From assembly GCF_965641715.1 (NCBI RefSeq), contig NZ_OZ282453.1: a stretch of DNA of 64,000 nt; one strand, written 5' to 3'. The notes beneath the pieces were generated by a model. The model worked only from the letters and a program-made list of their open reading frames with translations, was not told the origin of the DNA and did no database searches. The stretch comes from Escherichia coli. GTDB lineage: Bacteria > Pseudomonadota > Gammaproteobacteria > Enterobacterales > Enterobacteriaceae. The position numbers and the translations under genes are program-made. Every line of letters begins with the position of its first letter. The stretch's first letter is position 1. This document shows positions 1 to 64,000 of this stretch, piece after piece.

Positions 1-145
1 AAAGCACTTTGCCACCGGCTTTAAAGCTGTCTGCTAACAGGACCGCCGCGCGCTGAATGGCGTGAATATTGGCGTCATCTTTTAAAAAGTTAGCCAGCGT
101 TTCCGCCGCTTCGTTCAGTTCGTTACGAATAAGATCCTGGTACAT
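1..145 (-). CDS. gmhA: Phosphoheptose isomerase GmhA, N-terminal part (gene continues beyond window start)
   Basis: Minus-strand translation from ATG at 145..143 reads [48 protein letters not shown], which I recognise as the GmhA N-terminus; position divergent from fadE fits the known neighbourhood. Confidence 0.8.
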
Positions 146-384
146 GAGGATATCCTTCAGCATAAATGTAATAGACAAAATGCAGTGTACCGGATACCGC
201 CAAAAGCGAGAAGTACGGGCAGGTGCTATGACCAGGACTTTTTGACCTGAAGTGCGGATAAAAACAGCAACAATGTGAGCTTTGTTGTAATTATATTGTA
301 AACACATTGCTAAATGTTTTTACATCCACTACAACCATATCATCACAAGTGGTCAGACCTCCTACAAGTAAGGGGCTTTTCGTT

Positions 385-2829
385 ATGATGATTTTGAGTA
401 TTCTCGCTACGGTTGTCCTGCTCGGCGCGTTGTTCTATCACCGCGTGAGCTTATTTATCAGCAGTCTGATTTTGCTCGCCTGGACAGCCGCCCTCGGCGT
501 TGCTGGTCTGTGGTCGGCGTGGGTACTGGTGCCTCTGGCCATTATCCTCGTGCCATTTAACTTTGCGCCTATGCGTAAGTCGATGATTTCCGCGCCGGTA
601 TTTCGCGGTTTCCGTAAGGTGATGCCGCCGATGTCGCGCACTGAGAAAGAAGCGATTGATGCGGGCACCACCTGGTGGGAGGGCGACTTGTTCCAGGGCA
701 AGCCGGACTGGAAAAAGCTGCATAACTATCCGCAGCCGCGCCTGACGGCTGAAGAGCAAGCGTTTCTCGACGGCCCGGTAGAAGAAGCCTGCCGGATGGC
801 GAATGATTTCCAGATCACCCATGAACTGGCGGATCTGCCGCCGGAGTTGTGGGCGTACCTTAAAGAGCATCGCTTCTTCGCGATGATTATCAAAAAAGAG
901 TACGGCGGACTGGAGTTCTCAGCTTATGCCCAGTCTCGCGTGCTGCAAAAACTCTCCGGCGTGAGCGGGATCCTGGCGATTACCGTCGGCGTGCCGAACT
1001 CATTAGGCCCGGGCGAGCTGCTGCAACATTACGGCACTGACGAGCAGAAAGATCACTATCTGCCGCGTCTGGCGCGTGGTCAGGAAATCCCTTGCTTTGC
1101 ACTAACCAGCCCGGAAGCGGGTTCCGATGCGGGCGCGATTCCGGACACCGGGATTGTCTGCATGGGCGAATGGCAGGGCCAGCAGGTGCTGGGGATGCGT
1201 CTGACCTGGAACAAACGCTACATTACGCTGGCACCGATTGCGACCGTGCTGGGTCTGGCGTTTAAACTCTCCGACCCGGAAAAATTACTCGGCGGTGCAG
1301 AAGATTTAGGCATTACCTGTGCGCTGATCCCGACCACCACGCCGGGCGTGGAAATTGGTCGTCGCCACTTCCCGCTGAACGTACCGTTCCAGAACGGACC
1401 GACGCGCGGTAAAGATGTCTTCGTGCCGATCGATTACATCATCGGCGGGCCGAAAATGGCCGGGCAAGGCTGGCGGATGCTGGTGGAGTGCCTCTCGGTA
1501 GGCCGCGGCATCACACTGCCTTCCAACTCAACCGGCGGCGTGAAATCGGTAGCGCTGGCAACCGGCGCGTATGCTCACATTCGCCGTCAGTTCAAAATCT
1601 CTATCGGTAAGATGGAAGGGATTGAAGAGCCGCTGGCGCGTATTGCCGGGAACGCTTATGTAATGGATGCTGCGGCATCGCTGATTACCTACGGCATAAT
1701 GCTCGGCGAAAAACCTGCCGTGCTGTCGGCTATCGTTAAGTATCACTGTACCCACCGCGGGCAGCAGTCGATTATTGATGCGATGGATATTACCGGCGGT
1801 AAAGGCATTATGCTCGGGCAAAGCAACTTCCTGGCGCGAGCTTACCAGGGCGCACCGATTGCCATCACCGTTGAAGGGGCCAACATTTTGACCCGCAGCA
1901 TGATGATCTTCGGGCAGGGAGCGATTCGTTGCCATCCGTATGTGCTGGAAGAGATGGAAGCGGCGAAGAACAATGACGTCAACGCGTTCGATAAACTGTT
2001 GTTCAAACATATCGGTCACGTCGGTAGCAACAAAGTTCGCAGCTTCTGGCTGGGCCTGACGCGCGGTTTAACCAGCAGCACGCCAACCGGCGATGCCACT
2101 AAACGCTACTATCAGCACCTGAACCGCCTGAGCGCCAACCTCGCCCTGCTTTCTGATGTCTCGATGGCAGTGCTGGGCGGCAGCCTGAAACGTCGTGAGC
2201 GTATCTCGGCACGTCTGGGGGATATTTTAAGCCAGCTCTACCTCGCCTCCGCCGTTCTGAAACGTTATGACGACGAAGGCCGTAATGAAGCCGACCTGCC
2301 GCTGGTGCACTGGGGCGTACAGGATGCGCTGTATCAGGCAGAACAGGCGATGGACGATTTACTGCAAAACTTCCCGAACCGCGTGGTTGCCGGGCTGCTG
2401 AATGTGGTGATCTTCCCGACCGGACGTCATTATCTGGCACCGTCTGACAAGCTGGATCATAAGGTGGCGAAGATTTTACAAGTGCCGAACGCCACTCGCT
2501 CACGTATTGGTCGGGGTCAGTACCTGACGCCGAGCGAGCATAATCCGGTTGGTTTACTGGAAGAGGCGTTGGTGGATGTGATTGCCGCCGACCCGATTCA
2601 TCAGCGGATCTGTAAAGAGCTGGGTAAAAATCTGCCATTTACCCGTCTGGATGAACTGGCGCACAACGCGCTGGCGAAGGGGCTGATTGATAAAGATGAA
2701 GCCGCTATTCTGGTGAAAGCGGAAGAAAGCCGTCTGCGCAGTATTAACGTTGATGACTTTGATCCGGAAGAGCTGGCGACGAAGCCGGTAAAGTTGCCGG
2801 AGAAAGTGCGGAAAGTTGAAGCCGCGTAA
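385..2829 (+). CDS. fadE: Acyl-CoA dehydrogenase FadE (814 aa)
   Basis: ORF 307..2829; the FadE N-terminus [20 protein letters not shown] begins at internal ATG 385, so the upstream 26 codons are treated as non-coding. Recognised by sequence. Confidence 0.93.
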
Positions 2830-2835
2830 TTGAAT

Positions 2836-2862
2836 AACGGAGCCGAAAGGCTCCGTTTCTTT
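2836..2862 (+). terminator. Rho-independent terminator hairpin between convergent fadE and ivy
   Basis: aacggagcc-gaaa-ggctccgtt stem-loop followed by a T-rich run, directly after the fadE stop. Confidence 0.5.
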
Positions 2863-2871
2863 ATCCGCTAA

Positions 2872-3345
2872 TTATTTAAAATTAAAGCCATCCGGATGGT
2901 TTTCCAGGCTGCCGGTCAACGCCGCGAACAGCACCGTTTTACCATCAATCGAAAGCGCATCGTTCACATTCAGCCAGGTGAGTTTCTCTTGCGACGTTTT
3001 CTCATCAATAGTCGAGAACAGCCCCGTCATCTGATTAGATTTCTCGGACCACATCACAGCGATACGTTGCGAGCCACAGTCATGCGGTTTGCACGCGCTC
3101 ATCACCTGATACGTCTCATCTCCCAACGTTACGGTTTGTGCGGGAGTATAAGTACCGCCTTTCATCACCCATGCAGGTAGCTTATGCCCTTGCACCATCT
3201 GATTAAACGCAGCTTTGGTGGTTTCGCCCTTTGCCAGGCTGCTAATGGTTAAATCATCCTGCGCCATTGCACTGGTGGCGATGACCAGAGCGGCGACTGT
3301 CGTTATTGCCTTAAACATCATTCCTCCCGAGCTTATCCTGCCCAT
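2872..3345 (-). CDS. ivy: Inhibitor of vertebrate lysozyme Ivy (periplasmic, 157 aa)
   Basis: 157 aa ORF with a signal peptide (MFKAITTVAALVIATSAMAQ) and the CKPHDCG segment typical of Ivy; conserved position next to fadE. Confidence 0.88.
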   Translation of the reverse strand: MGRISSGGMMFKAITTVAALVIATSAMAQDDLTISSLAKGETTKAAFNQMVQGHKLPAWVMKGGTYTPAQTVTLGDETYQVMSACKPHDCGSQRIAVMWSEKSNQMTGLFSTIDEKTSQEKLTWLNVNDALSIDGKTVLFAALTGSLENHPDGFNFK

Positions 3346-3498
3346 GTTATTAACCTCCTAAAGCCTGGCGATAACACGATAATTTGCAAATCAGATATTT
3401 CCAATATCAGCATTTGTTATCAATTTATTCTGCGCTAAGGCAACTGCCTGATAAGGTGTTAAAGTTATAAAACCCTTCGCATAAAGGAGTTGTACACC

Positions 3499-4269
3499 GT
3501 GCCTGGTTTGAAGATTACGCTTTTGCAGCAACCACTGGTGTGGATGGATGGTCCTGCCAACCTGCGCCATTTTGATCGTCAACTGGAAGGTATTACCGGG
3601 CGCGATGTGATCGTTCTACCGGAGATGTTTACCAGCGGCTTTGCCATGGAAGCGGCAGCTTCGTCGCTAGCGCAAGATGACGTAGTGAACTGGATGACAG
3701 CTAAAGCGCAGCAGTGCAATGCGCTGATTGCAGGCAGTGTTGCATTACAAACGGAGTCTGGTTCTGTTAACCGCTTTTTGCTGGTTGAGCCGGGCGGCAC
3801 GGTACATTTTTATGATAAGCGTCATCTGTTCCGCATGGCAGATGAGCATCTACATTATAAACCGGGCAATGCGCGAGTGATTGTGGAATGGCGCGGCTGG
3901 CGTATTTTGCCGCTGGTGTGCTACGACTTACGTTTTCCTGTGTGGTCGCGCAATCTCAACGATTATGACCTCGCCCTGTACGTCGCCAACTGGCCTGCTC
4001 CGCGCTCTCTGCACTGGCAGGCATTGCTGACGGCCCGCGCGATTGAGAATCAGGCGTATGTGGCGGGATGCAATCGCGTCGGCAGCGATGGCAACGGCTG
4101 CCATTATCGCGGTGACAGCCGGGTGATTAATCCACAAGGCGAGATTATCGCTACTGCCGACGCGCATCAGGCAACGCGCATTGATGCGGAGCTGTCGATG
4201 GTGGCATTGCGGGAATATAGAGAAAAGTTTCCGGCATGGCGGGATGCGGATGAGTTTAGGTTGTGGTGA
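3499..4269 (+). CDS. yafV: Nitrilase/omega-amidase family hydrolase YafV
   Basis: ORF 3490..4269; probable GTG start at 3499 giving [11 protein letters not shown]; carbon-nitrogen hydrolase family features and conserved position next to ivy. Confidence 0.85.
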
Positions 4270-4289
4270 GTGGGTGTTGTGTTTAGGGC

Positions 4290-4500
4290 AGGGGAGAGTC
4301 GGGGAAGACTACGAAAGCCCGCTCTCCTGCGACCACTTTTATCATAGGAGTGTGGAAGTGCTTTACCATCAATCGCGATGACGTCTTTGTCATTTGATGA
4401 ATGGCAGTCACGCATCCAGTTAATAAAGCACTCGTGAAATTATACTGAACGGATACAAGACATAACTCTAATTATGGTGTCGTGAACAGGATTACCATTT
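4290..4500 (-). mobile_element. Fragment of an ISAs1-family (H-repeat-associated) transposase gene, N-terminal portion only
   Basis: Minus-strand translation gives [40 protein letters not shown], matching the N-terminal region of H-repeat/ISAs1 transposases; truncated at both ends; ~80% identical at DNA level to 6250..6430. Confidence 0.6.
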
Positions 4501-4539
4501 TCAAAATTACAATATTATTTGCAGTAATTATGTTATTAA

Positions 4540-5052
4540 TCATTGTGATATTTCCATCTCTGTGATTAATACCGGATAAGCATTTAATTGCAGAGTTTGC
4601 ACGAAATTATCGCAGATAACTGGCAATAACAATAACCCATCAGCCCGCTGCTGTAATACCTCCATTCGTTCTACTGATTCAACATTAACAACCAAACCAA
4701 GGGCATTTAGCGATTTAAGGATCTCCAGATGTTCACTCATCCAGCGCAGAGAAAAAGGATCATCACCAATTATAAAAACAGGCCCCCAGCCGGTTAATAA
4801 CTGGCGTTTCATTACGGAACCAGGATGAAGTCGAGTACATATTACAGGAAATACCCCCTGTTGCGATGGTTCCGATGATGTGGATAATTCAGAAATATTT
4901 TCCATTGTTAGTGAAGAATTAACATGCATTAATAATGGTGAAACAACCTCACTTTCCTTGCTAGTAATGGCTGCACTAATCTGAAAGGAAAATAACAATA
5001 TTATTACGTATAAACTCATTTTTAACATAACACATTCAATCCGTTTATTCAT
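4540..5052 (-). CDS. Hypothetical protein with N-terminal hydrophobic signal/anchor (170 aa), AT-rich
   Basis: ORF with hydrophobic N-terminus (MSLYVIILLFSFQISAAITS); low GC relative to flanks; sits between two H-repeat fragments. Function unknown. Confidence 0.4.
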   Translation of the reverse strand: MNKRIECVMLKMSLYVIILLFSFQISAAITSKESEVVSPLLMHVNSSLTMENISELSTSSEPSQQGVFPVICTRLHPGSVMKRQLLTGWGPVFIIGDDPFSLRWMSEHLEILKSLNALGLVVNVESVERMEVLQQRADGLLLLPVICDNFVQTLQLNAYPVLITEMEISQ

Positions 5053-5118
5053 GTTATAGAATAATGATGCTATAAATCATCATTAATGTTCAATTATTTA
5101 ATCACACAATTTAAAAAA

Positions 5119-5622
5119 TCATTGACCAATGTGAATTGGCAATGTACCACTCAAGTTAAAATCACTGAATATTTTATCAATTTCTCTTGCAGTTTCTATA
5201 TATTTAACCTCTTTCGTACTTGCATTATAAATAGCCCAAGCCTCGGGATGGGATGTTCCACCAAACCTTACAAAAAAACTTGATTTCATATTATTATATA
5301 AATTAACATCAGGAAAAGGATCTTCTCCAAAATTAGTAGTATTGAATAATGAAAGTTCGTATCGCTTAGAAAATTCTGTTGGTAGGATAGCTTCACTGCC
5401 ATCAATAGCATTCATCCAGAGTTTGTTACCATTATATTCCAACAATAATCTCTGTTTTGCATGTGTCTTATCTCGTTCTTTAACGACAGCGAATACCTTT
5501 TTAACAACTTGCTGTGCGGATGGTCCTATTGTATTACCAAAAGCTGGCAACCCGATTTTGCCATAAACACTCTCCTGAATGAAATAAATATCCGTTTTAT
5601 CGGCCTCGACAATATCTACCAT
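5119..5622 (-). CDS. Hypothetical protein (167 aa), AT-rich, no recognisable motif
   Basis: Intact ORF between H-repeat fragments; the position suggests an orphan toxin/immunity-type cargo ORF, but nothing in the sequence confirms this. Confidence 0.4.
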   Translation of the reverse strand: MVDIVEADKTDIYFIQESVYGKIGLPAFGNTIGPSAQQVVKKVFAVVKERDKTHAKQRLLLEYNGNKLWMNAIDGSEAILPTEFSKRYELSLFNTTNFGEDPFPDVNLYNNMKSSFFVRFGGTSHPEAWAIYNASTKEVKYIETAREIDKIFSDFNLSGTLPIHIGQ

Positions 5623-5850
5623 TTATCCCTCCAAACAAGACCTGACTCCAGGACAAGAGCATAGTGTGTAGTAAACACTTCATGCTCTTGCCCTGACCAT
5701 TGAAATAACAACTTTCGTTTGTTTACTGTACGCTGTCTAAATAGCTGCGTGGAATAAAGTTGCACTTTTTATCATCCCTTGCAGAACAAGATTACGAAAG
5801 CCCGCCCCCGCAAGGACTGACGCGAGGTAGTCTCTGTCCGCAGCTGCTTT

Positions 5851-6620
5851 TCACATCTTACATCTTGCCCCTGCCTTGATTATCTTATCTTTCGTTAAAA
5901 TATTAATAGCGATCTTCCGTATCCCTGAAAATAATTCTGCTGCATTTCCTCTTCTTATTTTGAAGTCGTCTTTATTCATTACCACGTCCAGATGCCAGTG
6001 CAATTTATTCTCCACTTGCCAGTGATTTCGGTTCGCTGTGGCGAACTTCTCTGCGGTTAAATCAGCAGAAATGCTATAATATCTGACCGTCATTTCGGGA
6101 TTTTTCTTTTGTTCTGCTATTATTGAGCGAAATGAGACTGCCATGCATAATTTCTTCAGCCCTTTCCATTCAAACGTAAAATCAATAAATTCATCAGAGA
6201 CATGCAAACAATATGAAGACGGGTTTTAATGACATAAATTGCTCCCTTGTGACGACTTTTATCATAAGAGTGCCGGAGCGTTTTTCCATCAATTGTAATG
6301 ACGTCTTTATCATCTGAAGAATGACAGTCACGCATCCAGTTAATAAAGCACTCATGAAATTTTTCAGGACTGATACAGGATACAACTCTGGCAATGATAT
6401 CGTGAACAGGAATACCATTTTCAAAATCACCATATCACTTCAAAAAATCGGGATGTGTTTCCCCAAATCCTCTATATCTTCCCAGCATTATGCACCAGAA
6501 ATAACGGCGCAAATAGTTAACAGATAGAATATCTGGCAATTTATGTTCCACTTTCCAGGCTTGCCTGTAATCGGGGATAATAGAAATATGTTCCATCAAT
6601 TTTTTAAGTTCCATTTTGCC
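5851..6620 (-). mobile_element. Degenerate ISAs1-family (H-repeat) element: transposase gene with internal deletion and frame disruption
   Basis: Minus strand encodes [18 protein letters not shown] ... [25 protein letters not shown] (N-terminal part, ~6620..6250) joined to the C-terminal part [12 protein letters not shown] ... [37 protein letters not shown] (ORF 5851..6207); the middle of the transposase is missing. Confidence 0.7.
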
Positions 6621-6759
6621 CCCCTTAATTATGCAATGAGTATTTGATCATGTATAAGCAATGAAAAACAGCTTTAGGTAATAAGGAACACCTCAATTAT
6701 TGAACATAAAATGCGAATTATTTAGTACAAAAAAAGCAGCATTACGTGATTTTTCCCTG

Positions 6760-6817
6760 GGAGTACAGTGTGAAGTTTCCGGCATGGCGGGATGCGGATG
6801 GGTTTGAACTGGGGTGA
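6760..6817 (+). repeat. Diverged duplicate of the yafV 3' end (~58 bp, ~80% identical to 4210..4269)
   Basis: aagtttccggcatggcgggatgcggatg is identical to the last codons of yafV, followed by a diverged tail that still ends in gtga. Confidence 0.6.
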
Positions 6818-6871
6818 TTAGGCACTACATGTCTACATTTTCCCGGTCACCACCCCCTCAATCTTATGAAC

Positions 6872-8965
6872 TTAACCTCGGCTCACCGTTTTCGATTCCA
6901 TCCAATAAATGACCCGGTTGGATGTGGGCTGATCGCCAACAACTTTGCCATCTGCAGAGATTAGCTTCAGCTCTTTATTAGCCTCATCACCGAAGTAAAT
7001 CATGCGGTAGCGAAAATAACCGCCCCAGGGTTCGCGTCCACCCAGCGAACTTTGCATAAACCAGGCGCGGGAGTCGTGAACCTGGTCATCATAGAGAGCC
7101 AGTAATTCAGCGCAGGGCTGAGTACGCGTTCCCGTTCCCAGTGAATCAATAAAAAATTGTGGATAGAGTCCGTCTCCCATAGCCTTAATTTGCTGATATT
7201 CTTTTGCTTCATCATCGCCATTAATCAGATACACCGGATATTTAGGAATGACATCCACAAGAATCTGAATGGCTTTCTCCATGACGCTGCCGTTAATATC
7301 GCGCGTCCATCCTTTATAATCGCTCTGAAATTCTCGGGCTGCCTCTCGCAACTGATACTGAGCATTGGTTGGGTCAAGGATAGGAATGCCCTGATTACTT
7401 TCATCAAGTGTGCCATTCCCTTTCTGCTTGTTCGCCCGCTCTTTTTCAATATTTTCCATTTGTTCTTTACGCGCTTTAGCCTCTTTATCAAGTCCATCTT
7501 TATCCAGCTGTGGCGCCTTAATATAAAAAGGTTGCACAAGAAGGCTGTTATTCGCATAGCGACCGATACGCCAGGCGGTGATCCAGCCGATCTGATCGCT
7601 AATTGCGCTTTCAAGAACCTGGGCAAGTTGATAGGAGTGATAATCTTCCCTCGTATCAATCATTTCTTCTGTACCCTGCAAGGTGGTGTTCAGCAGCGTT
7701 TGTCGCCAGATGTTGAAGCGTTTTGTTAATGAATTAGCAATCGTAAATTCCTTTACGCTAGAAGGACTCATAATTCGCAGAGGCGACACACCTTTTATTA
7801 ATGGAGTAACAAATTTAGAATAAACAGCAAGTGGTGCTCCTGAATCAAATGCAGCAAGATACATATCATGCAGTGCTATCTGAGAAAGAATTTCGCCTGA
7901 GTCACCACAGGACTTCCCCTGATCGCGAACGGGATAGCCACCACCGACATCAGAGTGCATCCCCGGATAGATAATTTCCTCTGCATTTAAAGGATAATTT
8001 CCGTCTGGACGACGGATTGAATCCAGCGGAAAGCACAGCCGCTGCTCATGCGCGGCAACGAAGTGGCGGCAGCATTTAATCAGGCCGGGAAACTGCCTCT
8101 CATCAGGGAGTTGCTGAGTACTATCGGCCCATCCCATATGACCGGCAGCGCCCGGTAAAACATGCGCCGCCCCCACAGAAGCTACGGTATCCAGCAGCCC
8201 CAAAAACTCAATACTGACAGCTAACCCGGCCAGCATCACCTGTTGCTCCTGCGGGCAAGCTAACTGAGTCAACCAGTTAACAAAAGTTCGTGCTTCCGCT
8301 GCGCCACGGGAAAATCCGTAGATAAACAGCTTTACGTTTAGCAGGCGCGGACTGGCTTGCTCTAACAGTCCCTGTAATTTTTCCAGGTAGGGGTTAATCA
8401 CATTGCGACGATTCACTTCACCAGTCATAGGCCAGGGAGCGCGCATAAGAGGAATGTGCTCTTTTGCCACATTATCATCCAGTCGCTTATGGGAAGGGTC
8501 AATGGAATAGCTCAGGGCATCCACGAGGCGTAATAATGCCCAATTAATTCGATCTTCACCACCAGTAGCGAACTCCAGCCCGCTGTTGCTGTAATCCATT
8601 TCACCTATCTTGGGAAATGGTGTGCCTACACCCGGTATATAGTAGTTAAAATATCCCTGTTCTTCTGCGTTCTGATAGGTCGTATGAAACAGTTTGGCAA
8701 TATTGATTGGGTGTCCAGGAGTGTCATTATATTCATTATTATTTGTACCATCAAAAAACAGACTAATATGCAGACTTTGATTACACGTAAAGCCAATTCT
8801 AAATCCAGCCTGTTTACTACAGTTGGTTTTGTGCTCTTCTGTTTTATTGATTTGTTTTAGGTAGTTCGCGTTTACCTGCGCTTCAGATAATATTAATCGC
8901 CCATTTTCAGGAAACGCTGGGGGGGCATAACACGGAAAAGCCAGACCACTTATTTCGCTGGACAT
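6872..8965 (-). CDS. T6SS phospholipase effector candidate, Tle1-like (DUF2235 alpha/beta hydrolase, 697 aa)
   Basis: GxSxG nucleophile motif in KLFIYGFSRGAAEARTFVNWL; last gene of a vgrG-remnant/DUF4123 cargo module; family assignment from motif and context only. Confidence 0.55.
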   Translation of the reverse strand: MSSEISGLAFPCYAPPAFPENGRLILSEAQVNANYLKQINKTEEHKTNCSKQAGFRIGFTCNQSLHISLFFDGTNNNEYNDTPGHPINIAKLFHTTYQNAEEQGYFNYYIPGVGTPFPKIGEMDYSNSGLEFATGGEDRINWALLRLVDALSYSIDPSHKRLDDNVAKEHIPLMRAPWPMTGEVNRRNVINPYLEKLQGLLEQASPRLLNVKLFIYGFSRGAAEARTFVNWLTQLACPQEQQVMLAGLAVSIEFLGLLDTVASVGAAHVLPGAAGHMGWADSTQQLPDERQFPGLIKCCRHFVAAHEQRLCFPLDSIRRPDGNYPLNAEEIIYPGMHSDVGGGYPVRDQGKSCGDSGEILSQIALHDMYLAAFDSGAPLAVYSKFVTPLIKGVSPLRIMSPSSVKEFTIANSLTKRFNIWRQTLLNTTLQGTEEMIDTREDYHSYQLAQVLESAISDQIGWITAWRIGRYANNSLLVQPFYIKAPQLDKDGLDKEAKARKEQMENIEKERANKQKGNGTLDESNQGIPILDPTNAQYQLREAAREFQSDYKGWTRDINGSVMEKAIQILVDVIPKYPVYLINGDDEAKEYQQIKAMGDGLYPQFFIDSLGTGTRTQPCAELLALYDDQVHDSRAWFMQSSLGGREPWGGYFRYRMIYFGDEANKELKLISADGKVVGDQPTSNRVIYWMESKTVSRG

Positions 8966-9504
8966 GTTGCTGGTTCCTTCATCTCGCGGGGTTCTTTGAT
9001 GGGATAATTCGGTGTGCCATACTTCTGGCAGACGGTTGTCACTTTAATCTGATTACACGTTAGAAAATGAACGGTCAGGCCACAAAGCTCAGCATCGTAT
9101 TCCGGGATATCAACAATTGCGGTATGTTGAATGTAACTTTCTTTTAGTTTTTTCTCCCAGGCCTGATATTTATCCCAATCCTTATAGAGTGGTGGCGGAG
9201 GTACTGTATTTGGGGTAATTTCCCATTCAACCTGGGCTTTTAATCCAGAATGCCACTTATCTGGCAGCATAACGCAACAATATCCTCCACCGTCTCCGAA
9301 TGGACCAATATTTGGTCCGCCGTAACCATTGATGTGTATATAATTTATATCCTTATCCGTATGATTTATCCCATTAATATCCACAGCAGTGTAATCACCG
9401 CTATTTTTTGCCATTGAACAGCCTGATACTGCAAATAAAATCATTAGAGAATAACATTTGAAAATCGTTCTCATACTGATACTTTTCCTTATTTTGCTGG
9501 ACAT
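8950..9504 (-). CDS. Small lipoprotein, candidate Tle immunity protein (Tli-like)
   Basis: Lipobox-type signal peptide MRTIFKCYSLMILFAVSGC if translation starts at ATG 9474 (ORF track start 9504); 16 nt overlap with the start of the Tle1-like gene. Confidence 0.45.
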   Translation of the reverse strand: MSSKIRKSISMRTIFKCYSLMILFAVSGCSMAKNSGDYTAVDINGINHTDKDINYIHINGYGGPNIGPFGDGGGYCCVMLPDKWHSGLKAQVEWEITPNTVPPPPLYKDWDKYQAWEKKLKESYIQHTAIVDIPEYDAELCGLTVHFLTCNQIKVTTVCQKYGTPNYPIKEPREMKEPATCPAK

Positions 9505-9817
9505 GTTGCTGGTTCTTTTACTTTGAGAGATTTTAATTGATGGGTATTGTTTCTACGACAATAAAGTTTTGACAAAGAAGCAAATAAAATGCATATCTTT
9601 CGATTGTCACACATTGGAATATCGACAGAGCATTGATGATATTACGCAAAATATATTGCAGCCAAGTGAACTGACATTACGATCGAACACAAATGCAACA
9701 TGATGGATACTACCATTACATGTCGAGCTTGATTTTCCGTTTATTTCACGATTATCTCTTGATATTAACAGCTACGGACTTTTAAACAGATAAATCTCCC
9801 CGTACATCACCACAATA

Positions 9818-10588
9818 TTATCCTTCGAAGTCCCGCAAAGCTCCGAAATATTTCGCGTCATTGGCTCTGAAAGCAATATCAAGACAGTGGGCAAAATAGC
9901 TTTCCTGACTGAGTTCACTGACTGCTTTCTCCTTCATCAGGACTTCAGCGTCGCAGATACAGCCCATCAATCCCACCTGTACATCATCCACCCGATTCAT
10001 CTCCGGGTTGTCAGTAAGCCTGCGTTCTGGTGAAAAACTTCCTGATTTCCAGTTAATCTCACCATCACGGTCTAACCAGCTCCAGAACAACGCAATATCA
10101 GTAAATGTCGCCTGCTGCTCGTTAGTCAAAACATGTGTGAACAGTAAAGGGAACACCCGATTATCATAGTAACGCAGCAATCCGGTCTGTTCTTCCCACT
10201 GAACCTGTGACAATACCTGAAGATGCCGCCCCAGCAGGTCGAATGTAAGAGGGGATATCAACAAAGTAAGACGCGGCGTATCAGCAAATGACGCCATCAG
10301 TTGTGCCAGAAATTTGCGATGGCTACTGAGCGCAAAGTACAGGCGTAACACTACAGGGGAATACTCCATCGTCTCAGCTTCAGGCGTTCCTTCAAACAGG
10401 GCATACCAGTGAATGGCTGGCCACAGATGAAGTATCTCATTTTGCAAAGGTTGGTCGGTTCCAGCCTGGTCAACAAGCACATCTATGTAATCCAAACCAG
10501 CGGCAGAACAGAATGATTCAGCCTGCTTCAGCCAGATAATATATTTGTCTTGATCGGTAGCGCGTGGCGATACTGTTATCATCGTCAT
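9818..10588 (-). CDS. DUF4123-family T6SS effector adaptor/chaperone (Tap/Tec-like)
   Basis: 256 aa; N-terminal YIDVLVDQAG and central LLRYYDNRVFPLL resemble the DUF4123 signature segments (compare YAIVDGA / LMRFYDPRNIWVL in ORF 18198..19040); immediately follows a vgrG tail. Confidence 0.55.
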   Translation of the reverse strand: MTMITVSPRATDQDKYIIWLKQAESFCSAAGLDYIDVLVDQAGTDQPLQNEILHLWPAIHWYALFEGTPEAETMEYSPVVLRLYFALSSHRKFLAQLMASFADTPRLTLLISPLTFDLLGRHLQVLSQVQWEEQTGLLRYYDNRVFPLLFTHVLTNEQQATFTDIALFWSWLDRDGEINWKSGSFSPERRLTDNPEMNRVDDVQVGLMGCICDAEVLMKEKAVSELSQESYFAHCLDIAFRANDAKYFGALRDFEG

Positions 10589-10594
10589 TCTCCC

Positions 10595-11051
10595 TTATCC
10601 ACGAGGCGCAAAAGCGGCGGCGGCTTCCTGCGCCCTTTTCAGGCACTCCTTACACACCGATTTTTCTGGCGCTTCCTCACCCTCATCGTTGTTATCATTC
10701 TGATCGGACGATGCATTACTATCATTTTGCTCAGCCGCTAAACTTTTATCATCTGCCAGCGCTTTCAGAACCGCCGGTTGCAGCGTCGGCACCGGCGTTC
10801 CCGGACTACCGCCGCTATTGAGATTGATTTTCGGCCCGACGATGTCCACGCCCCCTGAATGGATGACCACAAACGAACCGCCCACCTTCAGGCTTATCCG
10901 GCTGCTGCTCTCCAGCACCACATCGCCCTCCACCTTTAACCACGCCACCGCAGTCAATGGCATCACCGGTTCTGGCGGTAGGTTTATCGTCGATAAAGGC
11001 GGAAGAGGTGTTTCCGGCTCTTAAGAAATATTTACGCACATGCACCAGCAT
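10595..11051 (-). pseudogene. Remnant fusing the 3' end of a PAAR gene to the 3' tail of a vgrG gene (internal deletion)
   Basis: One frame encodes FIDDKPTARTGDAIDCGGVV (PAAR C-terminus, compare PAAR 15133..15417); the adjacent frame encodes LKVEGDVVLESSSRISLKVGGSFVVIHSGGVDIVGPKINLNSGG (VgrG tail, compare vgrG2) followed by an acidic linker. Confidence 0.6.
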
Positions 11052-11082
11052 TACAGAAAATAAAACCTGCGATACATTTTAA

Positions 11083-11859
11083 TCAATAAGGTTGCTTTAC
11101 CAAGCTTCCATCGATATTGATGGAAAATTCATTAGACCTAATATGAACAGAATGTTGCTCATCATCTTTATCTAATATTTGATTAACAAAAAAAAACGTA
11201 TTTTTATCAAATTCATAATTATCACATCCCTCTCCACTAAATGATATAGCTCTAAAATCATATTCATTACATGAGTATCTTTTCATCAAAATAGAGAGGA
11301 ATGTTTCATTAATTGATTTTAATACAAACCATTTTCTCCTAACAAGTTTGTAGTTTAATGTTTTTATATGATAATTATTTAAACTGGGGAGAAATGAATG
11401 CATATCATTCAATTTTACATCAAAAGATATTTTTTTACCTGCCGTAATTTCCACCCATCGGCTCAAATTCAAATCAAGCTCAAAGGGACAAAAGCCTCCT
11501 AGATAGTCTAAGCTAATATTTCCTGATGTAATCAAGAATTCGTCATCACACAAAGCATCAAATACATCTCCATTTCCTTTTTGGAAGTTCTTTGGATAAT
11601 ATATTCTGGGGAGAAAATACGATTTAGTACTACTGTTATAAAAAGTTATAGTAGCTAAAATATTTTCAGCATGTGGCTTAACCACCAATTTAACAACAAC
11701 ATCATTTGTTAATTCATTACTTATATTTTCCTCTGGCGCTAAATTATGGCTAAGATAAATAATTGGTTTCCCATTGTCACTTCTTCGTTCAAAACCGAAT
11801 CTGTATTTTTTTACAAAAAGATTCTCATTATCTATTGCAATTGCAATAGATAATGGCAA
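11083..11859 (-). CDS. Hypothetical protein, candidate immunity protein for the upstream metallopeptidase-like effector; N-terminal signal peptide is out of frame
   Basis: Body ORF starts at TTG 11859; a 31-codon ORF from ATG 11923 (one nt after the effector stop) encodes MKRLAFYNLNYVVLMVFFSLFFAIIYCNCNR in the other frame; the two frames would join if one base were removed from the homopolymer tract. Confidence 0.45.
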   Translation of the reverse strand: MPLSIAIAIDNENLFVKKYRFGFERRSDNGKPIIYLSHNLAPEENISNELTNDVVVKLVVKPHAENILATITFYNSSTKSYFLPRIYYPKNFQKGNGDVFDALCDDEFLITSGNISLDYLGGFCPFELDLNLSRWVEITAGKKISFDVKLNDMHSFLPSLNNYHIKTLNYKLVRRKWFVLKSINETFLSILMKRYSCNEYDFRAISFSGEGCDNYEFDKNTFFFVNQILDKDDEQHSVHIRSNEFSINIDGSLVKQPY

Positions 11860-11924
11860 AAAACAAAGAAAAAAAAACCATCAGTACAACATAATTTAGA
11901 TTATAGAAAGCCAACCTCTTCATC

Positions 11925-12728
11925 TTATTTCCCCGTCAACTCATCAAAACATTTTTCTATCTCTTTTATTTTATCCTCTACTTTTTTTGCTAACATATTC
12001 TCATCTTGAGCTTCAATATCTTCATCATTTAATTTTATATAAAAATATCTTTCAACATTATATGCATTCTCAAATAACTGATCTTTACGCAATGTAACCA
12101 GATCATTAGCCACTGAAACATGTTTCTCATAGCTAACTTCATCCTTATTACTTGTTGCGAACTTATTAATACCCGTATAATCCTGAGTCCACATACCACC
12201 TTTTTGATTGTCACCCCAATACCAAAATATATGGGACATTTCATGGCAAAGTGTACTTACATGAGAGTCTCTACCTGTAACCGACTGTTTTATACCATGT
12301 CTGTATTCAAAATGCGCTCCGATATTTACAATGTAAGGAGGATCAAGATGTGGACTAATAAAAGCAGCAAATTCATTGCAGTTCGTATAATCTTTATAGC
12401 TTTCGATCGTCAAACCATTTGCAATCGTCATTATTCGTCTGATGCCATCCATTATGAATAGTCTCGCTTGCATTCGTTTCCCAGTATCTTCCCCAACTTT
12501 TCTGATTTTTATAATGTCCTCGCCTTTAAGGCCAAAAACTTTAATAAAATCTCGTTGTTGTTCCCCCTCCCATGACATAATATCATCTGCTCTTTTCAAT
12601 AAAACCATTTTCTGTGCTTTACAAGCCTTACTCATCATTATTTTAAATTTATTTGTAATTTTTTGCGGTACTACACATACTTGCGACTCGGGTTGTGAAG
12701 TCCCACTAGTATTATTATTCCCTGCCAT
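11925..12728 (-). CDS. HExxH zinc-metallopeptidase-like T6SS effector candidate (268 aa)
   Basis: HEMSH motif followed by WTQDYTG (loosely aspzincin-like); start ATG at 12728 (MAGNNNTSG) overlaps the vgrG2 stop; the longer ORF 11925..13103 is not used because it overlaps vgrG2. Confidence 0.55.
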   Translation of the reverse strand: MAGNNNTSGTSQPESQVCVVPQKITNKFKIMMSKACKAQKMVLLKRADDIMSWEGEQQRDFIKVFGLKGEDIIKIRKVGEDTGKRMQARLFIMDGIRRIMTIANGLTIESYKDYTNCNEFAAFISPHLDPPYIVNIGAHFEYRHGIKQSVTGRDSHVSTLCHEMSHIFWYWGDNQKGGMWTQDYTGINKFATSNKDEVSYEKHVSVANDLVTLRKDQLFENAYNVERYFYIKLNDEDIEAQDENMLAKKVEDKIKEIEKCFDELTGK

Positions 12729-15114
12729 AATGCCCCTCCGGCTCAATATAAAAAGCATCCGAAAATAACAATTGGACTTTAATTTCCTGTGCTGTATCTG
12801 TATAAAATATTTCTGTATATCCCTCTCTGTCTGTTTCACCACGCGTCTGTGTGCCATCCTCAAAAAAGGCAATATACTGCGTCTCTGAATACGGTATCCC
12901 GTCATCGTCCGTAAAATGGAACTGGAGGGTATATTTTTCAGGATCATCTTCATCGTCACCGCCATCACCTCCTCCGTCACTCCCTGCGGGATTGCCACTA
13001 TCCTCTCCGGAGTCATCACTGCCATCATCACTGCTCTCATCCTCCGGAGCCTCCAGCACCGCCGGCTGCATCGTCCCCACCGGTGTCCCCGCACTGCCCC
13101 CACCGTTCAGGTTTATCTTCGGCCCGGCAATATCCACTCCGCCCGGCTGAATGACGATAAACGAGCCACCCACCTTCAGGCTTATCCGGCTGCTGCTCTC
13201 CAGCACGATATCCCCGTCCACTTTTATCCCCAGCGCGCCACTCACCTTCTCCGCCAGGTCCCCCTTCACCTCCAGGCTGTGCTTCCCCTCCACCAGGCTG
13301 ATGTGGTTACCCGTCGTCTTATGCTCCTGCTTCCCTTTCACCGTCACCCTACGGTCATTTCTGACGTACAGACCGTCATCGTGACTCACGCTCACCGTCC
13401 GGTCATTTGTCACCTTCAGCGTCTGGTCGTTACGTACCGTTATGCTCCGGTCGTTCGCCACCGTGATACTCTGGTCGTGGCCTCCTTCTTTTCTGGTCCC
13501 GACCTCAACCGTCTGCCCCTTCACCACCGTTATCTTCTGGTCGTTACCAATGGTCTCCGTATGGTCATGTTTCACATCCGTTGTCCGGTCGTTGAGCACC
13601 TCCGTATCCATGTTCTTCTGCGCATGGATATACACCTGCTCATTACTGGTGGCGTCCTCAAAGCGCAACTCGTTAAATCCGCTTCCTTTATAGGTCTTCG
13701 ACCGTATCGTCATCTGCGTCTTCGTCCCCGGCAGGCTCCCCGGCGAACGGTTGTCCTCATGGTACGTCCGGCCCATGACCAGCGGCTGGTCCGGGTCTCC
13801 GTTCAGGAAGTCAACAATCACCTCCTGACCCACCCGCGGTATCGCCAGGTTACCAAACCCCGGCCCCGCCCACGCCTGTGATACCCGCACCCAGCATGAA
13901 CTCGCCTCCGTCATCCCGTGATAACGGTCCCAGTGGAACTTCACCCGTACCCGGCCATGTTCGTCGCAGAATATCTCCTCACCCTTCGGCCCGGTGACAA
14001 TGGCGCTCTGCGGCCCGTCCACCTTCGGTTTGCTTTGCAGCCGTGGACGCCACGTCCGGTCCGCCGGTATCACCTCTAACTGATTTCCCAGCGTGGTTCC
14101 TCTCCCCTGGCTGCCGTGCAGCGCCTGCGGCTGGCTTCCTGACAGTATGCTCTGTACCACCTGCCATTCACGGTTCAGCATCTTCTGCGGATGCCCCGTC
14201 AGCGTAAACCGCGTTCCCGGCCACAGCCTCGGCGAATTACTCTGCCCTGTGGCCTTTTCCGCATCACTGCGCAGGCTCTCCATCTGGTACAGCGTGAAAT
14301 CCTTGCCGTGCTGCTCATCCTTGAACCTTCCCGGATAATCAAATATCTCGTACTGCGCCAGCTGTCCGTTCAGGTTCTCACCCTGCTGCTCATACATCCC
14401 CGGCCAGTCCGGCACCTTAAACGTGTAATCCTGGCTCTGCACCGACGACGGGCGGACATGCGCCTCATAACGGAACATACTGAGACACTCCGTCTCCGCT
14501 CCTGCCGATGTGTCCGGGTTAAACGGAAGCTCTCCCGCCTGTGACAGCCCCGCCACATCGTCGCACAGCGTCAGCTTCTGCTCCGGACTGTCCGCCGCAA
14601 ACCGCTCAAAGAAGAAAATTCCTTCTTCCGCCCACAGCCGAGCCAGAAACGCCAGGTCGCTCTCCCCGTACTGGACACAGAACTCCCGCGCCGGATGGTC
14701 TTCATAAAACAGCGGAGTCCACTCCGTGACGCCGTTCTCGTTCAGTAACGTGGCCGATATCGTCCGGATATCCTGCTGCTGAAAAATACGAAAGTTCTGC
14801 CGCAGCCCGCACCGCCATAACGGCGGCTCAATACGCAGGTGATAACGCATCTGCCAGCCGTTGTTCTCCTGCATGCCAAAGCCCGCCACCACGCCGGTGA
14901 CATAACGCTGCGCCACCGCGCCCTGCCAGATGGCCAGCGTCGCCTTCTTCTCCAGCAGCATCTCCGCCGTCTGCATAAAAGAGTCGCTGGCAACATCCAC
15001 ACTCATCACAAACGGATAAGACTGGTTCTGGATTAACCTGAAATTCACCACTGCAAAGGTGTCCGGCTCCTGGCCGTCAATCTCCAGCGTAAAGCGCAGA
15101 CCGTTTAAGGACAT
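12715..15114 (-). CDS. vgrG: VgrG spike protein with C-terminal extension (799 aa)
   Basis: N-terminal 480 aa identical to the vgrG at 19037..20995; gp27/gp5-like repeats (VKGDLAEKVSG..., ISLKVGGSF...); acidic D/E/G/S linker and an extra ~60 aa C-terminal domain. Confidence 0.9.
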   Translation of the reverse strand: MSLNGLRFTLEIDGQEPDTFAVVNFRLIQNQSYPFVMSVDVASDSFMQTAEMLLEKKATLAIWQGAVAQRYVTGVVAGFGMQENNGWQMRYHLRIEPPLWRCGLRQNFRIFQQQDIRTISATLLNENGVTEWTPLFYEDHPAREFCVQYGESDLAFLARLWAEEGIFFFERFAADSPEQKLTLCDDVAGLSQAGELPFNPDTSAGAETECLSMFRYEAHVRPSSVQSQDYTFKVPDWPGMYEQQGENLNGQLAQYEIFDYPGRFKDEQHGKDFTLYQMESLRSDAEKATGQSNSPRLWPGTRFTLTGHPQKMLNREWQVVQSILSGSQPQALHGSQGRGTTLGNQLEVIPADRTWRPRLQSKPKVDGPQSAIVTGPKGEEIFCDEHGRVRVKFHWDRYHGMTEASSCWVRVSQAWAGPGFGNLAIPRVGQEVIVDFLNGDPDQPLVMGRTYHEDNRSPGSLPGTKTQMTIRSKTYKGSGFNELRFEDATSNEQVYIHAQKNMDTEVLNDRTTDVKHDHTETIGNDQKITVVKGQTVEVGTRKEGGHDQSITVANDRSITVRNDQTLKVTNDRTVSVSHDDGLYVRNDRRVTVKGKQEHKTTGNHISLVEGKHSLEVKGDLAEKVSGALGIKVDGDIVLESSSRISLKVGGSFIVIQPGGVDIAGPKINLNGGGSAGTPVGTMQPAVLEAPEDESSDDGSDDSGEDSGNPAGSDGGGDGGDDEDDPEKYTLQFHFTDDDGIPYSETQYIAFFEDGTQTRGETDREGYTEIFYTDTAQEIKVQLLFSDAFYIEPEGHYGRE

Positions 15115-15132
15115 AAATACCTCTCAGACATA

Positions 15133-15417
15133 TCAGCCTATATTTACCGTACCGCCACCAATGACCACACCACCACAGTCGATGGCATCACCGGTTCTGG
15201 CGGCGGGCAGGCCGTCAATAAAGACGGTTGAAGAACCTCTGGCGATTTTACGGGGATGAGGTGGATGCTTCGGTTTAGCATGCGGCGTCAGCGGATCTCC
15301 CTGGCGAGCAGCAGGTAATCCATCAATAAATACCGTGGATGAAGCCGCAATGATGACTGTCTCACGGTAGCCATCATGCTGAGTACCTTTGTCGTTTAAT
15401 CTGGCAGCTAAAGGCAT
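15133..15417 (-). CDS. PAAR-domain spike tip protein (94 aa)
   Basis: Duplicated SSTVFIDGLPAAR(Q/T)GD motifs and C-terminal AIDCGGVVIGGG; located directly upstream of vgrG2. Confidence 0.8.
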   Translation of the reverse strand: MPLAARLNDKGTQHDGYRETVIIAASSTVFIDGLPAARQGDPLTPHAKPKHPPHPRKIARGSSTVFIDGLPAARTGDAIDCGGVVIGGGTVNIG

Positions 15418-15527
15418 AATTCCTCCTGTTCAGAATATCAGCGACAAAAAATTTAAAAAACGGTAAGGTGCTTAACTCAGCAATAATCACCTTACCGGAC
15501 ATCCTGATTTGTAGCCCAACAGGTTAA

Positions 15528-16538
15528 TCAAGTAACAGGGATAAACTGACCATCAATCAGCGAAAATACCGGAGCGTAATACCCCATACGCTCTTCACCA
15601 CTTTCATCTGTAAAACGGTAAGTCAGTGGGGAATACGTTGGCATTGATTTATTATATAATTGCACCATACGCCCATTATTCATAACCCGGACGGCATAAT
15701 CGTTCCACCTGATAGGCAGTATTTTGGCTTTTCCACCCTCAAGGTTATCTTTCGGAAAGTGGGAGAGTAATATGTCATCCTCAGAGTCACCGGTTGTGGC
15801 TGACCATGCCTTCAGCGCCTCTGTGTTATATAACTTAAGACGTGCTCTGTCCCCGCTGTTAATAATTGTTGCCATTTCGGTATAGGTGGCTTTTAACTTC
15901 CGTAGCTGCTCGTCGCTTCCGGTATAGGGGGTTGCCCGCGTCCAGGCCCATTCAGGAAGCCCCGTCACCGTGACTTTTTGTGTAAACTGATACACCTTCA
16001 TCCCTTTCGGAAAATAGGTTTCATCAAAATAATCTGGATCTATAAATCCTGGCTCCGCCTGCTCTGCCAGGATCTCTTTCCTGATAACGGGATGCACGCT
16101 GTCTGACCGGGCTTCAGGTATGCCCTGCTGGTTGATGGTCACTTTTATCGAAGAAAGCAGGGTTTCTTCCTGTTTAATAAAACGAACCAAATCCAGGCTG
16201 CACCCTGCTTTTTGGAAAAAACGCCCCCGTTCTTCCGTACTGGCAGGCTTGTCAGAAAACCATCCTAACGCCCCGATTTCCAGACTGATTTCATTTTCTC
16301 CATTCGCCATCAGCATCATGGCATTGGTGCTGGATATGGCCCCGGTGGAATCACCATTCTCTCGCCATGCGTTCATTCGGTTACTGAAGCCGAGGACACC
16401 GTTGGTTTTGATGGCACAATATGATTCCTCAATATTAAACTTACTGCGGATTTTTTGTGGATTTTCACCCGAGTACAATCCTGCTCCCATAATACCTCCT
16501 GACAGTAAAATAACCGATATTAAATGTTTTACCTTCAT
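15528..16538 (-). CDS. Secreted hypothetical protein (336 aa), candidate immunity protein for the 523 aa effector
   Basis: N-terminal signal/anchor MKVKHLISVILLSGGIMGAGLYSG; immediately downstream of the effector candidate. Confidence 0.45.
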   Translation of the reverse strand: MKVKHLISVILLSGGIMGAGLYSGENPQKIRSKFNIEESYCAIKTNGVLGFSNRMNAWRENGDSTGAISSTNAMMLMANGENEISLEIGALGWFSDKPASTEERGRFFQKAGCSLDLVRFIKQEETLLSSIKVTINQQGIPEARSDSVHPVIRKEILAEQAEPGFIDPDYFDETYFPKGMKVYQFTQKVTVTGLPEWAWTRATPYTGSDEQLRKLKATYTEMATIINSGDRARLKLYNTEALKAWSATTGDSEDDILLSHFPKDNLEGGKAKILPIRWNDYAVRVMNNGRMVQLYNKSMPTYSPLTYRFTDESGEERMGYYAPVFSLIDGQFIPVT

Positions 16539-16604
16539 AATTATTTTCTCTTAAAAGGAAAAGACTCTCATTATATTGAGTGATTTTAATTGCTGTAATA
16601 TCAC

Positions 16605-18176
16605 TTAATAATCCATGCCTATTGTCCACGTTGTCACTGGCTTCGGCGGTATTACTTTTTTCTCTACCGTGCGTTCTTTACCGTATAAATTAACCCGCAA
16701 TGGTGAATCTTTTATCTCCATAGGATCACATAACTGCCACTCAACGGTATCTTTCTTCTCGGGTTTCTCACTCTTTTCTTTCCCCTTTCCCTTCCCTTTA
16801 CTTTCACCATAAGATACATCCGCCTTAAATTCGAACTTTCCTTTAATGCCGTCATGAAATAATGCCAGGTCCAGTCCGTCATCATGTGAATCGAATCCAA
16901 AGCCAGCTTTCGCCTCTATAGAAGCGGTCGCTTCTGCGGTCAGTTGTACAACAAAAACATTCGCCTCAAACGTCGCACTCACCACACCTTTTAAACCGAG
17001 CTTGATGTTACTTTCCTTTACATTAAACTCCCATTTTTTATCCTTTTCAGCGTATACTGCGCCAAGATCAAGATTAATCTCCGCTGAAATCTCGATATAG
17101 CATTCAACACTGGCTCCGTTTTTACGGAGATATTCACGACATCTGTTGACCAATGACTCGACTTTACAGTATGCACATATAAATGAAATAATATCGAATC
17201 TGAACGACGCTTCAAAAAATGGGGCACCAAACAAACCATAAAAATGACAGGGGCCATCCTGGATATCGGTATATTGATAGGCATACGATATACCCAGTTT
17301 AACGGGTTCTATTTTTGCACTGAACAATGCATATTTGCGCGTACCATTATTATTGTCAGGATCTGGCGCAAAATATTTATTGACATTCTTGACCAGAGAG
17401 TCAATTCTTCCTATCTGTTCCAGTTGCTTTGTTTGTCGAAGTTTTTTTATCTCTTTTTCATATTCACTTGTGTGTTCAACATTAGCTATTTTTACGCCAA
17501 AATCGACAGTCAGGGAAGTCTTGTTTATCCACTCAAACTCAGCAGTGGTATTTGTCCAGCCGCTACGGAGTTTATTTTTATCCCTGGGCTTGGTGTTCTC
17601 CATTGCGTCCCTGGCTTTTATTCTTTCGTCACGCCGCTCTTTTACTGTTCGCGTCTGTTTTGATGACGAAATCTCATAGCTGAACCCTGTAGTAAACCTA
17701 ATTTCCATTGTAGGATAAACATCAATTTCAACATAATTGCCACATTCGTAACAACTGTCAATTCTGACTGAATAATGGGCAGGTTCATAATGATTCTTAA
17801 GTGGAGAGGATATTGCCCCCAAATAATCCCATGGTACGCGAAATGTACCCATAGCAATTATTTCACCTTCAGACAAGTTATCATCCAAAGTGACCTTATT
17901 AGGTATTCCGAAAGGTTGCAGTATCTTATGATTATTTTCTGATTCTTCCTCTAACCATGCCTCATGTGTTCCACTTTTATCGCACTGGTAGGTAATGGTA
18001 ATTATACCATCACATCCGGAACCATCATCCAGTAGCTTAAAACGCGCCACTCCTTCTTTTGACCAGAAATGTTTCTCGCCGGCCTCTGGAAAATCACTAA
18101 TAACATCAAAAATACATGGATCAGGTATGCCGCATTCCACACAGGGCTTTCCGGCTGTCGAAGATGGAGATGTCAT
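16605..18176 (-). CDS. Unassigned T6SS effector candidate (523 aa), DUF4123-adaptor dependent
   Basis: Follows vgrG1 and a DUF4123 adaptor; no catalytic motif recognised; lysine-rich low-complexity stretch (KGKGKGKEKSEKPEKK) near the C-terminus. Confidence 0.5.
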   Translation of the reverse strand: MTSPSSTAGKPCVECGIPDPCIFDVISDFPEAGEKHFWSKEGVARFKLLDDGSGCDGIITITYQCDKSGTHEAWLEEESENNHKILQPFGIPNKVTLDDNLSEGEIIAMGTFRVPWDYLGAISSPLKNHYEPAHYSVRIDSCYECGNYVEIDVYPTMEIRFTTGFSYEISSSKQTRTVKERRDERIKARDAMENTKPRDKNKLRSGWTNTTAEFEWINKTSLTVDFGVKIANVEHTSEYEKEIKKLRQTKQLEQIGRIDSLVKNVNKYFAPDPDNNNGTRKYALFSAKIEPVKLGISYAYQYTDIQDGPCHFYGLFGAPFFEASFRFDIISFICAYCKVESLVNRCREYLRKNGASVECYIEISAEINLDLGAVYAEKDKKWEFNVKESNIKLGLKGVVSATFEANVFVVQLTAEATASIEAKAGFGFDSHDDGLDLALFHDGIKGKFEFKADVSYGESKGKGKGKEKSEKPEKKDTVEWQLCDPMEIKDSPLRVNLYGKERTVEKKVIPPKPVTTWTIGMDY

Positions 18177-18197
18177 ATAATCTATCCGTTTGTCTTT

Positions 18198-19040
18198 TTA
18201 TTGCGGGATAAATCCCAGTTCCTGTTGTGCAAGTTCATGTACCCGAATATGTCCCGGGTATGACTGATTGCTGAGTTGTTCATACCAGTCATCCGGAATA
18301 TATCTGAGATCGATTATATTTTTTTTCAGTAATATAAGCGTCATTGTTCTGACGGAACGATCATCTGCTATATTTAATGACTGGCAAAAAGAGAAATAAT
18401 CTTCTGCCAGAATTCGGGATGATTCAGCTTTTGATAAATCATCCCATCCGTCTTTATCTACATTTTCTTCGATAAATGCAGATAATATATCAAGATAATT
18501 ATCCCGTGCCTTTCGTTCCAGTTGGCTATATTGTCTGTAACTCAGCGTCAGTTGTGATGGCCGTTCTGCCCTTATATTCATAGTTTCTGCGGGACGGACG
18601 GAAGAAAAATTATCCTCACGACATTCTTCACCATAGCGGGTACTTAGCTGTCTGACGGGGCTGATAAAAGAAAGAAGCTGGCGGGGGGTCAGAACTTCCG
18701 CTAATACCCATATATTCCGGGGATCATAAAATCGCATGAGAACAGGTTTCTCCTGTTCGGGGATCATAACCCACAGATAACGTCTGAAGTGTTGCTGTAG
18801 CTCACGTATGGATGACTCAGAAGTAAGATATATTCCCCACGGCGACGCCTTATCACTCAGCCATGCTTCAACTTCCGGAACAACCTCCACGAGATAAGGG
18901 GCCAGCGCGACCAGATCCGGTTGTATGGGTTCTGCATACAGACAACAGTGCGGGGGATTCACCTCGTTCAGAAAATCCAGCAATCCTTCCTCCACAGCGC
19001 CATCCACAATGGCGTACTGCACGGGTGCCGTTTCCATCAC
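18198..19040 (-). CDS. DUF4123-family T6SS effector adaptor/chaperone
   Basis: YAIVDGA near the N-terminus and LMRFYDPRNIWVL in the middle; 4 nt overlap with the vgrG1 stop. Confidence 0.65.
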   Translation of the reverse strand: MMETAPVQYAIVDGAVEEGLLDFLNEVNPPHCCLYAEPIQPDLVALAPYLVEVVPEVEAWLSDKASPWGIYLTSESSIRELQQHFRRYLWVMIPEQEKPVLMRFYDPRNIWVLAEVLTPRQLLSFISPVRQLSTRYGEECREDNFSSVRPAETMNIRAERPSQLTLSYRQYSQLERKARDNYLDILSAFIEENVDKDGWDDLSKAESSRILAEDYFSFCQSLNIADDRSVRTMTLILLKKNIIDLRYIPDDWYEQLSNQSYPGHIRVHELAQQELGFIPQ

Positions 19041-20995
19041 TTATCCTCCTTCGGACAATGCGACACGAACATCGAACCACTTCCGGCTGCGGCTTTCAGG
19101 ATCACCGGGCGCATCGGCAGGATCACATCCCCCGGACTGCCCCCGCCGTTAAGATTGATTTTCGCGCCCTTAATATCCACGCCGCCGGAATGGATCACCA
19201 CAAATGAACCGCCCACCCGCAGACTGATTTTGCTGTCGCTCTGTAAAACAATATCGCCCTGTACGCTGATACCCAGCGCGCCGCTTATTTTCTGTGCCAG
19301 ATCGCCTTTCACCTCCAGTCCCTGATTGCCCTCTGTCAGGCTGACGTGGTCTTTGGTGGTTTTATGGTCCTGTTTACCTTCAACCGTCACTTTCCGGTCA
19401 TTTGCCACCACCAGGGATTCATCATGCCCGATGCTGACCGTCCGGTCATAGTTGACCCGCTTATCCTTGCTGTTCAGCACAACGACCTGCATATTTTTCT
19501 GTGCGTGCAGATAAATTTCTTCCTTGTCCGTGGCGTCCTCAAACCGCAGTTCGTTAAATCCGCTTCCTTTATAGGTCTTTGACCGTATCGTCATCTGCGT
19601 CTTCGTCCCCGGCAGACTCCCCGGCGAACGGTTGTCCTCATGGTATGTCCGGCCCATGATTATCGGCTGGTCCGGGTCTCCGTTCAGGAAGTCAACAATC
19701 ACCTCCTGACCCACCCGCGGTATCGCCAGGTTACCGAACCCCGGCCCCGCCCACGCCTGCGATACCCGCACCCAGCATGAACTCGCCTCCGTCATCCCGT
19801 GATAACGGTCCCAGTGGAACTTCACCCGTACCCGGCCATGTTCGTCGCAGAATATCTCCTCACCCTTCGGCCCGGTCACAATGGCACTCTGCGGCCCGTC
19901 CACCTTCGGTTTGCTTTGCAGCCGTGGACGCCACGTCCGGTCTGCCGGTATCACCTCTAACTGATTTCCCAGCGTGGTTCCCCTCCCCTGGCTGCCGTGC
20001 AGCGCCTGCGGCTGGCTTCCTGACAGTATGCTCTGTACCACCTGCCATTCACGGTTCAGCATCTTCTGCGGATGCCCCGTCAGCGTAAACCGCGTTCCCG
20101 GCCACAGCCTCGGCGAATTACTCTGCCCTGTGGCCTTTTCCGCATCACTGCGCAGGCTCTCCATCTGGTACAGCGTGAAATCCTTGCCGTGCTGCTCATC
20201 CTTGAACCTTCCCGGATAATCAAATATCTCATACTGCGCCAGCTGTCCGTTCAGGTTCTCACCCTGCTGCTCATACATCCCCGGCCAGTCCGGCACCTTA
20301 AACGTGTAATCCTGGCTCTGCACCGACGACGGGCGGACATACGCCTCATAACGGAACATACTGACACACTCTGTCTCCGCTCCTGCCGATGTGTCCGGGT
20401 TAAACGGAAGCTCTCCCGCCTGTGACAGCCCCGCCACATCGTCGCACAGCGTCAGCTTCTGCTCCGGACTGTCCGCCGCAAACCGCTCAAAGAAGAAAAT
20501 TCCCTCCTCCGCCCACAGCCGCGCCAGAAACGCCAGGTCCGACTCCCCGTACTGCACACAGAACTCCCGCGCCGGATGGTCCTCATAAAACAGCGGCGTC
20601 CACTCCGTGACGCCGTTCTCGTTCAGTAACGTGGCCGATATCGTCCGGATATCCTGCTGCTGGAAGATACGGAAGTTCTGCCGCAGCCCGCACCGCCATA
20701 ACGGCGGCTCAATACGCAGGTGATAACGCATCTGCCAGCCATTGTTCTCCTGCATACCAAAACCCGCCACCACGCCGGTGACATAACGCTGCGCCACCGC
20801 GCCCTGCCAGATGGTCAGCGTCGCCTTCTTCTCCAGCAGCATCTCCGCCGTCTGCATAAAAGAGTCGCTGGCAACATCCACACTCATCACAAACGGATAT
20901 GACTGGTTCTGGATTAACCTGAAATTCACCACTGCAAAGGTGTCCGGCTCCTGGCCGTCAATCTCCAGCGTAAAGCGCAGACCGTTTAAGGACAT
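19037..20995 (-). CDS. vgrG: VgrG spike protein (652 aa, no C-terminal extension)
   Basis: Full-length VgrG architecture; first ~480 aa identical to vgrG2, diverging in the C-terminal third. Confidence 0.9.
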   Translation of the reverse strand: MSLNGLRFTLEIDGQEPDTFAVVNFRLIQNQSYPFVMSVDVASDSFMQTAEMLLEKKATLTIWQGAVAQRYVTGVVAGFGMQENNGWQMRYHLRIEPPLWRCGLRQNFRIFQQQDIRTISATLLNENGVTEWTPLFYEDHPAREFCVQYGESDLAFLARLWAEEGIFFFERFAADSPEQKLTLCDDVAGLSQAGELPFNPDTSAGAETECVSMFRYEAYVRPSSVQSQDYTFKVPDWPGMYEQQGENLNGQLAQYEIFDYPGRFKDEQHGKDFTLYQMESLRSDAEKATGQSNSPRLWPGTRFTLTGHPQKMLNREWQVVQSILSGSQPQALHGSQGRGTTLGNQLEVIPADRTWRPRLQSKPKVDGPQSAIVTGPKGEEIFCDEHGRVRVKFHWDRYHGMTEASSCWVRVSQAWAGPGFGNLAIPRVGQEVIVDFLNGDPDQPIIMGRTYHEDNRSPGSLPGTKTQMTIRSKTYKGSGFNELRFEDATDKEEIYLHAQKNMQVVVLNSKDKRVNYDRTVSIGHDESLVVANDRKVTVEGKQDHKTTKDHVSLTEGNQGLEVKGDLAQKISGALGISVQGDIVLQSDSKISLRVGGSFVVIHSGGVDIKGAKINLNGGGSPGDVILPMRPVILKAAAGSGSMFVSHCPKEDK

Positions 20996-21215
20996 AATGA
21001 CCTCCCTGATTTATTCACGGACCAAATGATTCTCACCATGCAGCAAAGGGTGCCAGTGCAGCGTTACACTCATCTTTACATTTTCAGGTACGCTACCGCC
21101 CGGGTTTCCGGCATCCGCCATCTCCCTCATGAAAGCGTAACTCCTTACTGACACTCATTTTTTACACGTACAAAAACAACATCCTGCACGAAGGCAGGAT
21201 GTTGTTGACTCAGAT

Positions 21216-21734
21216 TTATGCTTCCAGCGGTGCACGCCAGTCATCGGCACCAGAAGTACCGGATTTGATGTGCTCCCACTCAACCTTACGGTATGCCAGT
21301 GATACTGCGAGCAATTGCGTAAACTCACGCTGTGCAGGGTCCTGGCAGTGCGGCATGTGCAGGTTCATGTCCACAATCGTCGCGTCAGTAAGACGTGTGG
21401 TGAAGTAGTGCTCCTGCTTGCCTTCAACTGAAGTACGCCACCAGTGCAGCTCCACTTTCGGCAGCATTTCACCGGAGGCCAGCGCGTTGTACAGCAGCGG
21501 AACGGCTTTGTTCAGCGCCACGGTGAAAATGAACGGTTTGTGCGCGCGCTGCCCGGAAGGTTGACCAGACTGTGGATCGGTTGGAACAGTAACGTTATGC
21601 AGAAACTCCTGCACCAGCATTTCATCTTCGTGTCCCTGCACGTAGATATTGCCGACAGAATCTGCGGTGAAAGCACCGGCAGTGATGTTCCCCTGGGTCT
21701 GACCTGTAATTGAAATGTAACATGGGGTTGGCAT
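21216..21734 (-). CDS. hcp: Hcp tube protein (172 aa)
   Basis: Hcp family sequence (MPTPCYISITGQTQGNITAGAFT...); first gene of the minus-strand hcp-vgrG cargo operon. Confidence 0.88.
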   Translation of the reverse strand: MPTPCYISITGQTQGNITAGAFTADSVGNIYVQGHEDEMLVQEFLHNVTVPTDPQSGQPSGQRAHKPFIFTVALNKAVPLLYNALASGEMLPKVELHWWRTSVEGKQEHYFTTRLTDATIVDMNLHMPHCQDPAQREFTQLLAVSLAYRKVEWEHIKSGTSGADDWRAPLEA

Positions 21735-22437
21735 TTATGAACTCCTTGTGAAATTATCAACTGCTGTTTTACGAACAACCCGTCGTTAATCCCCGACGGG
21801 TTAGAGTGTGATGCGGCTCACATCAGGAACCACACCCTTTTCTTTATTCGAGTTACAGGCACACGTAATTAGCACCTACTGAAAAACTCTTTTATGGTGT
21901 TTAAATATATTTTTAGTCAATTTCAGAACACGGTCACATAAGCTAAAAATATATCAACTTCAACAGCAGAATTATCCATAACGTATCTTCCCCCCCCATA
22001 AAAATCCACAGCCGCGTCAAAAACAAATTATTACGACACTTACTCCGCCATCGTTCCAGCACGCAATTAAGACATTCCTTAAAGGAATTTCTTATGATGT
22101 ATTGCCAGCAATTAATTAATTGATAAAACCATACATAAAACTTATTAATCAATTTAATAAATGCATATAAATCAATATATTATGGTATTTTATTAACCGT
22201 AAAATCATATTCATCAAGTCTATAAATACCAAAATTTATTTCACTATAATATATTAGCAAGGAAGAATACATCTCTTTCTAAAATATAAATAGTTCTTTT
22301 AATATTTTATTTCATGAGTAGAATACTGATCACAACAGAAGGAAGGTTACATTATCTAACTGCCACTGAAACGGTATCTTCGGTATTTTTATGCAGTACG
22401 AAAATGCTGTGCTCATGGCCTGAACGGGAACATTTTT
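21735..22437. promoter_or_regulatory. AT-rich divergent control region between hcp (-) and tssB (+)
   Basis: ~700 bp non-coding, strongly AT-rich (long A/T tracts 22080..22320), single GATC at 22328..22331; expected to hold the promoters of both T6SS operons. Confidence 0.35.
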
Positions 22438-22941
22438 ATGAGCAAAATGAACAACAATGGCGGCAGTGTCGCGCCGAAAGAAAGAATCAGCGTTCGGTAT
22501 ACACCAAAAGTTGATGGGGTGGCTGCTGATATCGAATTGCCGCTGAATTTATTGATCACCGGCAATCTGAAAGGGAAACCAGATAACACGCCGTTGGACG
22601 AGCGAACTGCCATTGCTATCAACCGCTATAACCTCAACGCAGTCATTTCAGAAGCTGACATTGAACGGGAGTTTGTTGTTCCGGCTGAACTCAGTGACGC
22701 TCCCAATGAGCAAATGTACGTCAACCTGAAAGTCAAATCTATGGATGACCTTTCTCCGGACCATATTGCCAGCCAGGTACCAGAAATAAAACGTCTTCTC
22801 GAATTGCGTGAAGCTCTGGTCGCACTTAAGTCTCCACTAGGCAATATTCCGGCCTTCCGCGCACAACTTCAGGCGCTACTGGAAAACGAAGACAGCCGCG
22901 AGCAGCTGATCCATGAACTGGGTATCGCCGTTCAGAAATAA
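22438..22941 (+). CDS. tssB: T6SS sheath small subunit TssB (VipA)
   Basis: 167 aa, TssB-like sequence; first gene of the core operon. Confidence 0.88.
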   Translation: MSKMNNNGGSVAPKERISVRYTPKVDGVAADIELPLNLLITGNLKGKPDNTPLDERTAIAINRYNLNAVISEADIEREFVVPAELSDAPNEQMYVNLKVKSMDDLSPDHIASQVPEIKRLLELREALVALKSPLGNIPAFRAQLQALLENEDSREQLIHELGIAVQK

Positions 22942-22963
22942 TTTTCACAGAAGGATTTTCAGT

Positions 22964-24448
22964 ATGTCAGTAAAGGAAGATATTGCTCCCGTCAGCGCGT
23001 CGCAAACCGCCGCGCCCCCATCTCTGCTTGATGAAATCATGGCGCAAACCCGCGTCCAGCCTAAATCAGAAAGCTACGATATCACCCGCCAGGGCGTGAG
23101 CGCCTTTATTGCCGCCATGTTACAGGGCGACAGTAGCGCTGAACCTATCAATATCCTGGCCGTTGACGCCATGATTGCTGATATTGATGCCCGAACCAGC
23201 AGGCAGATGGATGCCATTATTCATGCCCCGGAGTTTCAGGAACTGGAATCCCTGCTGCGCTCGCTGAAGCTGCTGGTTGAACGCGCGGATACACGGGAAA
23301 ACATCAAGGTCCATTTCCTGAATGTCACTCAGGAAGAACTGCTGGATGATTTCGAATTTGCACCTGAAATCACGCAGTCTGCATATTACAAGCATGTATA
23401 TTCAAGCGGTTACGGACAATTTGGCGGTGAGCCAGTGGCGGCGGTAATCGGCAACTTTGCCTTTAAGAACACCACGCCGGATATGAAGTTGCTGAAATAT
23501 ATCAGCCAGGTCAGTGCGATGGCGCACAGCCCGTTCCTCTCATCAGTATCATCCGAATTTTTCGGTCTGGACTCATGGACAGAGTTACCGGGGATTAAAG
23601 AACCAGGAGCCATCTTTGAAGGCCCGGCCTATTCCCGCTGGCGTGCCTTGCGTGAATCAGAAGATTCACGCTACCTGGGGCTGACCGCCCCCCGGTTCCT
23701 GCTGCGTCACCCTTACTCGCCGGATGAGAACCCAGCCAGGACCTTCCGTTACCATGAAGACGTCAGCCAGAGTCACGAGTCTTATTTGTGGGGGAACACC
23801 TCGTTTTTACTAGCTGCGAACCTGGCTGAAAGTTTTGCTAAATATCGCTGGTGTCCCAATATCATTGGCCCTTCCAGCGGCGGCGCAGTCAAAGACCTCC
23901 CGGTGCATCTGTATGAATCCATGGGGCAAATGCAGGCAAAAATTCCGACTGAAGTGTTGATCACTGACCGGAGAGAGTATGAGCTGGCGGAAGAAGGCTT
24001 TATCACACTGACCATGCGTAAAGGGTCTGATAATGCGTGCTTTTTCTCGGCCAACTCGGTGCAGAAACCCAAAACATTCCCCAAAACCCCCGAAGGCAAG
24101 GCTGCGGAGACCAACTATAAACTCGGCACCCAGCTACCATACTTATTTGTTATCAGTAGGTTAGCGCATTACATCAAGGTAATTCAGCGCGAACAGCTTG
24201 GCTCATGGAAAGAACGCAGTGACCTGGAGCGCGAGCTGAACACCTGGATTCGCCAGTATGTGGCCGACCAGGAGAATCCGCCTGCCGAAGTCCGCAGCCA
24301 CCGGCCATTACGTCAGGCGAAGATCGAGGTACTTGATGTGGATGGTGAGCCAGGCTGGTACCAGGTCGCGATTTCTGTCAGACCGCATTTTAAATACATG
24401 GGTGCCAGTTTCGACCTGAGCTTGGTCGGACGACTGGATAAGGAATAA
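22964..24448 (+). CDS. tssC: T6SS sheath large subunit TssC (VipB)
   Basis: ORF 22913..24448; start placed at ATG 22964 (MSVKEDIAPVS), just past the tssB stop; ~495 aa TssC-like. Confidence 0.88.
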   Translation: MSVKEDIAPVSASQTAAPPSLLDEIMAQTRVQPKSESYDITRQGVSAFIAAMLQGDSSAEPINILAVDAMIADIDARTSRQMDAIIHAPEFQELESLLRSLKLLVERADTRENIKVHFLNVTQEELLDDFEFAPEITQSAYYKHVYSSGYGQFGGEPVAAVIGNFAFKNTTPDMKLLKYISQVSAMAHSPFLSSVSSEFFGLDSWTELPGIKEPGAIFEGPAYSRWRALRESEDSRYLGLTAPRFLLRHPYSPDENPARTFRYHEDVSQSHESYLWGNTSFLLAANLAESFAKYRWCPNIIGPSSGGAVKDLPVHLYESMGQMQAKIPTEVLITDRREYELAEEGFITLTMRKGSDNACFFSANSVQKPKTFPKTPEGKAAETNYKLGTQLPYLFVISRLAHYIKVIQREQLGSWKERSDLERELNTWIRQYVADQENPPAEVRSHRPLRQAKIEVLDVDGEPGWYQVAISVRPHFKYMGASFDLSLVGRLDKE

Positions 24449-24452
24449 TCAG

Positions 24453-24878
24453 ATGCAAAGACGGGATTCAGGGCCAACCAGCAGTCTTTTTGAACGTATC
24501 CGTGAGGCGGCCAACCCACCTTCATACCAGAATCCAAAAGAAGCACTGATACGTTCCATCAGACGTAACCTGCGACAGGTCCTGAATACCCGCTCCGGCA
24601 GTTGTTATGGCTCACCAGAGCTGGGGATTACTGATTTAAATGATGAATCGCTGGCCTCCAGCGATTTCAGACGAGAAATCCGTAAGTCCATTAGCCAGTG
24701 CATTTTACATTACGAACCTCGTATTACCGATGTTGTTGTTACGGCTGCGGCACCGGATGAATACGCCCCTGTGGAACTACGTTTTCATATTGTGGCTACG
24801 GTCGATGTCAGCGAAACCAGGGGAGTGTTTGAATTTGACATTTTGCTGGACAATCATCAACGCTATTGTGTGGAGTGA
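24453..24878 (+). CDS. tssE: T6SS baseplate protein TssE (gp25-like)
   Basis: 141 aa; size and conserved position after tssC. Confidence 0.8.
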   Translation: MQRRDSGPTSSLFERIREAANPPSYQNPKEALIRSIRRNLRQVLNTRSGSCYGSPELGITDLNDESLASSDFRREIRKSISQCILHYEPRITDVVVTAAAPDEYAPVELRFHIVATVDVSETRGVFEFDILLDNHQRYCVE

Positions 24879-26725
24879 TCTCTGTGGCTTTTGAAGAACG
24901 TTACTACCGCGAAGAGCTGGATTATCTTCGCCAGCTTGGCAAACTGCTGGCGCAGGAAAAACCACATCTGGCCCACTTTCTGGCCGAGAAAGAGGGTGAT
25001 CCGGACGTGGAGCGTCTGATGGAAGCCTTTGCCTTTATGTCCGGTAGCCTGCGTCAGAAACTTGAGGACGAATTCCCCGAATTCACCCATGGGCTAATCC
25101 GTATGCTGTGGGCAAACTATTTACGCCCAGTTCCGGCCATGACGGTTATTGCCTATGAACCCAAAACCGATCAGTTAAAAGTCCCTGTTCAAGTCTGCCG
25201 TAATGAACTGATCAGAAGCCGCTCAGAAAAGTCCGCCCTGGCTGCTCAGAAGGTGCTGTCTGACAATCATGATAAAATCGTTTCTTCCGTAGCCTGTCAT
25301 TTCACGCTGGCGCGCGATATCTGGCTGCAACCACTGCGCATTCTCGACACCCGCAACGCCAGCAGCCTGAAAGAAGGCATCATAGATATCAGTTTTACCG
25401 CAGATAACAATGTCTCCCCCGCCATGCTTGACCTGAACAAAATAACGTTCTGGCTGGGTAATGAAGACGATTATACCCGACACCAGCTTTATCTGTGGTT
25501 TTGCGAATGCCTGATGGATGCGGAACTGATTGCCGGAGAGTACCGCCTGCCGCTGCCGGATCTGTGGCTGGAGGCCGCCGGGTTTGAAAACCAGGACGCC
25601 CTGCTGCCGTGGCCGAAAAATGTCCACAGCGGCTATCGGGTACTCCAGGAATATTTCTGCTATCCCGAAGCCTTCTTCTTTTTTCATCTGCGCGATGTTG
25701 CGCCGCTACCAGACGATTTCCCGGTCAGCGCGTTTACGCTGCGCCTGCACTTTAACCGCCCGTTACCTGCCGACATCAAGCTGCGTCAGGACTCAATGCG
25801 TCTGCACTGTACGCCAGCCATTAACCTGTTTACGCATTATGCGGAACCCGTCAGGCCTGATGGACGGATAGCGGAATACCCGCTGCGCGCCAGCCACCGG
25901 CATCCCGACGCTTATGACATTTTTCAGATAAGCACAGTCACCAGCAAAGTCAAAGTTTCAGGTACTGAATCCAACCCTGGCAGCCAGGCGCGTGTCTGGC
26001 CCGAATTTGAAAGTTTCCAGCACCAGATGGAGTACAGCCGCCAGCGGGAAGTCGTCTACTGGCATCACCGGACTAAAACATCCCTGTTTCACCGCGGGCT
26101 TGAACATAGTATCGCCTTTGTCCATGCGGACGGCAGCATTCCGGACAGCTCACGGTTTAATGATGATGTGATCACCACGTCATTAATCTGTACCAACCGT
26201 ATGATCCCTGCTCGGCTGCATATCGGCGATATCTGCGTGGCCGTCAACAAAAACCCGGCGGTGGCCTCATTTCATAATGTCACACGCCCAACGCAGCCGC
26301 TCTGGCCAGTCACGGACGGCGACATGCACTGGTCGCTGATTTCCGCGATGAACCTGAACTACCTCTCCCTGCTGGACAGGGAGACACTGATCCAGATCCT
26401 GCGGACCTTCGACCTGCCAGGCGCTCACCATCCGCAGCGGGCCAGACTGTCGCGCCAGAAACTGGATGCCATAGAAAAACTCGAAACCAAACCTGTTGAC
26501 AGGTTGTTTAAAGGCGTGCCGGTTCGCGGGCTGGCGACCACGCTGTGGATACGTCCCGATCCATTTATCTGCGAAGGTGAAATTTATCTTCTTGGTACAG
26601 TGCTCTCGCACTTTTTTGCTCTCTACGCCAGCATCAATTCGTACCACTGTCTGAAAATTATCAACACGGAAAGTCAGGAGGCCTGGGAATGGCAGGAGAA
26701 AATGGGTCAGCACGCCCTTATATAG
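24866..26725 (+). CDS. tssF: T6SS baseplate protein TssF
   Basis: 619 aa, N-terminus FEERYYREELDYLRQLG typical of TssF; exact start uncertain (overlaps tssE stop). Confidence 0.82.
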   Translation: MCGVISVAFEERYYREELDYLRQLGKLLAQEKPHLAHFLAEKEGDPDVERLMEAFAFMSGSLRQKLEDEFPEFTHGLIRMLWANYLRPVPAMTVIAYEPKTDQLKVPVQVCRNELIRSRSEKSALAAQKVLSDNHDKIVSSVACHFTLARDIWLQPLRILDTRNASSLKEGIIDISFTADNNVSPAMLDLNKITFWLGNEDDYTRHQLYLWFCECLMDAELIAGEYRLPLPDLWLEAAGFENQDALLPWPKNVHSGYRVLQEYFCYPEAFFFFHLRDVAPLPDDFPVSAFTLRLHFNRPLPADIKLRQDSMRLHCTPAINLFTHYAEPVRPDGRIAEYPLRASHRHPDAYDIFQISTVTSKVKVSGTESNPGSQARVWPEFESFQHQMEYSRQREVVYWHHRTKTSLFHRGLEHSIAFVHADGSIPDSSRFNDDVITTSLICTNRMIPARLHIGDICVAVNKNPAVASFHNVTRPTQPLWPVTDGDMHWSLISAMNLNYLSLLDRETLIQILRTFDLPGAHHPQRARLSRQKLDAIEKLETKPVDRLFKGVPVRGLATTLWIRPDPFICEGEIYLLGTVLSHFFALYASINSYHCLKIINTESQEAWEWQEKMGQHALI

Positions 26726-27738
26726 CGGTAAAACCGCCGTTATCGGCGGATGTGCGCAACTGCAATTTCTATGTGCTGATGGAGGCGCTGTACCGTCGGT
26801 ATGGCGCTCCGGGCCAGGATATTTCCCTGCGTACCGAGCCAGCCCAAGAGATCGTGCGTTTCAGCTCTGACGCCAATATCGGTTTTCCGGGTACGGACCT
26901 GAGTGTGCTTTCCCGTAGCCAGAACGGACAGTATGTACTGCAAACCCGTTTCCTGGGCTTTTCCGGCAGCCAGTCGCCGCTACCGGGCTATTATCTGGAT
27001 CAGATGGCGCAGGAGTCCGCACAGAACGAAGACGGCCTGAAAGAATTTCTCGATCTGTTCAGCCACCGCTGGACGCAGTTTGCCTACCATGCCTGGCGCA
27101 AATACCGCTACTACATCTGCTTTCGTAACGGCGGTAATGACACCTTTTCACAGCGCATGTACGCACTGGTCGGACTGGGTAATCAGAGCGTGCGTGACAG
27201 GCTTGCCATTAACCACAGCAAAATGCTGGCCTACGCCGGAATTCTGGCGACACCTGGCCGCGCGCCGGAGGTTATCTGTAATCTGGTGTCGCACTGTTTC
27301 GATTTGCCGGATGTCACCATTGAACGCTGGCAACTGCGTAAAGTCGCCATTGATCCGGCACACCAGAACCGGCTGGGTGTACGTAATCCGAAAGGAAAAA
27401 CGGCTGGACATATTCCGGGACGCTCCATACTCGGCGTTAATTTTACCCTCGGCGCACGGGTACCGGATCGCAGCGGAAAATTCCTGTTGCAGATTGGCGG
27501 CCTGTCGCGGGAGCGTTATCTCTCATTTTTACCCGATGGCGAAAATCACCTGCCTCTGACCATGTTCCTTTCCTTTATTCTGCGCGACCAGTTTGCCTGG
27601 GATTTACGGCTGTGCCTGGCACCACAGCAGGCTAAAGGGATGCGCCTTGGCGATCCGGCCAGCTCCCGCCTCGGCAGAACCAGCTTTATTGGTCAGCCGA
27701 AAGTACCGCCCGCCATCACCATCCGAATCAGGGAATAA
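26689..27738 (+). CDS. tssG: T6SS baseplate protein TssG
   Basis: 349 aa, follows tssF; start uncertain. Confidence 0.78.
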   Translation: MAGENGSARPYIAVKPPLSADVRNCNFYVLMEALYRRYGAPGQDISLRTEPAQEIVRFSSDANIGFPGTDLSVLSRSQNGQYVLQTRFLGFSGSQSPLPGYYLDQMAQESAQNEDGLKEFLDLFSHRWTQFAYHAWRKYRYYICFRNGGNDTFSQRMYALVGLGNQSVRDRLAINHSKMLAYAGILATPGRAPEVICNLVSHCFDLPDVTIERWQLRKVAIDPAHQNRLGVRNPKGKTAGHIPGRSILGVNFTLGARVPDRSGKFLLQIGGLSRERYLSFLPDGENHLPLTMFLSFILRDQFAWDLRLCLAPQQAKGMRLGDPASSRLGRTSFIGQPKVPPAITIRIRE

Positions 27739-27742
27739 TTCT

Positions 27743-29035
27743 ATGGAACCACTTATGGCTGAGGAAAAACAGCAATCCCGCCAGGCCTCACTGACTTTAC
27801 AGGTGATGAATGGCAACGAACTGGAAAGCGGACGCGCCGCAAAATGCCTGTTCAGCGAAAACGGCGGTGATATTGGTCATACGCCGGAATGTCACTGGCA
27901 GGTACAGGATCGGGCGGGAAGCATTGCTGCGCGTGCCTGTACCGTTATCCGGCACGACGGAGCCTATTGCCTGCGGTGCCTGACGCCGGGACTGATGATT
28001 AATCTGGCCCCGGTTTCTTCCGATGCGCTCATCCGCCTGCGCCAAGGGGATGAGATCCAGCTCGGTGCACTGGCGTTGAAAGCGTTTCTGCATGACGGCG
28101 CGGCTGTCACCTACGACGAGCGGATGGCAACCCCGGAAACGATTGTGATGAACCGCGACAGTCTGGCGGACACCCTGCTGACCACCGAGGGACAACCGTC
28201 CTATCCGGGAATGCCGTTCCAGCATCAGCTTGCCCCCACGGTGGCGCACGGTTTTTCCAGCGATCCGCTCCAGGCACTCCAGACGGAAAGCCTGATGGTG
28301 GCAGATGATCCGATCGCACCACGCGTTTCCCGGCCCGTCGCCCCCGCCTCCGAACTGACAGGTGCAAACGGGATCAATACGCCGTTTATGGATCTGCCGC
28401 CCGGCAATGCCCGTTATGAGGACGACGATGAATTTTCTGCCATGGCGCAGTACCACCTGGCCGTGACCCCGCTGCTGCGCGGTATGGAGTGCCCGCTGAC
28501 GCTGCACGATTCTCAGGATGCGGATGAGTTTCTCGAAGAGGCCGGACGGGCGTTGCAGTCTGCCATTAAGGGATTGCTGAGCCTGCAACAACAACAGAAC
28601 AGCCTGTCGGATAAACATCTGCGTCCACTGGAAGACAACCCGCTTCGCCTTGATATGGACTACGCCACTGCGCTGAACGTCATGTTCGCTGAGGGTAAAA
28701 GTCCGGTACATCTCGCAGCACCCGCGGCCATCGGCGAAAGCCTGCGCAACATCCGGCATCATGAAGAGGCTAACCGGGCGGCGATTGTGGAAGCGTTGCG
28801 TGTCATGCTGGAGGCCTTCTCGCCGGGCAACCTGATGCGCCGCTTTGCGCAATACCGCCGCAGCCATGAACTGCGCCAGAAAATGGACGACGCCTGGGCA
28901 TGGCAGATGTACAGCAACTATTACGATGAGCTGGCCTCCAGCCGACAGCAAGGATTTGAAATGCTGTTCAATGAAGTTTATGCCCAGGTCTATGACCGGG
29001 TGCTGCGAGAAAAACAGCGGGAGCCGGAAGCATGA
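27743..29035 (+). CDS. FHA-domain T6SS protein (TagH/Fha-like)
   Basis: ORF 27593..29035; start placed at ATG 27743 (MEPLMAEEKQ) after the tssG stop; N-terminal region (LTLQVMNGNELESGRAAKCLF...) looks FHA-like; position matches the FHA gene in vas-type clusters. Confidence 0.65.
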   Translation: MEPLMAEEKQQSRQASLTLQVMNGNELESGRAAKCLFSENGGDIGHTPECHWQVQDRAGSIAARACTVIRHDGAYCLRCLTPGLMINLAPVSSDALIRLRQGDEIQLGALALKAFLHDGAAVTYDERMATPETIVMNRDSLADTLLTTEGQPSYPGMPFQHQLAPTVAHGFSSDPLQALQTESLMVADDPIAPRVSRPVAPASELTGANGINTPFMDLPPGNARYEDDDEFSAMAQYHLAVTPLLRGMECPLTLHDSQDADEFLEEAGRALQSAIKGLLSLQQQQNSLSDKHLRPLEDNPLRLDMDYATALNVMFAEGKSPVHLAAPAAIGESLRNIRHHEEANRAAIVEALRVMLEAFSPGNLMRRFAQYRRSHELRQKMDDAWAWQMYSNYYDELASSRQQGFEMLFNEVYAQVYDRVLREKQREPEA

Positions 29036-29556
29036 ACGGCAAAGCGTTTCTGGCCTGCGTTCTGATGAGCGTCGTATTAACTGGCTGTGAAACAGCGAAA
29101 AAAATCAGCCAGGTGATCCGCAATCCGGATATTCAGGTCGGAAAGCTGATGGATCAGTCAACCGAGCTAACCGTCACGCTGCTGACCGAGCCGGACAGCA
29201 ACCTGACGGCGGACGGCGAAGCTGCGCCGGTGGATGTCCAACTGGTTTACCTGAGCGACGACTCCAAATTCCAGGCCGCCGACTACGACCAGGTTGCCAC
29301 CACCGCGCTGCCCGACGTGCTGGGGAAAAACTATATCGATCATCAGGACTTCAACCTGTTGCCGGACACCGTAAAAACACTGCCGCCGATCAAGCTGGAT
29401 GAGAAAACCAGTTATATCGGTGTCATTGCCTATTTTTCAGACGACCAGGCCACAGAATGGAAACAAATTGAGCCGGTAGAAAGTATCGGCCACCACTATC
29501 GCCTGCTGGTGCACATCCGCGCCAGTGCGATTGAGATGAAAAAAGAGGAAAACTGA
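29032..29556 (+). CDS. tssJ: T6SS outer-membrane lipoprotein TssJ (SciN-like)
   Basis: 174 aa with lipobox (VVLTGC); conserved position. Confidence 0.85.
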   Translation: MNGKAFLACVLMSVVLTGCETAKKISQVIRNPDIQVGKLMDQSTELTVTLLTEPDSNLTADGEAAPVDVQLVYLSDDSKFQAADYDQVATTALPDVLGKNYIDHQDFNLLPDTVKTLPPIKLDEKTSYIGVIAYFSDDQATEWKQIEPVESIGHHYRLLVHIRASAIEMKKEEN

Positions 29557-29558
29557 CG

Positions 29559-30905
29559 ATGGCAACAATGAAAAACAAGGTGATCTGGCAGGAAGGGCTG
29601 TTTGCCCTGCCGCAGCATTTTCAGCAACAGCAGCGTCACTGCGAGTACCTGCTGACCCGTCGTCTGGATGCACTGGGTGATTTTTTCTGGGGCTTTACGG
29701 AACTCTCCATCAATACCGAACTGCTTGCTCAGGGCAAAATTATGATTGACCGTGCGGCGGGCTGCATGCCTGACGGCACCGTATTCAGTATTCCCGACCA
29801 GGATCTGCTGCCGGAACCTTTCCAGCCGGGAACCCTTTCATCGAAAGAGAGCCACAGTATTTATCTGGCGCTGCCGGTGATAAGCGACGTGATCAATGAA
29901 ATCCAGGGGTTGCACAGCGCCGGTCAGGGTACGGAGCGTTACCGCCTCACCCATACCCGCGTCCGTGATTTTCACACTGACGAAGGCGACGAACAGCCAG
30001 TCGGTCTGGGACAGTTGATCCCCAGGATAGTCAGCGGCGCAGATGATCTCAGCGCGATGGTGACTCTCCCCCTGTGCCGTATCCTCAATAAAAATGCCAC
30101 CGGCGCGCTGGTGCTGGACAACACCTTTATTCCCACCATTCAGGCCGTCCGTGTCAGCGGGTTGCTCGGGGCATTCTCCGGCGAGGTGCAGGGACTGCTT
30201 GCCACCCGCGCCGCTGACCTGGCCGGGCGCATTGGTTCGCCTGAACAGAGCGGGATCGCCGATGTAGCCGAATTTATGATGTTGCAGATGCTTAACCGCC
30301 ATCAAATGCAGTTCACGCATCGTTCCCAACTGCACACGCTGCATCCGGAAGCCTTCTACCGGGATCTGGTGGGGCTGCTGGGAGAACTGATGACCTTTAC
30401 CGAAGGTAATCGCCTGCCCTGCACCGTGGAGCCATATAATCACAGGGATCTTACCGCGACCTTCACCAGAACCGTGATCCCGGAACTGCGGCGCGCGCTC
30501 AATACCGTACTGGTGCCGCGTGCGCAGAATCTGCCGCTGTTCTTTTCAGAGGGGACCTGGATCGCCACCATCAACGATCCCACACTGTTGCAGTCCTGCA
30601 AGCTGGTACTGGCAGTGCGCGCCAGGATGCCCTACGACCAGGTACAACGCCAGTTCATCCAGCAGTCGAAAGTGGCCGCTACCGACAAAATCCGCAGCGT
30701 GGTCAGCGTGCAGGTGCCGGGTATTCCGCTGCACACGCTTACCGCTGCGCCGCGTCAGTTGCCCTGGCATGAAGGTTATGTTTACTTCGAACTGGAAAAA
30801 GGCACCCCAGCCTGGCAGGACGTGATAAAAGCGGGCGCGCTGGCGCTGCATATCTCCGGCACCTTCCCCGATCTGAACCTTCAGCTCTGGGCGATAAGGG
30901 GATAA
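29559..30905 (+). CDS. tssK: T6SS baseplate protein TssK
   Basis: 448 aa, TssK-like N-terminus (VIWQEGLFALPQHFQQQ). Confidence 0.85.
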   Translation: MATMKNKVIWQEGLFALPQHFQQQQRHCEYLLTRRLDALGDFFWGFTELSINTELLAQGKIMIDRAAGCMPDGTVFSIPDQDLLPEPFQPGTLSSKESHSIYLALPVISDVINEIQGLHSAGQGTERYRLTHTRVRDFHTDEGDEQPVGLGQLIPRIVSGADDLSAMVTLPLCRILNKNATGALVLDNTFIPTIQAVRVSGLLGAFSGEVQGLLATRAADLAGRIGSPEQSGIADVAEFMMLQMLNRHQMQFTHRSQLHTLHPEAFYRDLVGLLGELMTFTEGNRLPCTVEPYNHRDLTATFTRTVIPELRRALNTVLVPRAQNLPLFFSEGTWIATINDPTLLQSCKLVLAVRARMPYDQVQRQFIQQSKVAATDKIRSVVSVQVPGIPLHTLTAAPRQLPWHEGYVYFELEKGTPAWQDVIKAGALALHISGTFPDLNLQLWAIRG

Positions 30906-30909
30906 GTGA

Positions 30910-31683
30910 ATGAGCGATATCAGCGATATGGGTGAACCGTCGGTTTTTCCCATGGAGCCGGAGAGCGGAACATCAGGACGTCAGTACCGTCTCGCCCTTC
31001 GCGGCAACAGCCTGAACCCAATGATTGACGCCGCCACGCCGTTGCTCGGCATGGTGATGCGTCTGTCCACCATGAACAGCCAGGCCATGCCAGAACATCT
31101 GTTTGCCCAGGTGGTAACCGATGTCCAGGCCGTAGAACAACTACTCCAGGAACAGGGATACGAACCGGGCGTCATTGTTTCGTTCCGCTACATTCTCTGC
31201 ACGTTTATTGACGAAGCGGCGCTGGGCAACGGCTGGTCCAACAAAAACGAATGGATCAAACAGTCGCTGCTGGTTCATTTTCATAACGAAGCCTGGGGCG
31301 GCGAGAAAGTGTTTATCCTGCTCGAACGCCTTATCCGGGAGCCGATACGTTACCAGGATCTGCTGGAATTTTTATACCTTTGTTTTTCGCTCGGCTTTCG
31401 CGGGCGCTACAAGGTTGCCATTCAGCAACAGGATGAATTTGAGCGGATCTACCAGCGCCTGCACCATGCCCTGCACAAACTGCGCGGCGATGCGCCATTT
31501 CCGCTGCTTCACCAGAAGAACAACATACAGGGTGGGCGTTATCAGTTAATCCGGCGGCTGACCATCAGGCATGTAATGTGCGGAGGTCTTGTTGTGCTGG
31601 CCGTATTTTATCTGTTTTATCTGCTGCGTCTGGACAGCCAGACACAGGATATTCTGCATCAGCTCAATAAATTACTCCGATAA
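30910..31683 (+). CDS. tssL: T6SS membrane protein TssL (DotU-like)
   Basis: 257 aa with a C-terminal transmembrane segment (VVLAVFYLFYLL); conserved position. Confidence 0.8.
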   Translation: MSDISDMGEPSVFPMEPESGTSGRQYRLALRGNSLNPMIDAATPLLGMVMRLSTMNSQAMPEHLFAQVVTDVQAVEQLLQEQGYEPGVIVSFRYILCTFIDEAALGNGWSNKNEWIKQSLLVHFHNEAWGGEKVFILLERLIREPIRYQDLLEFLYLCFSLGFRGRYKVAIQQQDEFERIYQRLHHALHKLRGDAPFPLLHQKNNIQGGRYQLIRRLTIRHVMCGGLVVLAVFYLFYLLRLDSQTQDILHQLNKLLR

Positions 31684-31692
31684 GGACATCTT

Positions 31693-34425
31693 ATGATCCA
31701 GATTGATTTAGCCACGCTGGTAAAGCGGCTTAACCCCTTTGCAAAACAGGCGCTGGAAATGGCTGCCTCGGAGTGTATGAGCCAGCAGGCCAGTGAGATC
31801 ACCGTTGCCCATGTGCTGTTACAGATGCTGGCAATCCCGCGCAACGACGTAAGGGTGATTGCCGAACGCACAGGCATCAGTGCGGAGGATTTACGCCAGG
31901 CGCTGACCGTGGAGAGTTATCCCGGCGGACGTTCCGCCGATGGCTATCCCAGCTTCTCCCCGATGCTGGTCGAATGGCTCAAGGAGTCATGGCTGCTGGC
32001 CTCGGCCCAGATGCAGCACAGCGAACTGCGCAGCGGCGTCCTGCTGCTTACTCTGTTGCATTCACCGCTGCGCTATATTCCACCCGCTGCTGCCCGTCTG
32101 CTGACGGCCATAAACCGCGACCAGTTACAGCAGGATTTCGCCGCATGGACAAAAGAATCCGCCGAATCCGTGGATCTGGCTGGCGGGCAAACGCCCCGCG
32201 CAACGGAAACCAGCGACACCCTGCTTGCCCGCTACGCCAAAAACATGACCGCAGACGCCCGTAACGGCAGGCTAGACCCAGTACTGTGCCGCGACCACGA
32301 AATCGACCTGATGATCGACATTCTCTGCCGCCGCCGTAAAAATAACCCGGTGGTGGTGAGCGAAGCAGGCGTGGGTAAAAGCGCGCTGATCGAAGGGCTG
32401 GCGCTGCGCATCGTGGCAGGGCAGGTGCCGGATAAGCTGAAAAACACCGATATCATGACTCTTGACCTGGGCGCATTGCAGGCCGGAGCATCGGTGAAAG
32501 GTGAGTTTGAAAAACGTTTCAAGGGGCTGATGGCGGAGGTCATTTCCTCTCCGGTGCCGGTCATTCTGTTTATCGACGAAGCGCATACCCTGATTGGCGC
32601 GGGCAACCAGCAGGGCGGGCTGGATATCTCCAACCTGCTCAAACCGGCACTGGCGCGTGGCGAGCTGAAAACCATCGCCGCCACCACCTGGAGCGAGTAC
32701 AAAAAATACTTCGAGAAAGACGCCGCCCTGTCGCGTCGCTTCCAGTTGGTGAAGGTCAGTGAACCCAGTGCTGCCGAAGCCACCATTATTCTGCGCGGCC
32801 TCTCTTCGGTCTATGAACAGTCTCACGGTGTGCTGATTGATGATGACGCCTTGCAGGCCGCTGCGACATTAAGTGAGCGTTATCTCTCCGGGCGTCAGTT
32901 GCCAGACAAAGCCATTGATGTGCTGGATACGGCCTGCGCACGTGTGGCAATCAACCTGTCATCGCCACCGAAGCAAATCTCGGCGCTGACCACCCTGAGC
33001 CACCAGCAGGAGGCGGAAATTCGCCAGCTTGAGCGCGAGCTTCGCATCGGGCTGCGTACCGACACTTCACGGATGACTGAGGTGCTGGTGCAGTACGATG
33101 AAACGCTGACGGCGCTGGATGAACTGGAAGCGGCCTGGCACCAGCAGCAGACGCTGGTACGGGAAATTATCGCGCTGCGCCAGCTATTGCTGGGTGTGAC
33201 AGAGGACACAGATGCCGTAGTGGATACGCCGCCAGAGTCAGAACAGGATAATACCGGTACCGCACCGGCTGATGATGCGGGCAGTACACAGCCGGAAGAG
33301 ACCGCTGAAACAGTTTCCCCGGTGCAGCAGCTAGTACAACTCACTGCCGAACTGGACGCCCTGCATAACGACCGGTTGCTGGTTTCCCCGCACGTCGATA
33401 AAAAACAGATTGCGGCGGTGATTGCCGAATGGACCGGCGTACCGCTTAACCGCCTGTCGCAGAATGAAATGTCGGTCATCACCGACCTGCCGAAGTGGCT
33501 TGGTGACACCATCAAAGGCCAGGACCTGGCAATTGCCAGCCTGCATAAACACCTGCTGACCGCACGCGCCGACCTGCGCCGTCCGGGACGCCCGCTCGGC
33601 GCGTTCCTGCTGGCTGGCCCCAGCGGCGTGGGTAAAACCGAAACCGTCCTGCAACTGGCAGAGCTGCTCTACGGCGGTCGCCAGTACCTGACCACCATCA
33701 ATATGTCCGAGTTCCAGGAGAAACACACCGTCTCGCGGCTGATTGGCTCCCCTCCGGGCTATGTCGGCTATGGCGAAGGCGGCGTACTGACCGAAGCGAT
33801 CCGCCAGAAACCCTACTCGGTGGTGCTGCTCGATGAAGTGGAAAAAGCGCACCCGGATGTCCTCAACCTGTTCTACCAGGCGTTCGACAAGGGCGAGATG
33901 GCAGACGGCGAAGGCCGCCTGATTGACTGTAAAAACATCGTTTTCTTCCTTACCTCCAACCTTGGTTATCAGGTGATTGTCGAACACGCCGATGACCCGG
34001 AAACCATGCAGGAAGTGCTCTATCCGGTGCTGGCGGACTTCTTTAAACCGGCGCTGCTGGCGCGTATGGAAGTGGTGCCATACCTGCCGCTGTCGAAAGA
34101 GACGCTCGCCACCATTATTGCCGGGAAACTGGCCCGCCTGGATAACGTGCTGTGCAGTCGCTTTGGTGCGGAAGTGATTATTGAACCGGAAGTGACGGGC
34201 GAAATCATGAGCCGCGTCACCCGCGCGGAAAACGGCGCGAGGATGCTCGAATCGGTCATCGATGGCGACATGCTGCCGCCGCTCTCGCTGCTGCTGTTGC
34301 AGAAAATGGCAGCCAACACGGCGATTGCCCGTATCCGCCTGTCGGCGGCAGACGGCGCGTTCACGGCAGACGTGGAAGATGCTCAGGACGACGAGTTTGT
34401 CACAAAGGATGAAACGGTTTTATGA
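31693..34425 (+). CDS. clpV: T6SS AAA+ ATPase ClpV (TssH)
   Basis: 910 aa with two Walker A motifs (GEAGVGKSALIEGL and GPSGVGKTE); Clp/Hsp100 architecture. Confidence 0.92.
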   Translation: MIQIDLATLVKRLNPFAKQALEMAASECMSQQASEITVAHVLLQMLAIPRNDVRVIAERTGISAEDLRQALTVESYPGGRSADGYPSFSPMLVEWLKESWLLASAQMQHSELRSGVLLLTLLHSPLRYIPPAAARLLTAINRDQLQQDFAAWTKESAESVDLAGGQTPRATETSDTLLARYAKNMTADARNGRLDPVLCRDHEIDLMIDILCRRRKNNPVVVSEAGVGKSALIEGLALRIVAGQVPDKLKNTDIMTLDLGALQAGASVKGEFEKRFKGLMAEVISSPVPVILFIDEAHTLIGAGNQQGGLDISNLLKPALARGELKTIAATTWSEYKKYFEKDAALSRRFQLVKVSEPSAAEATIILRGLSSVYEQSHGVLIDDDALQAAATLSERYLSGRQLPDKAIDVLDTACARVAINLSSPPKQISALTTLSHQQEAEIRQLERELRIGLRTDTSRMTEVLVQYDETLTALDELEAAWHQQQTLVREIIALRQLLLGVTEDTDAVVDTPPESEQDNTGTAPADDAGSTQPEETAETVSPVQQLVQLTAELDALHNDRLLVSPHVDKKQIAAVIAEWTGVPLNRLSQNEMSVITDLPKWLGDTIKGQDLAIASLHKHLLTARADLRRPGRPLGAFLLAGPSGVGKTETVLQLAELLYGGRQYLTTINMSEFQEKHTVSRLIGSPPGYVGYGEGGVLTEAIRQKPYSVVLLDEVEKAHPDVLNLFYQAFDKGEMADGEGRLIDCKNIVFFLTSNLGYQVIVEHADDPETMQEVLYPVLADFFKPALLARMEVVPYLPLSKETLATIIAGKLARLDNVLCSRFGAEVIIEPEVTGEIMSRVTRAENGARMLESVIDGDMLPPLSLLLLQKMAANTAIARIRLSAADGAFTADVEDAQDDEFVTKDETVL

Positions 34426-35165
34426 GCAGGTTGCGCGTTTTCCGGCAGGCAGGATGGTTTATCGCGGGCCTGATGGCGGGCTTACCCGCCAGTGCCGCGC
34501 CCGCAGAAACATCGTCAATGGCCGGTGCGGCGGTCGCCGTCGCCACCACGCCCCCGCCGGATGCGACAGCCACGTTACAGGCCATGCAGTCCTGTCGGCG
34601 GGAGTCTGCGGCGCTGGAGCGGCTTGACTGTTATGACCGCATTCTTGCACCGGAACAGCCCGGCTTCGGCAACGCCGCACTGGTCAAAGCCAGCTTTGTG
34701 GGCGAAGCCTGGACCCGCGCCACAGAGCAGGAAAAACGCCGCCAGGGCAACACCACGGAGCTGCTGGCGACGCAGGTGCCGGGGGAACGCCCGACGGTAG
34801 TGATAACCACCCCGGATATCGGCCATGTTCCGCCGCGCCCGGTGCTGATGTTCAGTTGCGTGGACAATATCACCCGGATGCAGGTGGCGCTGATGCATCC
34901 TCTGGATGTTCATGATATCGCCGTCACCCTGAATGCCGACAACCGGGCATTGCGCAGCCACTGGTTTGTGCGCGAGAACGGCACCCTGCTGGAGTCCAGC
35001 CGGGGGCTGTCCGGGATTGATGAAATTAAGCAACTGTTCGGCGCAAAAACGCTGACGGTGGATACCGGCGCAGATAACGCCGCCGGAAAGCTGACCTTTA
35101 ACATTGACGGATTGGCACGGGTTATTGCGCCACTACGCGACGCCTGCCACTGGGCGGGAGAATAA
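34422..35165 (+). CDS. T6SS-associated secreted protein (VasI-like position)
   Basis: 247 aa with N-terminal signal peptide; translationally coupled to clpV (ATGA overlap); assignment by position relative to the Vibrio vas gene order. Confidence 0.45.
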   Translation: MSRLRVFRQAGWFIAGLMAGLPASAAPAETSSMAGAAVAVATTPPPDATATLQAMQSCRRESAALERLDCYDRILAPEQPGFGNAALVKASFVGEAWTRATEQEKRRQGNTTELLATQVPGERPTVVITTPDIGHVPPRPVLMFSCVDNITRMQVALMHPLDVHDIAVTLNADNRALRSHWFVRENGTLLESSRGLSGIDEIKQLFGAKTLTVDTGADNAAGKLTFNIDGLARVIAPLRDACHWAGE

Positions 35166-35169
35166 GAAT

Positions 35170-36612
35170 ATGGAAATGGACTTACGTAATCCTGATGTAT
35201 GGCTTGCACACCTGCTGGAAAACCTGCCGGAAGATAAGCTGTCCGCCGCGCTGGACGATGGCAATACTGACTGGGAGTTTATCGACAGCGAAATCGTCAA
35301 GCTCGGCTCACTGGCGCACAGCCAGCTTGATATCCCCGAACTTCAGCGCCGGGGCCTGATGCTTCTGGCCTCAGAAACCAAAGATTTTCGCCTGCTGGCC
35401 CACCTGCTGCGTACCCTGCAACATGACGGTGATATTCTGCTGGCCTCCAGGATACTGACACAATATACAGAGCACTACTGGACATGCGCCGCACCGCAGA
35501 ACATGGCCCACAAAAAACGCTTTGCCGCCCAGGTGATAAAACGCTTTGAGTCTGCCGTTCAGGACTTTGCCGGGAATGCTGCGACAACACAGCGCGATGC
35601 TTTGCTGGGAGAGCTGGCTAAACTGGCACAGTGCTGGCAGGCGCACAACGCGCCGGAGTTGGCTAAGGCGACAGACGATTTATTTGCTCTGTTTCAGCGC
35701 GCGTTTCGTGATGTCGCGCCTGAAATGCCATCATCTGCACGAACCGCCTCCATTGCGCCGCAGGCCACGGCCGGATCTGTACCGGATATGTCACCGCACA
35801 CGGTTGCCGCTCAGCCTCCTGTTGCAGCCACTCCAATCCCGCAGGTCACTGTTGACAGCCACGACGATAAAGCATGGCGCGACACCCTGCTGAAGGTGGC
35901 CGCCATTCTCTGTGAGCGCCAGCCGGAGTCACCGCAGGGTTACCGACTGCGCCGCCATGCGCTGTGGCAGACCATCACCAGTACCCCGCAGGCAGAAAGC
36001 GATGGCCGGACCCCACTGGCAGCCTTCCCTGTCGATATGATGGATGATTACCTGGCGCGTCTGAACAATGCCGACATGGCGCTATGGCAGCAGGTGGAAA
36101 AAAGCCTGCTGCTGGCCCCGTACTGGCTGGACGGCCATTACCTCTCAGCACAGACCGCGTTGCGCCTTGGTTATATACAGGTGGCGGATGCTATCCGTGA
36201 TGAAGTTACCAGTTTTCTTGCTCGCCTGCCCGCACTGCTCAACCTGTTGTTTAACGACCGCACTCCGTTTGTGTCCGAACAGACGAAACAGTGGCTGGCA
36301 TCACCGGGCTCAGGCAACCAAACCGCAGCAGCTGTACAGACCGATGAAGAATTACAGGCGGCCAGGGCGTGCTTCGATGAGAACGGGCTGGAAACCGCGC
36401 TGCGGTATCTGGAAAACCTGCCCGAAGGTGATCCCCGTAACCAGTTTCATCGCCAATTTTTCGGCGCGCAGTTACTGGAAGAAGCCGGTATGGTTCAGCT
36501 TGCACAACAGCAGTACCGGATGCTCTTCAAAACAGGCTTACACATGATGCTACCCGAATGGGAGCCTTCCCTGCTGAAAGCGCTGGAACAAAAACTCACG
36601 GCAGAACAGTAA
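35170..36612 (+). CDS. tssA: T6SS protein TssA (ImpA N-terminal domain)
   Basis: ORF 35104..36612; start placed at ATG 35170 (MEMDLRNPDVW) after the upstream stop; ~480 aa. Confidence 0.78.
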   Translation: MEMDLRNPDVWLAHLLENLPEDKLSAALDDGNTDWEFIDSEIVKLGSLAHSQLDIPELQRRGLMLLASETKDFRLLAHLLRTLQHDGDILLASRILTQYTEHYWTCAAPQNMAHKKRFAAQVIKRFESAVQDFAGNAATTQRDALLGELAKLAQCWQAHNAPELAKATDDLFALFQRAFRDVAPEMPSSARTASIAPQATAGSVPDMSPHTVAAQPPVAATPIPQVTVDSHDDKAWRDTLLKVAAILCERQPESPQGYRLRRHALWQTITSTPQAESDGRTPLAAFPVDMMDDYLARLNNADMALWQQVEKSLLLAPYWLDGHYLSAQTALRLGYIQVADAIRDEVTSFLARLPALLNLLFNDRTPFVSEQTKQWLASPGSGNQTAAAVQTDEELQAARACFDENGLETALRYLENLPEGDPRNQFHRQFFGAQLLEEAGMVQLAQQQYRMLFKTGLHMMLPEWEPSLLKALEQKLTAEQ

Positions 36613-36631
36613 AAGATAACAAGGAGTTACA

Positions 36632-39600
36632 GTGTTCAAATTTCCCACATCCCGACTGTTCAGCACGTTGAAATCTGCGCTCAGGCCAGCGATGCCGCGG
36701 TTTAAAGTTTCCGCCACCTGGCTACTGATGCTGGCATGGTTTTTTCTGCTGGTATGGATCTGGTGGCAGGGTCCGAAATGGACGCTCTATGAGCAGCACT
36801 GGCTGGCTCCCCTGGCAAACCGCTGGCTTGCGACTGCCGTCTGGGGACTTACCGCTCTGATCTGGCTCACCTGGCGGGTAATGAAGCGTCTGCAAAAGCT
36901 GGAAAAACAGCAGAAACAGCAGCGGGAGGAAGAAAAAGATCCGCTGACCGTGCAACTCCACCGCCAGCAGCAATATCTGGATCACTGGCTGCTGCGCCTG
37001 CGCCGCCATCTGGATAACCACCGCTATCTGTGGCAACTGCCGTGGTATATGGTCATTGGACCTGCCGGTAGCGGTAAAAGCACGCTGTTGCGTGAGAGCT
37101 TTCCATCTGACGTTATTTACACGCCGGAAAGCATCCGGGGTGTGGAATACCATCCGCTGATCACACCGCGAGTGGGCAACCAGGCGGTGATTTTCGATGT
37201 TGACGGTGTACTGGCCTCCCCCGGCGGGGATGATCTGCTCCACCGCCGCCTGCGCGAACACTGGCTGGGCTGGCTAATGCAAACACGCGCACGCCAGCCG
37301 CTCAACGGTCTGATCCTGACACTCGATCTTCCCGATCTGCTGACGGCGGATAAACCCCGCCGCGAAGCACTGGTACAAAATCTGCGTCAGCAACTTCAGG
37401 AGATCCGCCAGTGCCTGCATTGCCGGTTGCCCGTTTATGTGGTGCTGACCCGGCTGGATCTGCTGACTGGCTTTGCCGCACTTTTCCATTCGCTGGATAA
37501 AAAAGGCCGCGATGCGATCCTCGGCGTCACATTTACCCGCCGCGCCCATGAAAACGATGACTGGAGCAGTGAGCTGAGTGCGTTCTGGCAGACGTGGGGG
37601 CAACAGATGAACCTGGCGCTGTCAGACCTGATGCTCGTGCAGACCGGTGCTGCGCTACGCAGCGCCGTGTTCAGTTTCTCCCGTCAGATGCAGGGAACGG
37701 GAGAAATCGTCACTTCACTGCTCGCCGCATTGCTGGACGGCGAGAATATGGATGTGATGCTGCGCGGCGTCTGGCTCACATCCTCGCTACAGCGCGGCCA
37801 GGTGGATGATATTTTCACGCAGTCCGCCGCCCGCCAGTACGGGCTGGGCAACAGCTCGCTGGCGACCTGGCCCCTGGTGGAAACAACGCCGTATTTCACC
37901 CGCCGCCTCTTCCCGGAAGTCCTGCTGGCCGAGCCAAACCTTGCAGGTGAAAACAGCGTCTGGCTGAACAGCTCCCGGCGCAGGCTGACCGCCTTTTCCG
38001 CCTGTTGCGCGGCACTGGCGGCATTGCTGGTCGGAAGCTGGCACCATTATTACAACCAGAACTGGCAGTCTGGCGTTAACGTACTGGCGCAGGCTAAAGC
38101 TTTTATGGACGTTCCGCCGCCGCAGGGAACGGATGAATTCGGTAATCTGCAACTGCCGTTACTCAACCCGGTACGCGATGCCACCCTCGCCTACGGCGAT
38201 TACCGCGATCACGGTTTTCTGGCGGATATGGGATTGTACCAGGGCGTCCGCGTAGGGCCATATGTGGAACAAACCTACATTCAGCTTCTTGAGCAGCGTT
38301 ATCTCCCCTCGTTAATGAACGGCCTGATCCGGGATCTGAACAATGCCCCGCCTGAGAGTGAAGAAAAACTCGCCGTGCTGCGCGTAGTGCGCATGATGGA
38401 AGACAAAAGTGGGCGCAACAACGAGGCGGTAAAACAGTACATGGCGCGGCGCTGGAGCAATGAATTTCACGGCCAGCGTGATATTCAGGCGCAACTGATG
38501 GCACATCTGGACTATGCGCTGGAACACACCGACTGGCACGCGCAGCGCCAGAGCGGCGACAGCGACGCCATCAGCCGCTGGACACCCTATGATAAACCGG
38601 TCATTAATGCGCAACATGAACTGAGCAAACTGCCGATATACCAGCGTGTCTACCAGACCCTACGCACCAAAGCATTAAGCGTGTTGCCCGCCGATTTGAA
38701 TTTGCGCGACCAGGTTGGTCCCACCTTCGACAACGTGTTCGTCGCCGGTAATGATGAAAAACTGGTGATCCCGCAGTTTCTCACCCGCTATGGCCTGCAA
38801 AGCTATTTTATCAAACAACACGACGGTCTCGTTGAGTTGACCGCGCTGGATTCGTGGGTGCTGAACCTGACGCAAAGCGTCGCCTACAGCGAGGCCGACC
38901 GTGAAGAGATCCAGCGCCATATCACTGAACAGTACCTCAGTGACTATACCGCTACATGGCGTGCCGGAATGGATAATCTCAACGTCCGTGACTATGAGGC
39001 CATGCCGGCGCTGACCGACGCGCTGGAGCAGATTATCAGCGGCGATCAGCCATTCCAGCGTGCGCTGACGGCGCTGCGCGATAATACACACGCGCTGACG
39101 CTCTCCGGCAAACTGGATGATAAGGCGAGGGAAGCGGCGATAAATGAGATGGATTACCGCCTGTTATCCCGGCTGGGACATGAGTTCGCGCCGGAAAATA
39201 GCGCACTGGAGGAGCAAAAGGACAAGGCGAGTACGCTACAGGCCGTGTACCAGCAACTGACCGAGCTGCACCGTTACCTGCTGGCGATTCAGAACTCGCC
39301 AGTGTCTGGGAAATCGGCGCTGAAAGCTGTACAGCTACGGCTGGATCAAAACAGCAGCGATCCAATCTTCGCCACCCGTCAGATGGCAAAAACCCTGCCT
39401 GCGCCTCTTAACCGCTGGGTGGGCAAGCTGGCGGATCAGGCCTGGCATGTAGTGATGGTGGAAGCCGTTCATTACATGGAAGTGGACTGGCGCGACAATG
39501 TAGTGAATCCCTTCAACGAACAGCTTGCCGACAACTATCCATTTAATCCACGCGCCACACAGGATGCCTCACTGGATGCGTTTGAACGTTTCTTTAAACC

Positions 39601-40159
39601 GGATGGCATTCTGGACAATTTCTATAAGGACAACCTGCGACTGTTCCTTGAAAACGATCTGACCTTTGGCGACGACGGCAGAGTGCTGATCCGTGAAGAT
39701 ATCCGACAACAACTGGATACCGCGCAAAAAATCCGCGACATCTTCTTCAGCCAGCAGAACGGGCTGGGCACACAATTTGCCGTGGAAACGGTGTCGCTTT
39801 CCGGCAATAAACGGCGCAGCGTACTTAACCTGGACGGCCAGTTAGTGGACTACAGCCAGGGACGCAACTATACCGCCCATCTGGTCTGGCCAAACAACAT
39901 GCGTGAAGGCAATGAAAGCAAGCTGACGCTGGTTGGCACCAGCGGTGGAGCACCGCGCAGTATCGCTTTCAGTGGACCGTGGGCGCAGTTCCGCCTGTTC
40001 GGCGCGGGCCAGTTGACCAACGTGACCAGTGACACCTTTAACGTGCGCTTTAACGTGGACGGCGGCGCGATGGTTTATCGGGTGCATGTGGATACCGAAG
40101 ATAACCCGTTCACCGGTGGTCTGTTCAGCCAATTCCGTTTACCGGATACGTTGTATTAA
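36632..40159 (+). CDS. tssM: T6SS membrane complex protein TssM (IcmF-like)
   Basis: 1175 aa, N-terminal transmembrane segments, Walker A (GPAGSGKST); likely GTG start. Confidence 0.9.
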   Translation: MFKFPTSRLFSTLKSALRPAMPRFKVSATWLLMLAWFFLLVWIWWQGPKWTLYEQHWLAPLANRWLATAVWGLTALIWLTWRVMKRLQKLEKQQKQQREEEKDPLTVQLHRQQQYLDHWLLRLRRHLDNHRYLWQLPWYMVIGPAGSGKSTLLRESFPSDVIYTPESIRGVEYHPLITPRVGNQAVIFDVDGVLASPGGDDLLHRRLREHWLGWLMQTRARQPLNGLILTLDLPDLLTADKPRREALVQNLRQQLQEIRQCLHCRLPVYVVLTRLDLLTGFAALFHSLDKKGRDAILGVTFTRRAHENDDWSSELSAFWQTWGQQMNLALSDLMLVQTGAALRSAVFSFSRQMQGTGEIVTSLLAALLDGENMDVMLRGVWLTSSLQRGQVDDIFTQSAARQYGLGNSSLATWPLVETTPYFTRRLFPEVLLAEPNLAGENSVWLNSSRRRLTAFSACCAALAALLVGSWHHYYNQNWQSGVNVLAQAKAFMDVPPPQGTDEFGNLQLPLLNPVRDATLAYGDYRDHGFLADMGLYQGVRVGPYVEQTYIQLLEQRYLPSLMNGLIRDLNNAPPESEEKLAVLRVVRMMEDKSGRNNEAVKQYMARRWSNEFHGQRDIQAQLMAHLDYALEHTDWHAQRQSGDSDAISRWTPYDKPVINAQHELSKLPIYQRVYQTLRTKALSVLPADLNLRDQVGPTFDNVFVAGNDEKLVIPQFLTRYGLQSYFIKQHDGLVELTALDSWVLNLTQSVAYSEADREEIQRHITEQYLSDYTATWRAGMDNLNVRDYEAMPALTDALEQIISGDQPFQRALTALRDNTHALTLSGKLDDKAREAAINEMDYRLLSRLGHEFAPENSALEEQKDKASTLQAVYQQLTELHRYLLAIQNSPVSGKSALKAVQLRLDQNSSDPIFATRQMAKTLPAPLNRWVGKLADQAWHVVMVEAVHYMEVDWRDNVVNPFNEQLADNYPFNPRATQDASLDAFERFFKPDGILDNFYKDNLRLFLENDLTFGDDGRVLIREDIRQQLDTAQKIRDIFFSQQNGLGTQFAVETVSLSGNKRRSVLNLDGQLVDYSQGRNYTAHLVWPNNMREGNESKLTLVGTSGGAPRSIAFSGPWAQFRLFGAGQLTNVTSDTFNVRFNVDGGAMVYRVHVDTEDNPFTGGLFSQFRLPDTLY

Positions 40160-40167
40160 GGGGGTTA

Positions 40168-57300: not shown

Positions 57301-57875
57301 CATTGCGCCGGTTTTTGCTGCTTTTTTATCGCTTGCGGCAGGTCTGCCAGGCTATTTAACACCCAATCTGCCGCGTTTTCTGCTTCAGGTGTAATAGGTT
57401 TACCCGTACGCACCAGCACTTTTGTTCCCACGTTCGCCGCAACCGCTGCCTGCATATCTTCTAATTTATCGCCCACCATATAAGAAGCGGCCATATCAAT
57501 ATGCAAATAATCGCGTGCTGACAAAAGCATCCCCGGATGTGGTTTGCGGCAATCGCAGACCTGGCGAAACTCTTCAACACTACCCTGCGGATGATGCGGG
57601 CAATAATATATACCATCCAGATCGACATCTCGGTCCGCCAGCGACCAGTCCATCCACTCGGTCAGCGTTTCAAACTGTGCTTCGGTAAATTTACCGCGAG
57701 CAATGCCAGACTGGTTGGTTACTACCACCAGCGCAAAGCCCATTTTTTTTAGCTCGCGCATGGCGTCAATAACACCGTCGATAAATTCAAAGTTGTCGAT
57801 CTCATGGACATAGCCGTGATCGACATTAATAGTGCCGTCACGGTCAAGAAAAATTGCGGGTACGCTCTTCGCCAC
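57300..57875 (-). CDS. gmhB: D,D-heptose 1,7-bisphosphate phosphatase
   Basis: 191 aa HAD-family phosphatase (FLDRDGTIN ...); conserved position between rrnH and metN. Confidence 0.9.
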
Positions 57876-57964
57876 CTTTTATAGCTCCTTAATAAGGCAT
57901 GTGACGCTAGTATCGCATGTTTCGACCTGCAAGAAAGTGCTCTTCGCATAAACCTGATTGATTT

Positions 57965-57996
57965 AGACGTCTGGATGCCTTAACATCCATTTCATT
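57965..57996 (+). promoter_or_regulatory. Candidate MetJ operator (tandem 8 bp met boxes) upstream of metN
   Basis: AGACGTCT followed by the degenerate 8-mers GGATGCCT TAACATCC ATTTCATT, ~70 bp upstream of metN. Confidence 0.4.
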
Positions 57997-58062
57997 GACG
58001 GCGTTGCCCGTTTCAGGCATTCGAGATGCCACGACTAACTTAATGACGATAATAAATAATCA

Positions 58063-59094
58063 ATGATAAAACTTTCGAATATCACCAAAGTGTTCCACCA
58101 GGGCACCCGCATCATCCAGGCGTTGAACAACGTCAGCCTGCATGTGCCAGCTGGACAAATTTATGGCGTTATCGGTGCCTCAGGCGCGGGTAAGAGTACG
58201 CTTATACGTTGTGTAAACCTGCTGGAGCGCCCAACCGAGGGTAGCGTGCTGGTCGATGGCCAGGAACTGACCACGCTGTCAGAATCCGAGTTGACCAAAG
58301 CTCGTCGCCAGATTGGTATGATTTTCCAGCATTTTAACCTGCTCTCTTCGCGTACTGTTTTTGGCAACGTGGCTCTGCCGCTGGAGCTGGACAATACACC
58401 GAAAGACGAGATCAAACGTCGCGTGACGGAATTGCTGTCATTGGTTGGTCTTGGCGATAAGCATGATAGCTACCCGTCGAATCTTTCCGGTGGGCAGAAA
58501 CAACGTGTGGCGATTGCCCGTGCATTAGCCAGCAATCCCAAAGTATTGCTGTGTGATGAAGCCACCAGCGCGCTGGACCCGGCAACGACACGTTCTATTC
58601 TCGAACTGCTGAAAGACATCAACCGCCGTCTGGGTTTGACGATTCTGTTGATCACCCACGAAATGGACGTTGTGAAGCGTATTTGTGATTGCGTTGCGGT
58701 CATCAGCAATGGCGAACTAATCGAGCAGGACACGGTAAGTGAAGTGTTCTCACATCCGAAAACGCCGCTGGCGCAGAAGTTTATTCAGTCAACCCTGCAT
58801 CTGGATATCCCGGAAGATTACCAGGAACGTCTGCAAGCGGAGCCATTCACTGACTGCGTGCCGATGCTGCGTCTGGAGTTTACCGGTCAATCGGTCGATG
58901 CCCCACTGCTTTCTGAAACCGCGCGTCGTTTCAACGTCAACAACAACATTATTAGCGCGCAGATGGACTACGCTGGTGGCGTTAAATTCGGCATCATGCT
59001 GACTGAAATGCACGGCACACAACAAGATACGCAAGCCGCCATTGCCTGGCTGCAGGAACACCATGTAAAAGTAGAGGTACTGGGTTATGTCTGA
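58063..59094 (+). CDS. metN: Methionine ABC transporter ATP-binding protein
   Basis: 343 aa; Walker [13 protein letters not shown] signature LSGGQKQR. Confidence 0.95.
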
Positions 59095-59740
59095 GCCGAT
59101 GATGTGGCTGCTGGTTCGTGGCGTATGGGAAACGCTGGCAATGACCTTCGTATCCGGATTTTTTGGGTTTGTGATTGGTCTGCCGGTTGGCGTCCTGCTT
59201 TATGTCACGCGTCCGGGGCAAATTATTGCTAACGCGAAGCTGTATCGTACCGTTTCTGCGATTGTGAACATTTTCCGTTCCATCCCGTTCATTATCTTGC
59301 TGGTATGGATGATTCCGTTTACCCGCGTTATTGTCGGTACATCGATTGGTTTGCAGGCAGCAATTGTTCCGTTAACCGTTGGTGCAGCACCGTTTATTGC
59401 CCGTATGGTCGAGAACGCTCTGCTGGAGATCCCAACCGGGTTAATTGAAGCTTCCCGCGCAATGGGTGCCACGCCAATGCAGATCGTCCGTAAAGTGCTG
59501 TTACCGGAAGCGTTGCCGGGTCTGGTGAATGCGGCAACTATCACCCTGATTACCCTGGTCGGTTATTCCGCGATGGGTGGTGCAGTCGGTGCCGGTGGTT
59601 TAGGTCAGATTGGCTATCAGTATGGCTACATCGGCTACAACGCGACGGTGATGAATACGGTACTGGTATTGCTGGTCATTCTGGTTTATTTAATTCAGTT
59701 CGCAGGCGACCGCATCGTCCGGGCTGTCACTCGCAAGTAA
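59087..59740 (+). CDS. metI: Methionine ABC transporter permease
   Basis: 217 aa polytopic membrane protein; 8 nt overlap with metN. Confidence 0.93.
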
Positions 59741-59779
59741 CGTTCAACACAACATAAATAATTGAAGAAGGAATAAGGT

Positions 59780-60595
59780 ATGGCGTTCAAATTCAAAACC
59801 TTTGCGGCAGTGGGAGCCCTGATTGGATCACTGGCACTGGTAGGCTGCGGTCAGGATGAAAAAGATCCAAACCACATTAAAGTCGGCGTGATTGTTGGTG
59901 CCGAACAGCAGGTTGCAGAAGTCGCGCAGAAAGTTGCGAAAGACAAATATGGCCTGGACGTTGAGCTGGTAACCTTCAACGACTATGTTCTGCCAAACGA
60001 AGCATTGAGCAAAGGCGATATCGACGCCAACGCCTTCCAGCATAAACCGTACCTTGATCAGCAACTGAAAGATCGTGGCTACAAACTGGTCGCAGTAGGC
60101 AACACTTTTGTTTATCCGATTGCTGGTTACTCCAAGAAAATCAAATCACTGGATGAACTGCAGGATGGTTCGCAGGTTGCCGTGCCAAACGACCCAACTA
60201 ACCTTGGTCGTTCACTGCTGCTGCTGCAAAAAGTGGGCTTGATCAAACTGAAAGATGGCGTTGGCCTGCTGCCGACCGTTCTTGATGTTGTTGAGAACCC
60301 CAAAAATCTGAAAATTGTTGAGCTGGAAGCACCGCAACTGCCGCGTTCTCTGGACGACGCGCAAATCGCTCTGGCAGTTATTAACACCACCTATGCCAGC
60401 CAGATTGGCCTGACTCCAGCGAAAGACGGTATCTTTGTCGAAGATAAAGACTCCCCGTACGTAAACCTGATCGTAACGCGTGAAGATAACAAAGACGCCG
60501 AGAACGTGAAGAAATTCGTCCAGGCTTATCAGTCTGACGAAGTTTACGAAGCAGCAAACAAAGTGTTTAACGGCGGCGCTGTTAAAGGCTGGTAA
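59780..60595 (+). CDS. metQ: Methionine-binding lipoprotein
   Basis: 271 aa with lipobox (LALVGC); NlpA-family substrate-binding protein. Confidence 0.93.
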   Translation: MAFKFKTFAAVGALIGSLALVGCGQDEKDPNHIKVGVIVGAEQQVAEVAQKVAKDKYGLDVELVTFNDYVLPNEALSKGDIDANAFQHKPYLDQQLKDRGYKLVAVGNTFVYPIAGYSKKIKSLDELQDGSQVAVPNDPTNLGRSLLLLQKVGLIKLKDGVGLLPTVLDVVENPKNLKIVELEAPQLPRSLDDAQIALAVINTTYASQIGLTPAKDGIFVEDKDSPYVNLIVTREDNKDAENVKKFVQAYQSDEVYEAANKVFNGGAVKGW

Positions 60596-60712
60596 TTTTT
60601 AGGCTGTTTCCACAATTTGTAATATCATTCAGGACGGGCGCTTGCCCGTCTTGTCATTTTTACAAGCTCCTGATTCAATATTGACGTTTTGATCATACAT
60701 TGAGGAAATACT

Positions 60713-61117
60713 ATGCGTGCTTTACCGATCTGTTTAGTAGCACTCATGCTAAGCGGCTGTTCCATGTTAAGCAGATCCCCCGTCGAACCCGTTCAAAGCA
60801 CTGCACCCCAGCCGAAAGCGGAGCCTGCAAAACCGAAAGCGCCGCGCGCCACGCCGGTCCGAATTTATACCAATGCAGAAGAATTAGTCGGCAAACCGTT
60901 CCGCGATCTCGGTGAAGTCAGTGGCGACTCTTGCCAGGCCTCTAATCAGGACTCTCCGCCGAGCATTCCAACCGCGCGTAAGCGGATGCAAATCAACGCC
61001 TCGAAAATGAAAGCCAATGCGGTATTACTGCATAGCTGCGAAGTCACCAGCGGTACGCCAGGCTGCTATCGTCAGGCTGTATGTATCGGTTCTGCGCTTA
61101 ACATTACGGCGAAATGA
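60713..61117 (+). CDS. rcsF: Outer-membrane lipoprotein RcsF (Rcs phosphorelay sensor)
   Basis: 134 aa, lipobox MLSGC, proline-rich linker, C-terminal cysteines. Confidence 0.9.
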   Translation: MRALPICLVALMLSGCSMLSRSPVEPVQSTAPQPKAEPAKPKAPRATPVRIYTNAEELVGKPFRDLGEVSGDSCQASNQDSPPSIPTARKRMQINASKMKANAVLLHSCEVTSGTPGCYRQAVCIGSALNITAK

Positions 61118-61821
61118 GCAGTTTCCAGTTCGAGCAAATAGGCGTTATTCGCTCGCCCTATAAAGAAAAATTCGCCGTTCCGCGCCAGCCTGGTCTGGTA
61201 AAAAGCGCCAACGGCGAACTGCATCTCATTGCTCCCTACAACCAGGCCGACGCCGTTCGCGGCCTGGAAGCATTCAGCCATTTATGGATCCTTTTCGTCT
61301 TTCATCAAACGATGGAAGGCGGCTGGCGTCCGACTGTGCGTCCGCCTCGTCTTGGCGGTAATGCCAGAATGGGTGTTTTCGCTACGCGTTCCACTTTTCG
61401 CCCTAACCCAATTGGTATGTCGCTGGTAGAGCTGAAAGAGGTTGTTTGCCATAAAGACAGCGTGATTCTGAAGCTCGGCAGTCTGGATCTGGTCGATGGT
61501 ACGCCGGTAGTGGATATCAAACCGTATCTCCCCTTTGCCGAATCGCTTCCCGATGCCTGTGCCAGCTATGCGCAAAGTGCGCCAGCGGCAGAGATGACGG
61601 TGAGTTTTACCGCAGAGGTCGAAAAGCAGCTTTTGACGCTGGAGAAGCGTTATCCGCAGTTAACCCTGTTTATCCGCGAAGTACTGGCGCAAGACCCGCG
61701 CCCGGCCTATCGTAAAGGTGAGGAAACGGGCAAAACCTATGCCGTCTGGCTGCATGATTTTAACGTTCGCTGGCGCATCACCGACGCAGGTTTTGAAGTC
61801 TTTGCGCTGGAACCGCGTTAA
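61114..61821 (+). CDS. tsaA: tRNA (adenine37-N6)-methyltransferase TsaA (YaeB)
   Basis: 235 aa; overlaps the rcsF stop; conserved position upstream of proS. Confidence 0.88.
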   Translation: MSSFQFEQIGVIRSPYKEKFAVPRQPGLVKSANGELHLIAPYNQADAVRGLEAFSHLWILFVFHQTMEGGWRPTVRPPRLGGNARMGVFATRSTFRPNPIGMSLVELKEVVCHKDSVILKLGSLDLVDGTPVVDIKPYLPFAESLPDACASYAQSAPAAEMTVSFTAEVEKQLLTLEKRYPQLTLFIREVLAQDPRPAYRKGEETGKTYAVWLHDFNVRWRITDAGFEVFALEPR

Positions 61822-61931
61822 ATTCACGCCCTTCTCTTTTGACATTTCTTTTGCACTGGTAAACTAAATCACTTTTTTTGTCCCAGGCTCGCCTTGAGCC
61901 TGTTCTACCTTCCAACTGGAACCGTAACAAC

Positions 61932-63650
61932 ATGCGTACTAGCCAATACCTGCTCTCCACTCTCAAGGAGACACCTGCCGACGCCGAGGTGATCAGCCAT
62001 CAGCTGATGCTGCGCGCCGGGATGATCCGCAAGCTGGCCTCCGGGTTATATACCTGGCTGCCGACCGGCGTGCGCGTTCTGAAAAAAGTCGAAAACATCG
62101 TGCGTGAAGAGATGAACAACGCCGGTGCAATCGAGGTGTCGATGCCGGTGGTTCAGCCAGCCGATTTGTGGCAAGAGAGTGGTCGTTGGGAACAGTACGG
62201 TCCGGAACTGCTGCGTTTTGTTGACCGTGGCGAGCGTCCGTTCGTACTCGGCCCAACTCATGAAGAAGTTATCACTGACCTGATTCGTAACGAGCTTAGC
62301 TCTTACAAACAGCTGCCGCTGAACTTCTATCAGATCCAGACCAAGTTCCGCGACGAAGTGCGTCCGCGTTTCGGCGTCATGCGTTCCCGCGAATTCCTGA
62401 TGAAAGATGCTTACTCTTTCCATACTTCTCAGGAATCCCTGCAGGAAACCTACGATGCAATGTATGCGGCCTACAGCAAAATCTTCAGCCGCATGGGGCT
62501 GGATTTCCGCGCCGTACAGGCCGACACCGGTTCTATCGGCGGCAGCGCCTCTCACGAATTCCAGGTGCTGGCGCAGAGCGGTGAAGACGATGTGGTCTTC
62601 TCCGACACCTCTGACTATGCAGCGAACATTGAACTGGCAGAAGCTATCGCGCCGAAAGAACCGCGCGCTGCTGCTACCCAGGAAATGACGCTGGTTGATA
62701 CGCCGAACGCGAAAACCATCGCGGAACTGGTTGAACAGTTCAATCTGCCGATTAAGAAAACGGTTAAGACTCTGCTTGTTAAAGCGGTTGAAGGCAGTAG
62801 CTTCCCGCTGGTTGCGCTGCTGGTGCGCGGTGATCACGAGCTGAACGAAGTTAAAGCAGAAAAACTGCCGCAGGTTGCCAGCCCGCTGACTTTCGCGACC
62901 GAAGAAGAAATTCGTGCCGTGGTTAAAGCCGGTCCGGGTTCACTGGGTCCGGTAAACATGCCGATTCCGGTGGTGATTGACCGTACCGTTGCGGCGATGA
63001 GTGATTTCGCTGCTGGTGCTAACATCGATGGTAAACACTACTTCGGCATCAACTGGGATCGCGATGTCGCTACCCCGGAAGTTGCGGATATCCGTAACGT
63101 GGTGGCAGGCGATCCAAGCCCGGATGGCCAGGGTACGCTGCTGATCAAACGTGGTATCGAAGTTGGTCACATCTTCCAGCTGGGTACCAAGTACTCCGAA
63201 GCACTGAAAGCCTCCGTACAGGGTGAAGATGGCCGTAACCAAATCCTGACTATGGGTTGCTACGGTATCGGGGTAACGCGCGTAGTGGCTGCGGCGATTG
63301 AGCAGAACTACGACGAGCGCGGCATCGTATGGCCTGACGCTATCGCGCCGTTCCAGGTGGCGATTCTGCCGATGAACATGCACAAATCCTTCCGCGTACA
63401 AGAGCTTGCTGAGAAACTGTACAGCGAACTACGCGCGCAAGGTATCGAAGTGCTGCTGGATGACCGCAAAGAGCGTCCGGGCGTGATGTTTGCTGATATG
63501 GAACTGATCGGTATTCCGCACACTATTGTGCTGGGCGACCGTAACCTCGACAACGACGATATCGAATATAAATATCGTCGCAACGGCGAGAAACAGTTAA
63601 TTAAGACTGGTGACATCGTCGAATATCTGGTGAAACAGATTAAAGGCTGA
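61932..63650 (+). CDS. proS: Prolyl-tRNA synthetase
   Basis: ORF 61878..63650; ProS N-terminus [30 protein letters not shown] at ATG 61932; 572 aa. Confidence 0.95.
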
Positions 63651-63656
63651 TGCCAG

Positions 63657-63687
63657 AAAGGGTCCTGAATTTCAGGGCCCTTTTTTA
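63657..63687 (+). terminator. Rho-independent terminator after proS
   Basis: aaagggtcctgaa / ttcagggcccttt stem followed by a T-run. Confidence 0.5.
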
Positions 63688-63702
63688 CATGGATTGTATA
63701 AA

Positions 63703-64000
63703 ATGGATAAACCAAAGGCGTACTACCGCCTGCTTCTCCCCAGCTTTCTTTTACTTTCGGCCTGTACCGTTGATATCAGCCAGCCAGACTCCTCTGCCAC
63801 AGCAGTAGATGCCGAGGCGAAAACATGGGCTGTCAAATTCCAGCATCAAAGCTCTTTCACCGAACAATCAATAAAAGAAATAACGGTACCTGATCTCAAA
63901 CCCGGCGATTTGCTGTTCTCCTCAAGCCTTGGGGTAACCTCATTTGGAATCCGCGTCTTCAGCACTTCCTCTGTGAGTCACGTTGCAATCTATCTGGGTG
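63703..64000 (+). CDS. yaeF: Lipoprotein YaeF (NlpC/P60-family), N-terminal part; gene continues beyond window end
   Basis: ATG at 63703, lipobox (LLLSAC); open to the end of the window. Confidence 0.65.
   Translation, partial: MDKPKAYYRLLLPSFLLLSACTVDISQPDSSATAVDAEAKTWAVKFQHQSSFTEQSIKEITVPDLKPGDLLFSSSLGVTSFGIRVFSTSSVSHVAIYLG

What the first reader, a model, noticed from the sequence alone, without database searches (positions are those of the whole stretch)
13660..20995. ~1.45 kb near-identical direct repeats formed by the 5' two-thirds of vgrG1 and vgrG2
13660..15114 and 19540..20995 are almost identical at the nucleotide level and in the same orientation, 5.9 kb apart, then diverge sharply in the 3' thirds that specify cargo. 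Homologous recombination between them would delete or duplicate the intervening adaptor-effector-immunity-PAAR cassette, a built-in mechanism for effector shuffling and a likely site of assembly collapse or strain-to-strain variation.
Basis: seen in the sequence. Interest (0 to 1): 0.4.

Follow-up and report, generated by a model that had tools for sequence, protein, structure and literature searches.

The report
Tandem vgrG spike genes sharing recombining 5' module
Two neighbouring spike genes of an E. coli type VI secretion system share a 1.5-kb near-identical front part, and comparison with other strains shows that toxin cassettes are gained, lost and swapped by recombination there; this is real but already well known.

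Summary
Window 13649-15123 and 19530-21004 are a 1,475-bp ungapped direct repeat with 38 mismatches (97.4% identity) and a 5,881-bp period.

The genes lie on the minus strand of the E. coli T6SS-1 island. The repeat runs from the ribosome-binding site through codon 489 of vgrG2 (652 aa) and vgrG1 (799 aa). This part encodes the gp27-like hub and the gp5 OB-fold.

- **Unit-length differences.** Strain A30 is collinear at about 99% but lacks exactly one repeat period. Two other strain pairs (PS10-3/AHM8C212RI and AHM8C212RI/ET350) also differ by exactly one vgrG module.
- **A recombinant copy.** The 5' module of vgrG2 has two parents, with the crossover at 20000-20027.
- **Recombination signal.** Seventeen copies from 12 strains are 93-100% identical whatever their cargo type, and Rmin is 35.

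Three points qualify it.
- The similarity belongs to a species-wide shared module. It is not a recent duplication in this genome.
- A30 is not a simple deletion product of this window.
- The same tandem is kept at a second locus in about 153 complete genomes, so it is not especially unstable.

Multi-vgrG T6SS-1 arms and effector exchange through conserved vgrG 5' regions are already published. This is a new combination of known modules and is of low interest.

The parts
19530..21004 (-). Repeat copy A: the 5' module of vgrG2 (ribosome-binding site plus codons 1-489)
   Evidence: 1,475 bp, 97.4% identical to copy B. GC 0.59.
13649..15123 (-). Repeat copy B: the 5' module of vgrG1 (ribosome-binding site plus codons 1-489)
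   Evidence: Its nearest sampled relative is copy A (97.4%), followed by A30 (96.5%).
20000..20027 (-). Crossover interval inside copy A. The part on the ATG side resembles 33F4 and the part towards the 3' end resembles the DUF4123-type allele of AHM8C212RI.
   Evidence: 3 mismatches in columns 1-977 against 33F4, then 36 in columns 978-1475. Against AHM_p1 there are 31 mismatches, then 3. Fisher p = 1e-14 (the breakpoint was chosen after looking at the data).
21216..21734 (-). hcp (tssD), the first gene of the arm
   Evidence: PF05638, 113 bits. RefSeq annotation of collinear strains.
19037..20995 (-). vgrG2, 652 aa, DUF4123-type C-terminus
   Evidence: TIGR03361 598 bits, Phage_GPD, Phage_base_V, Gp5_trimer_C.
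18198..19040 (-). DUF4123 adaptor (Tap/Tec-like). It overlaps the end of vgrG2 by 4 nt.
   Evidence: PF13503, 91 bits, residues 9-122. ECUMN_0231 has the same domain span.
16605..18176 (-). 523-aa putative effector (ECUMN_0232 homologue); biochemical activity unknown
   Evidence: No Pfam, NCBIfam or PDB sequence match. 37 homologues, those with a named source all Enterobacterales. AF2 pLDDT 69, with no convincing fold match.
15528..16538 (-). 336-aa putative immunity protein (ECUMN_0233 homologue) with an N-terminal signal-like segment
   Evidence: The N-terminus MKVKHLISVILLSGGIMG compares with MKAKHLISVILLSGVVMG in PMC11114119.
15133..15417 (-). PAAR spike-tip protein, 18 nt upstream of vgrG1
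   Evidence: PF05488, 73.8 bits. The immunity-PAAR-vgrG junction is present in 153 complete genomes.
12715..15114 (-). vgrG1, 799 aa. It has a longer beta-helix, an acidic linker and a C-terminal extension of about 90 aa.
   Evidence: TIGR03361 599 bits. The C-terminal extension has no family match.
11925..12728 (-). Putative M35-like zinc metallopeptidase effector (HEMSH motif). It overlaps the end of vgrG1 by 14 nt.
   Evidence: RefSeq names the orthologue 'M35 family metalloendopeptidase'. Pfam Aspzincin_M35 scores only 19.8 bits, below the 30-bit cut-off. The motif is visible in the translation.
11083..11859 (-). Putative immunity gene for the M35 effector. Its 5' end is frameshifted relative to A30 by a T9 versus T8 run near 11877.
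   Evidence: The function is inferred from position only.
10595..10966 (-). C-terminal remnant of a third, Tle1-type vgrG
   Evidence: RefSeq annotates a vgrG pseudogene missing its N-terminus in A30 and 33F4. The intact 743-aa counterpart is in FEX669.
6872..10588 (-). Older cargo module: DUF4123 adaptor (9818-10588), Tli1a-family/DUF3304 immunity (8950-9504) and Tle1 phospholipase (6872-8965)
   Evidence: PF13503. NF053804, 211 bits. PF22137 and PF09994.

Best explanation
The repeat is the shared 5' module of two paralogous spike genes in the hcp-vgrG arm of the E. coli T6SS-1 island, which lies between aspV and yafV.

**What each part encodes.** The shared module encodes the structural part of VgrG: the gp27-like hub and the gp5 OB-fold. 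It ends at the first turns of the beta-helix. Every spike needs this part to sit on the Hcp tube and in the baseplate. The divergent 3' part encodes the rest of the beta-helix and the tail, and it heads its own cargo cassette.
- vgrG2 is followed by a DUF4123 adaptor, a 523-aa effector, an immunity gene and PAAR.
- vgrG1 is followed by an M35-like metallopeptidase and an immunity gene.
- A decayed third module follows: a vgrG remnant, DUF4123, Tli1 and Tle1.

**How it works.** The 5' module is kept 93-100% identical across E. coli strains and cargo types. It therefore serves as a portable homology anchor. RecA-type homologous recombination within it attaches new 3'-end-plus-cargo units, stacks them in tandem, or removes exactly one repeat period. 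The arm thus behaves as an array of 1-3 modules without any integrase.

**Shown here**
- The repeat, the domain content and the cassette content.
- Unit-length presence/absence differences among strains.
- A crossover inside the repeat.
- Pervasive mosaicism of the 5' module.

**Inferred**
- The enzymology (RecA dependence).
- The direction of each event.
- That both spikes load their neighbouring cargo.
- That the unnamed proteins are a toxin and its immunity protein.
For: - **Repeat.**
- **Identity of the genes.** (VgrG, Hcp, PAAR and DUF4123 above curated cut-offs). The alignment to P. aeruginosa VgrG1 (4MTK) places the end of the repeat at the FNE(L/I)R(F/M)ED motif, where the beta-helix begins.
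- **Locus.** E. coli T6SS-1, between yafV and aspV.
- **Unit-length differences.**
  - Window 1-15123 matches A30 1-15122, and window 19530-37330 matches A30 13648-31447. A30 therefore lacks exactly 5,881 bp and has no extra bases.
  - AHM8C212RI equals PS10-3 plus 5,825 bp, and ET350 equals AHM8C212RI plus about 6.46 kb. Both differences are bounded by the same repeat.
- **Nested series.** FEX669 carries one Tle1 module. A30 and 33F4 carry the M35 module plus a truncated Tle1-type vgrG. The window carries the DUF4123 module, the M35 module and the remnant.
- **Recombinant copy.** The vgrG2 5' module is 33F4-like over columns 1-977 (3 mismatches) and AHM_p1-like over columns 1006-1475 (3 mismatches).
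- **Recombination signal.** Among 112 informative sites, 54% of site pairs fail the four-gamete test. Rmin is 35, and a PHI-like permutation test gives p < 0.001.
- **Decoupling from cargo.** Similarity of the 5' module does not follow cargo type. For example, the DUF2169-type copy of ET350 is 99.4% identical to the DUF6484-type copy of ETEC6335.
- **Local excess divergence.** Divergence between the window and A30 is 3.5-3.8% inside the repeat and 0.4-0.6% in the DNA directly flanking it.
- **Foreign composition of cargo.** Cargo genes have GC 0.29-0.46, against 0.59 for the repeat.
- **Published precedent.** PMC5361080, PMC10711316, PMC6730261, PMC11114119.
Against: - **No event is observed.** Only its footprints in different strains are seen.
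- **A30 is not a simple derivative.** It is not a single-crossover product of the window's two copies. At the 38 diagnostic sites its pattern is 22112222222111112221111111122222111111. At 35 further sites the two window copies agree with each other but differ from A30. Direction (gain or loss) and the number of steps are therefore unresolved.
- **The parent of vgrG1's 5' module is unsampled.** Its best match is 97.4%.
- **The tandem can be stable.** It persists at about 90% identity in a second locus, and its junction is in 153 genomes. The repeats evidently do not make it very unstable, and the 2.6% divergence would reduce recombination through mismatch repair (established knowledge).
- **Cargo functions are unverified.** The toxicity of the 523-aa protein and the peptidase activity of the M35-like protein rest on position, a motif and annotation.
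- **The sample is limited.** The comparison set is 12 loci chosen from BLAST hits, not a phylogenetically controlled sample.
Confidence: 0.85

Rival explanations
1. The repeat arose by a recent tandem duplication of a single vgrG in this genome. The 3' ends then diverged rapidly and new cargo was captured.
For: The copies are in the same orientation and adjacent. Copy B's nearest sampled relative is copy A (97.4% against 96.5% for A30).
Against: - Each vgrG type exists as the only vgrG in other strains: the M35 type in A30 and 33F4, and the DUF4123 type in EC1.
- Copy A is as close to copies in other strains (97.7% to AHM_p1 and ES5) as it is to copy B.
- Its first 977 nt differ from 33F4 at only 3 positions.
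- No site is shared privately by the two window copies.
- The homology boundary of the DUF4123 type falls at the same position in the window, CFT073, AHM8C212RI and ET350, so the junction is old.
- dS of 0.09 does not indicate a recent duplication.
Confidence: 0.03
2. The near-identity is kept up mainly by gene conversion between the two copies within this genome (concerted evolution), rather than by exchange among strains.
For: - Copy B is closer to copy A than to any orthologue sampled.
- In the last ~420 columns of the module, copy B is closer to copy A and other DUF4123-type alleles (5-8 mismatches per 225 nt) than to the M35-type alleles of A30 and 33F4 (12-19 mismatches).
- The longest identical tract, 248 nt, is marginally longer than random placement of the mismatches predicts (p = 0.03).
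- The two CFT073 copies share 10 private sites.
Against: - The window copies share no private sites.
- Copy A is explained without conversion, as a recombinant of 33F4-like and AHM-like parents.
- The CFT073 signal may only reflect the single sampled representative of that locus.
- 38 differences remain between the window copies.
Confidence: 0.1
3. The similarity reflects purifying selection on the structural core alone, and the repeats play no part in rearrangement.
For: dN/dS is 0.08, and only 5 of the 489 shared residues differ. The core must fit the Hcp tube and the baseplate (established knowledge).
Against: - Synonymous sites are conserved as well (dS 0.09), whereas the adjacent 3' part falls to about 60% amino-acid identity.
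- Differences among strains are exactly one repeat period long.
- Four-gamete failures, Rmin of 35 and the two-parent structure of copy A show recombination inside the module.
Confidence: 0.02
4. The tandem is an assembly artefact, in which two alternative vgrG arms from a mixed sample or a mis-join were concatenated at the shared repeat.
For: Multiple vgrG copies are known to break or confuse short-read assemblies (PMC10711316). No complete E. coli genome of the 5,426 searched carries this exact array at T6SS-1.
Against: - Every junction is seen independently in complete genomes. hcp-vgrG(DUF4123) is in EC1, AHM8C212RI and ET350. The immunity-PAAR-vgrG junction is in 153 genomes. The whole order vgrG652 ... 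PAAR-vgrG(M35)-M35 is in CFT073.
- The two copies differ at 38 sites, and all reading frames are intact.
Confidence: 0.03

Closest known systems
Vibrio cholerae vgrG-3 and auxiliary-cluster effector-immunity module exchange ('sequential displacement'; Kirchberger et al. 2017, PMC5361080; Unterweger et al. 2014)
   Same: A conserved vgrG 5' region is tipped with variable 3' regions and cargo. New modules enter by homologous recombination in the conserved part, older components are pushed downstream, and larger arrays result. In the window, the vgrG remnant plus the Tle1 module downstream of the M35 module fits this model.
   Different: Here whole vgrG genes are stacked in tandem, 1-3 per arm, and each later one is preceded by PAAR. 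The displaced module still keeps its effector (Tle1) rather than only an orphan immunity gene. The organism is also different (E. coli T6SS-1).
E. coli T6SS-1 loci with several vgrG genes and 'vgrG islands' (Cummins et al. 2023, PMC10711316; Ma et al. 2018 as cited in PMC6730261)
   Same: ST131 T6SS-1 is described with three different vgrG genes. Each is followed by putative effectors, including DUF4123- and DUF2235/Tle1-type proteins. Multiple vgrG copies are noted to fragment assemblies. Orphan vgrG islands that carry toxin modules are also described.
   Different: This particular combination (DUF4123 module, M35 module and Tle1 remnant at T6SS-1) was not found in 5,426 complete genomes. The passages of those papers that I read do not describe unit-length differences or crossovers within the 5' module.
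ECUMN_0231-0233 chaperone/effector/immunity system of UPEC UMN026 (PMC11114119)
   Same: The cassette between the repeats is its homologue. The DUF4123 domain spans residues 9-122 in both. The adaptor gene overlaps the end of vgrG in both (4 nt here; the paper's figure legend says 3 nt). The immunity proteins have the same N-terminus, and the effector has no known domain.
   Different: In the window the cassette is followed by PAAR and a second vgrG. In EC1-type strains it is followed by ISAs1 remnants. The window's immunity protein has no lipobox cysteine.
CFT073 / Nissle 1917-type orphan vgrG island between yncG and yddH
   Same: The order is the same: vgrG(652 aa), DUF4123, effector, immunity, PAAR, vgrG(about 800 aa), M35 peptidase. 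It is collinear with window 12811-21004 at about 90% identity.
   Different: It lies at a different chromosomal locus, away from the T6SS core. A PAAR gene also precedes the first vgrG, so the repeat unit there is about 1.8 kb (PAAR plus the vgrG 5' module). The two copies are 95.2% identical.
Near-identical vgrG paralogues of Agrobacterium tumefaciens 1D1609 (Santos et al. 2020, PMC6971182)
   Same: Multiple VgrGs have highly similar N-terminal parts, and C-terminal divergence determines which effector is delivered.
   Different: Those paralogues are dispersed, and three of them are also identical at the C-terminus. That paper does not discuss recombination.

Membership tests
T6SS spike protein VgrG/TssI | gp27-like hub, gp5 OB-fold and gp5 C-terminal beta-helix, scoring above the curated family cut-off | tested here: met
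   Both proteins score as follows: TIGR03361 about 599 bits (cut-off 186), PF05954 254 bits, PF04717 52-54 bits, PF22178 82-109 bits. Homology to solved VgrG1 4MTK has E = 4e-89.
T6SS spike protein VgrG/TssI | Genetic linkage to hcp and the T6SS core genes | tested here: met
   hcp lies 220 nt upstream of vgrG2. ORFs that match the tssB-tssM genes annotated in the collinear strains A30 and EC1 run from 22438 to about 40159.
DUF4123 (Tap/Tec) adaptor-dependent cargo module | A DUF4123 gene immediately downstream of vgrG, followed by effector and immunity genes | tested here: met
   PF13503, 91 bits, with a 4-nt overlap with vgrG2. The next two genes are homologues of ECUMN_0232 and ECUMN_0233.
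DUF4123 (Tap/Tec) adaptor-dependent cargo module | The effector is toxic and is neutralised by the neighbouring immunity protein | not testable with these tools
   No family or fold could be assigned to the 523-aa protein. The published evidence is bioinformatic plus strain-level competition assays.
Repeat-mediated homologous recombination (unequal crossover or pop-out between direct repeats) | Direct orientation, and perfect-identity tracts well above the minimal processing segment of about 25-30 nt | tested here: met
   1,475 bp in direct orientation. Thirteen perfect tracts are at least 30 nt long, and the longest is 248 nt. The threshold comes from established knowledge.
Repeat-mediated homologous recombination (unequal crossover or pop-out between direct repeats) | Natural variants that differ by exactly one repeat period, with no other scar | tested here: met
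   Window against A30, 5,881 bp. AHM8C212RI against PS10-3, 5,825 bp, and ET350 against AHM8C212RI, about 6.46 kb. No inverted repeats of 40 nt or more lie in 12000-24000.
Repeat-mediated homologous recombination (unequal crossover or pop-out between direct repeats) | A chimeric repeat copy with an internal breakpoint | tested here: met
   The vgrG2 5' module is 33F4-like, then AHM_p1-like, with the switch at columns 978-1005 (window 20000-20027).
Repeat-mediated homologous recombination (unequal crossover or pop-out between direct repeats) | Events observed within a population of this strain, with dependence on RecA | not testable with these tools
   This needs reads or experiments.
Sequential displacement of effector-immunity modules (Kirchberger model) | Remnants of an older vgrG or cargo module downstream of the newer module | tested here: met
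   vgrG C-terminal remnant at 10595-10966, followed by DUF4123, Tli1 and Tle1. The intact form is in FEX669.
Sequential displacement of effector-immunity modules (Kirchberger model) | The old effector is lost while an orphan immunity gene is kept | tested here: not met
   The Tle1 effector ORF of the older module is still full length, at 697 aa.
Concerted evolution by intragenomic gene conversion | Paralogues in one genome share derived substitutions that are absent elsewhere | tested here: not met
   The window pair shares 0 private sites. The CFT073 pair shares 10, but only one genome was sampled for that locus.

The most novel reading that the evidence does not exclude
The hcp-vgrG arm of E. 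coli T6SS-1 may work as an ordered cassette array without an integrase. In this reading the PAAR plus vgrG 5' module is a portable homology anchor that brings whole spike-plus-cargo units in, mostly at the hcp-proximal end. The array would then record the order of acquisition, as in FEX669, then A30, then this window, and its module count would turn over fast enough to serve as a strain-typing marker. This would extend the Vibrio 'sequential displacement' idea to stacked, complete vgrG genes. The ET350, AHM8C212RI and PS10-3 series shows that an internal module can also differ, so strict polarity is doubtful.
Probability: 0.25. Interest if true: 0.4.

Novelty: new member of a known kind. Interest (0 to 1): 0.22.

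Why it matters
**Practical value**
- The 1.5-kb module is present at full length in 685 of 5,426 complete E. coli genomes. In every row I inspected it came with at least one further matching place, although some of those may be weaker partial matches.
- It will break or collapse short-read assemblies. It can also cause vgrG genes to be annotated as pseudogenes, as in EC1.
- Effector repertoires should therefore be read from long-read assemblies.

**Biological value**
- The strain series gives a clear E. coli example of how T6SS arsenals are rebuilt by homologous recombination at a conserved structural gene segment.
- One crossover can be mapped to a 28-nt interval.

None of this changes current understanding. 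Conserved 5' and variable 3' vgrG architecture, multi-vgrG T6SS-1 loci and recombination-driven module exchange are all published.

Tried and rejected
- **A30 as a one-step deletion product.** I tested this by typing A30 at the 38 diagnostic sites. The pattern is mosaic, and 35 further sites separate A30 from both window copies, so I rejected it.
- **Private shared substitutions between the two window copies.** I looked for these as proof of intragenomic gene conversion and found none.
- **The same array elsewhere.** No complete E. coli genome matches at least 80% of window 11000-23000 in one place.
- **Promoter and terminator scan of 10500-22600.** Counts were close to the shuffled expectation (25 promoter-like sites against 19.5 ± 4.1; 14 terminator-like sites against 10.4 ± 2.8). 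Nothing marks a boundary between modules.
- **Function of the 523-aa effector.**
  - There is no hit in Pfam, NCBIfam or PDB sequences.
  - The AF2 model from 26 homologues has pLDDT 69 and pTM 0.60.
  - Foldseek against the PDB gives nothing below E = 0.008, with TM-scores of at most 0.14 normalised to the query.
- **C-terminal extension of vgrG1.** It has no Pfam match. I recalled the transthyretin-like cargo-binding domain of EAEC VgrG1 as an analogy, but it is not supported by any test here. The solved EAEC VgrG1 (6SJL) aligns only over residues 42-506.
- **M35 assignment.** Pfam scores it below its cut-off (19.8 against 30 bits), so the protein is called 'M35-like'. That name rests on the HEMSH motif and on RefSeq naming.

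Full report
**1. The observation**

A self-comparison of the window finds one long repeat. It is 13649-15123 against 19530-21004: 1,475 bp, ungapped, 38 mismatches, 97.4% identity, direct orientation and a period of 5,881 bp.

Both copies lie in minus-strand ORFs. vgrG1 runs from 15114 down to 12715 (799 aa) and vgrG2 from 20995 down to 19037 (652 aa). The repeat begins 9 nt before each ATG and includes a shared GAGG ribosome-binding site. It ends after codon 489.

Differences are mostly synonymous. Thirty of the 40 differing codon positions counted over codons 1-490 are third positions. There are 6 amino-acid changes, one of them at codon 490 just past the repeat. Over codons 1-489, dS = 0.092 and dN = 0.007.

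After codon 489 identity collapses within about 45 nt. The two 3' parts still encode related gp5-type beta-helices. They align at 61% amino-acid identity over 138 columns, with vgrG1 carrying 54 extra residues, and their tails are unrelated.

**2. What the genes are**

Both proteins exceed the curated cut-offs of the VgrG families (TIGR03361 about 599 bits, Phage_GPD, Phage_base_V, Gp5_trimer_C). They align to solved VgrG1 of P. aeruginosa. That alignment places the end of the repeat at the conserved FNE(L/I)R(F/M)ED motif, where the beta-helical spike starts. The shared module therefore equals the gp27-like hub plus the gp5 OB-fold.

The arm is transcribed leftwards. Its gene order is:
- hcp (21734-21216)
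- vgrG2
- DUF4123 adaptor (19040-18198; PF13503, 91 bits)
- a 523-aa protein (18176-16605)
- a 336-aa protein (16538-15528)
- PAAR (15417-15133; PF05488)
- vgrG1
- an M35-like protein with an HEMSH motif (12728-11925)
- a 258-aa ORF (11859-11083)
- a vgrG C-terminal remnant (10966-10595)
- a second DUF4123 gene (10588-9818)
- a Tli1a-family/DUF3304 protein (9504-8950)
- a Tle1 phospholipase (8965-6872)
- ISAs1 remnants, then yafV, ivy and fadE

The T6SS core genes run rightwards from 22438. tRNA-Asp (aspV) at 43483-43559 marks the far end of the island.

The cassette between the repeats is the homologue of ECUMN_0231-0233 of UPEC UMN026, which was proposed as a chaperone/effector/immunity system. 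The DUF4123 domain spans the same residues in both, and the immunity proteins have the same N-terminus.

Intergenic gaps are short or negative. A consensus scan shows no excess of terminator-like sites. This is compatible with one operon, but that is an inference.

**3. Organism and comparative evidence**

The window is E. coli. Positions 1-13700 are 99.2% identical to strains A30, JX21CE8, 23CRST031 and ECNB21-M121. The T6SS core is at least 99% identical to 17 complete genomes. No complete genome of the 5,426 searched contains the window's array in one piece.

Strain A30 is collinear with the window on both sides. Window 1-15123 matches A30 1-15122, and window 19530-37330 matches A30 13648-31447. 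A30 carries a single vgrG of the M35 type next to hcp. It therefore lacks exactly one repeat period and has no scar.

A second, independent series shows the same thing.
- PS10-3, ES5, 1504D004, ETEC6335 and A16 have hcp followed by a DUF6484/DUF2169-type vgrG.
- AHM8C212RI has the DUF4123 module plus PAAR inserted in front of that vgrG.
- ET350 has three modules.

Pairwise alignments show that AHM8C212RI equals PS10-3 plus 5,825 bp and that ET350 equals AHM8C212RI plus about 6.46 kb. Both differences have their end-points inside the vgrG 5' module.

FEX669 carries an intact 743-aa Tle1-type vgrG, of which the window keeps only the last ~300-370 nt; homology to the FEX669 gene covers 296 nt. 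This gives a nested series from FEX669, through A30 and 33F4, to the window.

The same tandem order also occurs at a different locus in CFT073, between yncG and yddH. The order there is vgrG652, DUF4123, effector, immunity, PAAR, an M35-type vgrG and the M35 gene. It is about 90% identical to the window. Its immunity-PAAR-vgrG junction is present at full length in 153 complete genomes.

**4. History of the repeat**

I extracted 17 copies of the 1,475-nt module from 12 strains. All are 93.4-100% identical, and similarity does not follow cargo type. For example, the DUF2169-type copy of ET350 is 99.4% identical to the DUF6484-type copy of ETEC6335. The window's copy A is 97.7% identical to both a DUF4123-type copy and a DUF6484-type copy in other strains.

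The point at which homology ends is specific to the cargo type and reproducible across genomes. The DUF4123 type departs at about nt 1475. The M35, DUF6484 and DUF2169 types share a further 100-140 nt with each other. The junction is therefore old and was not made in this genome.

Recombination inside the module is pervasive. Of 112 informative sites, 54% of site pairs fail the four-gamete test. Rmin is 35, and a PHI-like permutation test gives p < 0.001.

The clearest trace is in the window's own copy A.
- Against 33F4, a single-module M35 strain, it has 3 mismatches in columns 1-977 and 36 in columns 978-1475.
- Against the DUF4123-type copy of AHM8C212RI it has 31 mismatches and then 3.
- The crossover lies at window 20000-20027, codons 323-332.

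So the DUF4123-type 3' end and its cargo were joined to a resident hcp-proximal vgrG by a crossover inside the repeat.

Divergence between the window and A30 is 3.5-3.8% inside the module but 0.4-0.6% in the DNA directly flanking it. A30's copy is mosaic with respect to the window's two copies, and it differs from both at 35 sites where they agree. A30 and the window are therefore not related by a single recent event.

Evidence for intragenomic gene conversion in the window is weak.
- Copy B's nearest relative is copy A.
- The two copies share no private sites.
- The longest identical tract, 248 nt, is only marginally unusual (p = 0.03).

Cargo genes have much lower GC (0.29-0.46) than the module (0.59). 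This is consistent with horizontally acquired cargo attached to a conserved native segment.

**5. Mechanism**

*Shown:* the arm is an array of spike-plus-cargo modules. Each module begins with the same 1.5-kb segment. Strains differ by whole modules whose end-points lie in that segment, and at least one crossover within it is preserved.

*Inferred, from established knowledge of RecA-dependent recombination and from the published Vibrio model (PMC5361080):*
- Homologous recombination in this segment adds, swaps and deletes modules. This may occur between incoming DNA and the chromosome, between sister chromosomes, or within one chromosome.
- Purifying selection on the hub and OB-fold keeps the segment similar enough to recombine (dN/dS 0.08).
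- Recombination in turn spreads alleles of the segment among cargo types.

*Functional expectation (not tested here):* each VgrG is expected to load its neighbouring cargo through its own C-terminal region. This rests on published work cited in PMC6971182.

*Stability:* the tandem persists in a second locus at 10% divergence and across 153 genomes. Together with the 2.6% mismatch between the copies, this argues that pop-out is not frequent.

**6. Comparison with what is known, and verdict**

The following are already described:
- conserved 5' and variable 3' vgrG architecture with recombination-driven module exchange (PMC5361080)
- E. coli T6SS-1 loci with three vgrG genes, each followed by effectors, and assembly fragmentation caused by multiple vgrG copies (PMC10711316)
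- vgrG islands (PMC6730261)
- the DUF4123 cassette itself (PMC11114119)

What is specific here is the particular combination of modules. The strain series and the mapped crossover also make the mechanism unusually explicit for E. coli.

The finding is real, and its interpretation is mostly right. It is, however, an ordinary instance of a known phenomenon. I rate it a new member of a known kind, with low interest.

Noticed in passing
window ~11869-11877 (minus-strand gene 11083-11922): The putative immunity gene downstream of the M35-like effector has a run of 9 T where strain A30 has 8. This shifts the frame at about codon 16, so the window's ORF restarts at a TTG (11859; 258 aa against 279 aa in A30). 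It could be a homopolymer sequencing error, a slip-strand switch or a real inactivation.
   Followed up: partly
window 10595-10966, and 10766-10938 vs 13054-13226: A C-terminal remnant of a third, Tle1-type vgrG sits in front of an apparently intact DUF4123-Tli1-Tle1 module. It forms a further short direct repeat with vgrG1 (173 nt, 80% identity). The intact 743-aa counterpart is in strain FEX669.
   Followed up: yes
[not shown]
   Followed up: partly
window 15528-16538 (-): The putative immunity protein starts MKVKHLISVILLSGGIMGAG and has no cysteine near that segment. It therefore cannot be a lipoprotein, although a lipoprotein signal peptide was predicted for its UMN026 homologue ECUMN_0233 in PMC11114119.
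   Followed up: partly
window 4320-4516 and 5787-6760: Decayed ISAs1 transposase fragments lie at the yafV end of the island. Positions 4321-4515 and 6241-6435 are 81.5% identical. In EC1-type strains ISAs1 copies and a group II intron truncate the arm directly after the DUF4123 cassette.
   Followed up: partly
window 43483-43559 and 51706-51782: Two tRNA-Asp(GTC) genes differ at one base. The first (aspV) borders the T6SS island. The second lies next to an rRNA operon, whose tRNA-Ala and tRNA-Ile are at 55133-55327. This is the ordinary E. coli gene map.
   Followed up: partly
window 31693-34425 (+); L002 25810-28542: tssH (clpV) is an intact 910-aa ORF in the window. In the otherwise 99%-identical strain A30 it is annotated with an internal stop. 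In EC1 the vgrG is annotated as a pseudogene. T6SS-1 therefore appears to be inactivated in some of the close relatives.
   Followed up: no
L003 (CFT073) 12034-12318 and 17874-18158: In the CFT073-type orphan island both vgrG genes are preceded by a PAAR gene. The direct repeat there is about 1.8 kb (PAAR plus the vgrG 5' module). Its two vgrG 5' modules share 10 substitutions seen in no other sampled copy, which is a possible sign of concerted evolution at that locus.
   Followed up: partly

What the first reader, a model, noticed from the sequence alone, without database searches (positions are those of the whole stretch)
15133..15417. PAAR protein with an internal duplication of the SSTVFIDGLPAAR motif
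The 94 aa PAAR protein contains SSTVFIDGLPAARQGD and SSTVFIDGLPAARTGD about 35 residues apart, and a third partial copy of the same segment survives in the remnant at 10960..11030. The repeated DNA could have mediated the deletion that created the remnant.
Basis: seen in the sequence. Interest (0 to 1): 0.3.

Follow-up and report, generated by a model that had tools for sequence, protein, structure and literature searches.

The report
Ordinary T6SS PAAR spike-tip gene
This is a standard E. coli type VI secretion "PAAR" spike-tip protein, and the repeated motif is the normal internal repeat of that protein family; it is not a fresh duplication and did not cause the nearby gene remnant.

Summary
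The ORF at 15133..15417 (-) encodes a 94-aa PAAR protein. It matches Pfam PF05488 and NCBIfam NF033420 above their cut-offs and is 92% identical to the crystallised E. coli c1882 PAAR (PDB 4JIW), which has the same two SSTVFIDGLPAAR segments. Together with PLAAR at residues 2-6, these make the family's three PAAR motifs. In 68 homologues of 94 aa the two segments share 6-15 of 16 residues, most often 12-13.

At the DNA level the two copies are 31/48 identical. Only 3 of 16 third positions agree and the longest exact run is 8 nt. That is no more alike than random synonymous encodings of the same peptide.

The remnant is also real. 10927..11018 matches codons 59-89 of a different, diverged PAAR allele (79-87% identity). 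It is joined out of frame to the last 115 codons of a Tle1-type vgrG (10595..10941, 97% identical to an intact gene). Both junctions lie outside the 48-nt motif, and the vgrG junction is a 2-nt microhomology. The same scar occurs in 12 of 5,426 complete E. coli genomes. Already known; low interest.

The parts
15133..15417 (-). PAAR gene: 94 aa, the stand-alone tip protein of the T6SS spike. It lies 18 nt upstream of vgrG2.
   Evidence: PF05488 E=1.3e-20, 73.8 bits against a cut-off of 27. NF033420 157.4 bits against a cut-off of 124, covering 1-94/94. 4JIW_D E=2.3e-54. AF2 model pLDDT 94.9, and Foldseek to 4jiw_D gives TM 0.97 and rmsd 0.6 A.
15400..15414 (-). PAAR motif 1 (P2-L-A-A-R6)
   Evidence: Read directly from the translation. 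A4 is conserved in at least 90% of 34 homologues.
15295..15342 (-). Repeat copy 1, SSTVFIDGLPAARQGD (residues 26-41). It contains PAAR motif 2 at 15304..15315.
   Evidence: R38 is invariant in 34 homologues.
15187..15234 (-). Repeat copy 2, SSTVFIDGLPAARTGD (residues 62-77). It contains PAAR motif 3 at 15196..15207.
   Evidence: A73 and R74 are invariant in 34 homologues.
12715..15114 (-). vgrG2 (799 aa), the spike protein that this PAAR most likely caps.
   Evidence: Phage_GPD, Gp5_trimer_C and Phage_base_V domains. RefSeq calls the homologue a 'type VI secretion system Vgr family protein'.
11925..12728 (-). M35-like metallopeptidase, the candidate effector of the PAAR-vgrG2 module. It contains an HExxH motif.
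   Evidence: Weak Pfam Aspzincin_M35 hit, E=8e-4. RefSeq annotates the homologue as 'peptidase M35'. ATG start confirmed.
11083..11859 (-). Putative immunity gene of the M35 module.
   Evidence: Assigned by position only. No family hit and no relatives in the scan of species-representative genomes.
10927..11018 (-). PAAR fragment of the remnant: codons 59-89 of a diverged PAAR allele. It contains SSAFIDDKPTARTGD at 10962..11006.
   Evidence: nhmmer E=1e-22. 60-65/76 nt identical to four PAAR alleles. Ungapped protein match to PAAR residues 59-88.
10595..10941 (-). 3' fragment of a Tle1-type vgrG: the last ~115 codons plus the stop. It is out of frame with the PAAR fragment.
   Evidence: Window 10400..10941 is 96.9% identical to the intact vgrG-tla1 locus of strain EC28, and the homology stops at 10941. 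RefSeq annotates the equivalent as a vgrG pseudogene 'missing N-terminus'.
10936..10939 (-). Junction between the PAAR fragment and the vgrG fragment. The crossover falls in the shared TA at 10938-10937.
   Evidence: The last PAAR-specific base is 10939 and the first vgrG-specific base is 10936, judged against 4 PAAR and 4 vgrG alleles.

Best explanation
The ORF at 15133..15417 (-) is an ordinary stand-alone PAAR protein. PAAR proteins form the small cone that caps the blunt end of the VgrG trimer of a type VI secretion spike. This one heads a PAAR-vgrG2-M35 peptidase-immunity module in the E. coli T6SS-1 island between yafV and tRNA-Asp.

The two SSTVFIDGLPAAR segments, together with the N-terminal PLAAR, are the three PAAR motifs of the fold. 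From my knowledge of the 4JIV/4JIW structures, one motif contributes to each third of a pseudo-threefold cone, so each third can pack against one chain of the trimeric VgrG tip. The near-identity of the two segments is kept by selection on the protein. It does not come from a recent DNA duplication or from gene conversion.

The remnant at 10595..11018 is a recombination scar. It joins codons 59-85 of another PAAR allele, at a 2-nt microhomology and out of frame, to the last 115 codons of the Tle1-type vgrG that originally followed hcp in this island. By inference, the scar formed when the M35 module displaced the 5' part of that resident vgrG. The module most likely came from a tandem array in which each module starts with a PAAR gene. 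The repeated motif played no part in either junction.
For: Identity of the gene:
- PF05488 scores 73.8 bits against a cut-off of 27. NF033420 scores 157.4 bits against 124 over the full length.
- 86 of 93 aligned residues are identical to 4JIW chain D, which carries the same two segments.
- The AF2 model has pLDDT 94.9 and superposes on 4jiw_D with TM 0.97 and rmsd 0.6 A. The next hits are 4jiv_D and the phage tip proteins 9f4b, 4ku0 and 6p1z.
- vgrG2 starts 18 nt downstream.

The repeat is family-wide:
- 68 homologues of 94 aa share 6-15 of 16 residues between the two segments, most often 12-13.

No DNA-level repeat:
- The copies are 31/48 identical, agree at 3/16 third positions, and have a longest exact run of 8 nt.
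- Other E. coli alleles give 34-36/48.
- Random synonymous encodings give 33.2 +/- 2.5 identities over 45 nt against 31 observed, and 5.2 identical codons against 3 observed.

The remnant:
- The only PAAR homology is 10927..11018. Nothing matches the PAAR 5' part or its upstream region.
- It matches the copy-2 region and not the copy-1 region.
- It is only 79-87% identical to any PAAR allele examined.
- The vgrG part is 96.9% identical to the intact EC28 gene, and the homology stops at 10941.
- The crossover is pinned to 10938-10937.
- The scar is at least 99% identical in 12 of 5,426 genomes.
- EC28 shows the arrangement hcp-vgrG-tla1-tli1-tle1 with no PAAR gene.
- Tandem modules headed by PAAR occur in NC101, A16 and E7-1N7.
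Against: Nothing found argues against the identification of the PAAR gene.

The history of the scar is less certain:
- The upstream junction, between the immunity-gene flank and PAAR codon 59, has no identifiable parent. The 64 nt between them occur only in the same 12 genomes.
- The immunity gene has no relatives in the species-representative genome scan.
- The order and number of events therefore cannot be resolved. One possibility is that the donor already carried the PAAR fragment. The other is a ~1.9-kb deletion inside a resident PAAR-vgrG pair plus a second event.
- No donor allele closer than 87.5% identity was found.
- Binding of this PAAR to VgrG2 is inferred from gene adjacency and from the structure of the homologue. 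It was not tested.
Confidence: 0.93

Rival explanations
1. The two SSTVFIDGLPAAR segments come from a recent internal duplication, or are homogenised by gene conversion, specific to this gene.
For: The segments share 15/16 residues, which is the top of the range seen in homologues.
Against: Only 3 of 16 third codon positions agree and the longest exact run is 8 nt. The DNA identity is slightly below that of random synonymous encodings of the same peptide. The same pair of segments is in 4JIW from strain CFT073, and related pairs occur across Enterobacterales, Aeromonas, Vibrio and Photobacterium. The repeat is therefore as old as the family.
Confidence: 0.02
2. Recombination or slippage between the repeated motif DNA produced the deletion that made the remnant.
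For: The PAAR fragment starts only about 9 nt upstream of the copy-2 equivalent.
Against: A copy 1 x copy 2 deletion would leave the PAAR 5' end and its upstream region in front of a single motif. No such homology exists upstream of 11018: the local alignment score equals the mean of shuffled sequences, and nhmmer finds one hit only. The other junction is at PAAR codon 85/86, about 50 nt past the motif, and joins to vgrG at a TA dinucleotide. Eight nucleotides of exact identity is far below the roughly 20-30 nt that RecA-dependent recombination needs in E. coli (from my knowledge). The fragment is only 79% identical to the resident gene, so it did not derive from it.
Confidence: 0.03
3. The remnant arose inside a resident PAAR-vgrG(Tle1-type) pair. 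A single ~1.94-kb deletion ran from PAAR codon 86 to vgrG codon 630, and a separate event removed PAAR codons 1-58. The alternative is that the PAAR fragment arrived with the incoming M35 module.
For: The order PAAR followed by vgrG, and its orientation, are preserved in the scar. PAAR-vgrG pairs with an 18-nt spacer are the normal unit.
Against: The intact Tle1-type vgrG examined (EC28) follows hcp directly and has no PAAR gene in front. No PAAR-vgrG(Tle1-type) pair was seen, but the other ~53 genomes with an intact gene were not inspected.
Confidence: 0.3

Closest known systems
c1882 PAAR-repeat protein of E. coli CFT073 (PDB 4JIW; Shneider et al. 2013, Nature 500:350, cited from memory and via PMC4632598 and PMC6730261)
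   Same: Same length and the same family. 86 of 93 aligned residues are identical, including both SSTVFIDGLPAAR segments. The predicted fold superposes at 0.6 A. The E. coli homologues inspected (NC101, A16, E7-1N7, PapRG-04-4) likewise sit directly upstream of a vgrG.
   Different: Seven substitutions: K6R, T8N, Y18R, T23I, G25A, E40G and D47A (4JIW residue, window position, window residue). The gene sits in the main T6SS-1 island at yafV/aspV. The homologues inspected in NC101, A16 and E7-1N7 lie in a PAAR-headed orphan array next to yddH. The 5' 114 nt come from a different allele.
VCA0105 PAAR of Vibrio cholerae (PDB 4JIV) and phage tip proteins such as T4 gp5.4 (4KU0)
   Same: Same cone fold, with TM 0.95 for 4jiv_D and 0.85 for 4ku0_D, and the same three-motif layout.
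   Different: 60% and 28% sequence identity respectively. Their two internal segments are less alike: in 4JIV, SATVRYDGIPAARLGD versus SGTVMIDGKPAARVGD share 10/16 residues.
Displaced 3' fragments of vgrG in E. coli vgrG islands (VT modules; Ma et al. 2018, cited via PMC6730261), which resemble orphan rhs and cdiA C-terminal modules
   Same: A 3' piece of the former resident spike gene is left downstream of a newly acquired effector/immunity module. Its own adaptor, immunity and effector genes (tla1-tli1-tle1) remain intact. A similar vgrG 3' fragment is seen in strain RMDEC465.
   Different: Here the scar also carries 92 nt of a PAAR gene, joined at a 2-nt microhomology. This implies that at least one junction was illegitimate rather than homologous.

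Membership tests
PAAR-repeat protein (Pfam PF05488 / NCBIfam NF033420, T6SS spike tip) | Profile match above the curated cut-offs | tested here: met
   PF05488 73.8 bits against 27. NF033420 157.4 bits against 124, covering 1-94 of 94.
PAAR-repeat protein (Pfam PF05488 / NCBIfam NF033420, T6SS spike tip) | Three PAAR (Pro-Ala-Ala-Arg-like) motifs per domain | tested here: met
   PLAAR at residues 2-6, PAAR at 35-38 and PAAR at 71-74. R38, A73 and R74 are invariant, and A4, A37, P71 and A72 are conserved in at least 90% of 34 homologues.
PAAR-repeat protein (Pfam PF05488 / NCBIfam NF033420, T6SS spike tip) | Conical all-beta fold like 4JIV/4JIW | tested here: met
   AF2 model pLDDT 94.9 and pTM 0.85. 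Foldseek gives 4jiw_D TM 0.97 and rmsd 0.6 A, and 4jiv_D TM 0.95.
PAAR-repeat protein (Pfam PF05488 / NCBIfam NF033420, T6SS spike tip) | Conserved His/Cys metal site near the apex of the cone | tested here: inconclusive
   H54 and C81 are invariant, and H14, H46 and H51 are conserved in at least 90% of 34 homologues. H14, H46 and C81 sit 7-8 residues after the Arg of motifs 1, 2 and 3. Which of these residues bind zinc comes from my memory of the structure paper, and the geometry was not checked.
PAAR-repeat protein (Pfam PF05488 / NCBIfam NF033420, T6SS spike tip) | Encoded next to vgrG and other T6SS genes | tested here: met
   vgrG2 starts 18 nt downstream. hcp, a second vgrG and the tss core genes are in the same island.
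PAAR-repeat protein (Pfam PF05488 / NCBIfam NF033420, T6SS spike tip) | Binds the VgrG beta-helix tip and is needed for secretion | not testable with these tools
   Needs biochemistry or genetics. Inferred from 92% identity to a protein crystallised on a VgrG-like beta-helix.
Recent intragenic DNA duplication or recombinogenic direct repeat | Nucleotide identity between copies above what the shared peptide requires, with exact runs long enough for recombination | tested here: not met
   31/48 nt identical, 3/16 third positions identical, longest run 8 nt. Below the mean of random synonymous encodings. The repeat finder reports only a 36-nt pair at 72% identity.
Pseudogene / recombination scar (the remnant at 10595..11018) | Truncated at both ends relative to intact genes, and the parts are out of frame | tested here: met
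   Only PAAR codons 59-89 are present. Only the last ~115 vgrG codons are present. The reading frames differ (ORFs 10815..11051 and 10595..10966). RefSeq marks the vgrG part as a pseudogene.

The most novel reading that the evidence does not exclude
The PAAR-vgrG scar may record a single capture event. In that event an M35 effector module from a tandem array of PAAR-headed modules was spliced into the main T6SS-1 locus: by homologous exchange in the conserved 5' part of vgrG on one side, and by a 2-nt-microhomology illegitimate join on the other. If so, such composite scars could be used as markers to reconstruct how E. coli shuffles its T6SS weapon modules. Nothing suggests a new molecular function for the PAAR protein itself.
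Probability: 0.3. Interest if true: 0.2.

Novelty: already known. Interest (0 to 1): 0.07.

Why it matters
It matters little. The protein is a near-copy of one whose crystal structure was published in 2013, and the repeat is the feature the family is named after. The only modest value is in the remnant. It shows that effector-module turnover in the E. coli T6SS-1 island involves illegitimate joins as well as homologous exchange. It also shows that the Tle1 module in this strain has lost its own vgrG, which raises the practical question of which spike now carries Tle1.

Tried and rejected
- I looked for homology between the DNA upstream of the PAAR fragment (11003..11100) and the PAAR 5' half or its upstream region. 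The local alignment score of 16 equals the shuffled mean of 15.7. An nhmmer profile of five loci found only the one 3' hit. A tentative protein-level extension (HVRKYFLRAGNTSS versus HPRKI---ARGSS) needs a gap and cannot be told from chance.
- I scanned species-representative genomes for relatives of the M35-module immunity protein, hoping to see what normally follows it. No relative was found.
- I searched E. coli genomes for another context of the 64 nt between the immunity gene and the PAAR fragment. It occurs only in the same 12 genomes.
- I considered selection for dissimilar synonymous codons between the copies. Three identical codons are observed against 5.2 expected (P=0.18), and other alleles share 5-9 of 16 third positions. 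This gives no support.
- I tried to read Shneider et al. 2013 (PMC3792578). It is not held, so the structural statements rest on the PDB matches, two reviews and my memory.
- The promoter and terminator scan of 10500..15700 gave nothing above the shuffled expectation that bears on the finding.

Full report
WHAT IS THERE

The window is E. coli chromosome. The metNIQ-rcsF segment is 100% identical to many E. coli genomes. It carries fadE, ivy and yafV at 307..4269. It also carries a ribosomal RNA operon at 51837..56937 and two tRNA-Asp genes. Between yafV and the tRNA-Asp at 43483..43559 lies a type VI secretion (T6SS-1) island.

The tss core genes run on the + strand from about 22.4 kb. The order of genes on the - strand is:
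- hcp at 21216..21734
- vgrG1 at 19037..20995
- a DUF4123-like adaptor at 18198..19040
- ORFs of 523 aa and 336 aa with no family assignment
- the PAAR gene at 15133..15417
- vgrG2 at 12715..15114
- an M35-like peptidase at 11925..12728
- a putative immunity gene at 11083..11859
- the remnant at 10595..11018
- tla1 (DUF4123) at 9818..10588, tli1 (DUF3304) at 8950..9504 and tle1 at 6872..8965

CHECK OF THE OBSERVATION

SSTVFIDGLPAARQGD is residues 26-41 (15295..15342). SSTVFIDGLPAARTGD is residues 62-77 (15187..15234). They share 15 of 16 residues and lie 36 residues apart. The remnant contains SSAFIDDKPTARTGD at 10962..11006 on the - strand. A profile of five PAAR loci hits 10927..11018 with E=1e-22.

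WHAT THE GENE IS

The protein matches Pfam PAAR_motif at 73.8 bits against a cut-off of 27. It matches the NCBIfam equivalog 'type VI secretion system PAAR protein' over its whole length at 157.4 bits against a cut-off of 124. Against the PDB, 86 of 93 aligned residues are identical to 4JIW chain D. That chain is the E. coli c1882 PAAR-repeat protein crystallised on a VgrG-like beta-helix, and it contains the same two SSTVFIDGLPAAR segments.

An AlphaFold model built from 34 homologues has pLDDT 94.9. It superposes on 4jiw_D with TM 0.97 and rmsd 0.6 A. The next matches are 4jiv_D and the phage tip proteins 9f4b, 4ku0 and 6p1z. Reviews describe PAAR as a conical protein, encoded in vgrG operons, that caps and sharpens the VgrG spike (PMC6730261, PMC4632598). 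vgrG2 starts 18 nt after the PAAR stop codon, behind a GAGAGG ribosome-binding site.

IS THE REPEAT UNUSUAL?

No. With PLAAR at residues 2-6, the two segments supply the three PAAR motifs the family is named for. The residues after each motif line up as AARLNDKGTQH, AARQGDPLTPH and AARTGDAIDC. This places H14, H46 and C81, which are all at least 90% conserved, at equivalent positions. That fits a pseudo-threefold cone with an apical metal site. The ligand assignment is from my memory and was not tested.

Among 68 homologues of exactly 94 aa, the two segments share 6-15 of 16 residues, most often 12-13. These homologues come from Enterobacterales, Photobacterium and unnamed metagenome sequences; longer relatives occur in Aeromonas and Vibrio. 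The value of 15/16 is the top of an ordinary distribution.

At the DNA level the copies are 31/48 identical. Identity is 13/16 at first, 15/16 at second and 3/16 at third codon positions, and the longest exact run is 8 nt. The repeat finder sees only a 36-nt pair at 72% identity. Three other E. coli alleles give 34-36/48. I drew random synonymous encodings of the shared 15 residues, using codon usage from genes in this window. They gave 33.2 +/- 2.5 identical nucleotides of 45 against 31 observed, and 5.2 identical codons against 3 observed. All of the DNA similarity is therefore accounted for by the shared peptide. There is no sign of recent duplication or gene conversion, and no substrate for homologous recombination.

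THE REMNANT

Two homologies meet in the remnant.

- The vgrG part. Window 10400..10941 is 96.9% identical to strain EC28, where an intact 744-aa vgrG precedes tla1. The match stops at 10941.
- The PAAR part. 10927..11018 matches PAAR codons 59-89 without gaps. It is 60-65/76 nt identical to four alleles in the copy-2 register. In the copy-1 register the figure is only 31-34/76.

A base-by-base comparison with four PAAR and four vgrG alleles locates the junction. The last PAAR-specific base is 10939 and the first vgrG-specific base is 10936. The crossover is therefore the shared TA at 10938-10937, which corresponds to PAAR codon 85/86 and vgrG codon 630. It lies inside a 15-nt patch (GG.TA..GGTGG) where the two parents happen to be similar. 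The two parts are out of frame, in ORFs 10815..11051 and 10595..10966.

Upstream of 11018 there is no detectable PAAR sequence. The 64 nt up to the immunity-gene stop codon occur only in the genomes that carry the whole scar. Both junctions are outside the 48-nt motif. One lies about 9 nt before the copy-2 equivalent and the other about 50 nt after it. The fragment is only 79% identical to the resident PAAR gene and at most 87.5% identical to any allele seen. It is therefore not a piece of this gene.

The scar is at least 99% identical in 12 of 5,426 complete E. coli genomes. That points to one old event that has been inherited or transferred as a block. In strain 23CRST031 the block follows hcp directly. 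In PapRG-04-4 it sits among IS elements.

LIKELY HISTORY (INFERENCE)

EC28 shows the plain arrangement hcp-vgrG-tla1-tli1-tle1, with no PAAR gene. Strains NC101, A16 and E7-1N7 carry arrays in which each module starts with a PAAR gene. vgrG2 and the Tle1-type vgrG are 92% identical over their first 2.1 kb.

The simplest reading is that an M35 module from such an array replaced the 5' part of the resident vgrG. The exchange was homologous on the left and an illegitimate TA join on the right. A piece of the next PAAR gene came along with the module. A rival reading is a ~1.94-kb deletion inside a resident PAAR-vgrG pair plus a second truncation. It cannot be excluded, because I did not survey all the intact Tle1-type loci.

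Truncation of PAAR genes at arbitrary points is seen elsewhere. E. coli 042 keeps only the first 36 nt of this same PAAR gene after its module-1 immunity gene. ISAs1-related DNA follows.

VERDICT

The gene is a textbook PAAR spike-tip protein. The 'duplication' is the family's defining internal repeat. The DNA copies are no more alike than chance allows for the shared peptide. The remnant is a genuine PAAR-vgrG recombination scar, but it was made at sites outside the repeat and from a different allele. Already known; interest 0.07.

Noticed in passing
window 11826..11855: A perfect 30-nt palindrome (CATTATCTATTGCAATTGCAATAGATAATG) lies at the 5' end of the putative M35-module immunity ORF. It encodes ...SIAIAIDN... 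and is also picked up as a terminator-like stem.
   Followed up: no
window 15133..15417 compared with L003, L005 and L008: The PAAR gene is an allelic mosaic. Compared with common E. coli alleles, nt 1-114 are ~77% identical, nt 115-233 are 97-99%, nt 234-267 are ~80% and nt 268-285 are 100%. The switches fall at the ends of the two conserved motif segments, as expected if allelic crossovers occur in the best-conserved DNA.
   Followed up: partly
L007 (E. coli 042) 5948..6158 compared with window 15330..15540: EAEC 042 and many other genomes keep the upstream region and only the first 36 nt of this same PAAR gene after the module-1 immunity gene. ISAs1-related DNA follows. This is a second, independent PAAR truncation, again not at the repeat.
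   Followed up: partly
window 15528..19040 (-): Module 1 downstream of vgrG1 has three ORFs. The first is a DUF4123-like adaptor (18198..19040; weak Tla1 hit at 36.8 bits against a cut-off of 200). The others are a 523-aa ORF (16605..18176) and a 336-aa ORF (15528..16538) with no Pfam or NCBIfam family. At least 80% of this stretch is present in 322 of 5,426 complete E. coli genomes, and EAEC 042 carries it too. These look like an uncharacterised effector/immunity pair.
   Followed up: no
window 6872..21734: Three spike-and-effector modules are stacked behind one hcp: vgrG1 with the unknown effector, PAAR-vgrG2-M35, and the vgrG-less tla1-tli1-tle1. No complete E. coli genome in the collection has this exact stack or the junction between the intact PAAR gene and module 1. 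Only one intact PAAR gene exists in the 64-kb window. The Tle1 module has lost its cognate vgrG apart from 115 codons.
   Followed up: partly
window 12715..13060 (-): vgrG2 carries a C-terminal extension after the gp5-like beta-helix. It consists of an acidic Asp/Glu/Ser/Gly-rich linker followed by about 70 residues (YTLQFHFTDDDGIPYSETQYIAFFEDGTQ...). The M35 gene start overlaps the vgrG2 stop by 14 nt. From my knowledge, this looks like the kind of C-terminal domain that VgrGs use to hold a cognate effector. It was not tested.
   Followed up: no
window 43483..43559 and 51706..56937: The island boundary is a tRNA-Asp gene. A second tRNA-Asp follows a complete rRNA operon (16S, tRNA-Ile, tRNA-Ala, 23S, 5S). 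The StyR-44 Rfam hit at 54957..55065 lies in the rRNA spacer. This is ordinary chromosomal context.
   Followed up: no

Follow-up and report, generated by a model that had tools for sequence, protein, structure and literature searches.

The genes that follow vgrG1 in the E. coli DNA analysed here are, in our judgement, likely to be the E. coli version of the Aux 4 hcp-vgrG-tap-tpeV-tpiV-paar module of Vibrio cholerae, and they would encode a TpeV-like toxin that acts on the membrane barrier from the periplasm of the target cell. This reading is drawn from the homology of all four cargo genes to those of Aux 4, the shared gene order, the conserved signal peptide of the immunity protein and the beta-rich C-terminal half of the effector. 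The locus is a T6SS weapon module of a recognisable, already known kind. Both the TpeV/TpiV pair and an E. coli trio from strain UMN026 (ECUMN_0231-0233) were already known, and what is added here is the connection between the two.

The module lies on the minus strand of the window (the whole stretch of 64,000 nt that was analysed), in the order hcp, vgrG1, DUF4123 adaptor, 523 aa protein, 336 aa signal-peptide protein and PAAR. At its head there is an ORF for the Hcp tube protein (21216-21734), whose counterpart in E. coli 042 carries the annotation Hcp family T6SS effector, followed by the 652 aa VgrG1 spike as carrier of the cargo module (19037..20995; TIGR03361, E 1e-179), a 280 aa DUF4123 adaptor of the Tap/Tec class (18198..19040), the 523 aa effector, which we place in a divergent enterobacterial subfamily of the TpeV superfamily (16605..18176), the 336 aa putative periplasmic immunity protein of the TpiV family (15528..16538) and the 94 aa PAAR tip protein (15133..15417; NF033420, E 7e-47). 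The initial annotation had interpreted the part from vgrG1 to PAAR as an adaptor-dependent cargo layout with a secreted immunity candidate; all of these ORFs were located where it had placed them, and its interpretation of the architecture is supported. The vgrG1 stop and the adaptor start overlap by 4 nt, the adaptor and effector genes are separated by 21 nt, and the GC content of the cargo genes (41-46%) is below that of the vgrG genes (∼58%), as expected if the cargo is exchangeable.

The ORFs of the cargo module are genuine genes and not chance ORFs, as indicated by the homologous 90% clusters found for the 523 aa and 336 aa proteins (37 and 183, respectively) and by the adjacency of the two genes, which has been kept. 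The effector and immunity families adjoin each other in five genera, and in Morganella, Photobacterium, Photorhabdus, and Vibrio the pair comes after vgrG and a DUF4123 gene. The same vgrG-DUF4123-effector-TpiV-like order, with PAAR nearby, was observed in V. cholerae (L007), Morganella (L004), and P. damselae (L006). At least 80% of the region 15100-19100 is present in 322 of 5426 complete E. coli genomes (∼6%).

The 280 aa protein had been called a DUF4123 protein from its YAIVDGA and RFYDPR segments, which start at residues 9 and 103, and the Pfam domain (PF13503) matched residues 9-122 with an E value of 1.3e-25. Its gene sits directly between vgrG and the effector gene, the arrangement by which Tap/Tec adaptors are recognised, and it also has a weak match to the NCBIfam Tla1 model (E 3e-9). 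The adaptor is 27% identical to the DUF4123 protein of Aux 4 (BLASTP, E 1e-32) and the PAAR proteins of the two modules share 60% identity (E 1e-30).

Profile comparisons place the 523 aa protein in the TpeV superfamily, as a divergent member from E. coli. The profile of its family (A1) aligned with that of the Vibrio TpeV family (A4) over 450 columns, residues 7-498 against 6-534, with a probability of 99.7% and an E value of 1.1e-25 (hhalign), the HMM of the Vibrio family matched the window protein itself (E 1.5e-17), and BLASTP gave 22% identity to V. cholerae TpeV over residues 151-499 (E 1e-5). The first row of A4 (P0347) is a 536 aa V. cholerae protein from an hcp-vgrG-DUF4123-X-262 aa-PAAR locus, a layout that fits the published description of Aux 4 (PMC8386463); A0A0F7LUJ5 (our P0181), A0A380QA02, A0A1C7W8W6, and C7BTS6 from Table S1 of the same paper are also among the homologues recovered here. 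Given these matches, and the earlier description of the E. coli trio, the effector can no longer be considered unassigned and potentially new, as the initial annotation had proposed. Its remark that the protein has no recognisable catalytic motif agrees with the Pfam, NCBIfam and PDB sequence profile searches, all of which were empty, and a Pfam scan of 36 members of the TpeV superfamily gave no matches either. A single-sequence phmmer search from V. cholerae TpeV did not reach the window protein, and the two share only ∼20–22% identity, so that conservation of function in the E. coli subfamily is something that we infer.

The effector contains 13 Cys and neither a signal peptide nor a TM helix, its top 19-residue hydropathy window being 1.19; five cysteines near the N-terminus are conserved, and TpeV and the window effector are alike in being Cys-rich, about 525–535 aa long and devoid of signal peptide, TM helix or known domain. 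Two other candidate relationships were discarded. TseVF/TsiVF of Vibrio fluvialis involves a much longer protein with an alpha-helical toxic region (965-1141) and a LysM domain, and a Tle lipase (Tle1-5) does not fit a protein that has neither a Tle Pfam domain nor HxKxxxxD and whose sole GxSxG (457-461) falls in a non-conserved loop.

For the 336 aa protein, homology to the immunity protein TpiV is shown by the match of its family HMM (A2) to V. cholerae TpiV (E 1.8e-23) and by BLASTP (25% identity over 281 aa, E 3e-13); nothing usable for it came from Pfam, NCBIfam or a sequence profile search of the PDB. An N-terminal hydrophobic leader is kept across 29 aligned homologues, many of them with AxA-type cleavage sites, and the top hydropathy window of the window protein is at residue 6. 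In the AF2 model (pLDDT 89.8) residues 1-24 are unstructured, and the fold is a beta-sandwich plus an NTF2-like domain. The conserved Sec-type leader, which TpiV also has, and the homology to TpiV are in line with the secreted immunity candidate of the initial annotation, for which neutralisation of the toxin is predicted. In RefSeq the start is often placed at Met17, which has AGGAGG 5 nt upstream; the resulting 320 aa protein would lack the leader, and the start codon is ambiguous there.

The window trio apparently corresponds to the same three genes as ECUMN_0231/0232/0233 of the UPEC strain UMN026, a chaperone/effector/immunity trio published in silico (PeerJ 2024; PMC11114119). Orthology was checked via the residues named in that paper, and 12 of the 12 positions named in its docking match the window proteins; in addition, the two adaptors have the same DUF4123 span and the immunity proteins share 15 of 18 leader residues. 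The UMN026 paper, whose functional data are strain-level competition results and docking, describes an effector without conserved domain, makes no link to TpeV and calls the leader a lipoprotein signal (PMC11114119). This lipoprotein reading is inapplicable to the window copy, the leader of which has no Cys, and it was rejected; a lipobox (LLSGC) is present in V. cholerae TpiV, in the in-frame extension upstream, whereas the corresponding position of the window protein is a Gly. E. coli also has a second TpeV-like family, represented by P0207 (526 aa) and its 345 aa TpiV-like partner P0317. P0207 falls in the same superfamily, with a match to the window family profile (E 8e-19), and P0317 matches the immunity HMM (E 4e-23). 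P0207 is much closer to Vibrio TpeV than the window effector is (HMM E 5.5e-46, phmmer E 4e-28), and its family is not present in the 64,000-nt window. The 2021 TpeV paper probably refers to this protein when it mentions an E. coli homologue. A search for literature on the old EC042 locus tags or for later papers on the TpeV mechanism found nothing further.

Aux 4 TpeV/TpiV was described by Crisan et al. (mSphere 2021; PMC8386463), who found that periplasmic TpeV causes propidium iodide uptake and depolarisation measured with DiBAC4(3), that killing is T6SS-dependent and that TpiV protects against TpeV. The Aux 4 and window modules have the same hcp-vgrG-DUF4123-effector-immunity-PAAR order, their effectors are homologous by near full-length profile, and the immunity, adaptor and PAAR proteins are homologous too; Aux 4 is carried on a mobile auxiliary island, whereas the window module is next to a main T6SS cluster. 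By analogy, the TpeV-like toxin of 523 aa would be loaded by the DUF4123 adaptor onto the spike formed by VgrG1 and PAAR and, when the T6SS fires, would reach the periplasm of an adjacent Gram-negative bacterium, where it would compromise the membrane barrier, so that the membrane becomes permeable and its potential is lost. The 336 aa TpiV-like protein, exported to the periplasm, would protect sister cells, most likely by binding the toxin. The periplasmic site of action, the permeabilisation and depolarisation, and the immunity are inferred from the experiments in V. cholerae. The guess of the initial annotation that the activity is directed to the envelope gains support from the founding member TpeV, which acts from the periplasm and permeabilises the membrane (PMC8386463).

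The AF2 model of the effector (pLDDT 70.4) shows long amphipathic beta-hairpins, the C-terminal half being beta-rich and amphipathic, and we speculate that these hairpins could insert as a beta-type membrane pore. The long strands have one hydrophobic face that is kept in two subfamilies, a pattern also shown by soluble helix-packed sheets; the best structural matches were outer-membrane beta-barrels, with generic long-strand similarity and high rmsd, and the comparison with known beta-PFT families (haemolysin, aerolysin, MACPF/CDC) gave no fold similarity. The KGKGKGKEKSEKPEKK stretch pointed out in the initial annotation corresponds to residues 460-475, a poorly conserved loop with pLDDT <50 and so a variable linker, and KGKGKGKEKSEKPEKK / KGKGKGKEK was discarded as a functional motif. 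The T6SS toxins VasX, Tse4, Ssp6, Tme, Tke5, and Tse5-CT are alpha-helical or colicin-like and have membrane-embedded immunity proteins. They are similar to TpeV in acting from the periplasm with a membrane-depolarising outcome, but the window effector differs from the known T6SS pore formers in its beta-rich character and its soluble periplasmic immunity protein.

Immunity proteins that are soluble in the periplasm go more often with effectors that are enzymes, as in the Tle/Tli and Tae/Tai pairs, than with pore formers. Furthermore, the only near-invariant polar side chains across the superfamily are those of Asp328, His441, and Ser491, each conserved in 35 of the 36 sequences of the superfamily (14–52% identity) and equivalent to the invariant D338, H464, and S527 of the Vibrio family; this set is not explained by the pore model and counts against it. 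Both the conserved residues and the soluble, two-domain, periplasmic immunity protein would fit a new-fold hydrolase (an esterase, lipase or envelope-degrading enzyme) acting through Asp328-His441-Ser491, with permeabilisation as a secondary effect and the immunity protein blocking the active site, and the TpeV paper leaves room for non-pore mechanisms (PMC8386463). We regard such an enzyme as a possible but less probable identity of the toxin than the TpeV-like membrane-barrier toxin proposed above. Equally tentative is the broader idea that the TpeV superfamily could be either the first beta-type membrane-inserting T6SS toxin or a new-fold Asp-His-Ser hydrolase, neutralised in the periplasm by a protein that combines a beta-sandwich with an NTF2-like domain, and with a fold reaching the Bacteroidota.

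It could also be argued that the effector neither forms a pore nor has catalytic activity of its own, and that it binds or disturbs an envelope component (an outer-membrane protein, a porin, BAM/Lpt or lipid trafficking) with its barrel-like sheet serving as a mimic or lipid-binding surface. This seems rather improbable, as the barrel matches are generic long-strand similarities of high rmsd, no partner is predicted and the TpeV depolarisation data indicate the inner membrane. Finally, the over-representation of ECUMN_0231-0233 in UTI isolates and the classification of their cluster as T6SS-2, a type linked to virulence, might suggest a module that is mainly an anti-host virulence factor; however, that study saw no link to UTI symptoms (PMC11114119). 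In every genus examined the toxin gene is accompanied by that of a dedicated exported immunity protein, sometimes with several copies nearby, and the conservation of this neighbour argues for self-protection against an antibacterial toxin, so we consider a mainly anti-host role very unlikely.

RefSeq labels toxin and antidote as hypothetical proteins, even though the use of the module genes as markers of isolates from the urinary tract has been suggested (PMC11114119). The link to TpeV/TpiV provides a testable function and an annotation for these genes across Salmonella, Citrobacter, Enterobacter, Pectobacterium, and Dickeya, and leads to the mechanism are offered by the barrel-like amphipathic sheet, the invariant Asp/His/Ser set and the high-confidence model of the immunity protein. 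Outside these genera, proteins of 850–1080 aa from Flavobacterium and Niabella (Bacteroidota) match the TpeV-superfamily fold.

The cargo module lies on the minus strand, where all of the open reading frames (ORFs) claimed in the initial annotation were found. It comprises ORFs for Hcp (21216-21734), VgrG1 (19037-20995; NCBIfam model match), a 280 aa adaptor (18198-19040) with a Pfam DUF4123 match (E 1.3e-25) and both the YAIVDGA and RFYDPR segments, a 523 aa effector (16605-18176), a 336 aa immunity protein (15528-16538) and PAAR (15133-15417; NCBIfam model match). These genes are tightly packed, with a 4 nt overlap between vgrG1 and the adaptor gene followed by gaps of 21 (adaptor to effector), 66 (effector to immunity) and 110 nt (immunity to PAAR). 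The GC content is 41-46% in the cargo genes vs ~58% in the vgrG genes.

The 523 aa protein had no match in Pfam, NCBIfam or a PDB sequence-profile search, and its close homologs form 37 clusters, all from Enterobacterales and all named "hypothetical". When 1.84 billion representatives were searched exhaustively, the effector profile matched only 81 proteins, including distant relatives of ~510-600 aa in Morganella, Providencia, Photorhabdus, Xenorhabdus, Yersinia, Serratia, Photobacterium, Salinivibrio and Enterovibrio. The Aux 4 cluster of Vibrio cholerae has the order hcp-vgrG-DUF4123-tpeV-tpiV-paar, and TpeV is a 535 aa protein with 11 cysteines and without recognizable domain (PMC8386463). 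We found a 536 aa V. cholerae protein (P0347), whose locus has exactly this order, that aligned by BLASTP with residues 151-499 of the window effector (E 1e-5, 22% identity). Furthermore, profile-profile comparison of the effector and TpeV families gave E 1.1e-25 and a probability of 99.7% over 450 aligned columns (effector residues 7-498 against TpeV family 6-534), the Vibrio TpeV-family HMM matched the window effector (E 1.5e-17), and several proteins are common to our search and the homolog table of PMC8386463. Single-sequence phmmer started from TpeV reaches P0207 (E 4e-28), a 526 aa protein of a second E. coli family that is absent from the window, but not the window effector, which for this reason represents a divergent enterobacterial subfamily; the "E. 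coli homolog" meant in the 2021 paper is probably a different protein from the window effector.

The family of the 336 aa protein is larger (183 clusters), and some genomes have several copies close together. Its HMM matched V. cholerae TpiV (E 1.8e-23; BLASTP E 3e-13) as well as genes located 3' of TpeV-like genes in Morganella, Photorhabdus and Photobacterium. With matches of the adaptor (E 1e-32) and of PAAR (60% identity) to the corresponding Aux 4 proteins, homology to Aux 4 is shown for four of the module genes, and both clusters share one gene order. The adaptor/effector/immunity reading of the module is borne out, and the effector/immunity pair adds a new, divergent member to the established TpeV/TpiV family. 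NCBI uses the name 'IdsF' for some Serratia fonticola proteins of 315 aa (P0289, P0291), and these match the TpiV-like HMM (E 6e-32). IdsF, encoded at the end of the Proteus mirabilis ids operon, may by these matches be a TpiV-family protein.

All 29 aligned immunity homologs begin with a hydrophobic leader, in many cases bearing an AxA-type site, and share two invariant cysteines. The RefSeq start is often Met17, which drops the leader; a strong AGGAGG inside the leader-coding region (16488-16538), 5 nt 5' of Met17, explains this frequent 320 aa leaderless form. Leader conservation argues for the 336 aa form. While an LLSGC lipobox is found for V. cholerae TpiV in an in-frame extension further upstream, the window leader contains no cysteine, which makes the lipoprotein call for ECUMN_0233 inapplicable to this copy.

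The 15100-19100 segment has matches of 95-97% identity in many complete genomes, and at least 80% of it is present in 322 of 5426 complete E. coli genomes. EAEC 042 is among those matched, and there the two central genes are labeled hypothetical proteins beside tssB, tssC, tssE, tssF and tssG. A trio from UMN026 (ECUMN_0231-0233) has been described on the basis of context, Bastion6, SignalP and docking, without any domain found in the effector (PMC11114119). All 12 residues named for it are at identical positions in the window proteins, the DUF4123 span is the same in both adaptors and 15 of 18 leader residues are identical, which by sequence identifies the window trio as the same genes. The proposal of an unassigned and potentially new effector is thus superseded by this publication and by the profile-profile and HMM assignments to TpeV, and what remains of value is the annotation link of the trio to TpeV/TpiV and the mechanism of the family.

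TpeV acts in the periplasm after T6SS-dependent delivery, where propidium iodide enters the cells and membrane potential collapses, and it is blocked by periplasmic TpiV (PMC8386463). By homology, the window effector most likely has the same function: it would be loaded through the adaptor, VgrG1 and PAAR, as DUF4123 literature and gene order suggest, and delivered by the T6SS to permeabilize and depolarize the membrane from the periplasm, unless blocked by the TpiV-like periplasmic immunity protein. The effector model (pTM 0.62, pLDDT 70.4) has an N-terminal beta domain holding conserved cysteines, then three helices, and in its C-terminal half very long strands (18-23 residues each, residues 292-456) with one hydrophobic and one polar face. 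This period-2 pattern is conserved in the enterobacterial and Vibrio families, and none of 500 shuffles reached the observed value. The lysine-rich stretch noticed initially exists (residues 460-475) and sits within a loop that is not conserved and is modeled with low confidence. The barrel-like amphipathic sheet of the model would fit a beta-type pore; the literature searched characterizes known T6SS pore formers as helical or colicin-like, none as beta-type.

The effector could instead work through a hydrolase or other functional site at D328, H441 and S491, the only polar residues conserved over 36 superfamily sequences (each in 35). Soluble immunity proteins, like the one found here, are typical for enzymatic effectors, and the structural matches of the model are generic, which calls for caution on the beta-pore reading. 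Foldseek comparison of model m9c8611806080 with AFDB50 recovered the TpeV-like fold in much larger, uncharacterized Flavobacterium and Niabella proteins (550-1013 aa, E 1e-10 to 1e-17), which suggests that Bacteroidota have the toxin domain as well.

Directly downstream is a second cargo module (11925-15114, minus strand). Its VgrG2 (799 aa) shares a near-identical sequence with VgrG1 across most of the N-terminal ~520 residues, bears its own C-terminal extension, and is encoded by a gene overlapping by 14 nt that of a 267 aa protein with a HEMSH zincin-like motif, a weak Pfam Aspzincin_M35 match (i-E 0.0022) and no NCBIfam match. The 258 aa ORF that follows (11083-11859, 29% GC) is its likely immunity candidate, and this pair looks less characterized than the TpeV-like trio. 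The third module (6872-10966, minus strand) consists of a C-terminal remnant of VgrG (10595-10966), a chaperone assigned to the Tla1 equivalog (9818-10588, E 3e-65), the immunity protein Tli1a (8950-9504, E 8.5e-63) and the phospholipase Tle1 (6872-8965), in which Pfam recognizes both the catalytic and the C-terminal domain of Tle1. A PFL_4695-family integrating conjugative element protein (4540-5052, minus strand; TIGR03765, E 2e-35) is encoded at the margin of the T6SS cargo island, and in E. coli 042 ISAs1 copies and a group II intron interrupt the corresponding region. Finally, a Photorhabdus thracensis locus (L002; CP011104, 1-12513) contains at least five tandem pairs of TpeV-like (530-531 aa) and TpiV-like (286-307 aa) genes, with a transposase and a gene for a ParE toxin alongside; effector-immunity pairs are unusually expanded in this array.

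What the first reader, a model, noticed from the sequence alone, without database searches (positions are those of the whole stretch)
21735..22437. AT-rich 700 bp divergent control region between the two T6SS operons
Long A/T tracts consistent with nucleoid-protein (H-NS-type) silencing and candidate iron or methylation control; only one GATC (22328..22331) was seen near the tssB side. The promoters of both operons must lie here, but no site could be assigned with confidence.
Basis: inference. Interest (0 to 1): 0.3.

Follow-up and report, generated by a model that had tools for sequence, protein, structure and literature searches.

The report
Known T6SS-2 divergent promoter region
This AT-rich 703-bp gap is the already-studied two-way control region between the hcp and tssB operons of the E. 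coli aspV type VI secretion island; it is ordinary, except that the hcp leader holds two conserved RNA hairpins I did not find described.

Summary
Positions 21735-22437 are exactly the 703-bp gap between hcp (minus strand) and tssB (plus strand). GC is 32.9% against 50.6% for the window, and there is one GATC.

The locus is the aspV-linked E. coli T6SS-2 island. Sister alleles of this spacer have been studied in APEC, EHEC and Shigella sonnei. In those strains H-NS represses both sides, phosphorylated CpxR binds the hcp2B promoter, and Fur and iron have no effect. The H-NS reading and the claim that both promoters lie here are therefore supported. Iron or Dam-methylation control is not: no Fur box exceeds chance, and the GATC is not conserved.

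I compared 62 unique spacers from seven allele lineages.
- Both ends are conserved.
- The roughly 300-bp middle keeps its length and 25-30% GC but not its sequence.
- The tssB side has an invariant -10 (TAGAAT, 22319-22324) and an invariant 10-mer in the leader.
- The hcp leader carries two covarying stem-loops, specific to the hcp strand (21810-21836 and 21776-21803). The second has GGA in its loop, 47 nt upstream of an invariant ACAAGGAG ribosome-binding site. That layout suggests CsrA control, but this is inference only.

No transcription start site was mapped.

Verdict: already known, low interest, with a modest lead on the leader RNA.

The parts
21735..22437 (.). Whole hcp-tssB divergent intergenic region, 703 bp, 32.9% GC
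   Evidence: RefSeq annotates nothing here in a 99.9%-identical genome.
21742..21747 (-). hcp Shine-Dalgarno AAGGAG inside ACAAGGAG, invariant in all allele lineages. It resembles a CsrA site.
   Evidence: The CsrA reading is inference.
21776..21803 (-). HP2: stem-loop in the hcp 5' leader (AACCCGUCG-GGGAUUAA-CGACGGGUU). The stem covaries. GGA is kept in the loop in all seven lineages.
21810..21836 (-). HP1: 10-11 bp stem-loop in the hcp leader (GGUGUGGUUC...GAGCCGCAUC), rich in G.U pairs, so it forms only in the hcp sense
21807..21822 (.). Perfect CRP core palindrome TGTGA-N6-TCACA. It overlaps the HP1 3' arm. It is kept at 9/10 in E. whittamii and Pseudocitrobacter and is absent from the EHEC-type, CUVET-type and L080 alleles.
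   Evidence: (0 of 200 shuffles reach 10/10; the full 22-mer scores only 14/22).
21891..21920 (-). Candidate hcp promoter: -35 TTGACT (21920-21915), 18-nt spacer, weak -10 CATAAA (21896-21891). The predicted start is near 21884.
   Evidence: Read. A TTG-type -35 is aligned in most lineages. The published CpxR deletion probe begins exactly at TTGACT (PMC6534853). Inference; no start site was mapped.
21921..21944 (-). Segment whose removal abolishes CpxR-P binding in the APEC allele. The window allele differs at two bases (GTAAT becomes GTGAC).
   Evidence: PMC6534853, with primers mapped onto. Alleles compared.
21951..22260 (.). Variable AT-rich middle. It is 34-49% identical between distant lineages, yet 25-30% GC in all of them, and spacer length is conserved. 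Proposed H-NS binding platform.
   Evidence: H-NS binding is inferred from composition and from the literature on sister alleles.
22068..22088 (.). Conserved island TAAGACATTCCTTAA, with the palindrome ATTCCTT-A-AAGGAAT. The CUVET allele has a perfect 14-bp palindrome TAAGGATATCCTTA here. Candidate operator; factor unknown.
22170..22182 (+). IHF-consensus match AATCAATATATTA (WATCAANNNNTTR). The aligned site is kept with 0-2 mismatches in the other lineages.
   Evidence: (12.5% of shuffles also contain a perfect match).
22263..22303 (+). Conserved blocks upstream of the tssB promoter (GAAGAATAC..CTCTTT and AAATAGTTCTTTT). The -35 region is a poor match to TTGACA, which suggests dependence on an activator.
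22319..22324 (+). Candidate tssB -10 hexamer TAGAAT (TAAAAT in some alleles), present in all seven lineages. The predicted start is near 22331.
   Evidence: One metagenome variant (L044) has it deleted.
22328..22331 (.). The only GATC, at about -3 to +1 of the candidate tssB promoter. Not conserved outside the window, UTI89 and E. whittamii alleles.
22411..22424 (+). Invariant block GCTCATGGCCTGAA in the tssB leader. GCUCAU can pair with the start codon AUGAGC (22438-22443).

Best explanation
This is the divergent regulatory region of the aspV-linked E. coli T6SS-2 island. It holds the promoters and 5' leaders of hcp(2B), read leftward, and of the tssB-to-hcp2A structural operon, read rightward.

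Proposed mechanism:
- The roughly 300-bp middle (20-30% GC), together with the AT-rich promoter flanks, acts as a binding platform for H-NS. H-NS silences both promoters under laboratory conditions.
- Specific factors act on the conserved ends. On the hcp side, phosphorylated CpxR binds just upstream of a TTGACT -35. On the tssB side, an unknown activator acts at a promoter with a good -10 (TAGAAT) but a poor -35.
- Expression is then gated a second time at the RNA level. The hcp leader, about 150 nt, folds into two conserved stem-loops. The second presents GGA in its loop, 47 nt upstream of an ACAAGGAG ribosome-binding site. This layout fits two-site binding by a CsrA dimer. The tssB leader carries an invariant block that can pair with the start codon.

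Shown here: geometry, composition, homology, the conservation pattern and RNA covariation.
Taken from papers on sister alleles: H-NS repression, CpxR-P binding, promoter activity of the hcp-proximal fragment, lack of Fur control, and a negative CsrA effect on hcp3 and tssC.
Inferred: the exact -10/-35 hexamers and start sites, that H-NS binds the middle of this spacer, and CsrA binding to the hairpin.
For: Identity of the locus:
- Pfam confirms Hcp, TssB and TssC, plus VgrG and TssE/F.
- RefSeq shows the full order tssB-C-E-F-G-tagH-J-K-L-H-vasI-A-M-vasL-hcp opposite hcp-vgrG.
- tRNA-Asp and an rrn operon lie next to the island.
- UTI89 carries the sister allele, 91.7% identical.
- Published APEC hcp2B promoter primers map onto window 21899-21944.

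Composition: 32.9% GC against 50.6%, minimum 19.5%.

Population data:
- 552 of 5426 complete E. coli genomes carry this spacer allele family.
- About 1900 further genomes share hcp plus only the first ~107 bp of the spacer at ~80% identity.

Conservation across 62 unique spacers in 7 lineages:
- The ends are conserved and the middle is not. Against the distant lineages, the hcp leader is 53-69% identical, the tssB promoter 52-77%, and the middle 34-49%.
- The middle is 25-30% GC in every lineage, and most spacers are about 680-705 bp long.

RNA structure:
- HP1 and HP2 are predicted by RNAalifold.
- 96.7-98.3% of cells are paired, against 33-47% when the partners are slid.
- 5 pairs change on both sides; at most 14 of 500 shuffles reach that.
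- 43 of 184 cells are G.U pairs. These would be A.C mismatches on the other strand, so the structure is specific to the hcp sense.
- The leader's folding z-score is -2.84 in the hcp sense, and HP1 does not form in the fold of the opposite strand.
- GGA is kept in the HP2 loop and ACAAGGAG is invariant.
- The covariance model finds a single copy in the window, at 82.9 bits.

Literature:
- H-NS represses T6SS2 in APEC, and Fur and iron do not (PMC5874247). H-NS also represses it in EHEC (PMC5363993, PMC13141884).
- CpxR-P binds the hcp2B promoter, and the fragment drives lacZ (PMC6534853).
- A negative CsrA effect on hcp3 and tssC, and AGGA motifs near the start codons, are reported in PMC13141884, citing Wang 2017.
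Against: - No transcription start site is available for this allele. The one paper that mapped starts in the EHEC allele (Kim et al. 2022, J Microbiol 60:928) is not held.
- The candidate hcp -10 (CATAAA) lacks the conserved final T. No consensus promoter is enriched.
- The published H-NS data I could read are expression changes in hns mutants of sister alleles, not binding to this sequence.
- The H-NS high-affinity 10-mer is not matched better than chance.
- The 24-bp segment needed for CpxR-P binding in APEC differs at two bases here.
- HP1-HP2 is absent from the C. koseri, Salmonella and Enterobacter-like hcp leaders.
- The tssB-leader helices show no two-sided covariation, and that leader's folding energy is unremarkable (z -0.71).
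- The covariation statistics rest on only 7 lineages.
Confidence: 0.75

Rival explanations
1. A Fur plus Dam-methylation epigenetic switch like the EAEC sci1 promoter. Fur would sit on a box overlapping the -10, and a GATC inside that box would be protected from, or blocked by, methylation.
For: The region is AT-rich, so weak Fur-like matches exist. A GATC lies at about -3 to +1 of the candidate tssB promoter.
Against: The best Fur match is 12/19, and 92.5% of shuffles do as well. The single GATC overlaps only an 11/19 match. It is missing in four of seven allele lineages. In APEC, T6SS2 does not respond to iron limitation or fur deletion (PMC5874247).
Confidence: 0.04
2. CRP-cAMP control. The perfect TGTGA-N6-TCACA at 21807-21822 would be a working CRP site that activates a proximal hcp promoter or blocks elongation from the distal one.
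For: The core matches 10/10, and 0 of 200 shuffles reach that. It is kept at 9/10 in E. whittamii and Pseudocitrobacter. A CRP site was also predicted in silico in the S. sonnei allele (PMC10924462).
Against: The flanks are poor: the full 22-mer scores 14/22, and 27.5% of shuffles do as well. The left half-site is deleted in the EHEC-type and L080 alleles and not conserved in the CUVET type. The site lies inside the conserved leader structure and overlaps the HP1 3' arm. It has no canonical -41.5 or -61.5 spacing to a plausible -10. In S. sonnei, conditions chosen to relieve H-NS or CRP repression did not raise reporter output (PMC10924462).
Confidence: 0.12
3. HP1 and HP2 are not protein-binding sites. 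They would instead be a leader attenuator or an mRNA-stability or processing element. HP2 would act as a weak intrinsic terminator, or the hairpins would protect the hcp mRNA 5' end after processing.
For: HP2 is a GC-rich 9-10 bp stem. It is followed by UUGUUCGU in this allele and by UUUUUC in Pseudocitrobacter. A hairpin in the hcp3 3' UTR has been proposed to stabilise that mRNA in EHEC (PMC13141884).
Against: The tail after HP2 is U-poor in the EHEC-type and CUVET-type alleles, and the terminator scan does not call it. The loop sequence (GGAUUA) is conserved more strictly than a pure structural element would need. GGAUUA also recurs in unrelated hairpin loops upstream of hcp in C. koseri and Salmonella.
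Confidence: 0.25
4. There is no dedicated silencing platform. The middle is AT-rich and fast-evolving simply because it is unconstrained spacer, and regulation resides entirely in the two conserved ends.
For: The middle is only 34-49% identical between lineages. No H-NS motif exceeds chance.
Against: Most spacers are about 680-705 bp and the middle is 25-30% GC in all seven lineages despite sequence turnover. Conserved islands persist inside it, including an IHF-like site and a palindrome. hns deletion derepresses both sides in sister alleles (PMC5874247, PMC5363993).
Confidence: 0.1

Closest known systems
APEC/ExPEC T6SS2 hcp2B-vipA2 divergent promoter region (Ma et al. 2018, PMC5874247; Yi et al. 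2019, PMC6534853)
   Same: It is the same locus: aspV island, hcp2B-vgrG opposite tssB-to-hcp2A. The UTI89/APEC-type allele is 91.7% identical over the spacer and 94-99% identical at the promoter-proximal ends. The published primers map onto the window. It is repressed by H-NS, bound by CpxR-P on the hcp side, and unresponsive to Fur.
   Different: The window carries a distinct allele: 98-99% identical to about 200 genomes and 92% to the UTI89 type. There are two substitutions in the 24 bp required for CpxR-P binding, and the middle is only 85% identical.
EHEC EDL933 / S. sonnei / PCN033 T6SS-2 bidirectional promoter 't6sP' (PMC13141884, PMC10924462; Kim 2022; Hu 2021)
   Same: The architecture and spacer length match (696 bp). 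The hcp leader is homologous, with HP1, HP2 and the ribosome-binding site. The tssB -10 and the leader block TCATGGCCTG are shared. It is silenced by H-NS, and there is a terminator-like hairpin after hcp.
   Different: The middle of the spacer is unrelated in sequence (41% identity). The CRP-like palindrome and the GATC near the tssB start are absent. An extra small ORF lies between tssB and tssC.
EAEC sci1 (T6SS-1) promoter with overlapping Fur box and GATC (Brunet et al. 2011, PMC3145626, as cited in PMC5874247)
   Same: It is also an AT-rich T6SS promoter in E. coli upstream of tssB.
   Different: It belongs to a different T6SS subtype. Here there is no Fur box above chance and no GATC within a Fur-like site. 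The sister allele does not respond to iron (PMC5874247).
H-NS silencing of Salmonella SPI-6 T6SS (Brunet et al. 2015, PMC4468533, cited in PMC5874247)
   Same: It is a horizontally acquired T6SS with AT-rich promoter DNA upstream of tssB and hcp, silenced by H-NS.
   Different: The T6SS subtype is different and there is no sequence homology. Binding was shown directly there, whereas for this locus type the papers I could read show only expression changes.
CsrA/RsmA-repressed leaders (E. coli glgC-type two-site binding; P. aeruginosa RsmA on T6SS mRNAs, PMC5530658, cited in PMC13141884)
   Same: One GGA sits in a hairpin loop and another overlaps the ribosome-binding site, 47 nt apart. From memory, the reported bridging range of a CsrA dimer is about 10-63 nt. 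A negative CsrA effect on hcp3 is reported in EHEC.
   Different: No binding data exist for this leader. There are only two GGA motifs. HP1 has no GGA.

Membership tests
E. coli T6SS-2 (aspV island) hcp2B/tssB divergent promoter region | Lies between divergently transcribed hcp (followed by vgrG) and tssB, the first gene of the structural operon that ends in a second hcp | tested here: met
E. coli T6SS-2 (aspV island) hcp2B/tssB divergent promoter region | Island inserted beside tRNA-Asp (aspV) | tested here: met
   tRNA-Asp at 43483-43559 and an rrn operon at 51.7-56.9 kb.
E. coli T6SS-2 (aspV island) hcp2B/tssB divergent promoter region | Sequence homology to the experimentally studied APEC/UPEC fragment | tested here: met
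   91.7% identity to UTI89 over the spacer. The APEC primers map at 21899-21920 with no mismatch and at 21922-21944 with two mismatches.
E. coli T6SS-2 (aspV island) hcp2B/tssB divergent promoter region | CpxR-P binding determinant upstream of the hcp -35 | tested here: inconclusive
   The homologous 24 bp (21921-21944) is present but carries GTGAC where APEC has GTAAT. No GTAAA-N4-8-GTAAA match with 2 or fewer mismatches lies there.
H-NS-silenced xenogeneic promoter | GC content well below that of the host genome, over several hundred bp | tested here: met
   32.9% against 50.6%; a 250-bp core near 20%.
H-NS-silenced xenogeneic promoter | H-NS occupancy, and derepression in an hns mutant | not testable with these tools
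   Derepression was shown for sister alleles (PMC5874247, PMC5363993). No data exist for this allele.
Fur/Dam epigenetic switch (sci1 type) | Fur box overlapping the core promoter elements | tested here: not met
   Best match 12/19; the mean best in shuffles is 12.4.
Fur/Dam epigenetic switch (sci1 type) | GATC inside the Fur box, conserved | tested here: not met
   The single GATC at 22328 overlaps only an 11/19 match and is absent from four of seven lineages.
CsrA-repressed mRNA leader | At least two GGA motifs, one in a hairpin loop and one overlapping the ribosome-binding site, spaced within dimer reach | tested here: met
   The loop GGA is at 21790-21792 and the ribosome-binding-site GGA at 21743-21745, 47 nt apart. 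Both are conserved in seven lineages.
CsrA-repressed mRNA leader | Direct CsrA binding, and a CsrA-dependent change in translation or stability | not testable with these tools
   Only an indirect report exists for EHEC hcp3 and tssC (PMC13141884, citing Wang 2017).
CRP-dependent promoter | Consensus CRP site at a canonical distance (-41.5, -61.5, ...) from a start site | tested here: inconclusive
   The core is 10/10. There is no mapped start site and no good -10 at the required spacing, and the site lies inside the conserved leader.
Described RNA families (Rfam 15) | Match to a curated covariance model | tested here: not met
   Only chance-level hits in 21500-22700 at E up to 10. Nothing falls in the spacer at gathering thresholds.

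The most novel reading that the evidence does not exclude
The hcp(2B) 5' leader of Escherichia/Pseudocitrobacter T6SS-2 contains a two-hairpin cis-regulatory RNA element that I did not find described. HP1 and HP2 covary, and a GGAUUA loop is conserved. Together with the invariant ACAAGGAG ribosome-binding site, this would form a two-site CsrA (or other RNA-binding protein) switch gating Hcp synthesis. In parallel, the invariant TCATGGCCTG block of the tssB leader would sequester the tssB start codon. If so, both arms of the system would carry a post-transcriptional lock in addition to H-NS silencing. That could help explain why promoter swapping or hns deletion alone fails to give a firing T6SS-2 in EHEC and S. 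sonnei.
Probability: 0.3. Interest if true: 0.45.

Novelty: already known. Interest (0 to 1): 0.22.

Why it matters
T6SS-2 is the most common type VI system in E. coli. It is silent in the laboratory, and replacing its promoters or deleting hns has not been enough to make it fire in EHEC or S. sonnei. The region itself is a known regulatory hub, so it adds nothing new at that level. The practical value of this work is a map of what is conserved across seven allele lineages:
- an invariant tssB -10;
- upstream blocks that point to an unidentified activator;
- an IHF-like site;
- two covarying hairpins and an invariant start-codon-pairing block in the leaders.

These give specific, mutable targets for anyone trying to switch the system on.

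Tried and rejected
- Consensus promoter and terminator scan of the spacer: not enriched, and no site could be assigned.
- Rfam at permissive and at gathering thresholds: nothing relevant.
- Motif scans against dinucleotide shuffles for Fur, the H-NS 10-mer, RcsB, PhoP, Fis, ArcA and OmpR: none exceeded chance.
- Hidden small genes. The 66-aa ORF at 22314-22514 is intact only in close relatives, and I saw no ribosome-binding-site motif before it. The 69-aa ORF at 21943-22152 starts with TTG and was not compared across alleles. No ATG ORF of 11 codons or more has a ribosome-binding site. The 'ATG GCC TGA' mini-ORF inside the invariant block is not conserved as an ORF.
- Sigma-54 promoter, considered because the V. 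cholerae cluster with the same gene order uses VasH. No GG-N10-GC match was seen by eye at the conserved blocks, and the cluster has no vasH.
- Phase-variable poly-C tract. The C-run at 21990-21997 is C8 here and C5, C6 or C9 in relatives, but it is not placed between promoter elements.
- Long-range tssB-leader helices (GCCA/UGGC and ACGGUAU/AUGCUGU): 94% of cells paired, but no two-sided covariation and no better than shuffles.
- Covariance-model search for HP1-HP2 upstream of hcp in C. koseri, Salmonella and Enterobacter-like loci: no hit.
- Genome-contig scan with TssB: only 3 loci returned.
- Papers: Kim 2022, the EHEC start-site paper, is not held. The Journet and Cascales review is not held. 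[quoted passage not shown]
Full report
**Observation**

The interval 21735-22437 is exactly the gap between two ORFs. One is a 172-aa ORF on the minus strand (21216-21734), which matches Pfam T6SS_HCP at E 1.5e-32. The other is a 167-aa ORF on the plus strand (22438-22941), which matches T6SS_VipA (TssB) at E 1.7e-44. VgrG and a DUF4123 protein follow hcp. TssC, TssE and TssF follow tssB.

GC is 32.9% against 50.6% for the window, with a minimum of 19.5% at 22100-22299. There is one GATC, at 22328-22331. About 2.0-2.3 would be expected, so this is not a notable depletion. AT-richness is uneven. The hcp-proximal ~100 bp is 46% GC and the tssB leader 41%. Sigma-70-like consensus sites are not enriched: 6 against 4.0 +/- 2.5 in shuffles.

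**What the locus is**

The spacer is present at 90% identity or more in 552 of 5426 complete E. coli genomes, always on the chromosome and never annotated. In a 99.9%-identical genome, RefSeq shows tssB-C-E-F-G-tagH-tssJ-K-L(icmH)-H-vasI-tssA-M-vasL-hcp on one side. On the other side it shows hcp-vgrG followed by effector, immunity and PAAR genes. In the window the island abuts tRNA-Asp (43483-43559) and an rrn operon. UTI89 carries a sister allele.

This is the aspV-linked 'T6SS-2' of E. coli, called T6SS2 in APEC with hcp2B-vgrG2 opposite vipA2-to-hcp2A (PMC5874247). The primers that Yi et al. used for the APEC hcp2B promoter map directly onto the window. The deletion-probe primer matches 21899-21920 exactly. 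The distal primer matches 21922-21944 with two mismatches, and matches UTI89 exactly.

**What is already known about this region type**

- APEC: deleting hns raises clpV2, hcp2A and hcp2B, whereas iron limitation and fur deletion do not (PMC5874247).
- APEC DE719: the hcp-proximal fragment drives lacZ. Phosphorylated CpxR shifts it only when the distal 24 bp are present. cpxR deletion lowers hcp2B-vgrG-xmtU but changes the tssB (vipA)-operon genes tested less than twofold (PMC6534853).
- EHEC: H-NS represses the cluster (PMC5363993). The 'bidirectional promoter' has been swapped for inducible promoters without obtaining secretion. CsrA is reported to affect hcp3 and tssC negatively (PMC13141884).
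- S. sonnei: spacer reporters stay near-silent under the conditions tried (PMC10924462).
- Porcine ExPEC PCN033: its T6SS is reported to depend on RcsB. It carries the EHEC-type allele of the same island.

So 'H-NS-silenced divergent control region' is established knowledge for this locus. 'Iron or methylation control' belongs to a different E. coli system, sci1.

**Tests of the iron and methylation idea**

The best Fur-box match in the spacer is 12/19, and 92.5% of dinucleotide shuffles do as well. The lone GATC sits at about -3 to +1 of the candidate tssB promoter. It is missing from the Pseudocitrobacter, EHEC-type, CUVET-type and L080 alleles. I reject the idea.

**Comparative anatomy**

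I collected spacers from three sources: a metagenome scan with the hcp start plus its ribosome-binding site, five E. coli genomes, and E. whittamii and Pseudocitrobacter. This gave 62 unique full spacers in seven lineages.

Most spacers are about 680-705 bp long. Identity of the window allele to the four distant lineages, by segment:

| Segment | Identity |
|---|---|
| hcp leader | 53-69% |
| hcp promoter segment | 33-50% |
| middle (21951-22260) | 34-49% |
| tssB promoter | 52-77% |
| tssB leader | 50-70% |

The middle is nevertheless 25-30% GC in every lineage. The ends are therefore under sequence constraint. The middle is under compositional and length constraint only. That is what an H-NS binding platform would predict, although binding was not tested here.

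Small conserved islands survive in the middle:
- TAAGACATTCCTTAA at 22068-22082. It forms a palindrome with 22074-88, and the CUVET allele has a perfect 14-bp palindrome here.
- An IHF-consensus match at 22170-22182.

**The hcp side**

In the hcp sense, the leader folds into two stem-loops: HP1 (21810-21836) and HP2 (21776-21803). They are followed about 30 nt later by ACAAGGAG and the start codon.

- RNAalifold recovers both hairpins.
- On a well-registered alignment, 96.7% of cells are paired, against 36-45% when the partners are slid.
- 5 pairs change on both sides; 6 of 500 shuffles reach that (similar).
- 43 of 184 cells are G.U pairs, which would be A.C mismatches on the other strand. 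HP1 does not appear when the opposite strand is folded. These are therefore RNA structures of the hcp transcript.
- The leader's folding energy has z = -2.84.
- The HP2 stem differs between lineages (CCCGUCG/CGACGGG, CCUGCCA/UGGCAGG, CCUGUC/GGCAGG, CCUAUCG/UGAUGGG). The loop always keeps GGA (GGGAUUAA, UGGAUAG, GGAAAUUA).
- A covariance model finds one copy in the window (82.9 bits). It finds none upstream of hcp in C. koseri, Salmonella or Enterobacter-like loci. Those leaders have other hairpins whose loops also read GGAUUA.

A GGA in a hairpin loop, 47 nt upstream of a GGA in the ribosome-binding site, is the classic layout for two-site CsrA binding. Taken with the reported CsrA effect on EHEC hcp3, I consider CsrA gating the most likely function. 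It remains an inference. An attenuator or stability role is a real alternative.

Because both hairpins are conserved as RNA, the hcp start site should lie upstream of 21836. The best candidate promoter is TTGACT (21920-21915), an 18-nt spacer and CATAAA (21896-21891). The CpxR-dependent segment lies immediately upstream, at 21921-21944. The window allele has GTGAC there where APEC has GTAAT, so CpxR control of this allele is uncertain.

A perfect CRP core (21807-21822) is statistically unusual: 0 of 200 shuffles match it. However, it lies inside the leader, overlaps HP1 and is lineage-specific. I leave it unresolved.

**The tssB side**

All seven lineages share a -10 hexamer, TAGAAT or TAAAAT (22319-22324). 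Upstream of it lies a conserved but non-consensus -35 region (GTTCTTTT), and further upstream conserved blocks at 22263-22303. This is the signature of an activator-dependent promoter. The predicted start is near 22331, giving a leader of about 107 nt.

One metagenome variant (L044) has this -10 deleted.

The leader contains an invariant 10-mer, TCATGGCCTG (22413-22422). It is not coding. Its GCUCAU part can pair with the start codon AUGAGC. All six pairs form in six of seven lineages, with one compensatory A-U in Pseudocitrobacter. A competing long-range pairing is compatible with the sequences but shows no covariation. The leader's folding energy is unremarkable (z -0.71). This block remains unexplained.

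**Other checks**

- No conserved small ORF and no Rfam family lies in the spacer.
- The C8 run at 21990-21997 varies (C5, C6, C9) among relatives, but it is not placed between promoter elements.
- Ten nt after the hcp stop codon there is a perfect 13-bp hairpin followed by U's (21170-21206, minus strand). It matches the terminator and stabiliser element described between hcp3 and vgrG3 in EHEC. The leftward 'operon' may therefore be hcp alone plus read-through.

**Verdict**

Iron or Dam control is not supported. The only material I could not find described is the covarying two-hairpin hcp leader and the invariant tssB-leader block. These are modest leads, and they bear on why T6SS-2 has resisted activation. 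No start site was mapped, so all promoter coordinates given are candidates.

Noticed in passing
window 21170-21206 (minus strand): Ten nt after the hcp stop codon there is a perfect 13-bp hairpin (AACAACAUCCUGC / GCAGGAUGUUGUU) followed by UUUGU. It looks like an intrinsic terminator. It matches the 'h3R' terminator and stabiliser described between hcp3 and vgrG3 in EHEC, so hcp and vgrG may be separate transcription units. The consensus scan missed it.
   Followed up: partly
window 43483-43559 and 51706-56937: tRNA-Asp lies at the edge of the island. A second tRNA-Asp and a complete rrn operon (5S, 23S, tRNA-Ala, tRNA-Ile, 16S) follow. This places the T6SS at the aspV insertion site.
   Followed up: partly
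window 22413-22422: The 10-mer TCATGGCCTG in the tssB leader is invariant across seven allele lineages whose surrounding leader is only 50-70% identical. It is not coding. It can pair with the tssB start codon. No partner was identified.
   Followed up: partly
window 21807-21822: A perfect CRP core TGTGA-N6-TCACA lies inside the transcribed hcp leader and overlaps the 3' arm of HP1. It is present only in the window, UTI89, E. whittamii and Pseudocitrobacter lineages.
   Followed up: partly
window 21990-21997: This C8 homopolymer varies among close relatives (C5, C6, C9). It is not located between recognisable promoter elements.
   Followed up: yes
window 22068-22088: A conserved island with the palindrome ATTCCTT-A-AAGGAAT sits in the otherwise variable middle. 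The CUVET allele has a perfect 14-bp palindrome TAAGGATATCCTTA here. The half-sites resemble an RcsB box but with the wrong spacing.
   Followed up: partly
L044 and L120 (metagenome contigs): L044 has a deletion of about 36 bp that removes the tssB -10 and the start of the leader. L120 has a 6-nt duplication inside the HP2 loop. Both are natural variants that may alter expression.
   Followed up: no
L121 (Citrobacter koseri) and L123 (Salmonella enterica), about 90-110 nt upstream of hcp: These hcp leaders lack HP1-HP2 by covariance-model search. They do contain other hairpins whose loops read GGAUUAG or GGAUUAA, plus further GGA motifs. This hints that the loop motif, rather than the stems, is the shared functional element.
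   Followed up: partly
window 4900-5300, 11050-12050, 42000-43300, 46200-46300: These are other stretches with 200-bp GC below about 32%. Most fall in the effector and immunity region or at the island edges. I did not examine them.
   Followed up: no
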